Origin: Selaginella moellendorffii | Taxonomy: Eukaryota; Plantae; Lycopodiophyta | Assembly: GCF_000143415.4 (NCBI RefSeq) | Contig: NW_003314297.1 | Coordinates: 186,001-250,000 of the forward strand | Reading direction: 5' to 3' | DNA length: 64,000 bases | In this document: one piece after another, positions 1 through 64,000 of the stretch | Position numbering within the stretch: position 1 is the stretch's first letter | How the letters are laid out: each line of letters begins with the position of its first letter | Position numbers and translations under genes: made by a program | The notes under the pieces: model-generated | Database searches by the model: none | Seen by the model: only the letters and a program-made list of their open reading frames with translations | What the model was told of the DNA's origin: nothing

Positions 1-72
1 GCAATCTCTTTTTGGTTGCGTGTTAAGTACTTTCCTCCTTTTATCTTTGAGCAGACTATGTTGCAGCCCATC

Positions 73-224
73 CCAAGAAAAGCAATCGCTATCTGGCCAG
101 CAGCGCAGTGCCGCAAGAGAAATTTCGTTTGCCTTCGGTTTTCATGGATGTGTCTTTGCTGATTTATAATGCAGTCTTGGCAGCGAGGATAATGAATGCA
201 ACGCTTGTGCTGCCGGAGTTGGAT
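73..224 (+). pseudogene. Degenerate fragment of a plant O-fucosyltransferase-family (DUF246/GT106) gene
   Basis: 162-224 translates to IYNAVLAARIMNATLVLPELD. Upstream pieces PKKSNRYL and QQRSA match the family motif NGYL..(NGGLN)QQRSAICNAVLAARIMNATLVLPELD, but the NGGLN part is deleted and homology ends after ELD. Confidence 0.7.
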
Positions 225-2171
225 TACCAACGAGAGTGCCACCACCTGGCCTCCAAAATCACCTTGTCCAGTAGAACGATATAGAAGGTCCTTTGATCTT
301 TTGCTTTCTCGTCCTTGATCGTGATAAAGAGCAAACACTTGTGTTTCTTGCACAGGGACCGCTTTGGTGGTGTGGTTTCTCGCCATCAGCGACACCTGGT
401 TTGTGTGTTTGTGTTGTTGTATAAATCTCACTAATAGGTGTCCACTTGCTCAGGAGCTTGGTTTCTTATCTTGTCTCCACTAAGGTAAGCAGTCATCTTT
501 GCTTCGGGTACTAGCTTTGCCTGGAGCCGCTCTCGACTTTGGGATCAGGTAATCCTTTTAATCTGTTAGTTGCAAACGGCTAGCTTTTTTCAGCCAGCCA
601 GAGAACGACGAGCATAGCGACTTGTTCCCGGCCATCGTTTCTACCTGGATGATTTTGGTTGTGCCGTAGATTTGAACAGGAAACAGCGGCCAATTTGCTC
701 TACTAGAGAAGCAAGGAGCTTCGTTTTTGCTAGCTTTTTTTCCCGAGAAGGACACGCCATCTCCTGGGACACGCTCCTGCGCACGATCGAAATGGCGTCG
801 TAATTTGCTCGCTACTTTCGATCGCATGCCACAGCACTGCGAGTTCTCGTGCTCTGTCGAATGCCGGGCCTTATGTCGGAGCTAGTGTCGGTTGCCTACG
901 CCTGTTTGGACATGGCCGGCGGGCTTTTGCCGCCATGATCACAAGCTATACACTATAAGTCTTTGCTTCGTACCGGTCAACGGTAACGGTTAGTTCTGGA
1001 GATGATATAATCCGCCAGAATCCGAGGTTTGAATCCATGATCGTCTACCTCTTTCGTCTTGTCTTTTGGGATGCGATGGCGCAGAGGGCTTTCTGCTATA
1101 GTGGTGCTCTGTTCGAACCGATGCCAGTGATGAACCCGGCGTCCTTGACGTCTGTCAAGATTGAATTGAGCCAATGATGCCACGGCAAGAACTGTTTTTG
1201 TATCAACGTATGCCCAAAGTCCTATGTTGATTTCGCAGCGGGATATTATAACCTGACCGGTTTGATCAACCACAATACCACATCTTTCTGGATCGCCGTT
1301 GCTGGCGTGTGCATGCCCGACCACAACGAGAATCGTTCTGGCATTCTGCGAGGCAAGAGAATCGTATGGCGTCGAGCATCTCTTTTCATGTTAATCCAGC
1401 ATGTTCTTTATGTACGAGGGTTAGTTGTTTTATCGGCCTGGCCTGGCGAAAGCTGGATTATAGAATGGAAGGAATAGAGTGTGATGACCTACTTGTGAAT
1501 TAAATCCAGCTGCATGCACTCTAACTTGGTCTCCTCTCTCTCTGACCATAGCATTTGGAAAAAAATGTATGTAAATTGAATTCTCTGTAATGCATTGTTA
1601 ATTTCTTAGAAGATAAATAAGTATATAAAAAAACTATACTAAATGACTTATACAAAATAGTGAACTCTAAGTGCAAAAACATCCTGGAAAGAAAAAGATT
1701 TTTTTTTTATTATTAAAACAAAATTTCTTTAAGACATAAATATATATGATTGAATTTTGTCAAATTTATTTTTTTATTTTATTTTATGCCAAGCTCTAAA
1801 AGATTTTCTATTTAATGTCATGTATATAGGTCGTAAACTATGCATCTTATAAGCATTATAATAACAATCTTAACTACTTTAAATTTTTATTTTTAAGTTG
1901 CTTGAAATGAAAAGTATTTAATTTGATTATAACCTTAATACATGTGGCTCTTTAAATATTAAAATAATATTTTAATATTTATAATTATTTTAAAGCTGGT
2001 CCAGAATGTTTTTTTAATTTAGAGGGGAGACTAGTGTTTGTTTTAATTAACTTGTATATGTCAAACACCTTTATTAAATATTTATGTAACTTTTTGAGTT
2101 TTAAAGTGGCTTTAAAACTATAGATATATATATAAAATTAAACTATCGGTTTTTGCATTATTGTAGTTTCT

Positions 2172-2772
2172 CAAGAATTATTAAATTTATTTTTCATTCA
2201 TATTTTTTGTTGATTAAATACTAAAGTTATAATTTAAAATATGATTTTGACATTATTTTCTCAATTAATTTTAACCAAATATGTTTAAAAATTTGTATAA
2301 ATTTCTAGCTTTTGGTTATTTTCCATGTAATTATTAGCTTTGACATTAATTATTAAAAAATATAATAAAATATAGATCTAGAATTTTGTATTTTTAGAGT
2401 TTATATTTATAGTAATATTTTTATTTAAGTTGCGATAGTTTTAATAATTAAAAGTAATTGAAAATGGTGAGAATTTGGTGGGAAATTTTATGAAGGCAAA
2501 AGAGGGCCATGAAAAGTAGCAATAGAAGTGTTTGTGCTTGCGATTGTAGCACCCTCATTGCTTGCTCCCAAGCTAGACATTGGTTTAATATATTATCATA
2601 TTTTAAAAAATAATGTCAAAGTTAATAATTACATGTAAAATAACTAAATGCTAAAATTTTATATAAATTTTAAAGGATATTTAGTTAAAAGTAATTGAGA
2701 TAAAAAAATTTATTTTAAATTATTCTAGTCAACAGAAAAATATGAATGAAAAAATAAATTTAATAAATCTTG
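2172..2772. repeat. AT-rich fold-back element with long imperfect inverted arms (MITE/Mutator-like)
   Basis: 2172-2373 is the diverged reverse complement of 2587-2772 (ttattaaatttatttttcattcatattttt vs aaaaatatgaatgaaaaaataaatttaataa; catgtaattattagctttgacatta vs taatgtcaaagttaataattacatg). No target-site duplication recognised. Confidence 0.7.
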
Positions 2773-3555
2773 TGGCACATTGCCTACACCTGGCCCTTCT
2801 TTTTCTTTGGTAAGTATGATTCTTTGTTATGATAATATCGATTATCAGGTGCAAGTCTTAGATGGAATGTATAACATAGCTTCTACAAGGAAAGGATGCA
2901 TGATGATGATCTCCTCATAGCAAAAGGGAGGACGTTCGAGGCAAACCCCAGGCAGCCTGATACTGTCTTCGCACTGCTTAACTTGGCTGCTCTTTCTTTC
3001 TTCATGTCTGTCTAACAATTATCTCAGCTACGACCTGTTTACCTCGCGGCTTGCCCACATGGTAATGCTTGAAGCTCTTCTAGTCAGCCATTGCCAGGGT
3101 TAGTGGAGTTCTCACTCGTGTTTTTCTGTCGTCCAGGCTGCTGGTGTTCATCACACTTTTAACGCTTCTGTTCCCGTGCCAGCATTTTGATGGTATCCTT
3201 GGTTGGCTCGGGAGCAACAAAACATCAAGGCCCGTCGTTCCTAGCAAGGACCTCTATACAATTGCAAAACTATCCGGAGCTAACGTGTAACTTGACGCAG
3301 GTACAGCCGCGTTGCAAAACATGCGTCGCAGGGAGGCCTCCCACACCAAAACCTGGCTCTTCTCTCACCCGGTTATGCAGATTCTTATGAGAGATAAGTG
3401 CCATGTGCAGTGATAACAATCCAGTATGCACGCATCGATGAATCCAACGGTTGTAGATTGCCCGGCGAAAAGATCGATTTGGTTTCGGTGGCTAGAATCG
3501 AACACGGTTTCAACGTAGGCATAGGTATTGAAAGAAAAAAAATAAGGTCATTCTA

Positions 3556-4869
3556 ATGGAAGCGAAAAAGGTCAGGAGCGCAATCGAGAGGCTGCCGGAT
3601 GAAGTTTTATATGATATCCTCTCGCGTGTGAGTAACAAAGGTGGCAAGGACTATGCCGGGTACTGCTTGGTTTGTAAGAGGTGGAATCGAGTTGGTAAGG
3701 AGGTTGGACTGGATGTGTCGATCGACTACCCACTGGAGTGGCCGGCTTTCCAGGGAGGAGGTCTCGAGCTGGGTCGGATCCGGAGGCTTAGCATCGACAT
3801 GTATTTGGGCAGTGATTACTCGTGGCTGGTGGGTTTAAGCGACAGACTCGAGGAAATCACTATAGATGGCGGCGTGTTGGAACCAGACAAGCCCTTTGAT
3901 CTGGGGTGCCTTTTCAAGTGTTCTAAGCTCAAATACATGTCTCTAGCCAGGGTTGAGGTTCGTGAGATGGCGAGACATGGCTGTGGGAACACTGAGAGGA
4001 TGCTGGTGTCATTTCCGGCCCTCACTTGCTGCATGCTCAAGAAGGTCGTTGGTGTTGAGCTTCAGCAGCTTCTGGATTCGTGTCCAAGGCTGGAAAGGCT
4101 GGAGGCGGAGATGTTTGGGTTCAATGGATTATTGCGCTCAGCAAGGTTGAGAGAGTTGCGGCTGGAGGCAGAAGCTGGCGGGGATTTTAAGTTGGACTTT
4201 CCAGATCTGGAGGCTGCTTTTGTAGGTGATTGCATGAAGCTGGAGCTGAAAGCTCCGCGTCTCAAGCGTCTCTCACTTGGTTCTTGCCAAGAGCTTGTTA
4301 GCTTGGACCTAGGCAGCCCACTGCAGAGTCTAGATCTCTACTCGTCTGGATTTCGAACGGCTGCAGCTGTGGACAGGAGACACTTTGCGTGCGTAAGGCT
4401 GAAAAGCCATGGATGCCTGACAGGAGGATATTGTGCGCACAAGGTTGCCAAGCTGATACTGGTATTGCCGCAGCTGAGGGAATGCAAGGAGCTGACAATA
4501 AGTGGATGTTGCGATTGCCATCCGTGGAAGTGTTCCGAGACGGATCAGTTGTTCTCCAGCCACGAGGTCGAGCTTCCATGTTACAAGCTGACAAAAATCT
4601 ACATCGAAGACAACAAAGGCTCGGGGCTGGAGGAGATGCTGGCTTCACTCGTCAAGCAGTGTCCAGCATTACGAGCTCTCGAAGTGGCGGGCGTTCCTGA
4701 TGAACAATTTCTAAACAAGTTGAGGGCGTCCTCGTGCTCCATTCTGCAGGAACGTTTGGACAGAGGGGTACAAGGGGTGCAGTCAAGGAGATGTACACAA
4801 CATGTCGACGGTTCCAAGTTAAGAATACGATTGCTCAGAGACTCAATCCAAGCTGTTTCCTGCAATTAA
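3556..4869 (+). CDS. F-box/LRR (RNI-like) protein
   Basis: 437-aa intronless ORF with an N-terminal F-box (IERLPDEVLYDILSRV...LVCKRWNRV) followed by LxxLxL-type repeats (CPRLERLE, APRLKRLSL, CPALRALEV). Confidence 0.85.
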   Translation: MEAKKVRSAIERLPDEVLYDILSRVSNKGGKDYAGYCLVCKRWNRVGKEVGLDVSIDYPLEWPAFQGGGLELGRIRRLSIDMYLGSDYSWLVGLSDRLEEITIDGGVLEPDKPFDLGCLFKCSKLKYMSLARVEVREMARHGCGNTERMLVSFPALTCCMLKKVVGVELQQLLDSCPRLERLEAEMFGFNGLLRSARLRELRLEAEAGGDFKLDFPDLEAAFVGDCMKLELKAPRLKRLSLGSCQELVSLDLGSPLQSLDLYSSGFRTAAAVDRRHFACVRLKSHGCLTGGYCAHKVAKLILVLPQLRECKELTISGCCDCHPWKCSETDQLFSSHEVELPCYKLTKIYIEDNKGSGLEEMLASLVKQCPALRALEVAGVPDEQFLNKLRASSCSILQERLDRGVQGVQSRRCTQHVDGSKLRIRLLRDSIQAVSCN

Positions 4870-5878
4870 GACTCCCTTCAAAAAATGTATTTAGTCAAAT
4901 CATAGAGACTTTGTCTATTGTACGGTACCGTACGTTCACTTAATACTTTAAACACGAGCAGTTGTGGTGGAATTGCTTGAAGAATGCTTGCTTGCTTTTG
5001 TTTTCTACTCCTCCAAAACCAGGACTGGCTGGGGCAGAAGAGGCACAATACTTTTGGATCTCTAGCAGAAAGTGTGGAAATGAGTCCTACCAAAGGATTG
5101 GCTGCAAGGAATTACATTAACCTTAACAGCTATAATGATATTGAACCATGTTTCTTATTATGGACATTCAAAGGGAATGACAAACACACTCATGAAGAAG
5201 AAAATGAAGTCAAGCGGATAAAAAACCATTAATGGGACAATTCCAGCGGTCCAGTATCAGTGGGTGCAGCGCTCGTAATCCATCCTTTGAAACATAGGAG
5301 AACATCCAGTGTGCTTGCAATGCTGTAGATCTCCTGCTTGCTGGGAAACGCCGGGAAAGCGGCGCCGCTCGAAGCGCCTGCCTATCAAGCCTATGAAGTG
5401 GACATAGTAATAGGGGCCTGGTCTCTGTCTGCGGCCATCAGTGCCCACAAACACCTCGAGAGGAAGGAGGTGGTGTTCTTGTCCAGGCCATGCATCATAC
5501 AAAACATATCGGCTACAAGGCCACGAGGAAATAGCACGATGTTGCACCCCTGTCGCACTGTCAAAACATTAGGTAAGATGGATCGCTTCCGCCATCCCCC
5601 CAAAAGGAGTGATCGTATTTCTCCTCCATACACCTTTGTTAAGAAATGTATGTCTTAAGTGTGCTTTCGTTCGTAGGCGAACCAAAAAATGCAAGCCGCA
5701 CAATTCTCCGGCTAGAATTCCTCTTACCTTTTATTACTTTTTTTTTTCTAGAATTTTCCCGATACTAAACTTAACCGCCTAGAGGCTTACGAATGGAAAT
5801 GGGATTTACAGACTTGACTTCGATCTTTTGGTTTTGCTGGAGATCTTTCTTTGCTCGAGAGTTTCTTCGTTTTTGTAG

Positions 5879-8835
5879 CTACGACTGATGATCGTGCTCG
5901 TCCGCAACTCGCACAGGAACAACGGGAATGCTGTTCCACCACTCTTTCATTCTCCTGTTAAATCGCTCGGAGCTCTCGCGACGTACGTGCATTTGCCTCG
6001 TGAAGATATCCAAGAACACGGCGAGGGCGATCCACCGGAGTGGCAGCGCCGCTAGAACCAGCGCCAGTCCTCCCAGAATTGCTAATACTTGATCGGTCGC
6101 CTGTGGAGAAAATCGAAAGTTACCGCCCATGGGTATGAAACTCTGAAGCTTACCTCTGGTTGAGCCGAGAGAAGCAAGGCGCGAATCTTCAAGAGGAAGA
6201 TGTTTGCCGCTTGGATCACGCCCTCCAGCTGCGATATTGCTTGCTGCAGCGCCATGAGTTGCTCCAGTGTGCTTTGGCCTGGTGGTATGGGGACGACAAT
6301 CTCGTGGTCTCGTTTGCCTTTGGAGCTGTAGCGCAGCCAGAGGATGTACAAGACGATGACGAGGAGGAGAAGCGGTGGAAGGTATCGGACCCAATCTCTG
6401 CAAGGACGGATTTTTAGCACAGCGACGCCACTAGCGAAAAAAAACTCACCTATAAAATATATACGAGAAGAGCAGACAAAACATTGCTGCCTTGAATGGC
6501 TCCCTCCATGAAGCGACATCTTGAAGCCAATTTACGAAGTTTACAGCAGGAATACTTAGCTCCTGTAGTTGCAGAAACGTGTAAGAGAAAGAGAAAAGAG
6601 AAAATCATGGAGGTACCTTCATAATAGCGACATTGGTACCGATTCCCTCAACTCTCACGCCTTCGATCGTAGACTGCGCCAGTTCAACTTTTCTAGAACT
6701 GCTTCGAGCCTGCTGAACAGCCTTTTCCAGCTGAGTGTAGTCGCCAATCAGCACTTCTCCCACAGGGATTCCAGCGTCCTTGTAAGCATCCGTTCCCAGA
6801 GCTGAAAGTTCGGTCACGGCAGCACTGGAGAAGATTCGAGAGCCTCGACTCTCTCGAGAAATCTCGTTTTCTCCCTCTGCGGCTCTCTTCAGACGCTCTG
6901 CTAGTGCCTCTAGAACCATGTCTCCGCCAGGTAGTTCCTCCGTCAGCGAAAAAGTGAGTAAGGCTTCGGGATTTCTCGGAAGCATATGGTAAGCTTCCTT
7001 AGTCGCACGAAGACGTCCACATCCTAAAACAGCTCTGGCACGGGCTTCTGACCGTCCAACACCTTCCAGACTAGATGACCTTATGAACTGATGAGCCATG
7101 ATCACCTCACGAACAATCGCTAGCCAGTAATCGCGACGAGAGTGGCCCGTCAACTCGGGAAATTCTATCACCACGGGGTCCGACCTGTTGTGATACTTTA
7201 CCATCAGGATGATACAACGTAGAAACTGAATATGACTTACAAGTTCTCCGACTTATAGGTAATCGCCTTGTCAAAAAGCCGAGCTCCCCAAGGCCCAGTC
7301 AAGTCTGGTTTCACAGTATGGTGGAGATCAACAGATAAATCGTACTTTTTAGGTGCATCATAAGATACAACTCCTGCTGCTTCGAAGTACAATGCTCGAT
7401 CTGTCAAAGTCAGCCGTCCTGCACAGAGCAACACATAAGATCCCTCATCATCAAACACAGAGGGTTCCTACCCGGCCAAGTTGACATATTAATATGCTGA
7501 AGAACTGGCTGAGTTGTGACTGTCCCATCCACATCTATGATCATCTCTCCTTTTGATAGACGCAGATTCGAGACGAGTGAAGGTGTTGCCAGGTTTTTCA
7601 TAGACTTGATCGTTCTGGAGGAAGAAAAAAGAAAAAAAATAAAAGCTTAACTACAGAAACTAAGAAAACCAGCACCGACATACTTGTCCAGCTCTCCAAT
7701 GTACTTGTCATATACAGGAAAAGGCAGCCGCCCCCCGGTGGTAGCAGTGAGTGCATCAAACTGGCAGTGTACTGTGATCATGTCTGCTACCACCGGCATA
7801 GCTGGAGCTAACCGGCAGAATGCGTCGGGGCCAACAGTACTCTCGACATCAACCTGTAAACCAGCACTAGAATTCTTGTAAGAAACGCAAGAGAACGAAA
7901 TCAGACATCTATCAGATAGCCACCAATAAAATGAAGACCCCTTTCTTTTTCGTTGCTAAGTCTACCTCTCCCAAGGAAAACTTCCCATGCTAAGCTGAAG
8001 TGTAAGAGTGGAAGAAAGAAGACCATCATAGGCATCAGATCGGAATAAAAGAGCGCCGAGTCTTCCTCATCCTTGTCGCCAGCCATGATTCCTTGTTCCT
8101 TATCCTTCTGCCATTGGGGGTGAAGCTATTAGCACGAACTTCACCCCCTCTAAGCTTCTACAGACTAGACTAGTCTATCTACACTGAGAAATCCTATACT
8201 GCATGATAAAAGATGCAGCTTGATAAAACTACGTGAATCGTACCTGATGCGAAGCTATCGCAATGCTTGATCCTTCTGGTCCAGTTTCATGATCTAGATG
8301 CTCTCTATGCTTACGTGTAGCTGCTGGAGACAACACTCACCTTAACAGTGGGCTTATTCGCAGCTCCGGGAGCTTCCCACGCGAGCATCATATCGAAACT
8401 TAGACGGCGGAACTCCTTGTCACTCAGATGATCCGAGGTCTGCGTCGCCACCGACAGAGCTCGAAAGGAGCAGTACTCGAGAAAGTTTCGAGCATATCTT
8501 CCAGGCGTCTTTGCCGGCAGCGGAGCTTCCTCTTCGAAGCTCCGCTTGAGATCATCGATCTCGAGGAGAAGGATCCTACAGGACCAAGATCAGCCTTGAA
8601 AAAAAAAGAGATTTTTTTTCGCTTCCACTTGCCTCGCACAACGTCCCACAACAACATTGGCTAGAGGCGAGAGCTCCTTGATCCATTTGCGAGTACCTGA
8701 TGGACTGTGCTCCAATTTCACTTGCTGGGCCTGGGGCGATGGCGCCTTGCTGCCGATTGCCCCAAACAGGCTCCTCATGGTGCTATCGGCCATGATATTC
8801 TCCACCAAGCTCTTGCCCCTGGACAGCACAGCCAT
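5879..8835 (-). CDS. Plant DUF639 family protein (multi-exon)
   Basis: Exon peptides ELSPLANVVVGRCAR, TTQPVLQHINMSTWPG, RLTLTDRALYFEA, PVVIEFPELTGHSRRDYWLAIVREV and RRMKEWWNSIPVVPV are typical of DUF639. ATG at 8835, stop at 5879-5881, short GT-AG introns. Confidence 0.85.
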
Positions 8836-8891
8836 CGATCGATCGCTCACACATCCGCGAGCGCCGCGCAATCGCGGAGCTGCATCTCTCA

Positions 8892-8900
8892 AAACCCTAA
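8892..8900. promoter_or_regulatory. Telo-box (AAACCCTAA) upstream of the DUF639 start codon
   Basis: Exact AAACCCTAA. The same core AAACCCTA lies just 5' of TOP3B (20481-20488), SUD1 (33143-33150) and OEP16-4 (60089-60097). Confidence 0.45.
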
Positions 8901-8993
8901 TCTCTCTCTCGTTTTCTTGAATTTAATTCATGTCGCGACACGTGTCAGTGCCACGCTCGTATGACATGCATGGGGTCGAGAAAAATTTACAGG

Positions 8994-11900
8994 CTAGAGG
9001 CCCAGTATCGTGTCAACAAATACTGAGCCATTGATTTCCTTTGGTAGCGATTGGAGGTCGATCGCCTCGCCCATGCAAACATCCACGCATTTTTGGAGCT
9101 CTTCCCTGTCAAAACGAAAGTTTTGATCCAATCTAGAAACGAAGAGGCAATTTCAACACTACTTACTTTGAAAGAGGTTCTCCCTCCGTTTGAAGGAGAG
9201 TAAACAGAGTGTCTCGAGAGAACTTTCCCGTCGATAGATCAGCTCCGAGGATCTGCGAAGATCGTAGATAAGCTTCGGAAGCTGGTGTACCAAAATCACT
9301 TACGTTGAAAGCAACTTGAAAGAGTGACGCATTGTACTCGATCATCGACTTGTGGTTTGCGTAGAGCGTCACAAAGCTCTCAAAGTCGAGGCTGTTTGGC
9401 GGTGTCTGCTTGGCTCGCTCGCTGGCCGGGGACAAAACGAGCGTTACAAACATGCAGAGAAGCAAAAGCAGGCACTACTCACGAGGGGAGAGCGATTTCG
9501 TGAAGTATGTCGCGAATGTATGAATTTGATGGATAAACACCCACCGAACGTAAAATGTCGGGAAGCTGCTCCAGTGGAGTTGTATTATCTAGATTACGCT
9601 CGTCCAGGAAATCCTCTCCCTGAAAAAAAAAAGTATTTAGATTTGGCCCACGTCTATTATGTGGTTATTTACCTGTGCACGGATCTGTGAGCAGAAAAAC
9701 TGTTCCCTTAAGCTCTGCAGAATCATTCTGCCTTCGGCACCTGGTGGCAGCATTGGATAAGGACCTGCACGATTCCATTCGTCTTCCAGAGCAGTGTCAA
9801 GCAACGGCATGCTCACCCTCCAAACAATGACAATGCTGCCAGGAGAAAACTGATTTAGTGCTAGTTCAAAAAAAATAAAAATTCTTTTCCATGCCTGTCG
9901 ACTCCCGCTGTCATAATATATTGTGAATCGTGCGATATTGCCATCGAAGTTATAGGACCGGCATGGGCTACAACACCCATAATGTGCAAGTTCATTTGAT
10001 CGGCAGCTGGAAATGTTGTTATCCCGAGAATTTGTTCTCTGGTTACATATGCAAGATAATCCTGCAAGCCGAAGGGTAAGAGAACGTCATACAACATACT
10101 CGCATCGTACCTTTCCAGCTTCACCGCCAGGAAGCCTGACCATCTGGCTCACAGGATTTCCAAAGCTTGGACCAAGAAATGTTTTCTCGCAAACGTAGTT
10201 ATCAGTCTCATAGACCCGCAACTTAAACCCTTCGTCGGTGACAAGCACTTGCACCTGAATAGCATACGCATGTAAATGTCTCCAGCGAATTCGAAGCCGA
10301 GACAGTTATACCTCTCCCGACTTTGGATCTATTGATGGAAACAATGACGATGGCTTCAGTAATGACCCGAGTTCCCACGTTCCCCTCAAATTAAGTCCCA
10401 CATCCGTATCTGATTGAACTAGATCATACTCGACAAGCATGTTATCCTGTGAATGGCCGCCTAAACATCAATGCGTTAACAAACAAAAGTATATGAGTAC
10501 CTGAGCAACAGAGAATAATCTGCTGAGACCCCGACGGTCCAGAATAAACTGCAAACCAACAATAGGCCTCGCATGAGACCTGTATTTACCAATGTATAAC
10601 CATCTTCCGTCATCCTGATCGCGGAAACAAAAGAGTTCAAAAACTTATAACTCCTACTTAATGTTATCAGAACCTGGTGTCTGCAGCTTAGCAGAGCGAC
10701 AGCACAACTTCCATCTGCTGCTGCCAAAAGCGTTCCATCGTGGGAGAACGCGAACTGCAGTCAAAATAGCAGCGCGTCACTTTTTGGCAACGGCGATTGC
10801 ACATTATTACCTTGTGAAGGGTAGATGACGAAAATGAGAAGCTCTGTATATCTACCAAAGTTTCTGCATTAACAAGCTGCGACAGCAAATAGATCGTCAG
10901 CGAAACTACTACAAAAAGCGTTCTTACCTTAGCAATACCATTTGTGAAACCACAAGCAATCAAGGAAGCCGTTGGGGAGTACTTGATTATTGAAGCCTGG
11001 CAATTGCATGGTCTGCAAAATGTTACATGACGGATTGGGACGACTTATTTGAGATTTGGAAATGACATTTACCTTAAGATATGAAAACTTCCTCTCGTTC
11101 ACAAGCTCTCTTGTGCTATAATCGTGAACCTATTTCACGTGAAAATAACACCAAGAGTGTTGTATAGTCTAGCTAACAAACCTGAAACAATCCATCCGTG
11201 CTAATAGTTGCAAAGCAAGGCAGCAAAGGATGTCCAGTCATAGATTGAACAGTCTCTGGCAGGTATTCTGTTACCTCTTCACCCTGATAGAACAACCAAA
11301 ATTCGATCGCATTATAATTATCAGGAACAACTGTACCTTGCATGAAGCAGACCCTGGCTGTTCCTCAAAAATACCAGCATGGAGAAGAAGAATGTGTGCC
11401 TTCCTTGTACCAACAACAAACGGAGGTACTTTGAGCGAGTTATATGCAACTTCATCTTCACTTTCTTCAATAGCGGAGAATGAGAGGGAAGTAACCTCGC
11501 CTGTAAGGAACGCAATACTCAATAAGATGCGTTTGAACAACAAAGTTACCTGCTGCTAGCTCCTCAAACCACCCAGTGAGACCTATTCTTGAGTCATAAA
11601 AATGTAAATAGCCATCTGACCCTCCGGTTGCAACATACTGCTTGATTGTTGTCATCACTAGAATTGCCGAGTTGTGAAGCTTGATCACTTTGGTAGCTTG
11701 CATTGTCCTTGGCTTTGGATCTTCCGAATCATCTGAATATACAGACCTGCAACGTCTCTCAGTCAGCGAGCTAGATGGCTCTTTTGGTACGATGCTTACT
11801 GCTCCCATACAACTACATCGCCATCAGTTGTTGCAGTTATAGCGAATGCGGTATTCGGTACAAAGGTTGTGACTGTAAACAATCCAACCGCTTGTTTCAA

Positions 11901-12836
11901 CTCCGCTGCCTTTAGAACAGCTTTCAGCCCCTCCAAAGATCCTCTAGCATTCTCCTTCTGCAGAACACAGGATTTTTTTATCTCCATCAATACAAACTAG
12001 CTACTAACCTTGACATGCCTCCAAAAGTAAACACTCTTTTGTCCATTGGTGACAAGCTCAGTTTGATCACCCCCATTGAAGCGCACGCAAGTCTGAATGT
12101 ACACAAGAGTAAGAGAAGTTTTCTCAGCTGCAAGACAAACTTACTTGCGGTTTTTTGGAGGCCACAACAGCGGCAGCAAGCGGCTCGCCATTAGAAATCT
12201 CAACATCCCAAATGCAAAGCACCTGCTTGGAACAGTATTCTGCAAGCTACACCTTGTAAAAAAATTGAAAAGACAATTGCTAAGCTACGTTGGTATCGTA
12301 CCAGTGTCGCTGAGGGTAGCAAAGAGTGCTCCATCGGGAGAAATATCAATTGCTATAACTCCACCACTTATATCTTGTGCTACTGCTTTCACAGCCTACG
12401 AAGCAAAAATTCCTATCCAAAGAACTCACAAAGAAAAGCCATACCTGTCCGGTGGAAGAATCCCAGATGATAATCGCGGCGTCCGGGCCACAGTCTGCCG
12501 ATATTATGTTGCTCTTGTTAGGAGTTGGAGCCAAGCATTTGATCTGGTGGATGTGTCCTTGCAAGATTGTCTACACGCACAGCAAAATCGCTGGAATCGA
12601 GAGGGCAAATCGATCCAAATACCTGGCGATGCGAGGGACAGTGATGAATAACGATCGCATTCCCAGCGGCATAAGCTACGCAGTCGCGATCGTTCGTCCT
12701 AATGTCCACAACGCCACAGATCACACTGCTCGAAAATCCATAGACGCGATGGATGTCCTAGAGGATCCATCACTATGGATGTCAAAGAGGATTGATCGAT
12801 CCAGGGCGCGCTTACCAGAGCCTGTGGACACTCCAT
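8994..12836 (-). CDS. CFAP251: Cilia- and flagella-associated protein 251 (WDR66), WD40 repeats plus C-terminal EF-hand-like region
   Basis: Spliced N-terminus MECPQAL/DIHRVYGFSSSVICGVVDIRTNDRDCVAYAAGNAIVI../QGHIHQIKCL..ISADCGPDAAIIIWDSSTG; internal HAGPITSMAISHDSQYIMTAG; C-terminal LLQTEGEPLSK..FVDTILGL*. About 20 short exons; internal boundaries not all resolved. Confidence 0.8.
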
Positions 12837-13139
12837 CCGGCTCGAGCAGTTAGGGCTCTGTTTCGAGCGGGAAAACACTCCCAAGTGCCCTATAATCGAC
12901 GGTTTAGGATCGTCGTACGAATCGACGAGCTGGAGTGGTCCACGTGGCTGATGTTCATGTTGACCTAAAAACTGAGAGAAGCATTACACTGTGGCAGGGA
13001 AGCAGGAGCGCCTGGGCGCTGCGCCACGACTCTGGATCGAGGAAGAGCTTCGCGAGATCGCCAGCAGCTAGCGAAGCTCTTGAATCGACGCCGCGCGTGA
13101 TCCGTGGAGATCTTTGGCGCGGGTAGGGTTCGTGTGTGA

Positions 13140-15494
13140 ATGGAGTCGGCGATGGCGGTGGACGTCGGTGTTCTTGATCCGGAGCTGCTCCAGCTGCCGG
13201 ATTTGCCCTCTCCACCCACAAAGCCTGTCGCGTGTAGAATGCGGCTGGAAGATCTCTTCACGCAGTGGCTCTCTTTGCCGGATACACATCGACTGGTGAG
13301 TCACTCCACTAGAAACCATTTCACGAAAGAACTTTTCTTGCGTAGGTGCTGTCTTTGCTAGAAGATGCCAAGGCAGGACTCGTGCTTCCAGTTCCATCTT
13401 CCAGTCCAGGGAATGGAAATTCCGGGGGTGCGATGTCAGCTCTTCCGGGAATGTTTGCTGTTGGAAGCACACCGCCATTGTCTCCTCGAAGCACCTCGGG
13501 CTCGCCACTTTCACCCAAGTCTCCCATGAAAAGGACTGGAGCGAGTACTGGTTCTCCATTAAAACGAGCTAGCGAACCGATTAGAGAACATATCCCTCAA
13601 GTAAGTTTCTTCTTTCTTTTCATCTTTGTTCTTCTCTCCCTTTTTTTTCGCGAGAAACTCATGAAAGCTCTCTTTTTTTCGGCAGTTCTATTTCCCAAAT
13701 GGTCCTCCTGCGCCGCAAGATATGGCGGAGCAATGTCTGAAAAGGATTGATCAACTATTTGCGGGGCATTCTTATGGTTTGCCATTGTCAGGTTCATATC
13801 GTCCTTATCGTTTAATTGTCTATATGGTTTTCTAAGGTACATGTCTTCTTTAGCTTTTGCGCCTGTGACAAAGGAAGTATGCAAGCTCCCTTCCTTTTTT
13901 TCTAGCTGTTTGTTCAAGAAGATTGATGTGGAGGACACGGGACTTGTGACAAGGTTAACGGCATTGTCGTGTTGGTGTTTTTTCCTTTTCTCTTTTTTCC
14001 TAACTCGCCCGCATCTTCATCATTTCAGGGACAGGTTTATCGAGTATTGGCTTGAACAGAATATGCTCACATCAGATATGGCTTCTCGTATATTCAACGT
14101 GTTAAAGAAACCTGACAAGAAGTATATTACTCAGGTAACTTTAGCAGCCGATATCCTTGAAAGCATAATTGTATCGTATCTCCAGGAGGATTTCAAACCA
14201 ATCTTGAAGGAGCTTTTGATGACTCACCGCGGTTTGGAATTTCTTCATGACACTCCTGAGTTTCAAGAAAGATATGGTTGGTTGATTTTTTTAGTGTTGT
14301 TTTTGTTGTCGCTCAGATCATTCTTTTTCTTTGTTTGCTTTTGTTCTTTTTGTTCGCAGCCGAGACAGTAATGTACAGGATATTCTACCATGTAAATAGA
14401 TCTGGAAATGGAAGGCTATTGCTAAGAGAGTTGAGAAGAAGCAACCTTGTTGCAGCACTGCTTCAAGTAGACGAGGAAGAAGACATCAACAAGGTCCTAA
14501 AGTAAGTCCTATTCGAGATATCCAATATGTTTTTGCTGACAGTGGGATACTAGATATTTTTCCTACGAACACTTTTACGTTATCTACTGCAAGTTTTGGG
14601 AGCTTGACACGGACCACGACTTCTTAATCGACAAGACTGACCTTTTGAGATACGGCAATCACGCTCTCACATTTCGTATAGTGGAAAGGATCTTCTCACA
14701 GGTAACGTTTGGCACTTTCCAAAAGAATGATCGTTCGAGTTCTCGGTTCCTCTAATGTGCTTTATGTTTTTAGTATTTGTCAGGTTCCAAGAAAGTTTAC
14801 GAGTTCCGTGGAAGGAAAGATGGGTTACGAGGACTTTGTGTGGTTCATTTTATCGGAGGAGGACAAAACGTCTGAACCAAGCTTGGAGTACTGGTAAGCG
14901 ACGTCTTGAATCTTCTGTAAGATCGATCGATTGACAGATCGCGACTTCCAGGTTCAAATGTATCGATCTGGATTGTGACGGAGTGGTGACTCCAAACGAG
15001 ATGCAGTACTTTTACGAGGAGCAATTGCATCGCATGGAGTGCCTAGCTCAAGACCCCGTCCTCTTCGAGGACATAGTCTGCCAGATGACGGACATGATCT
15101 GCCCAGAGGTGCGTTAGCTGTTTGTAGCTTCCGGGCTCTCGTCAATGCTTATGTGATCCATTGCAGAAGCAAGGGCAGCTAACGCTACGCGACCTGAAGA
15201 GGTGCAAGCTTTCTGGCAACTTCTTCAACATTCTCTTCAATCTGAATAAGTTCGTGGCGTTCGAGACACGCGACCCATTCCTCATCCGACAAGTAAGAGT
15301 TTACTTTGAGATGGTTTCGTTCACGGGAAGGCTCTTGACTCCCGTGTTTCCAGGAGAGGGAGGATCCAACGCTAACAGAGTGGGATCGCTTTGCTCACCA
15401 AGAATACATCCGCTTGTCGATGGAGGAAGACGCGGAGGATGCATCAAATGGAAGTGCCGAGGTGTGGGATGAATCTCTAGAGGCGCCATTTTGA
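13140..15494 (+). CDS. Protein phosphatase 2A regulatory subunit B'' (EF-hand, PR72-type)
   Basis: [85 protein letters not shown] and terminal [11 protein letters not shown] (TGA 15492-15494). Confidence 0.95.
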
Positions 15495-15836
15495 GTGTTT
15501 TTCGTGGTTCTGGTTTCCTTTTTCTTGGGTAGGAAGGTAGGCTCAGGCAGCAGCAACAGTGCTTTGTACAGTAATTCTTCGTTGTCTCCATTATATCTCT
15601 TCTTGGTTTAGAAAGCTCTTAACACGTATTTGATTCATTCCTGATCTAGCCTAGAAGAAGTGTCCAAAGCAACAGTGTCATGCATACATCACCATTGCTT
15701 CTAGTTGCGTTAAATGACGATAATAATGATAATTTAAGCACACTTAAAACTGGTTCAAACAAGACGTGTGTTCACCTCGTGTCTGCAAGAGGGAACAGAC
15801 TTCTTTACTGAGAACTCACTGTCTCTCTGCACAGAC

Positions 15837-16286
15837 ATGGGTGCTTCAGGCTCAAAAGCTAGTGTGAGGATTGAGAACCAGACTAGCCATCCTCTTGTTC
15901 TGCGCGACAGATTCAGGACGATCTACGGGCAGTCGTTTGGGGTGGTGAAGCCCAACAGCGTGAGGCCGCAGAATGTGTTGATCAGGATCCCATCGCGCAC
16001 TTACTTCCGCGTAGCCATCCTGCTGCTGGAGCCAAACGGAGACGAGGTGCCCACGGGCCTGCACATCGACCTGAGCGACCTCGTGTGTCCAGCAGATTCC
16101 CGAAAGAGCTTCCGCGTGACGGAGGAGGCGTCCAACGTTTTCCACCTGCGCGATGGCTCCGGCGAGGAGATGAAGACGGGCCGGGTGGTAAGCGGTGAGA
16201 TACTCTATTCCAAGTACACTGGCACCGCCACCACGCCCACGCGGAACAGATCAAGTGCGGGAGCTTTGATTGGCTCGACAGCGTGA
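15837..16286 (+). CDS. Hypothetical ~149-aa protein with a predicted N-myristoylation start (MGASGSK)
   Basis: Single ORF with coding-like GC3 bias, ATG at 15837, MGxxxS/K motif. No family recognised. Confidence 0.55.
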   Translation: MGASGSKASVRIENQTSHPLVLRDRFRTIYGQSFGVVKPNSVRPQNVLIRIPSRTYFRVAILLLEPNGDEVPTGLHIDLSDLVCPADSRKSFRVTEEASNVFHLRDGSGEEMKTGRVVSGEILYSKYTGTATTPTRNRSSAGALIGSTA

Positions 16287-16966
16287 GCAAGACGAAGTGA
16301 GTTCGCTTCTTCTTGCTCATACTCTGGCTTGAGATCGTCGTCTCGATCTATGGAGGAAACACAAAACTAAATAAACCCAGTGTATCTGTGGATGCTTTGA
16401 AATGATTAAGCCCGCGAAGTTTGACTTTTGGTAGTGTCGATCAGGGTAGTGTCATTTTTTCTTGTTCTTCGCCAAGAGCAAGGATCGATGGGAATGTTGA
16501 GATTGTCCGTCCTCTCCCCCAGTAACAACTGATATTGGATTATCAAAAAGATATTCAATGGTGTGAACATGACGACGCGGTGTTTACTTTGACTTTGTCA
16601 TGAGACCAGGTCAAATGGCAAATCTCATCACCTCATAAGTAGGGTATGATCAGCTTTTCATCAACAAACCTTCTTATGAGACCAGGTCATTGTGTGATGT
16701 GCGCCGCCGAGCCATTCGCGAGCCGGCGAGTGTCCAAAACCTATACAAACAAAGAAAAACACACAGTCTATTCTTTCTTTCACTGTACCAAAAGAGAAAC
16801 CATACCATTTCTTTCTATTCCAAATGGCACAACAAGCCAACAAAGAAGCTACTCATTTTTCTCCAGAACAGTATTAGCGCCAAGAAAAAAGAACCGAAGT
16901 CGAATTACCTGGTCAATTTCATCGTTCAAATATTAGGGTTTATAGTTTTGGAGGGAAAACACGAGG

Positions 16967-19900
16967 CTAGAAATCCCTGAAACTCATCCGGGGATCTTGG
17001 TGCTTTCCTCGCCCGCCACCTCTCCCTCCACCCCTCCCTCGCCCTCTCCCTCGTCCTCTCCCCCTCCCTCTCCCCCTCCCTCGCGATCGCCCAAAGCTCT
17101 TGCCGTGCTTCATCACCACCAGGGACTGCAAGAGCTCGTCGCAGACCACGCACGCCGTGTGGAGCGTCCTCCCGCCCTCCAGCGGCGTGTTGTTCTTGTG
17201 GAAGTCCACCTCCAGGAGCGCCGAGCCACAGTCGTCGCAGTAATCGTGCTCGCTCCTCGACACCTTGTGCGTGTTGGCGGGGAGGTAGACGAGGAAGCTA
17301 CACTTGTTGCAGTCGAGCCTCCACTTTGGCGCGCTGATGGGATCCAGGATGAGCGTTCCATCGCACTCGGGGCAAGCGCACACTCCCTGCTGCATCACCG
17401 AGTGGCGGCACGTCGCGTGAGGACACATCGTGCATGGCATCCCCGCCCCTGTGGCTGCTCGTCCCCGTCTTGTGTTTGGATTTCCATCGCCAGGAGCAGT
17501 GCCACTGGCTTGATCATCGCTGGAGGTTGTGGCCTCGCTGCTCGGGTCTCTTGCTGGAGATTCCAGAGGGTGATTGTAGCAGTAGGGACAGAGGGGATAG
17601 GATTTCCCGTCGGGTCCTCCGAGGGAGAACAAGACGAGCTCGAAGTTGTCAAGTGGACAAGCTAGCTCCTTGTAGAGCTGAGGAAAAAAAGAGTTTTTTC
17701 TTAGCGTGTCTATTCCCTGGAGAAGGATTACCTTGATGGAACCATTTTGCGGGACCGGGTATACTTCCTCGCAGGTTGAGCAGTAGAGACGAGATGGCCG
17801 CAGCGTGATGTATTTCATGTAGCGCTTGCATTTCCCACACTTGCTCAAGGGCCGTCCGGAGTCCGCGAGAGGAGAGAAGTGAGCCTCGAACAGAGCGTCC
17901 ATCTTCTCGATCTATGGAGAGAAACAGTTGAGAAACTTAGAAAACATGGTGCTTGCCTCGGACACGAAGTTCTTGAACTTGGCGACGAACTTGTCCAGCG
18001 AGTTGCGCACCACGGTTTCGTGATCCACCTGACCTTTGGCAATCAGCGTGATTTGCTGCTCTATGAAGCTCCGGATGTCCGGGAGGCATAAATCCGCGTC
18101 GATGGTTTGATAGCCTCGAATGAGTGTTATACCGAGAGCAGTAGGCACAAGGCGCCTTCCAGTTTGTACCTTCGAGAAAAATAGAAGAAAAAAAAACACA
18201 TTTTTAAACAACTCAAAAACAGAGAGAAAGAAAGAAAGAAGAAAGAAATCTTCTTTTACCTGTACGTAGTTTCTCTGGCATATGTTGTTGATATGCACTG
18301 GAATGGACGCGTCCGTACCAATCCCATGCTTCTCCATCAGAGATATCAGGTCGCTCTCAGTCAAGTAATCAGGAGGAGAGGTTCTTCCCTGACAAGACCA
18401 AGACGAGAATAAAACAATGGGAAAAGCTTTGAGATGGTATACCTGGTAGAGCTCAACCTCTGAGCAAGGAAGACTCTCGCCAATAGTAAACGCAGGAAGA
18501 TTTTCGTCCGTGACAGCCATCCACGGCATAGCTATTGTGAATCCCGGCGATGTCACAACTTTCCCCGAGCAAGTGAAAACCTCGCCTCCACCGGAGAAGG
18601 TAACTTTCGTCCTGCGTTCCTCAAGCTCAGCAAAACTAGAAGAGAATGAAAAATTCTTAGCTTACCGCTTATACTTGCAGTCCGGGCTCACACTCCCAAG
18701 AAAATGCCTGGAGATGTAATCGTAGAGCCTCCAGGCATCTCCTCCAAGCTCGGACTCGGTCCCGGAACGCATTGGAGTGATTGGAGGATGGTCGCCAGCG
18801 TCGGTGCCGGACTTTGGGGCTCGAACGCCAGCAGCTATCAACGATCGAGCGTAGTCTCCAAAGACGGGATGGTTTCCCAGTGGAAGCAGTGACTCCTTTA
18901 CGTCAAAACTCGCCGGGTAGGCTGTGCTCTCGGTCCGGGGATAGCTGTTAGTTTATTCATGAGGACAGAAGAGCGAAGAAGAAATGGCAAACCTTATGTA
19001 TCCTTGGACGTAGAGACGCTCCGCAATTTGCATGGCGTGGTGAGGACCCATGCCAAGAGCTGTCGAAGCAACCTATCGAAAGAAAACGAAAAAGAATGGT
19101 AAGTATGTGGAAATCTATCATATGGAGCGAACCTTGAGCATGTTGACAGTGTTAAGTCCCGTTGGACGAGCCTTTCGCTCCTCTTTTTGTGAAACATCGA
19201 GGACTTTCAGAGAACCGCTTTTGAGCACCGCTTTCTGAGGGACTAGAGCTGTCTAGAAAACACGCAAAACTTCATACCAGAAGTTGTGAAGATGAAATAG
19301 AAGCCTTGCACAACTTACTGCCTGTTCGAAGACTCTCCCGCGCTCCCAGTCCAGTTGCAGCGAGTGTCCACCTTTGCTCAAGCGCGGATGCAAAGTCCAG
19401 AATGGCTTCGGAACGAAAGTGATGATCTGAGTGTGCCGCTCCACGCAAAAACCAAGAGTTGGAGTCTGGCAAGGTCCAAAACTGTTGTGAAGCAATGAGA
19501 AAACACAACACGAGAAGACCAACTTACGAGATGACGCTCGAGTCCAGGTTGCCGTATTTTCCTTGAAAGAAACGAGTCTGGAAGCGAGTGAATGCCACTC
19601 CAACTTTTAAATCGATCTCCTGCCGAGCATCTACCGCAAGCGCCTCGTTTTGGTTTGGCTCAACCAGGCTGCTCATGGCAGTCTTTACATCCTTCTCGCT
19701 CACAGCGGAGAAGCGAGCTCTGAACACTTGCTGTCCGGATCGTTTCTTCATGACAGGCAAAACATTCTCCATAACTAGAAAAAAAACAAAGATGTCTCTA
19801 GAAAGAAAAAGAGAAAACCAGTAATAAGAACCTTCAAAGCAGATGTTTTCTCCTTCTCGGTCGCAGTCGAGCCACAAGACAAGGGAGTCGCAGCCGCGAG

Positions 19901-20471
19901 CTTCTTGCCTGAGATGCTTGCAAACGTGAGCCTGAAAAGCAGACCAAAGGAGAAAAAAAGAACAGGAAGATCACACAGTAAGAATAAGTTCATTGCCGAG
20001 TGAGGTTACCTTGGGATTTGCTTCGTTTTTCAACGTAGGAGCTCCGAAAAGATCCAATGGATCCGTCAGCTCCCAGTTCTGATACTTTGGAGGAAAATCA
20101 ATGCTGGAAAATCCAGAAAGCTAGTGAAAAGAAGAACAAAGAAAACGAAGAACGACGGTTTCTCACCCATAGACATGACCAATGACAGAAGTAACCTTGT
20201 AGTGCGCTTGGAAACCTCTAAACGTTCCATCAAACTCGTGAACATCCAAGTAGGATTTCCTAGTGCTCATCTGAAGAAAATAGGAAAAGATTCAAGCATG
20301 GAATGAGAGAGCGAAAACTTTGAGAGACAAAAACTTACACGACCAGAAGAGAGAAACGAAGCCAGCATTCCGGCAATGCTGGGCTTCTCCGCCACCTACA
20401 AAACAAGAGCCCATCACCCAATCGAGAGACAGAACGGTTCTTTCACATACCATGAGGACGACGGGCGCCAT
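16967..20471 (-). CDS. TOP3B: DNA topoisomerase III beta
   Basis: Toprim MAPVVLM/VAEKPSIA; WLDCDREGENICFE; RQEIDLKVGVAFTRFQT; SYPRTEST; MEKHGIGTDASIPVHINNICQRNYV; C-terminal CxxC zinc ribbons and RG/RGG tail ending DPRMSFRDF*. Confidence 0.96.
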
Positions 20472-20518
20472 CGCTTGCTTAAACCCTACCTAGACTTCCA
20501 AGGCGGTCTAAAAAACGT

Positions 20519-22217
20519 TTATACTCGCGAGGTCACTTCTCCCGAGTCTAAAAAACTCCTCATCTCCTCTCTTATGCTCGTGAGCTCTTCCACCACTTCT
20601 CTCATCTTGGGTCTATTCGCTCCACACTCGGCCAAGCACTTGTCCGCCAAGGCGGCCACCCTCGCGACGCTGCAGCGCTCCACCGCGCTCACCACTCCCA
20701 TCTTGGGATCCACGAGCTCCTCAATCATCTCCATCCTTATCAGCGGCAGCGAGTAGAAGGCCAAGTTCACCCTGCTCGATTCCCTCCCAAAATCCAGCGG
20801 CTTTTGCCCCGTCACGAGCTCCAGCAGCACCACTCCAAAGCTGTAGACGTCGCTCTTGTCCGTGAGCCTGAAAGTGGTCATGAGCTCCGGATCGCAGTAG
20901 CCTGGAGTGCCTTGGATCCGGAGCGTGGAGACGTGCGTGGTGGCGGCAAAGTCGGCGACCTTGGCACTCAGGCTATCATCCAGGAGAATGTTGGACGATT
21001 TCACGTCGCGGTGGTAGATCGGCGGTGCCGCCACCGAGTGGAGGTACGCCAGCGCCTCCGCGGTCTCGATAGCAATCTGCAGGCGCTGCTCCCAGCCGAG
21101 AGGAACCACCCCTCGCTTGCACTGCAAGTGTTCCAGCAGCGTTCCATTGGTGACGTATTCGTACACGAGCAGTGGAGGGGCGTTTCGGCGAGTATCCATG
21201 CACCAGCCTTTGAGCTTTACCAGGTTCCTATGGTTCACCTGGGAGAGAATGGTGATCTCGTTGAGGAACTGCTCGTCCATGACTCCAAAGTTGGCGGAGC
21301 TTTTGCTGCGTTTGATGGCAACCACGGTGCCGTCTTGCAAGATGCCCTTGTAAACCGTGCCGAATCCACCGCTTCCCAGCTTGAACTCCTCGTTGAACCC
21401 TTGGGTTGCAACGTGCAAGTCCTTGTAGGAGTAAATGTGCCTTGCCTCGAAATCGTTCAGCCTTTGTGCGAGATGGGAGCGTTGCTGTCGGTTTTCGTGC
21501 AGTCTGAACCTGTAGACGTACGTACAGCAGCAGCCGAAGATCAGCAAGGAGCATACAGCAGAAGCTACACATAATCGATTAGAACATAACCTGGATTAAA
21601 AGTTTTAATACCTGATATTACAGCGATCTTTCTCTGTGAATGCCGGGTCAGGGGCAGGGACGTTGGAGACTGAGAAGTAATCACATCTAGAAACATAACA
21701 AAGAGACCATATAGAACTTGAATCATGAAATTGAGATGAATTCACCTTCATCATCTGTGATGCATAGAAAGAAAGTTGAATTGTAGCCCGTGTAGCCGCA
21801 AGTCCCTCCCGACTTCACACACTCCGCACACTTGAATGCACGCCTAGAATCTACGTACCAAGACACCTCTGTTGTGCACCGGCGATCCGGAACGAAGTTT
21901 GGGCTGCACGACTCTGAGAAATTGTTGAAATAGATGCCCGGGAGGAGATTTCTGATGGAGATGGGGCTCCTTATCTCGAGCTTTCTATCGGGGTAGAGAA
22001 TGGTGAGGGGATAATCAGCGCCATTGTTGAGAGTTAGCACGAGAGCGTTGCCAGTGCACTTGAGCAAGTGAGAGGGATCTCCGCATCCAAATTGCAATCC
22101 AAAGGGATAGTGCACATCTTGAATTCCGCAGGAGCTTGCACATTCTTTCGCAGCGCTACCAATTATTGCCATAATTCCCTGGTGTGAGAGCACTATAGTG
22201 AGCAGCAAGAGATTCAT
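20519..22217 (-). CDS. WAK-like/LRK10L receptor-like kinase (Cys-rich GUB_WAK-type ectodomain, TM helix, kinase with altered DFG)
   Basis: Signal peptide, CASSCGIQDVHYPFGL..CG and C..SGGTCGY in 21723-22217. Kinase exon with GSGGFGTVYKG, VAIKRS, HRDVKSSNILLD, QGTPGYCDPE and KSDVYSFGVVLLEL. Confidence 0.88.
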
Positions 22218-22804
22218 GCTCTTCCCGTTTTCTGAGAATGTAGATGACTTTGAGCCGTGAGAGGCACGGTGTCATGTGTGTGTTGAACCTCAGCACATTA
22301 TAATTTTTTTAATAATTATGGTTATATTACTTTTTTGGCTTGTTTAGATGAAATAATCTTTATTCCACTATAACCCAAAAGGTAATGGCTCAAGCATTTT
22401 GGGTTTTTTAACTTTTAAATTTAAAAAAGTGGGAGGGAAATCTTAGAGTGCCTTTTTTTTAAAGCATTTTATTTTGCCCTACATAAATTTAAGAGTATTT
22501 ATGATTTTTATAGCTTCAGTAGAAAAATAACAAGGAAATTTCAAAATAATCAAGATGTTATATAAAATGCCCACTATAAAGTATATTTCATTTTCTATTT
22601 TAAACTCATTTTAAATAAAATTTTCATTTAATCAAACATTATTTTCTTAAATGCTTAATCCTTTCATATCTCATTATTTTCTTTTTGTCAAATGCCTCTT
22701 TTAAAATTTTATCAGGTGCTCTTTTCATGCCACCATAAACTATAGCATTCAAATTTTAAAACTTTAATTTATTTATTTTTAAAATTTTAAATTTTAAATA
22801 AATA

Positions 22805-22891
22805 AATTCTATCCAATCCAACTCCAAGATATTCAACTTTAAAGCGAATGCTTTAAAGTTGAATATCTTGGAGTTTGGATGGGATAGAATT
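22805..22891. repeat. Near-perfect hairpin palindrome
   Basis: 22820-22845 (aactccaagatattcaactttaaagc) pairs perfectly with 22850-22875 around a 4-nt loop (gaat). The stem extends imperfectly to about 41 bp. Confidence 0.9.
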
Positions 22892-23079
22892 AATTAATTA
22901 ATTAAAAAAAATAAACAAGGAAAGAAAAGAAAAATAGTGTAAAAGGAGATAAAAAAAGAAAAAATAAAGGATGAAGAAAGGAAATGAGCTAAATGGAATA
23001 ATCATTTAGTGTTATAATTAAATTTAAAATTAAAATAAATTTTAAAAGTCTATTTAAGCTAAATTTCTGTAATGTTTAT

Positions 23080-24620
23080 CTAAAATTTATAGTTTGAAGG
23101 AAACAAACATAAGAAAAATGTGGAATGATTATATGGAGAATAAAATTCACAATAAAATTTTGGAAATAATAGGTAAATCCTTTCCTTTTAAATATCTAAT
23201 TTATATATAAAACATGTATATATTTATTATTCTTTATAAAATATTATATGTATGAAAAATGCAAGTTTTATGATGCCATAAATGAACTTTTCTCAAAGAA
23301 ATTTTAAATGAAGAAACTATTCATATTAGCTTTATTAAAAAGCCATTGACAATGGTAGATATAGAGTTGTTATTGATGACACAAGGTTGAATAACACTAA
23401 AAGACTAAGTACTTAATACAAAAAAGTGAAGATTGAAAATGATAAGAAGGATTCATCGATTGAGATTATCAAAAGCATAAAAAAAAAGATAGAATAACAT
23501 TTTTAAATTATGAAAGTTATACAAGCCCCTTTAATACTATAGTGAACATGCTTTCAAATATTTTATTTACCTTTTTAATGTACTAAAAGTTAATTTAATT
23601 TTCATCCTTTGAAAAATCAATCCTTCCTAAAAATTGATCATGAATTTTAAATAATGTTTGTGCTTGAGCATCACAACATTCAACATTTCTCTATACTTCT
23701 TTACTAGCTTTAAACTGATCAAAATTTATTTAGTGCATGTTATAATTTGTTTCCAATGTCTGGATTTATTGTTTTGATACAATGTAATTTATATATTGTT
23801 ACACCATTGATTTTCTAGAACTTTTACTTAAATGATTGAATGCATTACAATGCCTTTTTTTCATATTGTCAATCTCATTAACTCCTTTTTTATTTGATCA
23901 ATCCATAAAAGATCAAAGCCACCACCATGAGTTTTACATAAGATATAATATATAGTGATGTGATCTTTGATATTATCATCATTTTATTTCAAAAGAATTA
24001 AAAATCTAACAAAACTCATTTTTAGTTAATAATATAAAAAAATTACTTGATTTTAACATGCTAAAATCTCTTTCTTCTTATGTTTAATTGAATGTAGTTC
24101 TAATTTTGTTGGCATATTTTTAACCCATCTTTCAATCCTTTATATAGATTAAACATATATGGGTGTGATGGATAAGTTACATCTTTTATTAGCATATATT
24201 TGTTAAGGTGTCCTTGTATAAGTCTTAAACCAATGATATATTATAAAATAACCCTTTCTTGTTAAAATAATCATTTATAATTGTATCATCTTACATATGG
24301 TATTCCTCTAAGCTCTTTAATTTCCTTTGAAAGTGATTGCATGTGATTATTAATACAAATCTTGCTAAACTTAATATCAATTACTTTAAACAATTATAAA
24401 CTAGCTTGTTATGCAATAACACACACTTGTTTTCTATTTTTTCAATAATGTTCTTATTTCTAACTATGTTAAGGCCATAGCAACTCTAGTCTCTACAGAA
24501 TAGCCCTTCAAATCTTAGTATCTTTAGTAAACAATCACTTAGATATTCTTTCACAAAAAAAATTGAAAGCTATTTTAGAAACTCATTACCTTCTTTTAAA
24601 CATATTATTGCTATAGGATT
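23080..24620 (-). mobile_element. Decayed PIF/Harbinger DNA transposon (DDE transposase remnant on minus; possible Myb/SANT ORF remnant on plus)
   Basis: Minus-strand relics in the expected order: KDTKI*RAI/VETRVAMALT*L (24461-24525), GIPYV (~24292-24306), NDYFNKKG (~24252-24275), YMLIKDVTYPSHPYMFNLYKGLKDGL, *NYIQLNIR and FSMLKS (~24050-24200). Plus-strand LYGE and FYDAINELF near 23130-23292. Many stops and frameshifts; termini not found. Confidence 0.6.
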
Positions 24621-25200
24621 GGATTAAAATATAATCAATGAAAGAGCTAGACCTTTTATAAACTCATACCTCTAAAGAGTGACATTCATAATTGATAAAT
24701 TATGCCACAACTTCAATAATATAAGATTGCAATTGGTAAAATCAAGAAACAAAACTTTGAGTTGATAAAATAAAAGGGTAGTAAATAGGAGTTTTTATTT
24801 GAAATCTATTCTCTAGAATTTTAATTGTCAAACCTTGTAATATTAATTTAACATGAAAACCATTAATAGAATAGGGATTAAGTAGATTATTTTAAGTTTC
24901 AAATGCAGATTGGAGTGAATTATTGCACATGGGTGCAGATATATATTTTTATTTTTAATTGCTATGGCAAAATATATGTGGCTGTAGTTTTTGGAGGGTA
25001 CACCTCTTGGTGGGTGATAAAAATTTTATTATGTTGAAAGAATATATCTTGTGATCTTATATATAAATAAATATAAATATTTTTTTAATCTTTTGATATT
25101 TATTTACTTTGTAGAAGGATCTTCCACAGCCAAAAATGAAATCCACACTTCCTTACATTTACAGAAGACATCACTTGAAATAAGTCCTTGGGTGCAACAT

Positions 25201-25222
25201 TGAATGAATGAATGAATGAATG
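25201..25222 (+). repeat. (TGAA)n microsatellite
   Basis: tgaatgaatgaatgaatgaatg. Confidence 0.8.
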
Positions 25223-25963
25223 GCAGCCTTTGTGATCATAAAGAATGTCTTGGCCACCATGAAATAGAAGGCCACTATATCTGTCCTGATTTGTCTAGAT
25301 TGTGGCCATGGCGCTCTGCTACTTGAGCTTATCCTACACTACTGGCTCGATTGCATCAAGTACACTGCCTAGCAGCAGGATTGTGTGCTTCAGCTCATCC
25401 AGTGTTGCAATCTCTATCAATCTGATACTGATGTCTTATAGTGTCTACTGTGGGATTCTACTCCTCTTAATCAAACCCTCATTCTTGGTGAAGGTGTGTG
25501 GCATTTGCAATTCTTGAATGTTCTAAGGTAGAGATTACCTAGACTCATTGACACCCAGGTGCATGTAGCGGTTGAAGATACAATGGCCAGTGTGTAGAGC
25601 TCATGGCCAAGGCTCTTTTGGTTGCTTGGTTTAGTTACACCTTTTAATCAAGTTGATAGATCAATCATCTTGCCATCCATTCCTGCCATTCTTGCCAAAC
25701 TTAAAAGCAAAAGAAAAAGTAAATAAATTAATGTGGATTAAGAATTAATGCATTCCAATATATGCCTTGAAAAAAGTGGCATCGTGTTTAAACACACATA
25801 TGTTTTAAATTGATATATGTTGCATTATAATACATTTTTTTGCCACATTGCCCACCTCCTTACTTCCCCTAAATCTTGCAATCATTTGATAGGACGCTGA
25901 TAAGAAATGTTTAGTTCCTATTGCTAAAATGCATGAGTAGCTGGAAATCACGAGTCTTGCATC

Positions 25964-26066
25964 ACCGAGTGGAGGTACGCCAGCGCCTCTGCAGTCTCGA
26001 TAGAAATCTGCAAGCGCTGCTCCCAGCCGAGAGGTCCCTTGCACTGCAAGTGTTCTAGCAATGTTC
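25964..26066 (-). pseudogene. WAK-like kinase fragment (same-orientation copy of ~21033-21145)
   Basis: accgagtggaggtacgccagcgcctctgcagtctcgatagaaatctgcaagcgctgctcccagccgagagg aligns with the kinase exon, with a small deletion. Confidence 0.85.
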
Positions 26067-26105
26067 TTGTAAATTATTAAAAACAATATACAAATGGTTT
26101 TTAAC

Positions 26106-27244
26106 AAGATGAGAGAAGTGGTGGAAGAGCTCACGAGTTTCGTGGAAGAACTCACTCGAGTATAAGAAACATAGCTAGGGTTTATGGTAGCAAGCGATGG
26201 CGCCCGTCGTCCTCTTGTCCGTTCTGTCTCTCGATTGGGAGATGGGCTCTTGTCTTGTAGGTGGCGGAGAAGCCCAACATTGCTGAAATGCTGGCTTCGT
26301 TTCTCTCTTCTGGTCGTTAAGTTTTTGCCTCCCAAGGTTTTCGCTCTCTCATTCCATTATTGAATCTCCTATTTTCTTCTTTTGTGGCTTGGAACACTCT
26401 CCTCCCAGGCCGGGGATTATGTTCACGAGTTGTCAGTCTTCAAGATGCCGATTAAAGGTTACTTCTGTCACTGGTCATGTCTATGGGTGAGAAACCGTCG
26501 TTCTTCGCATTCTTTGTTCTTCTTTTTACTATCTTTCTGGATTTTCCAGCATTGATTTTCCTCCAAAGTATCAGAACTGGGAGCAAACAGATCCATTGGA
26601 TCTTTTTGGAGCTCCTGCATTAAAAAACGAGGCACTCGCTTCCAGACTCGTTTCTTTCAAGGAAAATATGGCAACCTGGACTCGAGCGTCATCTCGTAGG
26701 CTGGTGTTGCTTTCTCATTGTTTCACGACAGTTTTGGACGTTGCCAGACTGCAACTCTTCTTCTTTTTTTTTGCGTGGAGCAGCACACTCAGATCATCAC
26801 ACTCGTTCCGAAGCCATTCTGGACTTTGTATCCGCGCTTGAGCAAAGGTGGGCACTCGCTGCAGGTGGGCTGGGAGCGTGGGAGTGTCTTTGAGCAGGCA
26901 GTAAGTTTTTTGGAAAGCTTTTTTCTCACCTTCACATCTTCTGGTATGAAGTTTTGCGTGCTTCTCTAGACATCTTTCCTCAGAAGGCGCTCAAGAGCGG
27001 TTCTCTAAAAGTCCTCGATGTTTCACAAAGGGAGGAGCTAAAGGCTCGTCCAACGGGACTTAACACTGTCAACATGCTCAAGGTTTGTTCCATATGATAG
27101 AGTTTTACATACTTAAAGATTCTTTTTCATTTTCATAGGTTGGTTCCACAGCTCTTCGCATGGATCCTCACCACGCCATGCAAGTCGCATAAGGTTTGCC
27201 ATTTTTTCTTTGCTATTCTTTCCTTCTCCTAGACAAACTAACAG
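26106..27244 (+). pseudogene. TOP3B: Inverted partial copy of the kinase 3' end plus TOP3B 5' half (pseudogene)
   Basis: Reverse complement of ~20608 to ~18945, introns included (atggcgcccgtcgtcctc, gtggcggagaagcccaacattgc, ctccaaagtatcagaactgggag, ccgcgcttgagcaaaggtgggcactcgctgc), with internal deletions including ~19591-20020. Confidence 0.9.
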
Positions 27245-28046
27245 TTGCTGGTTCTCAGTTGTTGGCAAGCTTCCTCGTCCAGAGGACGCAAATAGAGGAA
27301 ATGGAAACAAGCCGCACCTGCTAATGGCGAAACCAACGCCAATGAGGAAAGATTACACACTGGAGAGTAAGTATTTCTCATTATCTACGTTGGCAATATT
27401 TATTTCGATAAGCTACTTGCCAGGTACAAGTTTGCGGTGTACTAGGGGCGTGGTTGATCATGCTGGTTTTCAACTCGTTCTTGATTGTCCTTCCGGTCTC
27501 CGTTGGGCGTGCCATTGTCACTTCGTTATCTCGCCTTCCAAGGGGTGCACACTGCAATGGGGTAAAATGAGAAATCTTCTGTCGCTGCTTCGTCATCTGG
27601 GCGGCAGCTGCAGCGGTCCATAGTAACTATTTGAGTTCGCATAAGTTCTCAAGTGGTCAGCCATTGTGTTGAAGATTGTCCTACTCCGTCCTCTCGCTAT
27701 GGGTAAGTTTTGTTTCTACTGTTCCTGCTACAACTAGTTCTCATGACTTGTCGACGATCAGGTGATTGTCATTCCCGTTCTTATTGGTTTGCTGTTTGAG
27801 CTTCTGGTGGTGGTGCCACTGCGTGGATGAAAGCCCACTCCACTGATGCTTTCTGTTCTATACCACAAGCAATGGCAGGCCAGGCAACGCTGCCGATGGA
27901 TTATCCCGGCTCCGCGGGAAGCCTTTGAAAGCGCCGAGGAAGAGAAAGGTGGCTTCTCGGATGGGGAAGCTACGGCCGGGGCTGGGGCTGTTAGTCCTAT
28001 TGCTCCCGCGGATCAAGCTTCAAGGAAGGAATGATTGTTTGTATAC
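27245..28046 (+). pseudogene. SUD1: Inverted, deletion-ridden copy of the SUD1 3' half
   Basis: Reverse complement of ~31095 to ~29715 (cttcctcgtccagaggacgcaaatagaggaaatggaaa; gtgattgtcattcccgttcttattggtttgctgtttgagcttctggtggtggtgccactgcg; gccgaggaagagaaaggtg), introns retained. Confidence 0.9.
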
Positions 28047-28060
28047 AAGTCAGAGATCTC

Positions 28061-28580
28061 ATGAACCACCCTTTGAGCTTTACAAGTTTTCTGTAGTTCA
28101 CCTGCGAGAGAGTGGTGGTCTCGTTAAGGAACTGCTGCTCGTCCAGGGCCCCAAAGTTGGCGGAGCTTTTGCTGCGTTTGATGGCAACCACGGTGCTGTC
28201 TTGCAAGTAATCCACCGCTTCCCAACTTGAACCCCTCTTTGCCTTGGGTTGCAGCAACCCCTTTCATGTGCAGCAGCAGCCCAAGATAAGCAAGCCAAGA
28301 TAAGCAAGGAGCATGCAGAATAAGCTGCACCACCTTGGAATACTCCACCTTGATTAGAACATAACATTGCCGCGATCTTTCTCTGAATGCCGGTGCAGGG
28401 AAGGGCAATTGGAGGCAGACACATCTAGGAACAACACATCGAGAATCTACGTACCAAGACACCTCTGTTATGCATCGGCGATCCGGGACAAAGTCAGAGG
28501 CGCATTACTGTTTGGGGCTCCTGATCTCGAGCTTTCTCTCGGGGTAGAGAATGGTGAGGGAAGTTAGCATGAGAGTGTTG
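28061..28580 (-). pseudogene. Same-orientation, deleted copy of the WAK-like kinase N-terminal half
   Basis: Matches ~21198-22050. Translates to YLQDSTVVAIKRSKSSANFGALDEQQFLNETTTLSQVNYRKLVKLKGW, and the ectodomain piece SWYVDSR is present. Confidence 0.88.
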
Positions 28581-29733
28581 TAAAAGGGATCTTACTGACC
28601 AAATTGCTGACCAAAATTGTCCAGGCAATCCACCTCTTCACTCTTGCGGACAAAGATCTCTAGGGCAGTCGCGGAATGATTCTCCGTTGTCGCCTCTCGT
28701 AATAGACTTGGTTCGTGTGATGCATTTGCCCTCTACTGCGAGCATTCTCTCCCAAGCTCGAAAGTCTGCCAGGCTCGATCGAATTACCGTTGAGCATAGG
28801 GAATGTTTCTTCCATACTCACCAAAGAGGAGCCATTGCCAGCGGAGAGTTCATGGCGGAGCTGGAGCTCGTTGTCCGCGATAGATCTGTCAGGTGAGGTG
28901 TGTGTGCCGTGAATGGCGACGAACAATCGATGATACGCTCGCTCCCACCTCAGGGTCGCCCAATCCCTTTTTGTCAAGCCGACTGAGAATTTCCAGCGCA
29001 GTGAGTGGCACTTCTTCCATCGCCAGTGCCCTTGCTACCTTTGTTCTTTGAGCGGCCCTCCTCCATTTACGTCTGGTGCTACAGCGATCTCAACTCCTCC
29101 CCGGATATACGTGCATGAGAGTTTTGCGTTGACAGGATCGCTACATCTATGGCGAGTGGTCAGTGCGTGCATGTGGGAGTGATTTGCATGGATACCAACA
29201 GGATCTTGAGGTATAAAATGTGGGATGGCATACCAACTTGGTGTTGAGACCTACCTTCTGCTTGTCGATTCAGCCAACTGGCGTATCATGCACTTCGGAG
29301 TTGATTCCAAGTGCATGGTCAGAGGTGGAGGCACCAGACTTGAAGGAAGTTCAAGAGCTTGCTTGGTTCTTTCTTTCTCTTCTTACTAGAAATTTTGGTT
29401 TCCAGCGAAAGACTGGACCTTCAACCACGGTGAGGTCTGCTCAAATCTTTTCTTCTTTTGCTCTTTGTTGCTTTGCATCAGCCACAAACTTGAGCAATTG
29501 AGTTGCATGGTGCTGTTGCCTACTTCGACATTACGGCAGCCTGAAACCTTGGTCAGAGTTTGCTTAGCATTTTCTTGATTCGATGGGAATAGCTATGCAT
29601 CAGCCTCCTTTGTTACAGGGAGCAATCTGGGATGGAAAACTGCTCGGTCGACTCAGGGTGCTCCTCTTTCATAATCTTTTCTATAATAATTTACACACTG
29701 CTTTACTTCCGAGTATACAAACAATGATCCTCG

Positions 29734-32700
29734 CTATTCCTGCCTCAAAGCTTGATCCGCGGTAGCAATAGGACTAGCGGCCCCGGCCCCGTCCGCAGTA
29801 GCTTCCCCATCCGAGGAGGCACCTTTCTCTTCCTCCGCCGCCACTAGCGCTTTCGAAGGCTCGCCATAGTTGTGGAGCCTCTTGCCAATGAGATACCTGT
29901 CATCCCTGATCGCGTTGTGGACGTCGAGAAACAATTGCCTCAGCTGCCTCAGCCCATACCAGCCAGTTAGCAGCATCAGCGACCCGGCCCACGCGAACCG
30001 ATAAACTGCCGAGTTGATGAGGATGGAGAGGCCCAGCGCTGGAAACAGTCCCCGAGCAGCGACGTATGGGATGCTGAGAGCCGTCAGGAGCTTCACCAGC
30101 ACCGGAGCTACAATCTCCTGGAAAACCCACCACCCCCGGAGCCGGGAGAATCCATCGGCTTTCACTTGCTCGAACTTTCGCCTCCAGCTCTCGTCCGTGA
30201 GGAGCGTCGCCTGGCCCGCCATTGCCTGTGGTATAGAACAAAGAGCGCAAAGGCATCAGTGGAGTGAGAAAGGAGACAGCACAAACAGCGTACCAGTCGA
30301 GTCCAGATTTTCAAGAGGACGAGTCCGAGAGCCCAGTCTTGATACAGCAAGAAGACGGGGCTTTCATCCACAGGCACTCGCAGTGGCACCACCACCAGAA
30401 GCTCAAACAGCAAACCAATAAGAACGGGAATGACAATCACCTGATCATCGACAAGTCATGAGAAGAAACAAGAACAATAGAAACAAAACTTACCCATAGC
30501 GAGAGGAGCACGACGCTCTTCGACACAATGGCTGACCACTTGAGAACTTGCATGAAAAGAACCCACATGTCATGCGTCCTCAAATAGTTTACTATGTAAC
30601 GGACCGCTGCAGCTGCCGCCCAGATGACGAAGCAGCCGATATTAAACGCATAGAGATCTGAAATAAAGAAATGTTAGATTTCTCATTTTACCGGAGCTGT
30701 GCGACATACCATTGCAGTTTGCACCCCTCGTGATTGGAAGGCGAGAGAACGAGGTGACAATGGCACGCCCAACGGAGACCGGAAGGACAATCAAGGACGA
30801 GTTGAAAACCAGCATCGTCAACCACGCCCCGAGCAGAAGCAAAACAATGCGCACCGCGAACTTGTACCTGGTAACAGCAGTTTATCGAAATGAATACTGC
30901 CAACGTAGATAACGAGAAATACTTACTCTCCAGTGTCTAATCTTTCCTCGTCGGCGTCGGTTTCGCCATTAGCAGCTGGTGGTGGTGCGGCTTGTTCAGC
31001 AACGGCATTTCCATTTCCTCTATTTGTGTCTTCTGGACGAGGAAGGAGGTACTCGTAAAGATCGAGAGCCTTGCCCACAACTGAAAACCAGTAGAATAGA
31101 ACAGCCTTGATGGTCGCTCTTGGGCGGAAGTGTTCGAGAGCGAACGGTATGCATATATGAAACAAGAGCATGTCGGCAGGGAGCTCAGTAAACGGATCCG
31201 ATACTCTGCAGAAGAATAGCGTTCAGTTGAAGATAGATCAAACTTATGATACAGCTTTACCTTATGTCCAGAGGAAAAACGGAAAAAGCTAAATGCGTGG
31301 CCACTTGAACCGGAACAAACACCAGTAAAACAATCAAGCTTCCATACACGACCACAGAGAGAAGTACTCTTCTAGCGTGCTTATGAAGCGGATCGTCAAT
31401 CAAGTCGCGGAAAGGATTGTAATTTGGATCCGCCGGGTCACGCAAGAAATATAGGACTCCAGGGCGGAGAACCTGAAACTTAAAACCATTAGCATGAACT
31501 AGAAAACCCGGAAAAAATAGCAACTCACCTCACGCAACAAGCTCACAAAAATGCTTATCTGTAGCATGTAAAATATGCCGACCAGCCAATGCAGAAGAGA
31601 GCTGGTAAGGGGTGAGGCCCAGAAGAATGCAACTCGCTGTGCAAAGGACACCTTTAGCATAGCCAAGGTGCAAACGTCGAGCCACCATCCGCAAACCAAA
31701 GGAAAGACGCCGAGCTCGATGACCAGAAGGAAAGCCACCTTGAGCATCGTCGCCACATACCTCACGCAACCGATAATATGTCGGAACAAAGAAGGGGCAG
31801 CTTCGGCTAGTGACACCACCCCGCGAATTCGTCCGACCATAAGTGGCTCACCCCTTCCATAGCGGACGAGAAGTATCAGGCCGAGATAGAAGCTCAGCAG
31901 AAGAAAGATGACTCCATAGCCGACCGCGACGGTTGCTGCGTCGGAGAGCTGGATCGCAGTTACGAACACCTCGGCCATAGCATCGTAAACCGCAACAGCC
32001 TTGGCCACAACCTCCACTGGTCCTTCTGAGCGAGCAGGAGCTTTGCCAAGATTTAATACCGAGAGAAAGATACGGCCGATGGTAAACGGAACAAACGCAA
32101 CTATTCCCAGGAAAATGGCATTGCTTGCTAGAACCTGAAGAAGAAGAAACAAAAGAAGTGTAAGCAAACGAGAGCTTGGACTAGAAGAAACAAACTTACA
32201 GTGACCGCATTCTCGATCAAATGGTGGATCGGTCCCTGCATTCCAACGAGCTCGTCGAAAGGAACATCCTCAGCACCATCTGGATCGTCGGCTTCAAACA
32301 TCTGTTCCACGTGAGCTTCTATCCGCGCTGCGACGTTCTCAGCGTTCCTCCTGATGATCTCGCCAGCTCCAGCGGCTAGTCCCTGTCCCTGCCCAGCACC
32401 GCCATCGCCGTTCGCGGGAGGAGCGTGCTGCTGCCTATCAGCCTCCTGGCCAGCCACCTCCCGGATGTGTCTAAAGTACTCTCGCAGCGACGTTGCTCCA
32501 AGAAATATAAAGACGATCCCGGCCGAGATGAGGAAGCCATTCAAGCAGTCGGCGAAGAGGAAGGCCGGCGTGAGGAAGCGGGTGACGAAGAGCTTCTGGG
32601 CATCACCGAGGCTTCTCACGAAAGTCATCCTCCAAATCCAGAAGGTGGTGAAAGGGATGAAGAGCAGCCACACCGACAAGACGAGCACGAGCCTAGAGAA

Positions 32701-33111
32701 GAATCGCAGGCCCCTCCCGGCCTTGGCGACCATGCCATAGACGAGCTCGGTCACTGGGAGGCGCGTTGGAGCGTCCTCGGCATAGACCGGGGAGAAAGAG
32801 AACTGGTGCTTGCAAACCTGTGAAGAACGCGATAAATCTTGTGACTTGGAAGAAATTTCTCTTCTTCTTCTAGGCTAGACACAAACCTCGCATTGCTTGG
32901 CATTGCTGTGATTGAGCCACTGCAACAGGCACTCTTGATGCACGTACTTGATGCTGCCGCTGCAAGCGCAAGGATAGTAGAGCGGCGATCCATCCTCGCC
33001 CGATGTCCTGCAAATCCGGCAGACATCCTCCTCATCCTCAGCCGCGGCGGCGCCAGCGCCGCGATTCTCAGCTTCAATCCGAGAAGCGCTGCTCTCGATC
33101 TCCATCTCCAT
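29734..33111 (-). CDS. SUD1: E3 ubiquitin ligase SUD1/CER9 (Doa10/MARCH6 family)
   Basis: RING-CH EEDVCRICRTSGEDGSPLYYPCACSGSIKYVHQECLLQWLNHSNAKQCEVC; EDVPFDELVGMQGP; LRPGVLYFLRDPADPNYNPFRDLIDDP; HNAIRDDRYLIGKRLHNYGE. ATG placed at 33111 (MEMEIESS). Confidence 0.95.
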
Positions 33112-33597
33112 CTCCTTCTCGGGCAGCTCGATCGACTTCTCCAAACCCTAGCTAAGAGAGAATATTCCTTAAATTTGCCTGACGGACAATGGCGGAATCT
33201 TCTTTAACGTCTGTCGCATCTTTCTTTTACTTGCATTTGAATAGCCCGCCTTCTACACATTTGCATGCGCTTCGATAGGGTTTTCAGTGTAGTGGATTGG
33301 CGATTGAGCTAGACAAGGCGATGGCGCTAGCGATGGCGCTGCCCTGGTATGTGTGATTTCTTCCAAATGCAGCGCTTCTCTGATCGATGATTGCGGCCTT
33401 GTCGATACCGGCGTCCTCTTAGATCCGATTGTGTCACTGCGGCACAAGCATCGCCTCTCCGGTTCATAATCTCCGCACAAGCATCGACTCTGCGGTTCAT
33501 AATCTCCAGAATCTTGGAAGTTTTCTCACGATTCTCCGTCTGTCGCAGCTTGAATCGCGTGAAATCAAGGACCTTTCGCCGACTCCGTGTATACGCC

Positions 33598-35301
33598 ATG
33601 GGAACCTGGTCTTTCTTCCTCGCTATCGTACTCGCGAGCTTGTTCTCGTCGGCGGCTGAGCCAGGTTTGCTTTCTTCTCAGATGAATGCGCACTCTGTCT
33701 TATTTCTTTGTGCGTGTGTAGTGTCAGGTTTTCGAGAGCTCATAGTCGATTCGCCTCTTTACCTCACGTCCGCGAACTGCTCTTCGTTTGAGGAGAATAG
33801 AAGCAAGGCGTACTGCGCTCGCTTACGCGTTCTCGGACACTCGAAACAGATGCTGGATTTCGCCAAGTCCAGGATTATAAAGCTAGAAGAGGTCAACGCT
33901 ACGTACTTTCCCACAATCAAAGGAGCATGCGCAGTGTGGTACGTGGGATTTCTATGTATCATCGATCAAATGCTAACAGAACATTCTCTTTGTAGGGGGG
34001 GCAATGACTCGGATATCTGCCGATGCCCATACGGAAACTTGACGCCTGCGAAGAATCGATCTCTCTGGACTGGGCGCTATACAACAGTTGAATCTTATTT
34101 CTTGGACATCAAACTGGCGGAGTCACGGAATCTCGTCCGTGTTACAGCGACCGAAGGTCAGCCTACATTTTTATTTCTTTTTGCTTGTAACAGTTGTAGC
34201 ATGGTCAGAGTTCCATACCCCTCGGGTAGTCTTTCTTATACTTGGGATGGCGTTGCTGCTTCTGTCGACGATACTCAGTTCATGGGTTCCGCTATATTAC
34301 ACCAGCGCGATGAGCATCAGCATATTTTTTGTTGTGTTCTTCATTTTCCAGCAGGTACCGTTTGCGAGTTTCTTGAAAGTTTTGATGTAACTCTGTGTTT
34401 AAGGCTACGAGACGGTCTGGAACTGCGTTTCTGGTAAGCATACTGTTAAGTTTACAAGCTGACAAAAGCTTACGCTCAACAGTGGAGCTTCCGCTCAATT
34501 CGAACTATATATGGCGGCGCTTTCTTCCTCTTCATCCTCAGATATGAGATATTTGAAGGAATGTGGCGCGCGGTAAGCCTTTGGCGCGGTCCTGCCTTGT
34601 CTTTGTTTCATTCTTGTGCTTCCCATATAGGTGTTTTTGTTCTCTATCCTGGGAGTGTTTCTATTCGGCGCCTGGCTCGGCTACTGTGCAGTCCGCAAGT
34701 TCGTTTTGACTCCAGACGGGGAAGTTGATATTGGAACTGTTTACTTTGTTACATGGGCCATACGAATGGCCGGGACGGTCGCGCTTTCTCAGGTCGTATC
34801 CGCGCTATCGGTTGTCCCTTCTGACTTTGTCTGTGCAGAGCGCACCCCTCCCCATGGTCATACCGATAATCCCACTAGGCTGGCTTGCATCCTGGTTTGC
34901 AGACATAATGTTCACGACCGCAGGCATTACCGGAAGAAACCAACCTGCAGGCCACGGTGCTGATCACGGTAAGTAGGGTCTGTTCATCTCGCGAGCGCTA
35001 TTTAAGACGTGCGACTGCAGAGAGACCAAGAACTCCACGAGGTCGGCAGGACGGTAGAAGTCCCGGAAGTGGTAGAAGCCCCGAAAGTTCCAGAGGTCGC
35101 TCGGTTACTCCCACTGGAAGTCCTTCGACCAACGAGGCACTGAAGAGATTGCTCGCGTCACCGGAGTTTGCGGCCTGGGCCAAGGCTGGTTCTCCAACCA
35201 GTGAGACGAACACACAGCCGGAAAAAGAGGAGCAAGAAGAAGAACAGGCGACGGCAGGGCTGCTAGGAAAGCTTGGCTCAACACGGCGACGCTTGATTTG
35301 A
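33598..35301 (+). CDS. Nuclear envelope integral membrane protein (NEMP/PNET2, DUF2215-like)
   Basis: Signal peptide MGTWSFFLAIVLASLFSSAAE; TM exons RVVFLILGMALLLLSTILSSWVPLYYTSAMSISI and GAWLGYCAVRKFVLTPDGEVDIGTVYFVTWAIR; S/P-rich tail with TNEALKRLLASPEFAAW. Confidence 0.75.
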
Positions 35302-35428
35302 TGAAGGTAACTTTCCTCCATCGCAGCCCGATCCTCAACCCGCGAGCTTTTTGATCGATGCTAGGCACTTGATTCCATGAAGATTTTGTGAACCCGCGAA
35401 AATTTGGTCGAATAAAATTGAAAGAATT

Positions 35429-35510
35429 CGTGAGCGACAGGATTGGAACCTGCGCGGGCAGAGCCCACATGATTTCGAGTCATGCCCGATAACCACTCTG
35501 GCACGCTCAC
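35429..35510 (-). tRNA. trnS-CGA: tRNA-Ser(CGA), variant T-loop and D-stem
   Basis: GTGAGCG acceptor stem, anticodon loop CT-CGA-AA, long variable arm. T-loop is TTCCAAT instead of TTCGAAT. 82 nt. Confidence 0.85.
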
Positions 35511-35573
35511 ATTTAAGGTGATTAGCACCGAATATTTCAAGAATCTATGCAGCGCCAAAGAAAGAAAAGTTTT

Positions 35574-35655
35574 CGTGAGCGGCAGGATTCGAACCTGCGC
35601 GGGCAGAGCCCACATGATTTCTAGCCATGCCCGATAACCACTCCGGCACGCTCAC
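35574..35655 (-). tRNA. trnS-AGA: tRNA-Ser(AGA)
   Basis: GTGAGCGTGCCGGAGTGGTTATCGGGCATGGCTAGAAATCATGTGGGCTCTGCCCGCGCAGGTTCGAATCCTGCCGCTCACG; canonical cloverleaf with long variable arm, 82 nt. Confidence 0.93.
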
Positions 35656-35849
35656 GTTACGCATACATTAAATTTGCTAATTAGCTATAGAAGATATAGC
35701 ATTTCTTCATGGAAATTCTTTCTTTTCTTCTTTCTTGCCGATCACCTAACCATCGCTGGAACGCAAGAGCGATGGATCGACCGAGGCGGTGAAGCGTCGG
35801 CGCCATTCCAGGAGCTTCTCTTCTCTCGATTCGTCATGGACGCGGATTC

Positions 35850-36000
35850 TGAGGTTCTCATTGACCGTTTTGCTCGACTGTAAGAAGTGATGCCAACAAT
35901 TGGCGGCAGCAAGAACAGAAGCTGTCGCCAGCAAGCTTGCAACAAGACCAGCTTTTGCAACGGACACGCTTTGCCGTTCCATTGCCTCCAATAGAGCCTT
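35850..36000 (-). pseudogene. MCM8: MCM8-like AAA+ exon fragment
   Basis: [33 protein letters not shown]...KTVNENLR matches the MCM8 segment [45 protein letters not shown] with a short deletion. The rest of the gene is absent. Confidence 0.7.
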
Positions 36001-36194
36001 GAAAAAAAAAGAATAAAGATGCACATAAGATGAACTCGGCCCCTGGATTGGCACCGGAAAAACTCCACCAGATCGCCAGAGAGCTTCGCTCTGCGATCTT
36101 CCGGATCGTAGCTCACTCCTGCGAAGTAGAGCCGTCAGTCGAGCTGCGAGATACATTTTCCAACAACAACGTATGCCACGTGGCAGGATATTAA

Positions 36195-38540
36195 ATGCTT
36201 ATGTTTAGGGCGTTACGTCATAGGGTTGCTTTTGTCAAAGGTTACATTGAAAGGAAAGCAAGCAAGGAAGAGGGGGAGAACAAGAGTAAGTCTGTGGAAG
36301 GTTCCATTAGTGACAGGGCTCTTTCTTTTGCTTTGACTTATCAGAGTTTTTTTTCCGTAGTGAAAGGTGCTGGCTGCTTTCCCACGAAAGCAAAAGCAGC
36401 AAAGATCGACGAGGCAAAGGCCGAGGGAGCTGCATCCTCAAGTCACATATGGGGAAAAACTAATCCACTGAAGTTTCCTGCTTATTTGTACACAAAGGGT
36501 GTGTTCAAGGCGAACCACCCTTTGATTAAGGTGGGCAAGCGGTAAACAAAGTTGGCTGCTTCATAATACTTGTTGTAATGCTTGTAGATTGTCAGCGGAG
36601 AGGAACTAATGCCGGCATTTGACAAGTTTGCGCTGCCGCTGCTGGTGGATGCGCAAGTCAGACGAGCGGCTATTTTCCTGTGCTCTACAGAATTTACTCG
36701 ATTCTATAAGTATGTTCTTTTCCTATGTTTCTCGTGAGTGCAGTAACCATCTTTTTTGGTTTCTTACCCAGACTTTACGGAAAGGCATCCAATGAAAAAC
36801 AACTAACAGAGTTCCACCATTCTTTGGTCAGAGAACTGGAGAAGCTCACAATACCATCGGGCCAGACACTGAAGAAACTTGAGGGAGATCAATTGCTGTA
36901 CGAGAGCCTAACGGGGAAAAAGAGGAAGCGTACAGATCTGTCGGACATTGCAAGCTTTTCAGACCAGCTGGACATGTTGTTGCAGGTGGCTGAGGAAAGA
37001 ATTTCACAGGATTTGAGATTTTGACCTTGATCCTGAGCATGCTCCAGTAATAGGAGAAGATGGTGAAGAATCGACGGGCGCTGCGGACCTCAAAGTGTAC
37101 GTGCTGGTGAACAAGCTGCAAGAAGTAAGCCATCTGAATTGCATGTATAATCATTCTGACGTATGTTTTGTTTGACTCTAGCTTGTGAAGAAGTTAGTTG
37201 CGATTATAGAGTTCAAGTTCACAAACGAAAAACAGGCAGGCTTCCAGGGCACCTGCTATGCTTGCAAAGAAGCTCCCATCAACATGCACAACTCCCAGAC
37301 GAATCCCATTTACGTACTCTGTTTCTCCGAGCGTTGGAAACGTTCCATCCTACATTTGCGGGGAGAAGTTTCTGTAAAGAATGGCACACTCGATCGCAGT
37401 TCCCTTCCAGGTACTTACTATACTGAGAAAGTTGTTTCCTAGCAATGTGTTTGTACAGCTTTTAGGAAGACCGAGAAGATGATGGGTTTCAAGGACCCAA
37501 TTCCTGAAGAGGAGCTTGTGGAAATGTTGCAGGAACGCACTGCTTTCTTCCAGCGGAAATATTCTCAAGCCCCACAGTCGCTCTACCCTGACAATATGTA
37601 CCTTGTTGGGACGCTTTACACCTCCGACGAGGTAAGTATTTTTGAAGTGTTAAATGATTGATTTAACTTACGCCTTTGGCATTCTGAGGAAGTGGCATGA
37701 ACTTCCTCGGAATGAGTTGTTTGGTGGTGGCAGTCCAGACACACACCGTCTCTATGAGGGACTTTTACGTATCATCATTGGAGATGCGGTGCTCAAATGG
37801 AGTAAGGAAATGCTTAACAAAGTTGTAGAAGCAAGGGAGTCAATACGTATGGAGGAGCGAGTTCTGCACACAGGTACCATGCATAAGATTTTCAAAAAAT
37901 TTATTGCCTTTGAAATTTGTGGTTTTACTTTTTAGGATTTATGGACAGATGAGAACCAGAAACAACACAACTTGAGACTGTAAAATTGAGAGTCGCATAT
38001 GTATACATGTGGAGGACAGAGCTATACTAACATGTTTCCTTACAACTAACTATGATTGCAGAGACTGGTGGTGACAATAGGATGAAAGCTTGAATTGATT
38101 GCTTCAAGTGGTTGAAAATTGCTTCGGAATTTTGGTCGACCAAAAGATAATACCAACGATTCCCTGAGGTCATCACACAGCACCATCCGCTTGTCTTCTT
38201 CTACCAATCTGATCGGGCATGCCGGCTGTGACCTGCCTGTGACGCCAATTTCATTTGGAGAGCAAGATGTCTAGTCAACGAGGCAATTCCTTCATGGGGC
38301 CAAAGAATGAGCTTGTTTGTCGCAGTTCATTGAGCAGAGCATGAATTTATATTCCAGTACGTTGAAACAAAGTTTAAATCAATTTGAAGAAATGCAGATC
38401 CTTAGATCCTTTTAAATACTATTTTAGGTTTCTTGTGCAAGGAGCGCCATAGTAAGATTCATCGAAGACGTCCATAACGTTGAGTTGGTGCCAAAAGGCT
38501 TCTATGAGATCGCCAGCTCAAAAGCACAACAAACGTATAG
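36195..38540 (+). CDS. Multi-exon lineage-specific gene or pseudogene with a possible PD-(D/E)xK nuclease-like motif
   Basis: Chain of GT-AG-bounded exon-like segments (36361-36530, 36588-36709, 36772-36985, 37054-37123, 37182-37410, 37459-37631). Peptide [30 protein letters not shown]. Start, stop and integrity uncertain. Confidence 0.4.
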
Positions 38541-39565
38541 GTATAATCCTTTGATTTTTTTTATGAGAGCTAACCTCGGCATAAAAACACTAGTTAATTA
38601 GCATGAACACGTTCATGACACAAACCACTCACATGAGCCTTGTGCTAGTAAAAGCACACGTTTGCATGGCTTTGAATTTCCAGAGGTTGTATCTCCTTTC
38701 TGATGAAAAAATGAGTGTTCATACCTTGTGCTCGTGAGTTTGTATTTGGAAAGCTCTCTCCTATAAGCTCCTCCCCAGTTCTTGTTCGCCTAGGTTGGGA
38801 GAAGATGATCTCTCCTAGAGCGGCGCCATCCAGAGCATCGAGGTGTCGGACCTGAGGGAGGTGGTCATCTTCGGCTTCCGGAGCTTCCACTGTGCAGCAA
38901 AGCTCATGACTTTGATCGTTTCTTCCAGGTTTTTTGCTTGAGGAAAGTGTCGCTATGGCAATGCATGCCGGTTTATGCACGGGGTGGTCCTTCTTGCAAC
39001 TCGAAAGCTGGCGGTGGTGGTTTCAGAACTTGCGTCTCCACCGGAACTGCGGTGACTGGGAAAGATTTGGCGAGTGGCGATGGTGGTCTTGGAGGTGTGT
39101 CCACGCCAAGCGCAGCTATCGTGAAGGATCTGAGTGGCAGCGCGGGCAAAGCCTCGATACATTACGATTAATAATGTGATATCCCATTATCTGTTGAAGA
39201 ATATGTCGTTTGCCAATTAAGTTTCTTCGTGGAAGTTTAGAGCACGGCAATGCTGATCGTTCTTCCGGCTTCGCTATGACAATCAGGCCGGTTTAAATGG
39301 AGCTCCAAAGTTTTCCGCGAGGAATGCTTCGCAGTGATTTCTACAGCTCTAGAAACAGTGTTTTCTTCTTCTCTAATATACCTTGCTGTTGCCAGGCCTT
39401 GGAATAGTCCAGCTCTGGAAAAGTCCGTTGTCCATGTTGACGTGTAACTCTTAACCAAAGAATCGTTCAGGCAGAGGTAATTTGCAGTTCTCAAATCGTT
39501 TCAATCGTTTTATTGATTCACGTTCTCCACACACAGGTGGTAATAACAAATCCACAGACGGTAAC

Positions 39566-41374
39566 TCAAGATGGCCGATAAGTGATGAGATTGGGAACCT
39601 TAATGTAAAGGTAGTCGCGGTACAAGCCTTGGAGCTTCATGGTGATAAACGCCTTCCAGTTGACAGTAGCACCAAGCCACAGGCTTCGGGCATGGCATCC
39701 GGGCGGTAGCATGGCATCCACCTCGGCTCTCACAAACTCCCAACCTTTGGCGTTGTAGTGGACGCTCAGCGCCCGTGCGAGACGATGGAGATGGCACTGG
39801 ATGATCGTGTGAAAGGCCAGGTTGTGAACTTCGTCGATTGTCTCAGCAAGCTGAGAGCAGTTCTCCGCATCCCACACGTCGAGCTCGAGGCCAGTGGTCT
39901 CGAACAGAGTTTGTTGGTGGGCTTTGATACCGCCCAAGTCGCGGACCGTGAAACCCACGAGCTCCCACTCTCCAGCGACAGCTGCGGGACGGAACCGTGC
40001 CAGAACGTTTTGGAGATGGGCCTCGAAACTCACTCCGTGTTTCAGCAGCGGTGGAAGGAATGCCCGGAGGAAGAGCCGGGCGTAGTTCTGGAAGAAGAGC
40101 TCCTTCTTCTCGAGGGAGTCGAGGTGGAACAGGGTGTTGACGACGAAGTCATCGCTCCTCGAGGGATATCGCTCAGTGAGAGCGGCAGATAGCACGACTC
40201 TCTCGCTTCGGGCTCGGGTGGTGGCCAGGTGCTGGGGGTCCTGCCGGATCACGCAGCTCAGGTTTTTGGCGACGTCGGGATCCGGGTGATTGGAAACAAC
40301 GCTGGCGAGCTCGTGAGCAACCTCGAGCAGGTCCTTGTCCTCGATGATCTTGTCAGCAACGGGTTTGAAAGCTGGGCCGATGTGAGTCGTCCACGGTGTG
40401 ATAGTCCGGGTGGCCGAGCTGATCTTCACACCGATTGGGAGCTTGAGATTGAAGGCGGGGAGCTCGTCCACGACCACTGTTCTCACTGAGGCTTGAGCTC
40501 GGGCTTTGCAAGTGAAAGGAAGGTGGCGAGCGTGAGGAAAGTGGAGCAGCACGCTCGGGACTTGGACGTGGTGGACAGGCATGACGAGCTCGTCGCAGGA
40601 ATCCATGAAAACGTTGGCCCTGGCGGAGGAGATCTGGACGAGAGGCGCTACAAGCTTCTCAAAGTCGCCACGGACAGTGAGCTTGGATCGTGGAACCGCG
40701 AAGAAATGGATCTTGGGGGCCGATAGGTCGTTGTTCCAGGGATCGATGGGCAAAGTTGGAGGGACGTGAAACCTCGACTTGTGCATGGGATGCGTTGCGT
40801 GGCCTTCAACAATGAGCTGCTCCCATTGCATCGAATCGGTGGTGTGCTCGAGTTCTGGCGGAGCTCGTCCCTGGTGGTGGCTGTAAGCGGCCGCCTGGTG
40901 TGACACCGAGTTCTCCATCTCTTGAGTGATCTGCTCCAGCAGCGCAGCGCTCAAGGCCGGGTCCCATTCTTGGAGCTGCGTGGTGACGGTCCGGACGTCT
41001 GCGGGCACGTACTCGACAGGTCGATCGACTTGCAACTGCTGGACGGGGAAGCCAATCTCGTCCGGGTCGAGCAAAGTTACTGGAAGAATCTCCGCGGGCT
41101 CGCCGCCGAGCTGTGGAGGCTTTTGGACCGGGGGAAGCTCTCGAAGTGGCACGAGAAAGCTACCGTGCTTGAGTAGCTCGAACTCTTCGGAGGCGGCGGA
41201 GATGCACATCCAGTGCTTGCGGTGCTTGGGAGGGACGGGAGCCGCGAGCCTGGCGGGGAGAGATTCGGCGTGGAGCACCAGGTACGCTTTCACGAACTTC
41301 TCATTGACGAGGCAGGCGAGCAAGCGCGCTAGTACCGCGTTCTTGGCCTCTGTCTGGAACTTGCTAACTTCCAT
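39566..41374 (-). CDS. IucA/IucC-family NRPS-independent siderophore (NIS) synthetase
   Basis: 602-aa intronless ORF with WEQLIVEGHATHPMHKSR, MPVHHVQ, AQASVRTV, LKLPIGVKISSATRTI, GVSFEAHLQNVLARF and VRDLGGI, the NIS synthetase motifs in their expected order. Confidence 0.92.
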   Translation of the reverse strand: MEVSKFQTEAKNAVLARLLACLVNEKFVKAYLVLHAESLPARLAAPVPPKHRKHWMCISAASEEFELLKHGSFLVPLRELPPVQKPPQLGGEPAEILPVTLLDPDEIGFPVQQLQVDRPVEYVPADVRTVTTQLQEWDPALSAALLEQITQEMENSVSHQAAAYSHHQGRAPPELEHTTDSMQWEQLIVEGHATHPMHKSRFHVPPTLPIDPWNNDLSAPKIHFFAVPRSKLTVRGDFEKLVAPLVQISSARANVFMDSCDELVMPVHHVQVPSVLLHFPHARHLPFTCKARAQASVRTVVVDELPAFNLKLPIGVKISSATRTITPWTTHIGPAFKPVADKIIEDKDLLEVAHELASVVSNHPDPDVAKNLSCVIRQDPQHLATTRARSERVVLSAALTERYPSRSDDFVVNTLFHLDSLEKKELFFQNYARLFLRAFLPPLLKHGVSFEAHLQNVLARFRPAAVAGEWELVGFTVRDLGGIKAHQQTLFETTGLELDVWDAENCSQLAETIDEVHNLAFHTIIQCHLHRLARALSVHYNAKGWEFVRAEVDAMLPPGCHARSLWLGATVNWKAFITMKLQGLYRDYLYIKVPNLITYRPS

Positions 41375-42109
41375 GCTTCCTTGATTTTCTTTTTCTTTCA
41401 GGAATGCGAGCTTTCAAAGAAAGGAGCTACGCGTGTGCTCGTTCCTGGAAAGCAAGCAAGCAAAGGAAACTCGTTACTCAACTGAGAACTACACTCGTAG
41501 GACGTGGCGTTTTTTCGCCTGGTGCTAGAGGAATCGCGGAAAAGGACGCGAGGCCGAGAAGAGATATGGAGAGAGCACAAGTTTGTTTCGGCAATAAAGA
41601 GCGCCATCGCTTATGTACTGCGCGCATGATTGGAGGCGTGGAACGAGTCCATGCCAAGGATGTGGTGTGTGACGCATCGGGCACGAGTTCTCTCGAGCAG
41701 GACATACTTTGGGGAGGGAGAAGACATGATTTGCGATGAATCACAGAGTTATGGCGATGATCTTGTGGTCGCGCTAGAAGTTGTAAAGAGATACGAGAAG
41801 ATAGATTATGAGGTACAAGAGAAAGGGTCATTGATACGGTGCAATTGGACAAACATCCCTGAGAATGCGGGAGTTAGTAACTGGGGCAAGAGATGCGTAC
41901 ACCAGGCACGAGCTTGTCTCGAGCGGGGTGTACTCGGGGTAGTGGGTCGGTTCGTATTATATATATTTGGAGATATGCAGCGAAGATTGGATTTTCAGTA
42001 TATATTAGAATATGGCCTTTTTGTTTTTCTTGATTATAATTTCCAAACATTTGTTTTAAAACTCCAGAATTTTTGTGTAAATCAATTCGGCTTTCCAGAT
42101 TTTAATATG

Positions 42110-42260
42110 CTTGCAATATATAAAAAATATGTTAAATATTCTGGGATATTTTACCATTTAACAGTTATTTAAATTAATTTTGTGTTTATAATTTATAAAC
42201 TTTTCTAAACACTTTTTAGTGTATTCTAATTTAAACACTATTATAATTATAAACTTCCAT
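42110..42260 (+). repeat. Dispersed AT-rich repeat, copy 1
   Basis: ttaaatattctgggatattttaccatttaacag..tttataatttataaacttttctaaacactttttagtgtattc is the diverged reverse complement of ~54645-54760. A partial copy lies at ~47950-48050. Confidence 0.7.
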
Positions 42261-42557
42261 TTGATATTAAGTAAACCAAACATGATGTCAATAGATCTAT
42301 AAACTATGTATCTAATTCAGATTAGCATTGTTATTTTGATTTACTACAAATGCAAAGCTATAAACACTCATCCAGTAAAGGCAAATGCGATTTTCTTCTT
42401 GCCAATACACAAAACACAAGGATGCATTTCTTTTATTATGTGATCGCCACAGAGACCGGCAATCCCGTGCGTAAGAAAAAAAAATTGGCTCACCTGATCC
42501 CTGGGCCGCGTGGTCATATACTTTGGAGTTGGAGTGTTCCAAACAAGAGTTCTGTGG

Positions 42558-45500
42558 CTACGCTGCTGCCGTGACCTTGTGCTGCTCCTGGTGGTGCTCG
42601 GCCAGCATCCCCTTGAGGCTCTTGGTGAGCCAGATCGCCGTCTCCCTGGGCGACACCGCACCGCCACCAAAAGGCTTGAGGACGATGGCCAGCTCCTCCA
42701 GCCTGTGCTGCGCTAGCAGCTGGGCCGAAAGCTCCAGCAAGCCCTCCAGAGCATCCGCCCTTTGTCTGTAAGACTTCAAGTCCGTCCCATCCATCGCACC
42801 CCTGTCCTGCTGCTCGCTCCCGGACGCTACCTCTGTTGCTGTCACAGTAGCACTCAAACTCGAAGGACCACCACCACAACCGCCACCTTGGTGTTGACAT
42901 TGTTGCTGGCTTTGCTGCTGCTGCTGGGAGATTGGCAGCACCTCCACGTCGGGCTTGAGATCGAGCAGCGACGCGATGTCCATGTCCCGCGGAAGTTCGC
43001 TGTGCGTCGGGTGGTGTTGCTGCGGCTCGGCCTTGTCACCGCCACCGCCGAGCCTAAACGTGCTGTGCCGGATGACATGAACCACGTCGTTGAAGACCGG
43101 GCCCGAGCTGCCTGGCATCTGGACTTTCTCGTTGCTTATCTGGATGGCTATCTTGTCCTTGGATCCACCACCGCTCCCGTGATAGCGATCGCCACTTGTG
43201 TGGAAGTCGCCAGACTTTGCGTGGCTGCTGCGAGGCTCTGGCAGCCTGCTCTTGGAGAAGTACCTGTCCGCGTACTTTGCAAAGTCGTGGGCCTCGCACA
43301 GCGACTCGTCAGGCGTCAAGTTGAACTGCGGGATCTTGTCCAGCCTGGGAGCGTTCACTGAGACGTCAGGTGATCGGAGGTCCTTCAATCCGGCCAGGTG
43401 CGCCGACTTCTTGTTGGACGGCCGGACCAGAGGCCGCAGCAGCGATAGCACGTCGTCTTTAAACTCCTGGTCCCGTCCGAGAGACTTGACTGGGCTCGGA
43501 TGTATCCGCGACTGTAGAGATGACTTCACCGTGGTGCGAACGAAGGCTGGATCCTCTGGCCGAGAAATTCGTCCAGCCGGGTTAGTTGTTGGTGTGTAAG
43601 GCTTTGGTGTCTCGTGTACCGCCGGCACGGCATTCCGGGAAGTATACTTGCCACCACCAGCTGCGGGCATCGAGGACCTTCGTGCAGTTGAAAGTGGTGT
43701 TGTGGGGACGGTCGGCTTAGACTTAGCTCCAGTTGATCGTTCCACCACAAGCGGAGACACCAGCTCTGCTTTGATTTTATTTCTTGAAGGAGGCTCCCCA
43801 CCCTGCAGACGCTTGAAAAGTTTAGAACCATTCAGAATTGTAAGCACGAACACTTACAGAATACTTCTTTCGTGGAGGAGCTTCCCTTGCTAACGGCGTC
43901 CGAGGACTTGGGACTACCGACTTTACACGGCTAGTTCGAACCGGCGAGCTTTTGATTGGATACTTGTCTTGTTCAGCACCAGAATCCACTTGCGTTTCAC
44001 TTCCGTCCGTCAAGTTTTCTTCGAAGTGCCTTTTAGCTAGTCGATGCTTCAGCCACTCAAAATTCGTTAGACCTGCGTTTCTTCCCAGTGTCTTTGATAG
44101 AGACTCTGATGACGTCTCGGAATTCTCCTTCTCACTGGTATCGACATTCCAAATGTGACTTGCAGTTCTGCTAGTGGGAGCAGCTGATTGCACGTCGTCG
44201 TGCTCAAATCGTTTATTGTCGACATCGCCACTAGAGTCCGTGGCGTTCATTGAATAGCTGCTATCGCCACTAAGGTCCAGGCTGTGCGCCATGAGAAGAG
44301 CTCCACCAACTTGCCTTCTACGCTGGAGTAGATATGGTTGCAAATGCGGGTGTCTCAGTAGTTCTGCGGCCTACAAAATGTTTCAACCAGGTCAGGTTAG
44401 CGACAAAGGTACAAGTCAAACAGATTACCGTCGGACGATGCTCCGGATTTTTTCGAAGCATACTCCGTATCAAGGATTTACTAGAGAACACAGTGCAGTC
44501 GAAGCAAAAAGTTAGCAAACGAGCAGAACAGGAGAAGACACTCAATGCTGCACTCACAATGAGCTAGAGTAGCACGTTGGCAGTGGGCCGATCGAAGACT
44601 TGTTGATTTTATTGATCAGTCCTTGGATATCCTGGTCAGACAAAACATGAAAAACGGTTTCTGCAGAGCAGGAAGTAAAAAACTCACGAAGGCTTTAAAT
44701 GCTGGCCTATGTGCGCTCATCTCATACATGCAACATCCTGCACACATAACGCTTAAAATTAGAACCAGCTCAGAACCATTATTTACTTCTACCTAGAGAC
44801 CAGATATCTGACTTGAAACCATATGGGATATCAGCTAAAAGCTCAGGACACATGTAGTTCGGTGTCCCTACGACCTGTATAACAGCTTTAAGCAGAAGAA
44901 ATACGACCGCAGGATGGTATTTACCGAGCACGCAAGGTCATCCGACTTGAGCATTTTGGCGAGTCCAAAGTCACCTACCAAGTTTTCCACATTGTAGTGA
45001 GAAACACAACGAATGTTCCAATCACTTGGCGTACCTAATCGAATGTCATGATCCTTCGTTAAAAATATGTTGGAGCACTGAAATGGAGAACAGCTGTTGA
45101 GCATATCACGGGAGCACTGACAAACACGTCTACCTTAACATCCCGATGGAGAATGTGGTTTGCATGTAGGTACTCAACGCCCAAGAGGAGTTGGACGAAC
45201 CATCTGCAAAGCCTCTGTGGCAAACAGCAGAAACATTAAAACCAAAAGAAACAATGAAAACAATCCACTGACCTCCTCCGGGAAGTAAGTTCCGTTAGCT
45301 TTACGGATGATGTCCGCCCTGCGAAACATACAAGAGGCGAATCATAAGAACTCGAAGTGTTTGTTATGAACAAAACAAATGCGTACATGTCCCCTCCCTC
45401 ACAGTATCCTGTGACGATGCATACATAGCATCCCTGCAGACTTGTATAAGAACAAAACTACGCATAAAACAAGAATACCAAACCTTCTCCACCCACGCTT

Positions 45501-45857
45501 CCTTGTATTCGACAATGTGAGGGTGCTTCACCCGAGAAACAAGAGCCATCTAGAAACCAAAAACACGTTATGCGAAATTCTCCTCAAATTGCTCGAAGTA
45601 CCTCTTGGTGAGCAGAACGCCTGCATCTATCACTCTGGCGAGCAAGTCTTATTTTCTTCAAGACATACCTGCGACAAGCGGAAACGAAAAAAAGAAAAAA
45701 GCAAAAAAAAAAAACATGAGAAGGAACAAGGAACATCAAAACACAATGCGCCTTACTTCTTCTTCTCAAGTTTGTGATTGACGAGAATGGCTGAGCCAAA
45801 CGCGCCCTTCCCAACTTGCCCAATGATCTCATACTGCTCCATTCTCGACGAGTCCAT
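42558..45857 (-). CDS. NEK6: NIMA-related Ser/Thr kinase (plant NEK6-like)
   Basis: [26 protein letters not shown]; [22 protein letters not shown]; [17 protein letters not shown]; [24 protein letters not shown]; plant NEK C-terminal motif [34 protein letters not shown]. Confidence 0.93.
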
Positions 45858-48800
45858 TGAGGAAACGCGTCGTTCCTGCGCCCCTTCTCACATATGGACG
45901 ATGGACCGTGAGGCAATTTCCTAGCTTTGCTTTCCTAGCTGCAACTGGCACAGCAGACATATCCACGCAATCAGATTCTGACGGTGAGGAATCGTACTGG
46001 GAAAAACGGAAAAGAAAAATGTACCTTGTGGAAGCAGCAGTGATGAGAAGAATTCATCCACCCAGTAACGGTGTGTCGCCCTTCAATCAATCACAATGTA
46101 GCTTCGGCACCGACGAGTTAAAGGCAAGGAAAAGGGATGGGGCAGAAACATATGGTCCGATCGCCTGCGCCCAACACAAGCAACGCAAGGGAGCAATCTT
46201 TTATGCTCTACCAGTAAAGAATTTAAATATGGGGAGAAAATTTCTCACCTGGATTTGTGTCACTGACCGAGGAGATCGAGAAAACACCGCAGTAGAAGCA
46301 TTTAAAATCTCCTCTCGTCAAAGAAAAGATGCCGCTGCCAGAAAGGACGAGGAGAAAAACTTTTGGCCCCCTGCGACTACTGTAATATTTCGGCAATGCC
46401 GCCGCAAAAGCACCTCACCAGCCGCTAGAATCGAGATTTCCCGGAAGAAAACTACGCAATCAGCACTAAGAACAGTGGATTCCCCGGCCAAGAACACGGA
46501 TTAAACCCGAAGATCGGACGCGGCCGTCGCGGCGCCAGGCGTGCCACGACGCGGATGGAGCTCGCGCCTACGATCGATCGATGACTCACCCGCGACTACT
46601 CTCGCTAAAACCCTGTTCTTCCCTCTCTTCTTTCACGATTAACCCCAATGTCCGGTCGAGGGGGTTTAAATTAAAGGTAAATTTCAAAAAGCGTACGTTT
46701 ACCCTTTACCGGTACCGGCGACGTGAAATTTGAACCAAGTGTGAAAATGAGATTTGGCGCAAAATTGGGCAAGGGAGCATGACCCATGATAAGACATGAC
46801 AGTTGAGCTGTATGTGGGCCATGAGAAAACAAAGCAAAGAACCAACTTAAATGAGTCATGGGTCATGCAGCGTGGTGGCGTCGTCGGTTCGATCCTTTTG
46901 ACTTGCTCTACGTCAGTTCTTAATTGTTGAAAGCTCTTGTATAAACTAATTGTATTTGTATTGGTTTGCTGAGACGAGCCAGAAGTTGTCGAGTGGACAA
47001 GTTAGCAGCTGGGAGAAAAAAAATTCCTTGGAGAGAAAGGGAGCATCAATCTATAAAGAAAAACTTAGCAAACACTGAAAAACAAAGTGGCAATAAACAT
47101 ATCCAGTCAGTTGCACACTTTGGTTTCGTGAGTTGGTGCTCTATGAAGCTCCACATATGAGATAAGGACCTGAGGCCGGGTTGAAAGAAATGATTCTGGA
47201 AGCCAGTGAATGCAATCTCTTAAGCACCCACTAAGAAAGAAATAAGATATGCTTGCAATCGTGGTAAGAAAAGTTTGGAGTAAAATCAAACAAGAAAAGT
47301 TCTACCTAAAAAGATACATTTGTTGTTTATCACCTATAGGTAAAGAATATACCTAGAATATTTAAGTCACTTTACAGGAGTAAGATTGGAATAATCATCT
47401 TCCCTAAGAGGTTACTGGCAAATCATGTTAATCTTCTAAAGAATTTCTATTAATTGTTGTGCTTTTAAATTCAAATTCTAAATGAATGCTAAATCAAGCT
47501 TTTTCCAATGCTACACACAGAAAAAAAGAACTATGCTCAAAACCTAATCTAGAAAGACATTCATCAAGAGTGTGTAAAAACCAGTTGCAACAAATTATGA
47601 TTTTAATTATATATCCCACCATCCAAATACATGCTCACCACAAAAACACATTAACCAACTTTTGGAGTGTTCCACATTCTTTATAAGATGGCTGAGTGTC
47701 TTATGGCTTGAATATGCTTCTAGCAATAAGATTCTTTGCTAAAAGAAATTCCATAATCTTTAACTTTTGATTGATAGAGATTCTTGCTAAAAGATTTAGT
47801 GAATGGTAAGCTTACAGTTAGAAGCCTCTAGTGGAATTAAAAGGTTAGGAAGATCCATATCCATGTTAAGGGTTTCAACTTTAATTTAATTGATATAACT
47901 AGTCTTTTTTAAAATATTATTTTGTAAAGCTAAAAAAATTCTTTTTGGTTATAAACATTCTTAAACACCTTTAGGTAAATTCTAGCATATTTTATTATCT
48001 AAAGTAGAATGCATTTAGATTAATCTTTTGTTTTTAAATTATACATATCTTAGCAGCAAAGCCTCACTCCTAGTTTCATCCAGCTTGACACCTCCACTGT
48101 CACAAAATGGCCCCTAAGTTTTTGAAAGTCATGACAAAGTTATAGATATCATAAAATTTATCACCACCATCACAACATCACTTATAAATCCTTATAGAAT
48201 TCTATGCCTCATTTTCAAGTGTGGTTAGAGCTGTTTAAACGTTTTGGCTATCCCAAAATCCATGATCTTGAGCAAGAGGTTGAGAAGAGCCAATAGTATT
48301 AGGATGATACTTAGCTTTATTGAGTGAGTGCAAGCACTTCAAGCCTTGAGAGATCTAAAGTTATATTGACATAAACTAAGGCTAAGAAAGGTCACACAAA
48401 GCTTTCTTCTTGTACTTGAGATTGCTAGATTAATACTTGAGGCTATTGTCTCTTGACATGAGGATGTTGGAGCTATGTGTAGAGCTATTCATTTTATAAG
48501 AGCTTAAAGCATATCTCTATTTGAAGGCTTCAACTTCCTGGATGTATCCCCTACATCTCAAAAGTCAAGTACTTCATCTTTTAATTGAATGAAAGTGTTG
48601 GGAATGTGATTTTGGGTATTGGAAGTTATCTACTAGTCAGTCCTTACGAACACTCTTTTGCTTACTATCATGACGGCAGGAGGTTGGTATTGCTTATTCT
48701 TTTTATTAACCCCTCTTGTTAAAATGTTAGTAAACTAGGTTTAGCACTTATATTTAGCCAGATAAATATAAGGTAGGAACTTCTATGTATTTCTAGCTAA

Positions 48801-49999
48801 TTATACTTGGCTTGGCTCTTAGTTCTGTTTTTGCTTTATCTTGCACTAGTTTGAAAAGAACCCTTGCATATTGAGACTAATCTTTCAATATCGGATAGTT
48901 TATTGTGTTTGCCAAACACCTATGTTATTATGCCTTTTATGTTAGTCTCATTTCGGTCCCAAATATTATTTATAGAAAGTGTTTAGATTTGCTCATTTGG
49001 CATATTTATAGAATGTAAAGATTATTCTAAATATAATGGTGTTCATCCCATGTCCAAATTTGCAATCTAAAGACATTCCATATTTAATAAGTTTTGAACT
49101 TGTCCTAGAGATTAACTCCCAATACTAAAGGAGGCTTGGGGTTGGGGGGGGGGGGGGCATGGCAATATAGGGGGTTCCAAATGTATAGTTGAGATAGTGG
49201 ATAGGTTAGGCATAGCTGACCAACTTGAGACATGGTCTAACTCTCGCTTGCGTGCCTGTTTTTGTTCTGCATCTAGCTTAAGTCTAAGCTTAAGTTCCAC
49301 ACCATGCTAGCTAGTGGAGTACCTATATCCTTGTGTTAGGCCACTGGTATACAGAAATAGCGCAAAACTCCATTTAACTCTGTTTTGCGTGTTGGTCCTA
49401 GTATTGGGATGTTAGATGCTTTAAGATTATTCTAAGTTGCTCTGTGCTCCTATCCTTTCGCTCCTTAGGCTATACATTTGGAAGTTAATCCATGCTTTAA
49501 TACTATTGCTCCTTGGCTCCATACTTGAGAGTTTGGCACCATTTTTTCATTCAGTGGCTCAAGGTCTTGAAACTCAGGTTCTACACTATTGTCCTTGGGA
49601 TATATAGCATATAACATGTGGCACATGAAGGATTAAAGTTCTGCTTCATGGTTATTCTATGGTAAATCACCATAAAATAAAGGGTAAAAACCACATACAC
49701 TACAAAAAGCTACATTAATATCTTGGATGCAACTATGGGTTTATTGCTTGAAGTTGGTATTGCAAAACATTTATCTTATTGAAAATTTTCCCAACTTTGC
49801 AAGCTTGTTGTAGGTAGAGTTATGCAAGAGCTTATGGAGTGATGTTTCAGTTTTTGGTTTTGATCCCTATAAAAAGCAAAAATAATGGTTTTCTTCTCTA
49901 ATAGATGAATGGTAAAACTTAACAAACCCATTATCTTGATATAAAATTTTTGCCTTTGATGTTGTTGAGACACAATTTATCTACTTATTTACACAATGA

Positions 50000-50750
50000 A
50001 ATAGCTCAAGGTGAAGATACAAATATGAATAACTATAATGAATATGATTTTTCTTCTATATTCTATGGTAGTCTACTATATGATAACTTTGAAGTGGAAC
50101 TTCACCCTTGGACACACATATTAAAAGCAATGGATGAGACCCAAATTTTAAAATATTGGACCACTGAAGAAAAAGAAGGAACTAAATGCCTAAGTATATA
50201 GCTAAGGAGAAAAGAAACAATATCAAATTCCTAAATATATAATTAATGAGTAAAATAATAGAAGCATATAGTAATATTGAATAGTCTTAAAGTTTTTAGC
50301 ATCCTAATTACAACACTAATAAGTAAAATAAAGCTAAATGGGGGTTTGGCACTATTTTAATATACTAATGGCCTAAAGTGAGCTAGTATAGTATATAGAG
50401 CTTAAAATTATATCTAAGTTGGATGCAAAACAAAAATTGACATATCTAGTAGGGAGTTAAACAATACCTCAAGTTGGTCACTTATTCCTAACCTATCCAT
50501 ATACATTTAAAACCTTCTATAACCCCTCCATAAGAAAGCACATTTTTAGCTTTCACCCCAATCCTAGGAGATAGTCTTTAAGAAAAACTTGAAAACTTAT
50601 TAAATGTAAAATCGTGCCAGATTACAAATTTGGATGCAGAATAATACTATTGTGTTCAAGACAATCTTTATATTCTATAAATATACCTCACTAGTAGATT
50701 TAGGCACTTTCTATAAATAGTTAATCATATTAAAATAGAATTAATCTATA
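50000..50750 (+). mobile_element. Possible highly decayed LINE ORF2 remnant in an AT-rich block
   Basis: Only weak motifs (KIKLNGGLAL ~50326-50355; WMQNNTIVFK ~50632-50661) in a stop-riddled AT-rich region. Confidence 0.25.
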
Positions 50751-51689
50751 AGAGTGTTTAGCAAACATGGTACGTAATAAATATTGAATGAAGGACAGTT
50801 TCCAACACTAACAAATGCAAGTTAACAATAAAAAATTTATATCAATGTATCAAGTATTTTTAACTAAATGACAACTTAGGATTTAGTTTTTTAGTGGGTT
50901 TGAGTAACGCTTTTTCCATCTGTACTTGCATTCTTGTCCCTACCTGCAAAATAGTGACAAATAAATAAAAACATGAACATAAAGATGAGAAGAAGAGAAG
51001 AAAAATGATAATAAAATAAAAAAGAATTTAGCCTTGAACCCCAAAAACGTGAGTAAGGATAAGCATATATCACTCTCTCAACTCTACTTTGCACAAACAA
51101 TTATAAACGGGAGAAAAAATGGTTAATTCAATGCAAATACATACAATAGTGAGTGGGTTGTTTTCCAACATATCTATATATTATATAATTTTATAACCAT
51201 TTCTAATTGCTTTATACTTTTTTATGACGAATGTTGCCTAGGACAATTCTTTTTTCTTTAGATGTCTAATTTTAGGCATAACTCCACTTCATGTAAACTT
51301 TCTTTTTTTGCTTTGCCTAGGTGATATACAAGATAAAACATTTATATTTTTATCAAGGTTTAATAATATTAACTTTTTACTATAGTGGTATGAAAAGACT
51401 CATTAACAAGTAATTTTTTATACTCATAATCACATTTACAGCAATGCTCAAAACTACATAGTGAATTAATGCCCTAAACTAGTGAGGCAAAAATGCATAT
51501 ACCCCCACTAGAATATCATTTCAATCTTGAATGAATTTTGTAACAGGTGATTATGAGTGGATTAAGTCACCCTTTGTGCACTAATAACCCATAATTTACA
51601 GCTGCATAAATTCATAATTAAAAAGTGAGGAAAAAAATTCAAAATTCAAAAGGATAAACTGTAATTTGAAGAAATAAAAAAACCCTTTT

Positions 51690-54180
51690 AAAATACTCTT
51701 TAATCAATTTAGATCTTGAATCTAAGAAGAAAATAAAGGGCAAACAAAACAAAATTACAGGAAGAACTAAAGAAACAAGGAAAAAAATGGCCAAGGAAGA
51801 TACGTAATCTAGATCATAGTTCCAAAGATGATTCTCAAAGTTTCAAAGTCATAGCTAAAGATTAAAAAAATAAAAAAGAATAAAGGTATAAGTTTGAAAA
51901 AATTGTAAAAGACCTAGTAAGAAACTCTTTAATCAAACTAAATCTTGAATCAAAAAAGAAAATAAAAGGTAAGCTGAGAAAAATAAAGAAAAATCTTTAA
52001 AACAATAATAAAAGGAAAAAAGAGATAAATAAAAAACTTAAATCTATATCATAACTCCAAAGGTAATTTAGATACTTTACTTATGAGTATATTGTATTTA
52101 AGTAGATATTAATCAATGGGAATCTAACTCATGCTATTTCTTTTGATACCACATATAACACATTTTATCTTTCCTCTTAAGCTAACTAAAAATGGAATAA
52201 TTGTTTAATGAAATAGTTATTAATGGCTATTTTATCCTCATTTATCCCTAAAGGTTCTAAGGATCTTATAAATAACTAAAGAGAATAAATTAAAAAATAA
52301 TCTGTAAAGTTTTAAATATATAGGGAAAAGGTTTATGAACAAATAACATCTTTTGAAATTGGTTAAAGGTTTTAGGATATTTAGGTTTGAATAGTATTGT
52401 GCTATATAACCTCTTGGAAAGTTCAAATTTAAAAATTTACATATCTATAATGATAATATATTCAAATCTCATCCTATAATCACATATGCTATAAAAAGAA
52501 ATTGAACTTCAAGTTAAACCATGATCCCAAAGGGAAAGAACTATTGGATGGATGGGCAATTGTGTAAACACTAAATGCGGAAAAAAATGTGAAGATAAAG
52601 GTAAATAGAAGTGGTAAAATTTTGGAAAAACATGAGTTTCTGAATGATTGAAATTAATACCACATCAAAAGCTATACTTTATATTTGACTTCCTCCTAAT
52701 CAGTTCTACTTAGTCAGACCAAATGGGAGATGGTATCACAATTAGGTATAAGAAAGAACGATTTTGGAGAAATTTTGAATAAAATACTAAAATATAAAAT
52801 TTTAAATTTGGACTTCTCGAGATGTTACGCATCTTAGTATATTATTTAAACCCTAAGAACATTTAACCTTAAGTACTCCAAGATATTTAACCAATTAGAA
52901 AATGGAGTGCACTTTTATTTATAAAACATTTCCCTTTATATTTAAACTCTATTGAATTGTTTCTTAAATCATTCTCTTTAGTTGTTTAAATCCTCCTCAT
53001 AAATGGAATTTAGGAGCCATAACTCTTATAAGAGCCCCATTCTCTTGATATCCTATCCTTTGGGTTAAACCTAATTAGCAAAATATACTTGCTAAATGTT
53101 AATTTTAACATGTGGCCTAGCCAACCAATAGAGTCGAACTTGAGTCAATCTCAACATATAATTTACTTTAGCCTAGTATTATTCAAACCTTTAATTTCAT
53201 TGATCCCAAAATCTTTAATTGATTAGAAATTTTTTATTTATGGACCCTTTCTTTTTATATTTACCAAATATCAATTTCAATAAATAGCATAATTCCCCTA
53301 TCCAACCAATAGAGTCGGACCTAAAACCTACTTTGATACTAAATATAAGCTACTATGTTTTGACTTTCTAAAATGTTACCCACTATTCAAACCCAAAAAT
53401 TATTAACCTTAAGTATCCCAAAACCTTCAATTAATTAGAAAAGGATGTGCATTTTTATTAATAGACAATTCCCTGAACCCTATTGGATCATTTATCAAGT
53501 TAAATTATTCTCTTTGGTTACTTAGAATAAAATCCCAAGAAATATTGGATATTATGAATAAAAGTTGGGTATCACCAGTTAAAAATGGTAGAAACCTTGG
53601 TATGAGGAAATAATATAACCTAAAAACTTTATCAAATCTTGATTAAAATAACATTTTGCCAAGTTTGTAAAAAGACTATATTATAGGCTAAAAATGGGTA
53701 GTAATATACAAAGGCTTTGAGATTCATAAAGAAGGAATAACGCCAAAGATGAGGAAAAGGAGATGACTTGTTTAGTTAAATATACCTTAATTCAATTAAA
53801 AATTCTTGTTTTCCAAAAGCACATATGCTATATTTTACTCTAAGAGGAAGATGGTGTCATAAATACATTAGAGGAAGAGTAATTTTGGAGAAATCTAAAA
53901 TAAAGCACTAATATAAATTTAAAATCCAAGAAAGTATTGCACATCACAAACAAAAATTAGGTATTGCCACTTCAGAATGGTGAAAACCTTAGTAAAATCC
54001 ATGATGATGCGGCATGAAGAAAAACATTATAACCCAAAAATTTTATCAAAATAACACTACCATATTATAAACTAAAAATGGATTGAAGATTTGTGAGAAG
54101 GAATAGAGCTAAGAGGAGATGACTCATCCAATTAAACATACCTTGGAAGTTCTTGTTTTCTGCAACCACAAGTGTTACAT
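51690..54180. repeat. Decayed tandem/sub-repeat array
   Basis: Unit pairs: 51690-51830 vs 51920-52070; 52843-52933 vs 53384-53472; ccaaccaatagagtcg at 53122 and 53302; 52730-52805 vs 53845-53925; 53560-53820 vs 53955-54170. Confidence 0.65.
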
Positions 54181-54574
54181 TTATTTTTCTGTCTTTTAAA
54201 GCAATAAGGATATTGACTTTTTAAAGTTTCAAAATTAGCAGCTATGGATATAAGAGCACTATTATATTAAATGATTTTTTATTATAAAGTGAAATTATAA
54301 AAATCATGAAAGTTTAGGAGGTTTATTAGATATTTCTTGATGTGTATAATTCTCACTCTTGTAAATAATATTTTTAAAATGTTTATACACATTTATTATC
54401 ATTAAATTTCAATCAAAACATAAAAAAGAAAACTTATAATGTAATATGTTTAATTTACTATCTATGATAAAAAAAATTATTTCTACACATTGCATGTAGC
54501 AATGCTTGGTTTTCTTAATAGTAGTTTTATTTTTACTTATTAATTCATTTGATCAAATAAAATTTATAATAATA

Positions 54575-54760
54575 TGTATGTTTGTAATTTATAAACACAA
54601 GATTAATCTTATTTCATATCAACCATTAGATGATAGAATCAAAAAGAATATACTAGAAAGGGTTTAAGAAAGTTTATAAATTATAAATACAAGATTAATT
54701 TAAATCTGTTAGATGGTAGAATATCCTAGAATATTTAAATATATTCTAAGTATATCCACT
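54575..54760 (-). repeat. Dispersed AT-rich repeat, inverted copy
   Basis: Reverse complement aligns with 42110-42260 and 47950-48050. Confidence 0.7.
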
Positions 54761-55275
54761 ATAGGTTTGCTTAAGCAGTAAATCATCAATATTTGAAATA
54801 ATGTAATTGAACATATTCATGTGCTCCCTCCATGGTACTTTTGGTTGCAGTGGTTATGAAATCAGAGCACTTGTGCTACTTTCTATGATTGGAGAGAAAG
54901 CCTGACAAAATAAATTTAAACAGAAATTTATTGTTATAAATGCAAATTCACCAAAAATATTCAGACTCTTATCAACTTATCTTATCTTTTCAAGCATTCA
55001 CAAAAAAATAGATATGCTCATTAAAATTAATACACAAGTTTTTTATTTTAGCTATCATTGGATTTATCTTGAGCCATTGTAGCTGGATCATTGTTTTGCA
55101 ATGTGATGGCATGGACATTATTAATTACATCCAACTGTGAAAAAATCCCAAAGGTCAGTGGAACTTAGTGGTCAAGCTTTTGGGCTTTGACCCAATGGTA
55201 GTGTTGGCCGGATTTAACAGCTCAGATTGTAACCTCTATTAAAAATTATGACTGACAGTTGGATGCTGTGTAAGA

Positions 55276-57183
55276 TTGATTGTGTTTTATTTGGCGTCTG
55301 CCGAGGGGCTAGTTATCCAAGCTGCTGTCTGTTCACCACCACTTCCCACTGAGGAACTAAGTGAGATTCGGGAGGAAATGAAGATTGCAGGCGAGGAGGA
55401 TTTAAGTGAGGTGGCCATAGAGAGAGATACAGAACTGGTGGGTTTCTTCAGGCTCATGCTTTCCTACAGACGAAAGTGGAAACGGGAGGCTTTGGAAGGT
55501 GAGCTGCATGCCCGCGTGAAATTGCTGGAACTGTTGAATCCCGCTCTTGGGAGTTAATGATATAATTTCCTCTTGGTTTGAGCGCGCTCTATTTCAAGGA
55601 AGCGACTATGCTCTTGGGAGAGAGACTTCGGACCTAGTAAGGTGGAACAGCTGTGAGTTGGATATTGCAGGTCCTCTCAAAGGTTTCTGGGGTCGATTTG
55701 TAACGGACCCCACGGAGACGAATATCCTTCAGGCTATCGAAAACCTCAGGCTGGAGGTGTGCATGGTTGACGAGGAGCAGGACTGGGATACAGTTAAGGA
55801 ACAATGCGAGGCTTTCATGCACCTGGTGGCGGAGGCTATGAAGGTTGTTTGGGCATGCAGAAGCAAGTGACTTACTCCATTGCGGAAATGGCCCGCGCAA
55901 CCAATCGACAGTTCCCTGATGGCCACATCTTTGTGAATGATTCTCCAAGAATGCCTGCAGAAGGCAAGTCAAATAAGAGCGTGGGTCGCAAGCTACAGGG
56001 AGAGCTGGTGCGCCTGGCAAATCAGTATTTCCAGCAGAGATACGAATCTTGGCCGTTGCTGAAGCACTACCCAGTTGACGCGTGGGGAGAGGGCATGAAA
56101 AGCATTGTGTGGCACTGCGCCAACGAGGCGTACCAGCGAGGGCTGAGGAGCAAAGCATGCGTCTGTGGCGTGAAGGGCAGCAAGTCAAAGTGAGAGCTAC
56201 TGGCGGATACAGGATTGGTAGCGAACGTTTGGAGATGTCGGTCCACGCGAATGCAGCAGCGGCAGTGGAGGCGGTGATGGTAAACCGGGTCGCTCGTGCG
56301 TCGGCTATGTCAACTGTAGTCTCGGTGACGATGAATGGCGAGCAGTGGTGGTTGTCCGCTTGTTCAACCGCCGGCTGGTTGTCCTTGATCAGGCACTGTC
56401 GCGGGAAGATAGCACCCTTGGGGATGTCAAACACCGAGTACCTCAAGTCCGGTAAAGGTAAAGCCCCTGACAGTGCTCCTGAAATCCGGATCTGGATTGT
56501 AACCCAGTAGGAGAAGCTGGGGCCAAACAGGGACGACAGGCAAGTGGAAATGGTGCTCATGTCATCCAAGTGGACGTGGGAGTTTTGGTTCCAGGTTGAG
56601 CGTGACATGTTCTGTCACTCCCTGCTGCAAGACGAGGAACTGGCAGCCTTTCCTGGAGGTAATTGGGAGACCGGCCATGCTCATTCGAGATGCGGGTGTC
56701 GCGCTAGCGGAAAGGCCTCTTGTCTCTGGAGAAGAGGTCCGCCAAATGAGCAAGCAGCTCTACACGACGCTCGTCCAGGTCTACAACGTGCACGGCATTT
56801 GCCACAACGATATCACCCCCGGGAACATATGCTGCAAAGGTGGTGTGTACCGCCTCATCGACTGGGGGCTGCCCTGCGGCTCGGGGCTGGATCCCCTCAT
56901 GGAAGCTGTAGCAAAGGCTCTCGTCACAGTCTCGCTTCCGCCGATAAAAGATTGGAGCCTGTCGCCAGACTGCGCTGTTCTTTCTGGAGCCTCGGTACTT
57001 GAAAGACTGCGTACAGGGACTACTGTACTGCTGCTTGATGCTGCTGAATGGTGTTGCTGCCTCCGGAACCGGTACCATGTTCTTTGTGCCTGGGATGAAG
57101 CTATTCGCAAGATGGCCAAAGATGAGAGTTTCATGGGGCAGCACTGGATCTTCAAGCATGAGCTCAAAAAGAGACTTCATTAG
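55276..57183 (+). pseudogene. Disrupted gene ending in an atypical protein-kinase-like domain
   Basis: Overlapping ORFs in changing frames, an in-frame TAG at 56508-56510 and a frameshift near 56650. The last ORF has HGICHNDITPGNICC and YRLIDWG (catalytic loop and Mg-binding motif). Confidence 0.6.
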
Positions 57184-57414
57184 TTTATTATATTGCTATT
57201 TTATTTTATTTTAGTGAAGAAAATCAAAATGCATTGATTTTGACGGCATTTGTACTTTTTAAGAGGTGTCATAGAATCGCTAAATTTTTCAAAAGAAATG
57301 TTCTGATAATAAAAAAGGGGTATCAAGTTTGGGTGAAGGGCTAACCAAGTGGGTTATTTTGGCATGAGATAGAGAGAGAGAAAGAGAGAATGTTACTCTT
57401 AACGTTTTAATAAA

Positions 57415-57606
57415 TCAATCTCCTGCTGCTAGCACCTTGTTTTTATTTGGCTCTATCAGACTGCCTTTACTTAAATCGGTCTTGATCGTTTCTTCATGAC
57501 TTGTTAAACATTCTCCACAGTGATAAGAACTTATAAAGAAGATGGGTTCTCCCTCTTGGTCGCAGTTGAGCCACAAGAAACTATCTTGTTTGAGATGCTT
57601 GCAAAC
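57415..57606 (-). pseudogene. TOP3B: Second, more diverged TOP3B fragment
   Basis: VCKHLKQDSFLWLNCDQEGEPIFF..SLIEPNKNKVLA corresponds to 19611-19925. It keeps the intron start gttcttat-actg, so it is DNA-derived. Confidence 0.75.
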
Positions 57607-57875
57607 CAAGGACAAATATCAAATTTTATTGTAAAGTGCCGATATTACCTTTATTACCTTTCGTTTTGAAAATCACAGAAAAAGTTTTTCCTCTCAAAGG
57701 AATTTTTTTTTCTCTTGACCAAAGGAAAAGCTCCTGTCACATTGGACTGGATCTCCGTCCACGTGGACGGCTCGATGGCAGAAAGCCGCTAGCGAGGGTT
57801 TTAGCCAAACCCCTAGGGTTAGGGCAACAGTTGGGCAGAGAGAAAGGAGGGCGCTGCGGTTCTTGGTGCTTGGCT

Positions 57876-58469
57876 ATGGCGTCCACCTCTTCCTCCTCCT
57901 CCTCCCCCGCATTCCCGGAGAGAAAGGGCTTCAAAGCCGACGCCGATGGGCAGCTCTACTACAGCCCCTACAGTGAGCTCTTTGGTGCCATGGATCAACA
58001 CCTGTACAAGCTCCCCACCACCCCGGAGTTCCTCTTTTCGGAGGAGGCGACGTTCCAGCGGCGATCCCTGGGCGAGAACATCCAGTATTACACGGGCTGT
58101 GGCTACCTGGGCGGCGCGGTGGCGGGCGGCGCCAAGGGCCTGGTGGACGGCGTCCGGCAGATCGAGAGCGGCGACACCGCCAAGCTACGCGTCAATCGGC
58201 TGCTCAACTCGTCGGGCCACACGGGGAGGATGATGGGCAACAAGATTGGGATCGTGGGACTAATGTACGCGGGAATGGAGAGCGGCGCCTGGTACCTCCG
58301 CAAGAGCGATGATCTCCTCAATTCCGTGGCGGCGGGGCTCGCCACTGGCGCCTTCTACAAGGCCGCCGCCGGGCCTAGGACCGCCGCCATCGCTGGCGCT
58401 CTGGGAGCCATGGCGGCGGGGGGGATGGTCGTGGGAAAGCAAGCGGCAAAGAGATATCTTCCACTCTAG
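57876..58469 (+). CDS. TIM23: Mitochondrial inner membrane translocase subunit TIM23
   Basis: YKLPTTPEFLFSEEA..RRSLGENIQYYTGCGYLGG, KLRVNRLLNSSGHTGR, GIVGLMYAGMESG and KRYLPL*. In-frame ATG at 57876; intronless. Confidence 0.95.
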   Translation: MASTSSSSSSPAFPERKGFKADADGQLYYSPYSELFGAMDQHLYKLPTTPEFLFSEEATFQRRSLGENIQYYTGCGYLGGAVAGGAKGLVDGVRQIESGDTAKLRVNRLLNSSGHTGRMMGNKIGIVGLMYAGMESGAWYLRKSDDLLNSVAAGLATGAFYKAAAGPRTAAIAGALGAMAAGGMVVGKQAAKRYLPL

Positions 58470-58827
58470 AGCAGCGCTTGAAGAACAAGACTATCTATCA
58501 CTCGGTAAGTGTCTTTCTTCCAAGCTGGGAGTTTTGATCTCTGTGGCCTCTTTTCTTTCTTTCTCGCAGTTCTTGCGATCATTATATGGGCGGGGCGGGA
58601 TCAGTCGATCGATCGATCAAAAGTTACTACAGCTAGAAGAGGGATTGAGAGGGCTTTTTTGTCAGGAATTTGTCGAAATTTAGTAGAATGCTTGAGATTC
58701 TCGAGTCCGCGGTGGCTGTGATGACCAAATTTTCCCGAAGATGAGGCTTGATCGCCTCTGAAATGGAAAGAATCATGAGTCTGAGCCACAATCTCCACAA
58801 AAATCTAAAACCAAACCCCTAAACCCC

Positions 58828-58875
58828 AAATCTTGAGTGCTAGAACCCTAAATCTTTGAGTGCTAGAACCCTAAA
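58828..58875 (+). repeat. Tandem duplication of a ~23-nt telo-box-like unit upstream of the microprotein gene
   Basis: aaatcttgagtgctagaaccct followed by aaatctttgagtgctagaaccctaaa; preceded by aaacccctaaacccc. Confidence 0.7.
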
Positions 58876-58899
58876 AGAAAGTACCTTCTTTTTCTCGCA

Positions 58900-59307
58900 A
58901 TGGCGACTGCGAGGTGAGCAAATCTAGAACGCATCCTTGGCCGAGAGTGACTTTGTGAGCGCGCAGCAGCACTAGCAGCATCCGGCAGCAGCAAGGGCGG
59001 CAGCCGGAATTCAAGTACATCGTTCCACTGATCTACGCTCCAATCCTGCCGCTCAGTAAGCGATTTCTTTCTCGCCAGGGATTTATCATCACTTTTCGCA
59101 GTAAGGCTCGCGTTCCGGAAGAATCCCGAGGTGCGAGATCGAGTGTTTGCGGTAGCGCTCGGGATGGCGTTCGTGCACGGAGGCTATGTGATGTGAGTGA
59201 GCGGTGTTCTTCCCTTCTTTTCCACCATAGAACATAGCAAAAGAGCACTTTTTTTTGGCAGATCGGAGCTCTATCAGAAGGAAAGTAGCAGGCAGCCCAA
59301 ATTGTGA
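58900..59307 (+). CDS. 79-aa four-exon small hydrophobic protein (absent from the ORF track)
   Basis: Exons 58900-58913, 58967-59055, 59102-59192 and 59262-59307 (all GT-AG, total 240 nt) give MATASSTSSIRQQQGRQPEFKYIVPLIYAPILPLIRLAFRKNPEVRDRVFAVALGMAFVHGGYVISELYQKESSRQPKL*. Confidence 0.8.
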
Positions 59308-59341
59308 GGCTGGATCGCGAGAAAAAAAAGAAGAAGATCTC

Positions 59342-60064
59342 CTACTTGATGATTCTTGTGGGAGGATACTCAGCTGGTTTCATCATCTCGAGAGTAGAAC
59401 AGATGACCGATGCCGCGAGAGCAGTCTTGATAATTCCAATCTTTTTGGATCCCACCGCTGCTCCTGTCAATGCTCCAGCGAGTGTACCATTTATCTGGGA
59501 AAAGGAAGAAAAAGACGATTTTTTCATAAGATCCATGGTTTTGGGAAGAACTACAACTACGTACCCAATCTCTCTTCGTTCTCAGGACCTCAAAGCCACA
59601 GTTGAGACTCACGTAGAGTCCTCCGCAAAGTCCTGGAAGAACACAGAGAAAAGTTCTTCCAAATCACTCGAGAAGAAATGGTGAGATGGACTTGCTCACC
59701 CCATTTCACGCTGTTGTTGGCGATAGCTTTGGCCTGCGATCGAGCAAAGAAGAAGTCATGGAAGAACAATGTAGGATGGAATTTTTTTTAAGTACCACAT
59801 AGGACGCGTTCGCCAATCCGGACAGTCCTGCCAAACGAAGAGAAGGATGATCGATGGAGATGGAGAGATTCCTGCCAATACCTTTCTTGCCAGCGTCGTA
59901 TGATCCCACGAACAATCCCCACGAGAAGCCGGCCTGGAGAAGCAAGCGCGATTACCATGAGAGGAGGAGGAGGGGCAAGGCGAGAAGGAGGAGATTACCA
60001 TTCCCATCCGGAGGAACGCGTCCACGGTGCGCGACGAGCATGGAGGCTGATCAATAGCGGTCAT
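59342..60064 (-). CDS. OEP16-4: Outer envelope pore protein 16-4-like (Tim17/Tim22/Tim23 PRAT family)
   Basis: Spliced MTAIDQPPCSSRTVDAFLRMGM/AGFSWGLFVGSYDAGKKG/LSGLANASYV/AKAIANNSVKW/..SLNCGFEVLRTKRDW/INGTLAGALTGAAVG, collinear with OEP16-4. Confidence 0.82.
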
Positions 60065-60327
60065 GAAATCTCTTCTCTTCTAGGTTCTTTAGGGTTTGCT
60101 TTGCTCGATATTTCGTCCAGGGAGCGCCGTGATGCCGCATTGCTCCTGAATCTTCCTGGGGATTGATCGCGTCGCGGGGATTCGCTCGCGGTATTTCCAG
60201 CTCGATTGGATGATCCAGGAGAGTTTGGGACGAGGTTAAGGTGGGATTCTATGCTCCTGGAGCATTTGCTCACGGAGTTTTGTGTTCCAGCTGCTGAAAA
60301 TTTGTTGGACTAGCAGCATGGACAACG

Positions 60328-63300
60328 ATGCGTGCTTGTTCCGGGAATCGGCCAGCACACTGCAGTGTTTTGATGCGATTTTCGCTACTTCCAGGGACAA
60401 GAAACCGCGAAAATCACTCCTGCGCGACGAATGCGTAAGTTTTTCCTTCGTTCTAGCTGATCTTCTCGTCAAGTCTAAAGCCATTCTTCTCTTGGCAGCT
60501 ATGGCATCGAGGAGGTCTCGCAATCTCCAGGGACAGGCACTTGCGAAAACCAAGTTTGCGAGACAAACACGTAAGTTTCGCTCGTCAAGCTCGAAGTGTT
60601 TTTGAAAGATTTTCCTGGCAGCTACTCCGCGAATGCCAAAGACGAGGCGGCACGGGATGTGCTTACATACTTGGACTCTCGATCTCTTCTCACCTCTTTC
60701 AAGGATTGTGCAAGTCTGGCAAGCAAGGAAGAATGCAGGGACGTCGGTGGGATCTTGGTGAAAGTAAACTCTTTGGAGAAAGCCATGGCTGCTCATGCTG
60801 ATGGTCTGAGGAACGGGTTCGACTTGGACAGATTTGCCGCCAGCACTCTGATCGATGTGTACGCGAAGTGTGGCAGCATGCTGGACGCTCGACTGGTCTT
60901 TGACAGGCTCCGACACCACGACGTCGTGTCATGGACCGCATTGATACAAGGCTTCGCAGAGAATGGGGAAGAAGAGGTGGCGCTGGAGCTCTTCTCACAG
61001 ATGCAAACTCAAGGCAGTTGTTCAGCGAACGCTCGGACTTTTCTCGCTGCTTCGAACGCTTGCACTGGTTTAGCGAGGAAAGAAGAGGGGCGACAGGTTG
61101 ATGGAGGAAAGATGGTGAAGATCGGGTCTCTGGAACGGGGGCTCTCCGTGCACTATCAAGCTTTGAAGGCTGGCTGCGATTCCAACGTGTTCTTGACGAG
61201 CTCGCTCATCAACATGTATGCGAAGTGTGGGAGCTTGCTGGACGCTCGTATGATCTTCGACAGGATGCGTCATCACGACGCATTCTCTTGCACGGCGCTG
61301 ATGCTCGGCTATGCTGACAACGGAGAAGAAGAGCTGGCCTTGGAAATATGCAAGCTTCTCCAGTTCAGAGGTTCTATTGCTGCTGGGATTTTCACTGCTG
61401 CTCTCAACGCGTGCACAGCTCTGGCAGCCAAGGAAGAGTTCCAGCAAGTTGATGGCCGGCTTCTCAAGGTGGCGGCTCTCGAGAAAGGAAGAGCGATCCA
61501 TTTGAAAGCTGTAGAGACGGGGCGGGACTTGGACTCTCACGTTGCATGCTCGCTCCTCAACATGTACGCGAAGTGCGGGAACCTGGTGGAGGCCTTCAGA
61601 GTCTTCGAATCCATGCCTCTCCGCGACGTGGTGTCGTGGAACGCGCTAATGGCCGGGTTCGTAGACAACGGGGAAGAGGAACTCGCTCTGGAAGTTTTCT
61701 GTCGAATGGGACGACCGAACCGCAGGAGCTTCTTGACGGCACTGAAAGCTTGCAGCCGCCTGGCACGGAAAGAGGAGGCCACGCCGGTTGATGGAAGGCT
61801 GGTTCGAGTGAAGGCACTGGAAATGGGAGCTGCCATTCACTCTCAGGCTGTGGAGCACGGCTGCGACTCGGACCTCTTCCTGGGCAGCACTCTGGTAGAC
61901 ATGTACGCCAAGTGTGGGAGCTTGGTGGAGGCACACAAGGCATTCAGTAGCATGCCAAGGCGGTGTGTTGTCTCGTGCAACTCTTTGATCCATGGCTACG
62001 CCGAGAGTGGTGAAGAGAGGCTAGCTTTGGAGCTGTTCGAGGCCATGCCGCAGTTTCCAGGCTGCAAACCGAACTCCCGGACTTTCATCGGTGCGCTCAA
62101 CGCCTGCATCAGTCTGGCGGCCAAGGAGGAAGCCAAGCAGCTGTTTGGAAGGCCAGTGAAGCTGGAGGCCTTGGACATCGGCATGAAAATCCATTCCAAG
62201 GCTGCCGAGCTTGGCTGCGAGCTTGACAAGTTCGTTGGATGCTCGCTGGTGAACATGTACGCCAAGTGTGGGAGCCTGGATGACGCTTGGCGGGTGTTCC
62301 ACGGCATGCCCCGTCGAGACGTGGTGTCCTGGAACGTACTGATACTGGGATACGCCGAGAGCGAGCAGCCGGAGGTGGCCTTGAAGCTCTTCGCACGAAT
62401 GCGAGACGAGGAGAAAGGCTGTGAGGCGGACTCTGGGACTTTTCTTGCGGTGCTCAAGGCTTGCGCAAGCCTTGTGGCTCTGGAGACCGGGCAGGCTCTT
62501 CACAGGGACGTTTATCGGCATGGACTCGAAGATGACATGGTTCTGGCTACTTGCTTGGTGGACTTCTACGCCAAGTGTGGGGGTGTGGCAGCTGCTCAAC
62601 GGGTGTTCGACTCGTTTTCTACGACGAACATCGTCAGCTGGAGCGCACTGATAACAGGCTACAGCCACCAGGGAGATGTGAAGCAAGTCCTGGATCACTT
62701 CCGTGATATGGAGGACGAAGGAGTGCAGCCAAATGCTGTGACGCTCACTTCCGTGCTCGCGGCTTGCAGCCATGCGGGCCTGGTTGACGTCGCCAGGGAC
62801 TACTTCCAAGCGATGAGCTTCAAGTATGGGATTCGTCCGGGCATCGATCACTACCACTGCTTGGTGGATGTGCTCGGGAGAGCCAACCATTTGGACGAAG
62901 CAGTGGCTGTGGTAAACACCATGCCTTTCGAAGCCAACGCCATGACTTGGAAGACGCTGCTGGGAGCATGCCGGAAGTGGAAGAACGTAGAGTTTGGGAG
63001 GCTTGCATTCGAGTCGCTGCTGGAGCTCGACGAGAAAGACGTGGTTGCCTACGTCTTGATGGCCAACATATATGGGAGCCGGGGCATGGTGGAAGAACAG
63101 CAGCATGTCGAGACGATGAAGGCGGGTGCTCGAGACGAGAACTCGGTGGCCGAGCGGAGCTGGTGGACTGAAGATACTGGCACGGTTCACTCGTTTGAAG
63201 CTGGAAACGATGCCAGACATCCGCAGTCTCAAGAGATACTCAAGAAGCTCGGCGACTTTGCGGTGGAAATGGAGGAGGAAGGTGGAAACAAGCGTCTCTG

Positions 63301-63514
63301 TTGTCACAGCGAGCGAATGGCCATTGGTTGTGCGTTGCTGAACACGATGCCGGGGACAGCCATACGTATCGTGAAGAACTCTCTGCTCTGCGATGGCTGC
63401 CACAAAGTCGCAGCAGCTATCTCAATGCTGGAGAAGAGAACCATTATATGCCGGGATGCAAGCCGGTTTCACGTTTTCAAGGATGGGACCTGTTGCTGTG
63501 GTGACTACTGGTAA
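60328..63514 (+). CDS. PLS-class pentatricopeptide repeat protein with E/DYW domain (putative C-to-U RNA editing factor)
   Basis: Repeated L(I/V)xMYAKCGSL.DA..VF..M..RDVVSWNAL units and terminal HSERMA..CDGCH..RFHVFKDGTCCCGDYW*. Model 60328-60434, 60499-60570, 60622-63514 is in frame (3072 nt); the 5' end is tentative. Confidence 0.93.
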
Positions 63515-64000
63515 CAGGTATGCTTCATTGGTTTTTTTTTCTTGCTTTTCAACTCGTTTTAATACAGGGCTGTTGGGAACAAGATCAGTTAAGTCGAACC
63601 TCTCTTCCATCGCTCTTTGATTTCAGGTTGACGTTGGGCATCTTGCTCATAGATGTGACGAAGTGAAGGAAGCTTTGTTTAGGAGTGGACAAGCGGCCGA
63701 GTGGATGCGTCCTGTGTCAGCTCCTGTTGTCACACAAAATAACCTCTTTGGACAGGCGTTGTGGAGCTCAGCAACGCGTCCTACCAAATGGTATGCGTCA
63801 ACAAGTCATGATTTTCTGACTTGGCAGAGTTTTCATTTACCAAGCAGGTTGACGAGATCATTTCTGGACTCGAGGCCCATTGCTTGCAGTCATTTGCTCG
63901 AGACAAATGGTCCTCGGTGGGAGAAGTAACAACTGATGCACGACTACTCTTCTATAATGATCAAAAATAAGTTACTAAACTCCAAACAATGCTTGACAAC

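Follow-up and report, generated by a model that had tools for sequence, protein, structure and literature searches.

Duplications that arise when eccDNA is inserted into a chromosome are recognized by the order of their parts, the change from AB in the source to BA in the copy being regarded as diagnostic of eccDNA-mediated insertion duplication (Takahashi & Innan 2020, PMC7188851; preprint 10.64898/2026.09.03.749254). The colour-sidedness translocations of cattle are a case of the eccDNA type cited in PMC7188851, and the 2026 preprint (10.64898/2026.09.03.749254) rates cases with short terminal blocks as low confidence. Plant filler DNA is the second system that invites comparison with the locus described here. 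Such fillers are mosaics copied from nearby DNA, known from maize p2/p1, wx, bz1 and R-r, and in their classical form they measure 1–131 bp (PMC2686159).

We analysed a 64,000-nucleotide stretch of the genome of Selaginella moellendorffii (the window), in which the interval 25963–28581 is made up only of diverged copies of three flanking genes, as detected by self-BLAST. Like the products of eccDNA insertion, this 2.6-kb patch appears to carry a cyclically shifted copied block with a head-to-tail closure joint, inserted elsewhere with no requirement for homology and possibly with little or no gap or overlap where the source was cut. It is unlike them in that the 'B' arm is just 22–36 nt long and AT-rich, that at least 1.7 kb has been lost inside the block, that the recipient, itself a duplicated piece of a gene, lies inside the interval from which the block came, and that the host is a lycophyte and the event old and decayed. 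With filler DNA and SDSA-type patching the locus shares a deletion at the recipient site and gene-fragment pseudogenes without the hallmarks of TEs. However, a 2-kb filling here occupies a 1-kb fragment, and cyclic permutation is not described for filler DNA. Patches of gene fragments on the kilobase scale were reportedly described in grasses by Wicker et al. in 2010, in Genome Res.

Three neighbouring genes are the source of the patch

The source genes encode a WAK-like receptor kinase, TOP3B and a SUD1/MARCHF6-like protein. A preliminary description of this DNA had proposed that the patch was built from three neighbouring genes, and self-BLAST recovered every segment listed there; no part of 25963–28581 had a better match elsewhere in the window. 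The first donor is the receptor kinase gene K1 (20519..22217, minus strand), an intact three-exon gene model of the WAK/LRK10L type with Pfam Pkinase, GUB_WAK_bind and WAK_assoc domains, whose protein is 100% identical to P0001 and 96% identical to SELMODRAFT_85468, the next paralogue standing at 57%. The second, TOP3B (16967..20471, minus strand), is also intact by its exon map and its Pfam Topoisom_bac and Zn_ribbon_TOP3B domains, and its 5' half, 18945–20471, is the source of segment B. The third donor is the 3' half and 3'UTR (29660..31092, minus strand) of a SUD1/MARCHF6-like gene, likewise intact and identified by its exon map and Pfam MARCHF6_C; it supplied segment C and probably also filler F. 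The exon/intron maps of the donors were read from three-frame maps, exons being joined only to check the continuity of the frame, and in the Pfam searches the exons were queried singly, not as spliced models. All donor introns are GT-AG introns of 46–78 nt.

Two further tracts, both outside the copy, border the patch. Between K1 and the patch lies an AT-rich block (22300..25962; GC 0.27, CpG observed/expected 0.12), in which no coding remnant was detected. On the opposite side, a spacer of normal GC content (28582..29695) extends from segment D to the native 3' end of SUD1, and it showed no similarity within the window, no Pfam or Rfam match and no credible protein homologue. The spacer was considered as a piece from a distant donor, an idea that found no Pfam, Rfam or protein support and was dropped, the two phmmer matches obtained being repeat-inflated and spurious.

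A kinase fragment split open around an inverted insert

The patch had been described as four pieces in alternating orientation. We found the layout to be nested instead, with a kinase fragment that has lost 39 nt enclosing an inverted insert. Segment A (25963..26066, minus strand) copies kinase exon 3 in direct orientation (donor 21032–21146) and was aligned by blastn with 8 mismatches in 104 columns and a single 9-nt deletion; its left edge is sharp, similarity being absent further left. Segment D (~28056..28581, minus strand), delimited by blastn and by tblastx to donor position 22030, is a direct copy of ~21186–22030 that comprises the start of exon 3, a retained piece of intron 2, exon 2, intron 1 and part of exon 1, and its right edge is sharp as well. 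Segment A stops at donor position 21146 and segment D restarts at 21186, leaving out the 39 nt from 21147 to 21185. The two segments are the left and right halves of one ~1-kb internal kinase fragment (21032–22030) that lies in direct orientation and has been split open.

Within this split fragment lies an inverted insert of 2 kb in which the 5' half of TOP3B is fused head to tail to the 3' half of SUD1, the order being F (putatively 29695→~29660), B (20609→18945) and C (31092→29696). Filler F (26067..26104, plus strand) is an AT-rich stretch of 38 nt, of which positions 26068–26089 match the SUD1 3'UTR from 29695 to 29674 in the same orientation as C. Segment B (26105..27244, plus strand; blastn and exon map) is an inverted copy of 20609–18945. 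It contains the 3'-terminal 90 nt of the kinase CDS, the intergenic spacer of 47 nt and exons 1–9 and introns 1–9 of TOP3B. An internal deletion of 430 nt has removed the stretch from the end of exon 4 through most of exon 6, and the ORF of the segment at 26718–26969 still matches positions 39–93 of Topoisom_bac. Segment C (27248..~28055, plus strand; blastn), an inverted copy of SUD1 ~31092–29696, starts in the middle of an exon (~31092) and continues through four introns to ~21–38 nt beyond the stop codon (29713–29696); large deletions of 92 and 349 nt affect exons d and e.

Segment B terminates at 27244, the last base of TOP3B intron 9, and the next exon encodes the active-site Tyr motif. 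The preliminary description was therefore right to place the TOP3B–SUD1 junction at an intron acceptor. Because a breakpoint falls on a splice boundary by chance in about 3.5% of cases, and about 8 breakpoints were examined, the landing of this junction at the end of intron 9 is not remarkable. The closure junction itself, 27244|27248, was read directly from the sequence and leaves 3 unassigned nt (27245..27247, plus strand) between B and C. It connects source position 18945 to ~31092 in the same orientation, a head-to-tail joining of the two ends of one interval.

Because the match of F begins where segment C ends, and in the orientation of C, the arrangement points to an insert in which the native minus-strand order SUD1→kinase→TOP3B has been cyclically permuted (AB→BA), with a location-specific p of about 0.005 for a short, AT-rich block. 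When the end of C and F were joined virtually, the product aligned contiguously to the SUD1 stop codon and 3'UTR, and in a composition null none of the AT-matched real 38-mers scored as well as F (0/750). The match of F to the SUD1 3'UTR covers 22–36 nt, is AT-rich and was spotted post hoc, and about 10 loci in the window match F equally, with an equally good rival match at 22299–22317 on the minus strand. Homology of C is clear to 29713 and possibly extends to 29696, and F starts at 29695; the 9 nt that separate the two can be aligned only if gaps are introduced. At A|F, B|C and C|D a junction microhomology of 0–3 nt is possible, and at about 10% divergence it is unreadable.

Introns, age and decay of the segments

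Introns of all three donors are represented in the copy, whole or in part: nine of TOP3B, four of SUD1 and two of the kinase gene. The copy aligns across the mapped donor introns, in keeping with the earlier claim that introns had been retained, and because of this retention the patch is a DNA-level copy, not a retrocopy. No poly(A) was read in the sequence at the patch boundaries, and a processed retrocopy or chimeric retrogene was rejected on both counts. The judgement that neither a simple tandem duplication nor a retrocopy is adequate also held, given the retained introns, the mixture of orientations and the presence of donors to the left and to the right.

Per-segment divergence had been recommended as a check on whether the segments arose together. 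Exon sites differ from the donors by 0.077 in A, 0.090 in B, 0.066 in C and 0.102 in D (homogeneity p=0.20). The comparison of A+D with B+C gave p=0.22, and at non-coding sites B (0.116) was compared with C (0.087) at p=0.37. Every segment is about the same age, and overall the segments are 7–13% diverged from their donors. Global mafft alignments overstated mismatches near deletions, and HSP-only counts were used for divergence.

The many short deletions noted in the preliminary description were confirmed. Within HSPs, 36 deletions stand against about 12 insertions (~3:1), and larger losses of 430, 349, 142 and 92 nt occur besides. The corresponding donor sequence measures 4026 nt and the copy 2585 nt; about 40 deletions have thus removed 36% of the length, at a substitution divergence of about 9%. 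Deletion lengths are divisible by 3 in 10 of the 36 cases, divergence is near-flat across codon positions, and no excess of microhomology was found at the copy's deletions. CpG→TpG/CpA changes number 29/242 in the copy versus 5/192 in the reverse direction (p=0.0002, about 4.6-fold), and non-CpG transitions are symmetric between copy and donors. Together these patterns show the neutral decay of a patch that never experienced coding selection, the decay having proceeded through substitutions, methylation-type loss of CpG and a marked predominance of deletions.

A chimeric transcript across the TOP3B–SUD1 junction had been thought possible; of this proposal the coding version fails, which leaves at most non-coding transcription. 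The copy is missing the exon-1 donor site of TOP3B and both splice sites of intron 2; exon 5 and most of exon 6 of TOP3B have been deleted, together with most of the last SUD1 exon, and frameshifting deletions are spread throughout. The junction ORF has no counterpart among public protein models. Because exons and splice sites are missing, no chimeric protein could be made, and a coding TOP3B–SUD1 chimera is excluded. Non-coding transcription of the patch is conceivable. In a further reading the patch would be a methylated natural inverted-repeat locus with transcripts yielding small RNAs against all three neighbours, possibly through SUD1 read-through transcripts that fold back on segment C at a distance of 1.7 kb. 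The basis cited for this reading is the presence of 26 exact runs of 21–67 nt shared by the copy and the TOP3B, SUD1 and kinase genes, along with the methylation-type CpG decay, and we regard it as very unlikely.

Origin of the patch

The patch is very probably a dead, non-transposon, DNA-level product of break repair that was made from local DNA. Its repair-type features are a deletion at the recipient site in place of a TSD and a filling that is a mosaic from nearby DNA, with donors 1.1–7 kb away on both sides. Of the three options offered in the preliminary description, the use of local templates in break repair gives the best fit.

We propose that a chromosome break in the kinase–SUD1 intergenic region was mended by repair that would have drawn only on the same roughly 12-kb neighbourhood. 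The kinase fragment 21032–22030 was opened between 21146 and 21186, with the loss of 39 nt. Because the insert is cyclically permuted, a circular or head-to-tail intermediate is suggested, an option absent from the earlier account. The block (SUD1, kinase, TOP3B), which in the patch lacks the kinase body, may have passed through such a circular (eccDNA-like) or head-to-tail form. Cut within the SUD1 3'UTR, this intermediate would next have entered the broken kinase fragment through NHEJ or SDSA-type capture, either ligated or copied from one end to the other. Under the circle model one has to assume either a second junction or the subsequent loss of 1.7 kb or more (SUD1 3'UTR ~29660 | kinase 20609), and the model does not account for the arrival of the kinase fragment itself at the site. 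A template-switch chain that revisited earlier templates would yield an identical sequence. The whole reading, that is, a relic of one break-repair event with segments of equal age, neutral decay and a circular or head-to-tail intermediate, has in our estimation about an even chance of being correct.

A single replicative template-switching chain without a circle (MMBIR/FoSTeS or multi-invasion SDSA) is a conceivable but rather unlikely origin. Along this route a broken 3' end would have copied kinase 21032–21146, switched to the SUD1 3'UTR, to the kinase end and TOP3B on the other strand, to SUD1 and to kinase 21186–22030, and then rejoined the chromosome. The templates all lie within about 7 kb and are used in both orientations, copy number is only gained, and the segments are equally old; such chains typically come back to their first template close to where they left it, here after 39 nt. 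Several local templates, both orientations, copy gains and a return to the start are features that the patch shares with MMBIR/FoSTeS and with templated-insertion chains and cycles. The adjacency of the end of C and the start of F could also stem from a nick at 29695/29696 or from a D-loop formed there earlier. However, five switches are required, and a chain by itself gives no reason for the SUD1 copy to end at the point where the earlier short copy of the SUD1 3'UTR began, nor for B|C to connect the two ends of one interval head to tail; the re-used breakpoint 29695/29696 and this joint suit a circle better. Each template switch in MMBIR/FoSTeS is expected to involve 2–5 nt or more of microhomology, of which the junctions here show a possible 0–3 nt that the divergence makes unreadable.

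We consider improbable a multi-step history that began with an older tandem paralogue of the kinase (K2), or with the duplicate of a larger TOP3B–kinase–SUD1 block, later reshaped by independent inversions, an insertion and many deletions. WAK-like kinases are commonly found in tandem arrays, and the copy is demonstrably deletion-prone. Against this history, the ages are indistinguishable (p=0.22 for A+D versus B+C), both ends of the gene are missing from the sharply bounded kinase fragment, the flanks hold no further remnants, and by our own derivation the order A, F, B, C, D needs at least two extra rearrangements with coincident breakpoints. A collapsed rearranged duplicate, as entertained in the preliminary description, would likewise require several extra inversions and deletions. 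For a tandem or inverted block followed by inversion, single-inversion derivations fail to give the order A, F, B, C, D. A symmetric fold-back, in which a break falls inside the kinase gene and either end makes an inverted copy of the flank on its side, explains A|B together with C|D; it was set aside, as the recipient kinase copy would have to adjoin TOP3B, which it does not, and F is not predicted.

Transposon-driven capture, another of the options first put forward, would make the patchwork the cargo of a Pack-MULE, Pack-Harbinger, CACTA or Helitron element, and we think it highly improbable. The patchwork does adjoin a 3.7-kb AT-rich, CpG-depleted block, and Pack elements and Helitrons typically carry intron-containing pieces of several genes; the patch is such a fusion, with TOP3B and SUD1 pieces that share transcriptional orientation. 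Yet a repeat search of 22000–29800 found no inverted pair that could serve as TIRs at any candidate boundary, whether of the insert, of the patchwork or of the AT-rich block plus patchwork. There is no target-site duplication, the recipient kinase fragment having the 39-nt loss instead. Helitrons have 5'-TC...CTRR-3' termini and a 3' hairpin and insert between A and T, and no such 5'-TC...CTRR-3' ends were present at 25963, 26067, 28055 or 28581 when both strands were read. The Harbinger relic reported beside the patchwork was not confirmed, as neither a transposase-like ORF nor a tblastx match turned up in 22200–25965, and Pack-TE or Helitron capture was rejected for want of TIR, TSD, Helitron termini and any transposase remnant in 22.2–25.96 kb. 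The donors, moreover, are all local and adjacent, unlike those of TEs, which usually draw their cargo from unlinked loci, and the patch is single-copy as far as visible.

An assembly artefact, in the form of a chimeric or collapsed contig, has nothing specific in its favour and can practically be dismissed, since reads of real genes could not build a sequence with 7–13% divergence from its donors, about 40 private deletions and CpG decay.

Implications for Selaginella

The interest of the locus lies in mechanism, not function. The patch would be a natural and well-preserved trace of chromosome break repair in a seed-free plant, a repair that used neighbouring DNA only and re-used breakpoints. 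It also provides a neutral yardstick for a compact genome, with a deletion/insertion ratio of ~3:1, a 36% loss of length and a CpG decay of about 4.6-fold, and it warns annotators that no TOP3B–SUD1 or kinase gene model should be called at the patch. If the small-RNA reading were true, reinsertion of a circle would amount to the one-step birth of a multi-target regulatory hairpin. To our knowledge, germline-fixed AB→BA insertions have so far come mainly from mammals and yeast, and a circular intermediate may have taken part in break repair in this spikemoss.

The patchwork is a split kinase fragment around an inverted insert

Self-BLAST at three sensitivities recovered all four segments named in the preliminary description of the patchwork (25963–28581), and none has a better match elsewhere in the window. 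Combined with junction reading, it places segment A at 25963–26066 (direct copy of 21032–21146), segment B at 26105–27244 (inverted copy of 20609–18945) and segment D at ~28056–28581 (direct copy of ~21186–22030). Segment C, at 27248–~28055, is an inverted copy of ~31092–29696, with homology clear as far as 29713. Junction reading also revealed F, an AT-rich filler of 38 nt between A and B (26067–26104); three bases between B and C have no assigned source. The outer edges at 25963 and 28581 are sharp: similarity stopped there in blastn at a word size of 7 nt and in tblastx alike.

B comprises the final 90 nt of the CDS of K1, a WAK/LRK10L-type receptor kinase, the full 47-nt K1–TOP3B spacer, and TOP3B exons 1–9 with introns 1–9. 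Its last base is the last base of intron 9, in agreement with the earlier placement of the TOP3B–SUD1 junction at an intron end; in TOP3B, the next exon encodes the active-site tyrosine motif. C starts mid-exon in SUD1 and continues through four introns to shortly beyond the stop codon, and D spans the start of K1 exon 3, intron 2, exon 2, intron 1 and a portion of exon 1. The patchwork aligns to its donors through these introns and is therefore a DNA-level copy, in line with the earlier view that a retrocopy is an inadequate explanation.

The orientations had been described as alternating, a layout that our map replaces with a nested one. Because A stops at donor position 21146 and D picks up at 21186, A and D are a single 1-kb internal K1 fragment (21032–22030) without either gene end. 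This fragment was opened, lost 39 nt, and was filled by a 2-kb inverted insert consisting of F, B and C. At the B|C joint, source position 18945 meets ~31092 in the same orientation. This is a head-to-tail joint of both ends of the interval 18945–31092, such as circularisation of the interval, or its tandem duplication, would produce.

The donors are three neighbouring minus-strand genes

Pfam searches placed three minus-strand genes in this gene-dense plant locus: TOP3B (CDS 16967–20471; Topoisom_bac, Zn_ribbon_TOP3B), K1 (CDS 20519–22217; GUB_WAK_bind, WAK_assoc, Pkinase) and a SUD1/MARCHF6-like E3 ligase (stop codon at 29734; MARCHF6_C). Donor exon and intron coordinates were fixed from three-frame maps, and all donor introns are GT-AG and 46–78 nt long. 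Exon frames were checked on locally joined exons; domain searches used single exons, not a joined spliced model, and TOP3B exons 6 and 7 matched Topoisom_bac. One database protein matches the K1 exon at 100% identity, and S. moellendorffii SELMODRAFT_85468, on a different scaffold, at 96%; the nearest further paralogue shares just 57% identity. The K1 stop (20519–20521) and the TOP3B start (20471–20469) lie 47 nt apart on one strand, so the TOP3B promoter and 5′UTR must overlap the K1 coding region or 3′UTR, or the two genes must be co-transcribed.

The copied segments are of similar age and decayed without coding constraint

Divergence was counted solely in columns inside local HSPs; global mafft alignment inflated mismatches beside the many gaps. 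Exon-site divergence was 0.077 for A, 0.090 for B, 0.066 for C and 0.102 for D, and homogeneity was not rejected (p=0.20), nor did A+D differ from B+C (p=0.22). Non-coding divergence was 0.116 in B and 0.087 in C (p=0.37) and 0.305 in D, with no non-coding sites aligned in A; heterogeneity over all sites (p=0.007) stems from a kinase intron block in D that aligned poorly. Within resolution, the four pieces thus share one age, which fits a single event or events near in time. Under angiosperm-like neutral rates, an assumption and not a measurement, the patchwork would date back about ten million years.

The copy keeps 2585 of 4026 nt of donor sequence, with 36 deletions inside HSPs versus about 12 insertions. 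The losses include 430 nt from the end of TOP3B exon 4 through most of exon 6 and 349 nt covering most of the last SUD1 exon, and splice-site losses affect, among others, the TOP3B exon-1 donor, both ends of intron 2 and a SUD1 intron. Divergence is almost flat across codon positions and 10 of the 36 deletions are multiples of three; the patchwork was at no time under coding constraint. Donor CpG had become TpG or CpA in the copy at 29/242 sites versus 5/192 counted the other way round (p=0.0002), while non-CpG transitions were symmetric, from which we infer a methylated, silent copy. A leftover ORF (26718–26969) still matches Topoisom_bac, and the ORF over the TOP3B|SUD1 joint had no match among public protein models. 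With exons and splice sites missing, a chimeric protein from the transcript envisaged earlier is excluded, and any transcription would be non-coding.

Flanking sequence and other repeats in the window

The spacer between D and SUD1 (28582–29695) is 1.1 kb of GC-normal, moderately CpG-depleted sequence (o/e 0.69) with no match in the window, no Pfam or Rfam match and no coding signal; its phmmer matches were rejected as spurious and repeat-inflated. One possibility is a decayed, unrecognised fragment that originated beyond the window. On the other side, the 3.7-kb AT-rich block at 22300–25962 (GC 0.27, CpG o/e 0.12) resembles methylated repeat DNA of great age. It contains no ORF of at least 72 aa, and nothing else in the window matches it at the protein level, leaving the Harbinger relic previously placed beside the patchwork unconfirmed. 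Inside it, a near-perfect palindrome of 124 nt (22785–22908, 84%) gave sub-threshold Rfam scores for MIR7533 (46 bits, gathering threshold 230) and MIR477 (35, threshold 65), and is probably no miRNA gene but a hairpin of MITE-like or AT-rich type.

Short repeats of about 95–115 nt (76–85% identity, both orientations) shared by 42116–42227, 47949–48041 and 54585–54755 suggest a small MITE-like family. An inverted pair of 600 nt at 65% identity (48967–49557 / 50161–50719), in a second AT-rich block (48–56 kb), probably represents remains of transposon ends or nested repeats. Another inverted repeat (2172–2373 / 2588–2772) has arms of about 200 nt at 78% identity, spaced about 215 nt apart, and a direct repeat at 35421–35658 has a 93-nt unit (91% identity, 145-nt spacing). 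Several direct-repeat units of 146–260 nt (67–74% identity) in a GC-rich, G-skewed region at 60842–62336 are possibly part of a gene for a repetitive protein.

A likely origin by break repair, with a probable circular intermediate

The start of F matches the SUD1 3′UTR at 29695→29674 (12 nt exact, 22 nt at 82%), in the orientation of C and just downstream of its end point. When the end of C was joined to F in silico, the product aligned in one continuous stretch to the SUD1 stop codon and 3′UTR. Scored on the 70 nt that follow C's end point in SUD1, none of 750 composition-matched real 38-mers from the window equalled F. The native minus-strand order is SUD1 3′ half, SUD1 3′UTR, spacer and kinase body, kinase 3′ end, TOP3B 5′ half. 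In the insert these blocks recur in cyclically shifted order, with the opening at 29696|29695 and without the spacer and kinase body. An AB→BA order of this kind is the diagnostic that Takahashi & Innan (2020, PMC7188851) published for insertion via a circular intermediate. A 2026 preprint (10.64898/2026.09.03.749254) treats it likewise, with lower confidence for cases with short terminal blocks, a caveat that holds for this insert. The AT-rich F is short, also matches 22299–22317(-) over 19 nt with two mismatches, and is matched equally well by ~10 loci in the window; the support from the SUD1 3′UTR is therefore location-specific (p about 0.005), and was noticed post hoc.

These features fit repair of a break with local DNA that was either captured or copied. 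In plants, filler DNA is described as a mosaic of copies of sequences close to the break, accompanied by a deletion there, and the filler classically measures 1–131 bp (PMC2686159). The deletion is shared here, whereas the insert reaches 2 kb. Kilobase-scale SDSA patches were reportedly described in grasses by Wicker et al. in 2010.

Two re-used breakpoints, in the kinase (21146/21186) and in the SUD1 3′UTR (29696/29695), constrain the models. In the simplest account, a circle or head-to-tail unit would have arisen from the interval 18945–31092, been opened within the SUD1 3′UTR, and then entered a break inside a kinase fragment end to end, by ligation or by copying. A purely replicative chain of template switches that revisited earlier templates is a serious rival, and a multi-step history is a less parsimonious alternative. 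Neither a symmetric fold-back nor a single inversion starting from a tandem or inverted block reproduced the observed segment order. Of the origins proposed earlier, break repair is supported, and transposon-driven capture was rejected: no terminal inverted repeats were found at any candidate boundary, a 39-nt deletion stands in place of the expected target-site duplication, Helitron termini are absent from the boundaries and a transposase remnant from the adjoining AT-rich block, and the donors are exclusively local. The patchwork is a dead break-repair pseudogene that, on thin support, probably carries the signature of a circular intermediate.

What the first reader, a model, noticed from the sequence alone, without database searches (positions are those of the whole stretch)
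39566..41374. Stand-alone, intronless NRPS-independent siderophore synthetase (IucA/IucC) inside a plant chromosome
Seen: an intact 602-aa GC-rich ORF without introns, between spliced plant genes and nuclear tRNAs, which argues against a contaminant contig. It keeps EGHxxHP, PVH, QASVRT, KLP..ISS..RT, EAHLQN and RDLGG. Established: NIS synthetases adenylate citrate or related acids and couple them to amines; they are bacterial/fungal, whereas plants normally rely on reduction or nicotianamine-derived chelators. I recall a fungus-to-Selaginella transfer of an iucA/iucC gene being proposed in earlier phylogenomic work, so the gene itself may be known, but I know of no characterised product. Inference: no amine hydroxylase, acyltransferase or transporter is nearby, which fits a rhizoferrin-type single-enzyme route (citrate plus putrescine) and a horizontally acquired, microbe-style iron-uptake system in a vascular plant.
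Basis: partly seen in the sequence, partly recalled or inferred. Interest (0 to 1): 0.85.

Follow-up and report, generated by a model that had tools for sequence, protein, structure and literature searches.

The report
Fungal-type siderophore synthetase gene in Selaginella
A spikemoss chromosome carries an intact, switchable, intron-free gene for a fungus-type iron-chelator synthetase; its fungal origin was proposed in 2009, and here it proves to be shared with ferns and still looks catalytically competent.

Summary

It is a resident Selaginella moellendorffii nuclear gene (SELMODRAFT_407912 and its allele). Both haplotype scaffolds of the public assembly carry it in the same synteny between spliced plant genes. 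Its codon-position GC matches the neighbouring exons.

RNA-seq shows an unspliced minus-strand transcript of about 2.1 kb from both alleles. It reads 44-78x in one sample and under 1x in another sample of the same study, while the neighbouring kinase is equal in both.

The AlphaFold model (pLDDT 93) superposes on AcsD at Z 33.8. The catalytic His/His/Arg and the ATP/Mg residues are all kept.

In the trees, plants form one clade (99/98): Selaginella plus Adiantum and one unidentified fern-like transcript. That clade nests among early-diverging fungi (100/99; AU p = 0.019). The wider family holds the Rhizopus NIS protein presumed to be the rhizoferrin synthetase Rfs.

The fungus-to-plant transfer of an iucA/iucC gene was already published (Richards 2009, seen only through a review). 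I found no report of the fern copies, the older acquisition they imply, the conditional expression or the selection evidence. A rhizoferrin-type product is plausible but untested.

The parts
39566..41374 (-). Coding sequence of the NIS synthetase, 602 aa, with no intron
   Evidence: ORF list. It is identical to the gene on GL377601.1 of the public S. moellendorffii assembly. No splice joints appear in the RNA reads.
39484..41617 (-). Main transcript as assembled from RNA-seq, 2134 nt, with a 5' leader of about 243 nt and a 3' UTR of about 82 nt
   Evidence: Contig record 2 of run X1 spans 39484-41617. Stranded reads of X20 give 44-78x over 39576-41545, falling to about 10x in 41546-41742 and about 4x in 39379-39575.
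40175..40831 (-). IucA_IucC domain (aa 182-400), holding the EGHATHP, PVH, QASVRT and KLP..ISSATRT motifs
   Evidence: Pfam PF04183 at 1.1e-25; motif coordinates.
39725..40099 (-). FhuF-like C-terminal domain of NIS synthetases (aa 426-550), holding the EAHLQN and RDLGG motifs
   Evidence: Pfam PF06276 at 3.1e-11; motif coordinates.
40799..40801 (-). Codon of His192, equivalent to the catalytic His170 of AcsD
   Evidence: Profile alignment to AcsD 2W02. The role is from bioRxiv 10.1101/2025.11.03.685623. His in 65 of 72 homologues.
40406..40408 (-). Codon of Arg323, equivalent to the catalytic Arg305 of AcsD
   Evidence: Arg in 70 of 72 homologues.
40016..40018 (-). Codon of His453, equivalent to the catalytic His444 of AcsD, within EAHLQN
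   Evidence: His in 71 of 72 homologues.
39509..39514 (-). AATAAA poly(A) signal, 52-57 nt past the stop codon and about 25 nt before the transcript end
   Evidence: Sequence; transcript 3' end at about 39484.
41398..41607 (-). Upstream ORF of 69 codons in the 5' leader, ending 24 nt before the main ATG; a possible translational control element
   Evidence: Script on the leader sequence. The leader is covered by the transcript contig up to 41617. Function not tested.
42558..45857 (-). Context: upstream neighbour, a spliced protein kinase gene (838 aa)
   Evidence: Gene calls with Pfam Pkinase on both haplotype scaffolds, mapped to the window by offset. RNA depth of 40-82x and the 55-nt intron at 43801/43857.
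29734..33111 (-). Context: downstream RINGv/MARCHF6-type E3 ligase gene (966 aa)
   Evidence: Gene call; MARCHF6_C match of ORF 29734-30222.
35428..35656 (-). Context: two nuclear tRNA-Ser genes (CGA and AGA anticodons)
   Evidence: ARAGORN.

Best explanation
This is a functional nuclear gene of Selaginella moellendorffii that encodes a stand-alone NRPS-independent siderophore (NIS) synthetase. It belongs to the fungal family that holds the Rhizopus NIS protein, presumed to be the rhizoferrin synthetase Rfs (type A').

Shown here: the gene is in the plant chromosome on both haplotypes. It is transcribed without splicing from its own promoter and from both alleles, and its expression is switched strongly between samples. 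It is more conserved than its flanks. It keeps the whole three-domain NIS fold and every catalytic and ATP/Mg residue. Its closest relatives are fern genes and, beyond them, genes of early-diverging fungi.

Inferred: the gene entered the plant lineage once from a fungus. The donor carried the paralogue now found in Entomophthoromycotina and Calcarisporiella. The transfer probably predates the lycophyte-fern split, and the gene was later lost in most descendants.

Inferred mechanism: like AcsD and Rfs, the enzyme adenylates a carboxyl group of citrate with ATP/Mg and passes the citryl group to an amine. The amine is most simply putrescine or another plant di- or polyamine. The product would be a rhizoferrin-type polycarboxylate metal chelator made by this one enzyme from two abundant primary metabolites.

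The confidence of 0.6 is for the whole statement. I put about 0.9 on a resident, expressed, intact NIS synthetase of fungal affinity, about 0.6 on a single ancient acquisition, and about 0.45 on a citrate-polyamine product.
For: Residence:
- The identical CDS lies on GL377601.1 and a 99 % allele on GL377572.1.
- Both sit between the same kinase, NEMP and MARCHF6 genes.
- RNA reads show both alleles at about 50:50 at the 15 sites that differ between the haplotype CDSs.
- GC3 of 0.72 equals that of neighbouring exons.

Expression:
- Stranded RNA-seq run X20 gives 44-78x on the gene strand and X19 gives 0.7x or less. The adjacent kinase is equal in both.
- There are no joints inside the gene.
- A 2134-nt transcript contig was assembled.

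Selection:
- The haplotypes differ at 8 synonymous and 7 nonsynonymous sites, so pN/pS is 0.28 (binomial p = 0.013).
- The CDS is 99.2 % identical against about 96.5 % for the flanks.

Enzyme:
- Both Pfam domains are present.
- The AlphaFold model has pLDDT 93.3 and pTM 0.94.
- The best structural match is AcsD with ATP, at Z 33.8 and 3.1 A over 525 residues. SbnC, AsbB and IucA score about Z 30.6.
- The profile hits AsbB at 5e-43 and AcsD at 8e-25.
- His192, His453 and Arg323 correspond to AcsD His170, His444 and Arg305.
- Arg298, Lys311, Arg377, Arg478 and Asp479 are invariant in 72 homologues.
- Two of AcsD's four citrate-pocket residues are kept: Lys563 as Lys574 and Arg576 as Arg586.

Family and function:
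- The protein is 33 % identical over its full length (E 3e-103) to the Rhizopus delemar NIS protein.
- Rfs alone makes rhizoferrin from citrate and diamines (PMC7857480 and PMC10700112).
- By the title of Thieken and Winkelmann 1992, rhizoferrin is a siderophore of both Mucorales and Entomophthorales.

Phylogeny:
- Plants form one clade at 99/98.
- Plants plus Massospora, Entomophthora, Neoconidiobolus and one Calcarisporiella paralogue group at 100/99.
- The AU test rejects plants lying outside all other members (delta lnL 29.2, p = 0.019).
Against: - No product, activity or iron response was shown.
- The run conditions are coded, so what switches the gene on is unknown.
- The plant clade sits in a different subclade from the Mucorales Rfs, at only 33 % identity.
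- Two AcsD citrate-pocket positions differ (Tyr504 becomes His522, Asn565 becomes Phe576), so substrates could differ.
- The only NCBIfam hit, FslA, is far below its cutoff (49 bits against 1000).
- With the smaller taxon set the AU test did not reject a sister position (p = 0.085). The tested grouping was also chosen after seeing a tree.
- No exporter or uptake gene is linked.
- P0201 was taken to be Rfs from its species and family, not from a matching accession.
- The Richards 2009 paper could not be read directly.
Confidence: 0.6

Rival explanations
1. It is the same enzyme family but not an iron-uptake siderophore. The product would be an internal metal chelator or carrier, for example a stand-in for nicotianamine, which lycophytes are reported to lack. 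Alternatively it could be a defence or stress metabolite, or it could be built from a different acid or amine, such as the norspermidine that Selaginella produces.
For: No export or uptake gene is linked. Two citrate-pocket positions differ from AcsD. Expression is on or off between samples of one study, which fits many kinds of regulation. NAS transcripts are reported absent from lycophytes while YSL transporters are present (bioRxiv 10.64898/2026.08.27.747422). A Selaginella polyamine oxidase makes norspermidine (PMC11531321). Intracellular roles have also been suggested for rhizoferrin in Mucor (PMC9226013).
Against: Every characterised member of the NIS family makes a siderophore or a siderophore precursor. 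The nearest characterised fungal enzyme makes a secreted siderophore. Nothing here shows where the product ends up.
Confidence: 0.3
2. The shared plant clade does not reflect one ancient acquisition. Ferns and Selaginella would have acquired the gene separately from closely related fungi, or one plant lineage would have passed it to the other.
For: Distribution is very patchy. Among plants only Selaginella, two Adiantum species and one unidentified transcript were found in two searches of 5.8 billion proteins and one exhaustive search of cluster representatives. Ferns are known recipients of plant-to-plant transfers (my own knowledge). Adiantum carries several diverged copies.
Against: Plant monophyly is 99-100/98. 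Selaginella is sister to all the fern sequences, as in the species tree, and both stems are long (0.5 and 0.34), which fits old divergence. Composition is fully adapted to the host.
Confidence: 0.2
3. It is a transcribed relic. The ORF would be intact by chance or recently inactivated, with no function in the plant.
For: Only 15 differences between the haplotypes are available for the selection test, so its power is low. One Adiantum nelumboides copy is split between two reading frames.
Against: A 1.8-kb ORF has stayed open in both alleles and in ferns despite deep divergence. All catalytic residues are kept. pN/pS is 0.28 and the CDS is more conserved than its flanks. Expression is regulated and strand-specific, with a defined transcript.
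Confidence: 0.04
4. It is contamination or a misassembly, that is, fungal DNA joined to a plant scaffold.
For: Its closest non-plant relatives are fungi.
Against: Two independent haplotype scaffolds of 3.9 and 1.75 Mb share the synteny. RNA reads are heterozygous at the positions that differ between those haplotypes. GC3 is plant-like. The protein is only 33-47 % identical to any fungal protein. A homologue lies on a 150-Mb fern chromosome.
Confidence: 0.01
5. The gene descends vertically from an ancient eukaryotic gene, with losses everywhere except in fungi, lycophytes and ferns.
For: With the smaller data set a sister position of plants to all fungal sequences was not rejected (p = 0.085). 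A nucleariid, Lithocolla, has the family, so it is old within Holomycota.
Against: No alga, bryophyte or seed plant sequence was found. The plants nest inside a fungal subclade at 100/99, and the AU test with wider sampling rejects the alternative (p = 0.019).
Confidence: 0.03

Closest known systems
Rfs, the rhizoferrin synthetase of Rhizopus delemar (type A' NIS synthetase; Carroll et al. 2017, as cited in PMC7857480 and PMC10700112)
   Same: It has the same two-domain architecture and a similar length. It belongs to the same fungal family, which separates at 100/100 from other bacterial NIS enzymes. It aligns over the full length at 33 % identity and 52 % similarity, and it is a stand-alone gene. 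Rfs alone makes rhizoferrin from citrate and putrescine.
   Different: The plant clade lies in another subclade, with Entomophthoromycotina and Calcarisporiella rather than Mucorales. The plant gene has no introns, whereas rfs has 6 exons. The host is a vascular plant, and the product is unknown.
AcsD, the achromobactin synthetase of Pectobacterium chrysanthemi (type A; PDB 2W02, 2W03, 2X3J)
   Same: It is the best structural match (Z 33.8, 3.1 A over 525 residues). The catalytic His/His/Arg and the ATP/Mg residues are conserved. Two of the four polar residues of the small citrate pocket are kept, the Lys and the Arg.
   Different: Identity is only 18 %. The Tyr504 and Asn565 equivalents are His and Phe. 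AcsD works within a multi-enzyme pathway with L-serine as nucleophile (my own knowledge).
AsbB, the petrobactin synthetase of Bacillus anthracis (PDB 3TO3)
   Same: It is the best sequence-profile match among solved structures (5e-43 over residues 113-583) and a polyamine-citrate condensing enzyme.
   Different: It is a distant relative (15-17 % identity in the structural alignments), a type C enzyme that acts within a six-gene operon (my own knowledge).
The fungus-to-plant transfer of an iucA/iucC siderophore gene reported by Richards et al. 2009 (Plant Cell 21:1897)
   Same: It concerns the same gene family and the same direction of transfer.
   Different: The original paper could not be read here. 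I found no report of the fern homologues, plant monophyly, the donor paralogue, the expression pattern or the active-site analysis.
Nicotianamine synthase (NAS), the plant route to metal chelators
   Same: It is also a single enzyme that builds a polycarboxylate or amine metal chelator from primary metabolites. A 2026 preprint also proposes that plants acquired it from fungi.
   Different: The fold and chemistry are unrelated. NAS is reported absent from lycophytes, whereas this gene is present there.

Membership tests
NIS synthetase superfamily (IucA/IucC) | IucA_IucC domain above Pfam's gathering score | tested here: met
   91 bits against a cutoff of 25, E 1.1e-25.
NIS synthetase superfamily (IucA/IucC) | C-terminal FhuF-like domain following the IucA_IucC domain | tested here: met
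   44.4 bits against a cutoff of 25.2, at aa 426-550.
NIS synthetase superfamily (IucA/IucC) | Full-length three-domain fold of the solved NIS synthetases | tested here: met
   The model has pLDDT 93.3. All 22 top entries are NIS synthetases at Z 26-34, covering residues 1-600. The next fold family scores Z 12.5.
NIS synthetase superfamily (IucA/IucC) | Catalytic His/His/Arg plus the ATP- and Mg-binding residues | tested here: met
   His192, His453 and Arg323 are present, as are Ser296, Arg298, Thr299, Lys311, Arg377, Glu451, Gln455, Asn456, Arg478 and Asp479.
NIS synthetase superfamily (IucA/IucC) | ATP-dependent acyl-adenylate formation and amide or ester bond synthesis | not testable with these tools
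   Needs recombinant protein.
Fungal Rfs-like (type A') rhizoferrin synthetases | Groups with Rfs and its fungal orthologues rather than with other NIS types | tested here: met
   Plants plus all fungal sequences, including the Rhizopus delemar protein P0201, form a clade at 99-100 against the bacterial outgroups. The plants sit in a different subclade from the Mucorales. Reference sequences of types A, B and C were not in the tree; their distance was judged from PDB profile scores only.
Fungal Rfs-like (type A') rhizoferrin synthetases | A single enzyme suffices, with no linked decarboxylase, hydroxylase or acyltransferase | tested here: met
   Genes called within 10 kb on either side are a kinase, NEMP, a RING ligase and products without a Pfam family. 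Unlinked partners cannot be excluded.
Fungal Rfs-like (type A') rhizoferrin synthetases | Product is N1,N4-dicitrylputrescine (rhizoferrin) | not testable with these tools
   Needs LC-MS of a heterologous host or of plant material.
Bacterial FslA/LbtA rhizoferrin synthetases (NCBIfam NF041038) | Score above the curated cutoff of the FslA model | tested here: not met
   48.9 bits against a cutoff of 1000. The Rhizopus protein scores the same (47.6 bits), so this shows only that neither belongs to the bacterial FslA lineage.
Aerobactin synthetases IucA/IucC (the name UniRef gives the protein) | Close similarity to IucA or IucC, and the partner genes iucB and iucD | tested here: not met
   No hit by single-sequence search of PDB. 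The family profile gives only 77-78 bits to IucA and IucC over part of the length. No iucB- or iucD-like gene is called nearby. The database name is a domain label, not a function.
FhuF ferric-siderophore reductases | Stand-alone FhuF fold with the C-terminal cysteine cluster for a 2Fe-2S centre | tested here: not met
   E. coli FhuF (7QP5) matches only residues 330-600, at Z 12.5. The C-terminal 45 residues hold a single cysteine (translation). The cluster motif itself is from my own knowledge.
Horizontally acquired plant nuclear gene of fungal origin | Physically integrated in the host genome | tested here: met
   Two haplotype scaffolds, shared synteny, heterozygous RNA reads and host-like GC3.
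Horizontally acquired plant nuclear gene of fungal origin | Nested within the donor group with support, and absent from most of the recipient's relatives | tested here: met
   100/99 for the clade with Entomophthoromycotina and Calcarisporiella, and AU p = 0.019; the smaller set gave p = 0.085. Only lycophyte and fern sequences were found among plants. The two word-indexed searches have limited sensitivity.

The most novel reading that the evidence does not exclude
Lycophytes, and some ferns, would make their own rhizoferrin-type citrate-polyamine chelator with a single enzyme taken from an early-diverging fungus before the two plant lineages split. This would be a chelation-based route for metal acquisition or transport in vascular plants that is independent of nicotianamine. 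In Selaginella it could be the missing ligand for YSL-type transporters, since lycophytes are reported to have YSLs but no NAS.
Probability: 0.3. Interest if true: 0.8.

Novelty: already known. Interest (0 to 1): 0.5.

Why it matters
Plant iron nutrition is usually described as either reduction-based or dependent on nicotianamine-derived chelators.

This is a regulated, selectively maintained, catalytically intact siderophore synthetase in a vascular plant. It needs only citrate and a polyamine, so it is a concrete and cheap candidate for a third, chelator-based route. One heterologous expression with a CAS assay and LC-MS would test it.

It also bears on a question raised in a 2026 preprint: which ligands did YSL transporters use before plants had NAS?

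The gene and its fungal origin are not new.
- **Older and wider than Selaginella.** Ferns share the gene and form one plant clade with it.
- **Narrower donor.** The donor lineage is narrowed to one fungal paralogue group.
- **Live and switchable.** The gene is transcribed and strongly regulated rather than a fossil.

Tried and rejected
- **Single-sequence PDB search:** it found nothing at E 0.01. A 72-sequence profile was needed.
- **Richards et al. 2009:** reading it by DOI and by PMC id failed because it is not held. A review was used instead, and it names the family and direction but not the species.
- **Literature on the Selaginella or fern gene:** searches with iucA terms gave nothing useful. 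The iucA-plus-fern search was swamped by author names.
- **Source of P0002:** a search for run SRR17638753 found no paper, so the fern-like sequence P0002 remains unidentified.
- **Further plant carriers:** a second protein search with a plant alignment found none.
- **Earlier notes of this scan:** nothing on siderophores.
- **GC-richness as a foreign signature:** rejected, because GC3 equals that of neighbouring exons.
- **Iron-response promoter elements:** there is no CACGTG box in the 940 bp upstream of the transcript start. I give this no weight either way.
- **First AU test:** with 49 rows it was inconclusive (p = 0.085). Only the wider sampling reached p = 0.019.
Full report
**1. The observation**

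The window holds an uninterrupted ORF at 39566-41374 on the minus strand. It has 602 codons and an ATG start, with A at -3 and G at +4. An AATAAA signal lies at 39509-39514, just past the stop.

Pfam finds IucA_IucC (aa 182-400, 91 bits) and the FhuF-like C-terminal domain (aa 426-550, 44 bits). Both are well above the curated cutoffs.

Two tRNA-Ser genes lie about 4 kb downstream.

**2. Is it really in the plant genome?**

The protein is identical to one gene of the public Selaginella moellendorffii assembly, on scaffold GL377601.1 (1.75 Mb). It is 99 % identical to SELMODRAFT_407912 on GL377572.1 (3.9 Mb). These two scaffolds are the two haplotypes.

Both carry the gene between the same neighbours:
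- an 838-aa protein kinase upstream
- an unnamed gene, a NEMP-family gene and a RINGv/MARCHF6 E3 ligase downstream

RNA reads laid on window 38000-43900 show alternative bases at about half the depth at the sites where the two haplotype CDSs differ. So the sequenced plants are heterozygous for exactly these two alleles.

The gene's GC3 is 0.716, against 0.674 and 0.712 for the neighbouring kinase and MARCHF6 exons. The GC-rich look is therefore coding against intergenic composition, not a foreign signature. Contamination or misassembly can be set aside.

**3. Is it alive?**

- **Transcription.** In stranded RNA-seq run X20 the gene is covered at 44-78x from 39576 to 41545. The orientation is the one expected for a minus-strand RNA, the same as for the minus-strand kinase next door.
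- **Regulation.** In run X19 of the same study the depth is 0.7x or less, while the kinase is equal in both runs (40-54x against 45-82x). Expression is therefore strongly conditional. The run records are coded, so the condition is unknown.
- **Splicing.** No joint falls within the gene, whereas the kinase's 55-nt intron (43801/43857) is detected in all four runs.
- **Transcript.** A 2134-nt contig spans 39484-41617. That gives a 5' leader of about 243 nt and a 3' UTR of about 82 nt.
- **Selection.** The haplotypes differ at 15 CDS positions, 8 synonymous and 7 nonsynonymous. pN/pS is 0.28, with a one-sided binomial p of 0.013. The CDS is 99.2 % identical, against about 96.5 % for the surrounding DNA.

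The selection test has low power. It agrees, however, with the deep conservation described in sections 4 and 5.

**4. What the protein is**

An AlphaFold model built on 72 homologues is very confident (pLDDT 93.3, pTM 0.94). It superposes over its whole length on every solved NIS synthetase:
- AcsD with ATP: Z 33.8, 3.1 A over 525 residues
- SbnC, AsbB and IucA: Z about 30.6
- DfoC, DesD, AlcC, NcdF and IucC: Z 26-28
- the next unrelated fold family: Z 12.5

By sequence profile the best solved relatives are AsbB (5e-43) and AcsD (8e-25).

A recent preprint names His170, His444 and Arg305 as AcsD's catalytic residues. It names Tyr504, Lys563, Asn565 and Arg576 as the small polar pocket that fits citrate. 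Using the profile alignment to AcsD:
- The catalytic residues correspond to His192, His453 and Arg323.
- The pocket residues correspond to His522, Lys574, Phe576 and Arg586.
- The catalytic three are conserved in 65 to 71 of 72 homologues.
- Arg298, Lys311, Arg377, Arg478 and Asp479 are invariant. By my recollection of the AcsD structure papers these are the ATP and Mg ligands.

The enzyme therefore looks fully competent for adenylation. It keeps the two cationic pocket residues that suit a small polycarboxylate such as citrate. The other two pocket positions differ, so the pocket is not identical to AcsD's.

**5. Relatives and origin**

The searches were two runs against 5.8 billion proteins and one exhaustive HMMER run against 1.84 billion cluster representatives. 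The only plant relatives found were:
- **Adiantum capillus-veneris.** The gene lies on a 150-Mb chromosome.
- **Adiantum nelumboides.** There is one full copy and two fragments.
- **P0002.** This is an unidentified transcript-like contig from SRR17638753, 62 % identical to the Adiantum protein.

The A. capillus-veneris gene is a single 707-codon ORF, collinear with the Selaginella protein to its last residues. The deposited 672-aa model has a spurious 3' intron. Like the Selaginella gene, it is intronless.

All other close relatives (33-47 % identity) are fungi, with one exception. The fungi are Entomophthoromycotina, Kickxellomycotina, Zoopagomycotina, Mucoromycota and some Basidiomycota. The exception is the Burkholderia-related endosymbionts of Mucoromycota fungi, Mycoavidus and Glomeribacter, at 33-37 %. 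Every other bacterium found is at 22-28 %.

Maximum-likelihood trees (LG+C20+F+G4, PMSF) were built with 49 and with 60 sequences. They agree on four points:
- Plants form one clade (100/98 and 99/98).
- Selaginella is sister to the three fern sequences (100/100).
- The plant clade lies inside a group with Massospora, Entomophthora, Neoconidiobolus and one of three Calcarisporiella paralogues (96/99 and 100/99).
- The whole fungal-plus-plant-plus-endobacterial family separates at 99-100 from the other bacteria.

An AU test asked whether a tree with all non-plant members held as one clade is acceptable. With 49 rows it was not rejected (p = 0.085). With 60 rows it was rejected (delta lnL 29.2, p = 0.019). 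The grouping was chosen after a tree had been seen, so the test is somewhat liberal.

My reading is one transfer from a fungus that carried this paralogue. It most simply predates the lycophyte-fern split, with loss in seed plants and many other lineages. Separate acquisitions, or a plant-to-plant transfer, are not excluded.

**6. Function**

The family includes the Rhizopus delemar NIS protein P0201. It is 33 % identical and 52 % similar over the full length (E 3e-103). I take P0201 to be Rfs from its species and family, not from a matching accession.

From the literature:
- Rfs alone makes rhizoferrin (N1,N4-dicitrylputrescine) from citrate and putrescine, and it accepts other diamines (PMC7857480).
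- Rfs is classed as type A' together with FslA, LbtA, SfaB and SfaD (PMC10700112).
- By the title of Thieken and Winkelmann 1992, rhizoferrin is a siderophore of both Mucorales and Entomophthorales. That spans the two fungal groups that bracket the plant clade.

Among NCBIfam models, both the plant and the Rhizopus proteins hit only FslA, at the same weak score.

No hydroxylase, acyltransferase, decarboxylase or transporter domain is called within 10 kb. This fits a one-enzyme route from two abundant plant metabolites.

I rate a citrate-plus-polyamine product as likely. I put rhizoferrin itself, acting as a secreted iron-uptake siderophore, at roughly 30 %. An internal chelator role is a serious rival, because a 2026 preprint reports that lycophytes have YSL transporters but no NAS transcripts.

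**7. Novelty**

The gene is annotated in GenBank. A review citing Richards et al. 2009 lists a fungus-to-plant transfer of a gene with iucA and iucC domains. The original paper could not be read. The core finding is therefore already known.

I found no report of the following, all established here:
- the fern homologues and the single plant clade
- the narrowed donor group
- the endobacterial and rotifer relatives
- the intron-free, allele-balanced, strongly conditional transcript
- the active-site analysis

**8. Limits**

- No biochemical, metabolite or iron-response evidence was available.
- The sequencing-run metadata are coded.
- The plant survey is limited to what the protein databases hold.
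- Reference enzymes of NIS types A, B and C were not included in the trees.

Noticed in passing
window 38817-38855: A 39-nt island is covered at very high depth by plus-strand RNA (18-58x in the raw runs; contigs of depth 183 and 868). Every read carries G>A at 38840 and runs on into unrelated sequence on both sides. This looks like a short captured piece of a highly expressed gene located elsewhere. The flanking read consensus translates to something like a type II peroxiredoxin, which is my guess and was not tested.
   Followed up: partly
window 41398-41607 (-): A 69-codon upstream ORF lies in the 5' leader of the NIS transcript and ends 24 nt before the main ATG. It could be a translational control element.
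   Followed up: partly
window 35746-36156 (-): An ORF fragment with an MCM P-loop match (1.1e-12) lies antisense to an annotated 438-aa gene that has no Pfam family.
   Followed up: no
L002:10001-12713 (Adiantum capillus-veneris CM043963.1): The deposited gene model (672 aa, GOP47_0022807) seems to have a spurious 3' intron. The locus holds one uninterrupted 707-codon ORF, collinear with the Selaginella protein to its C-terminus.
   Followed up: yes
L031:7947-10015 (Adiantum nelumboides): The full-length A. nelumboides copy is split between two reading frames, so it has a small intron, a frameshift or an assembly error. It is only about 72 % identical to the A. capillus-veneris copy over its C-terminal part and about 47 % over its N-terminal part. 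Two further fragments lie on other contigs, so ferns carry several diverged copies.
   Followed up: partly
L005-L008 (Mycoavidus cysteinexigens) and P0171 (Glomeribacter): Bacterial endosymbionts of Mucoromycota fungi carry a fungal-type NIS synthetase. It nests inside the fungal family as sister to Ramicandelaber (100/95). No other bacterium found comes close. This suggests gene exchange between fungi and their endobacteria.
   Followed up: partly
P0281 (Adineta steineri), P0059 (Lithocolla globosa): A bdelloid rotifer and a nucleariid amoeba also hold members of this family, and both branch near its base. The rotifer copy may be another transfer into an animal.
   Followed up: partly
window 42530: One extra G is present in about 40 % of RNA reads and in one contig, near the 3' end of the kinase transcript. 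It is probably an allelic indel in the UTR.
   Followed up: no
window 22001-25000 and 47001-55000: Long AT-rich blocks (GC 0.22-0.36) interrupt a window that is otherwise at 0.45-0.59 GC. They were not examined.
   Followed up: no
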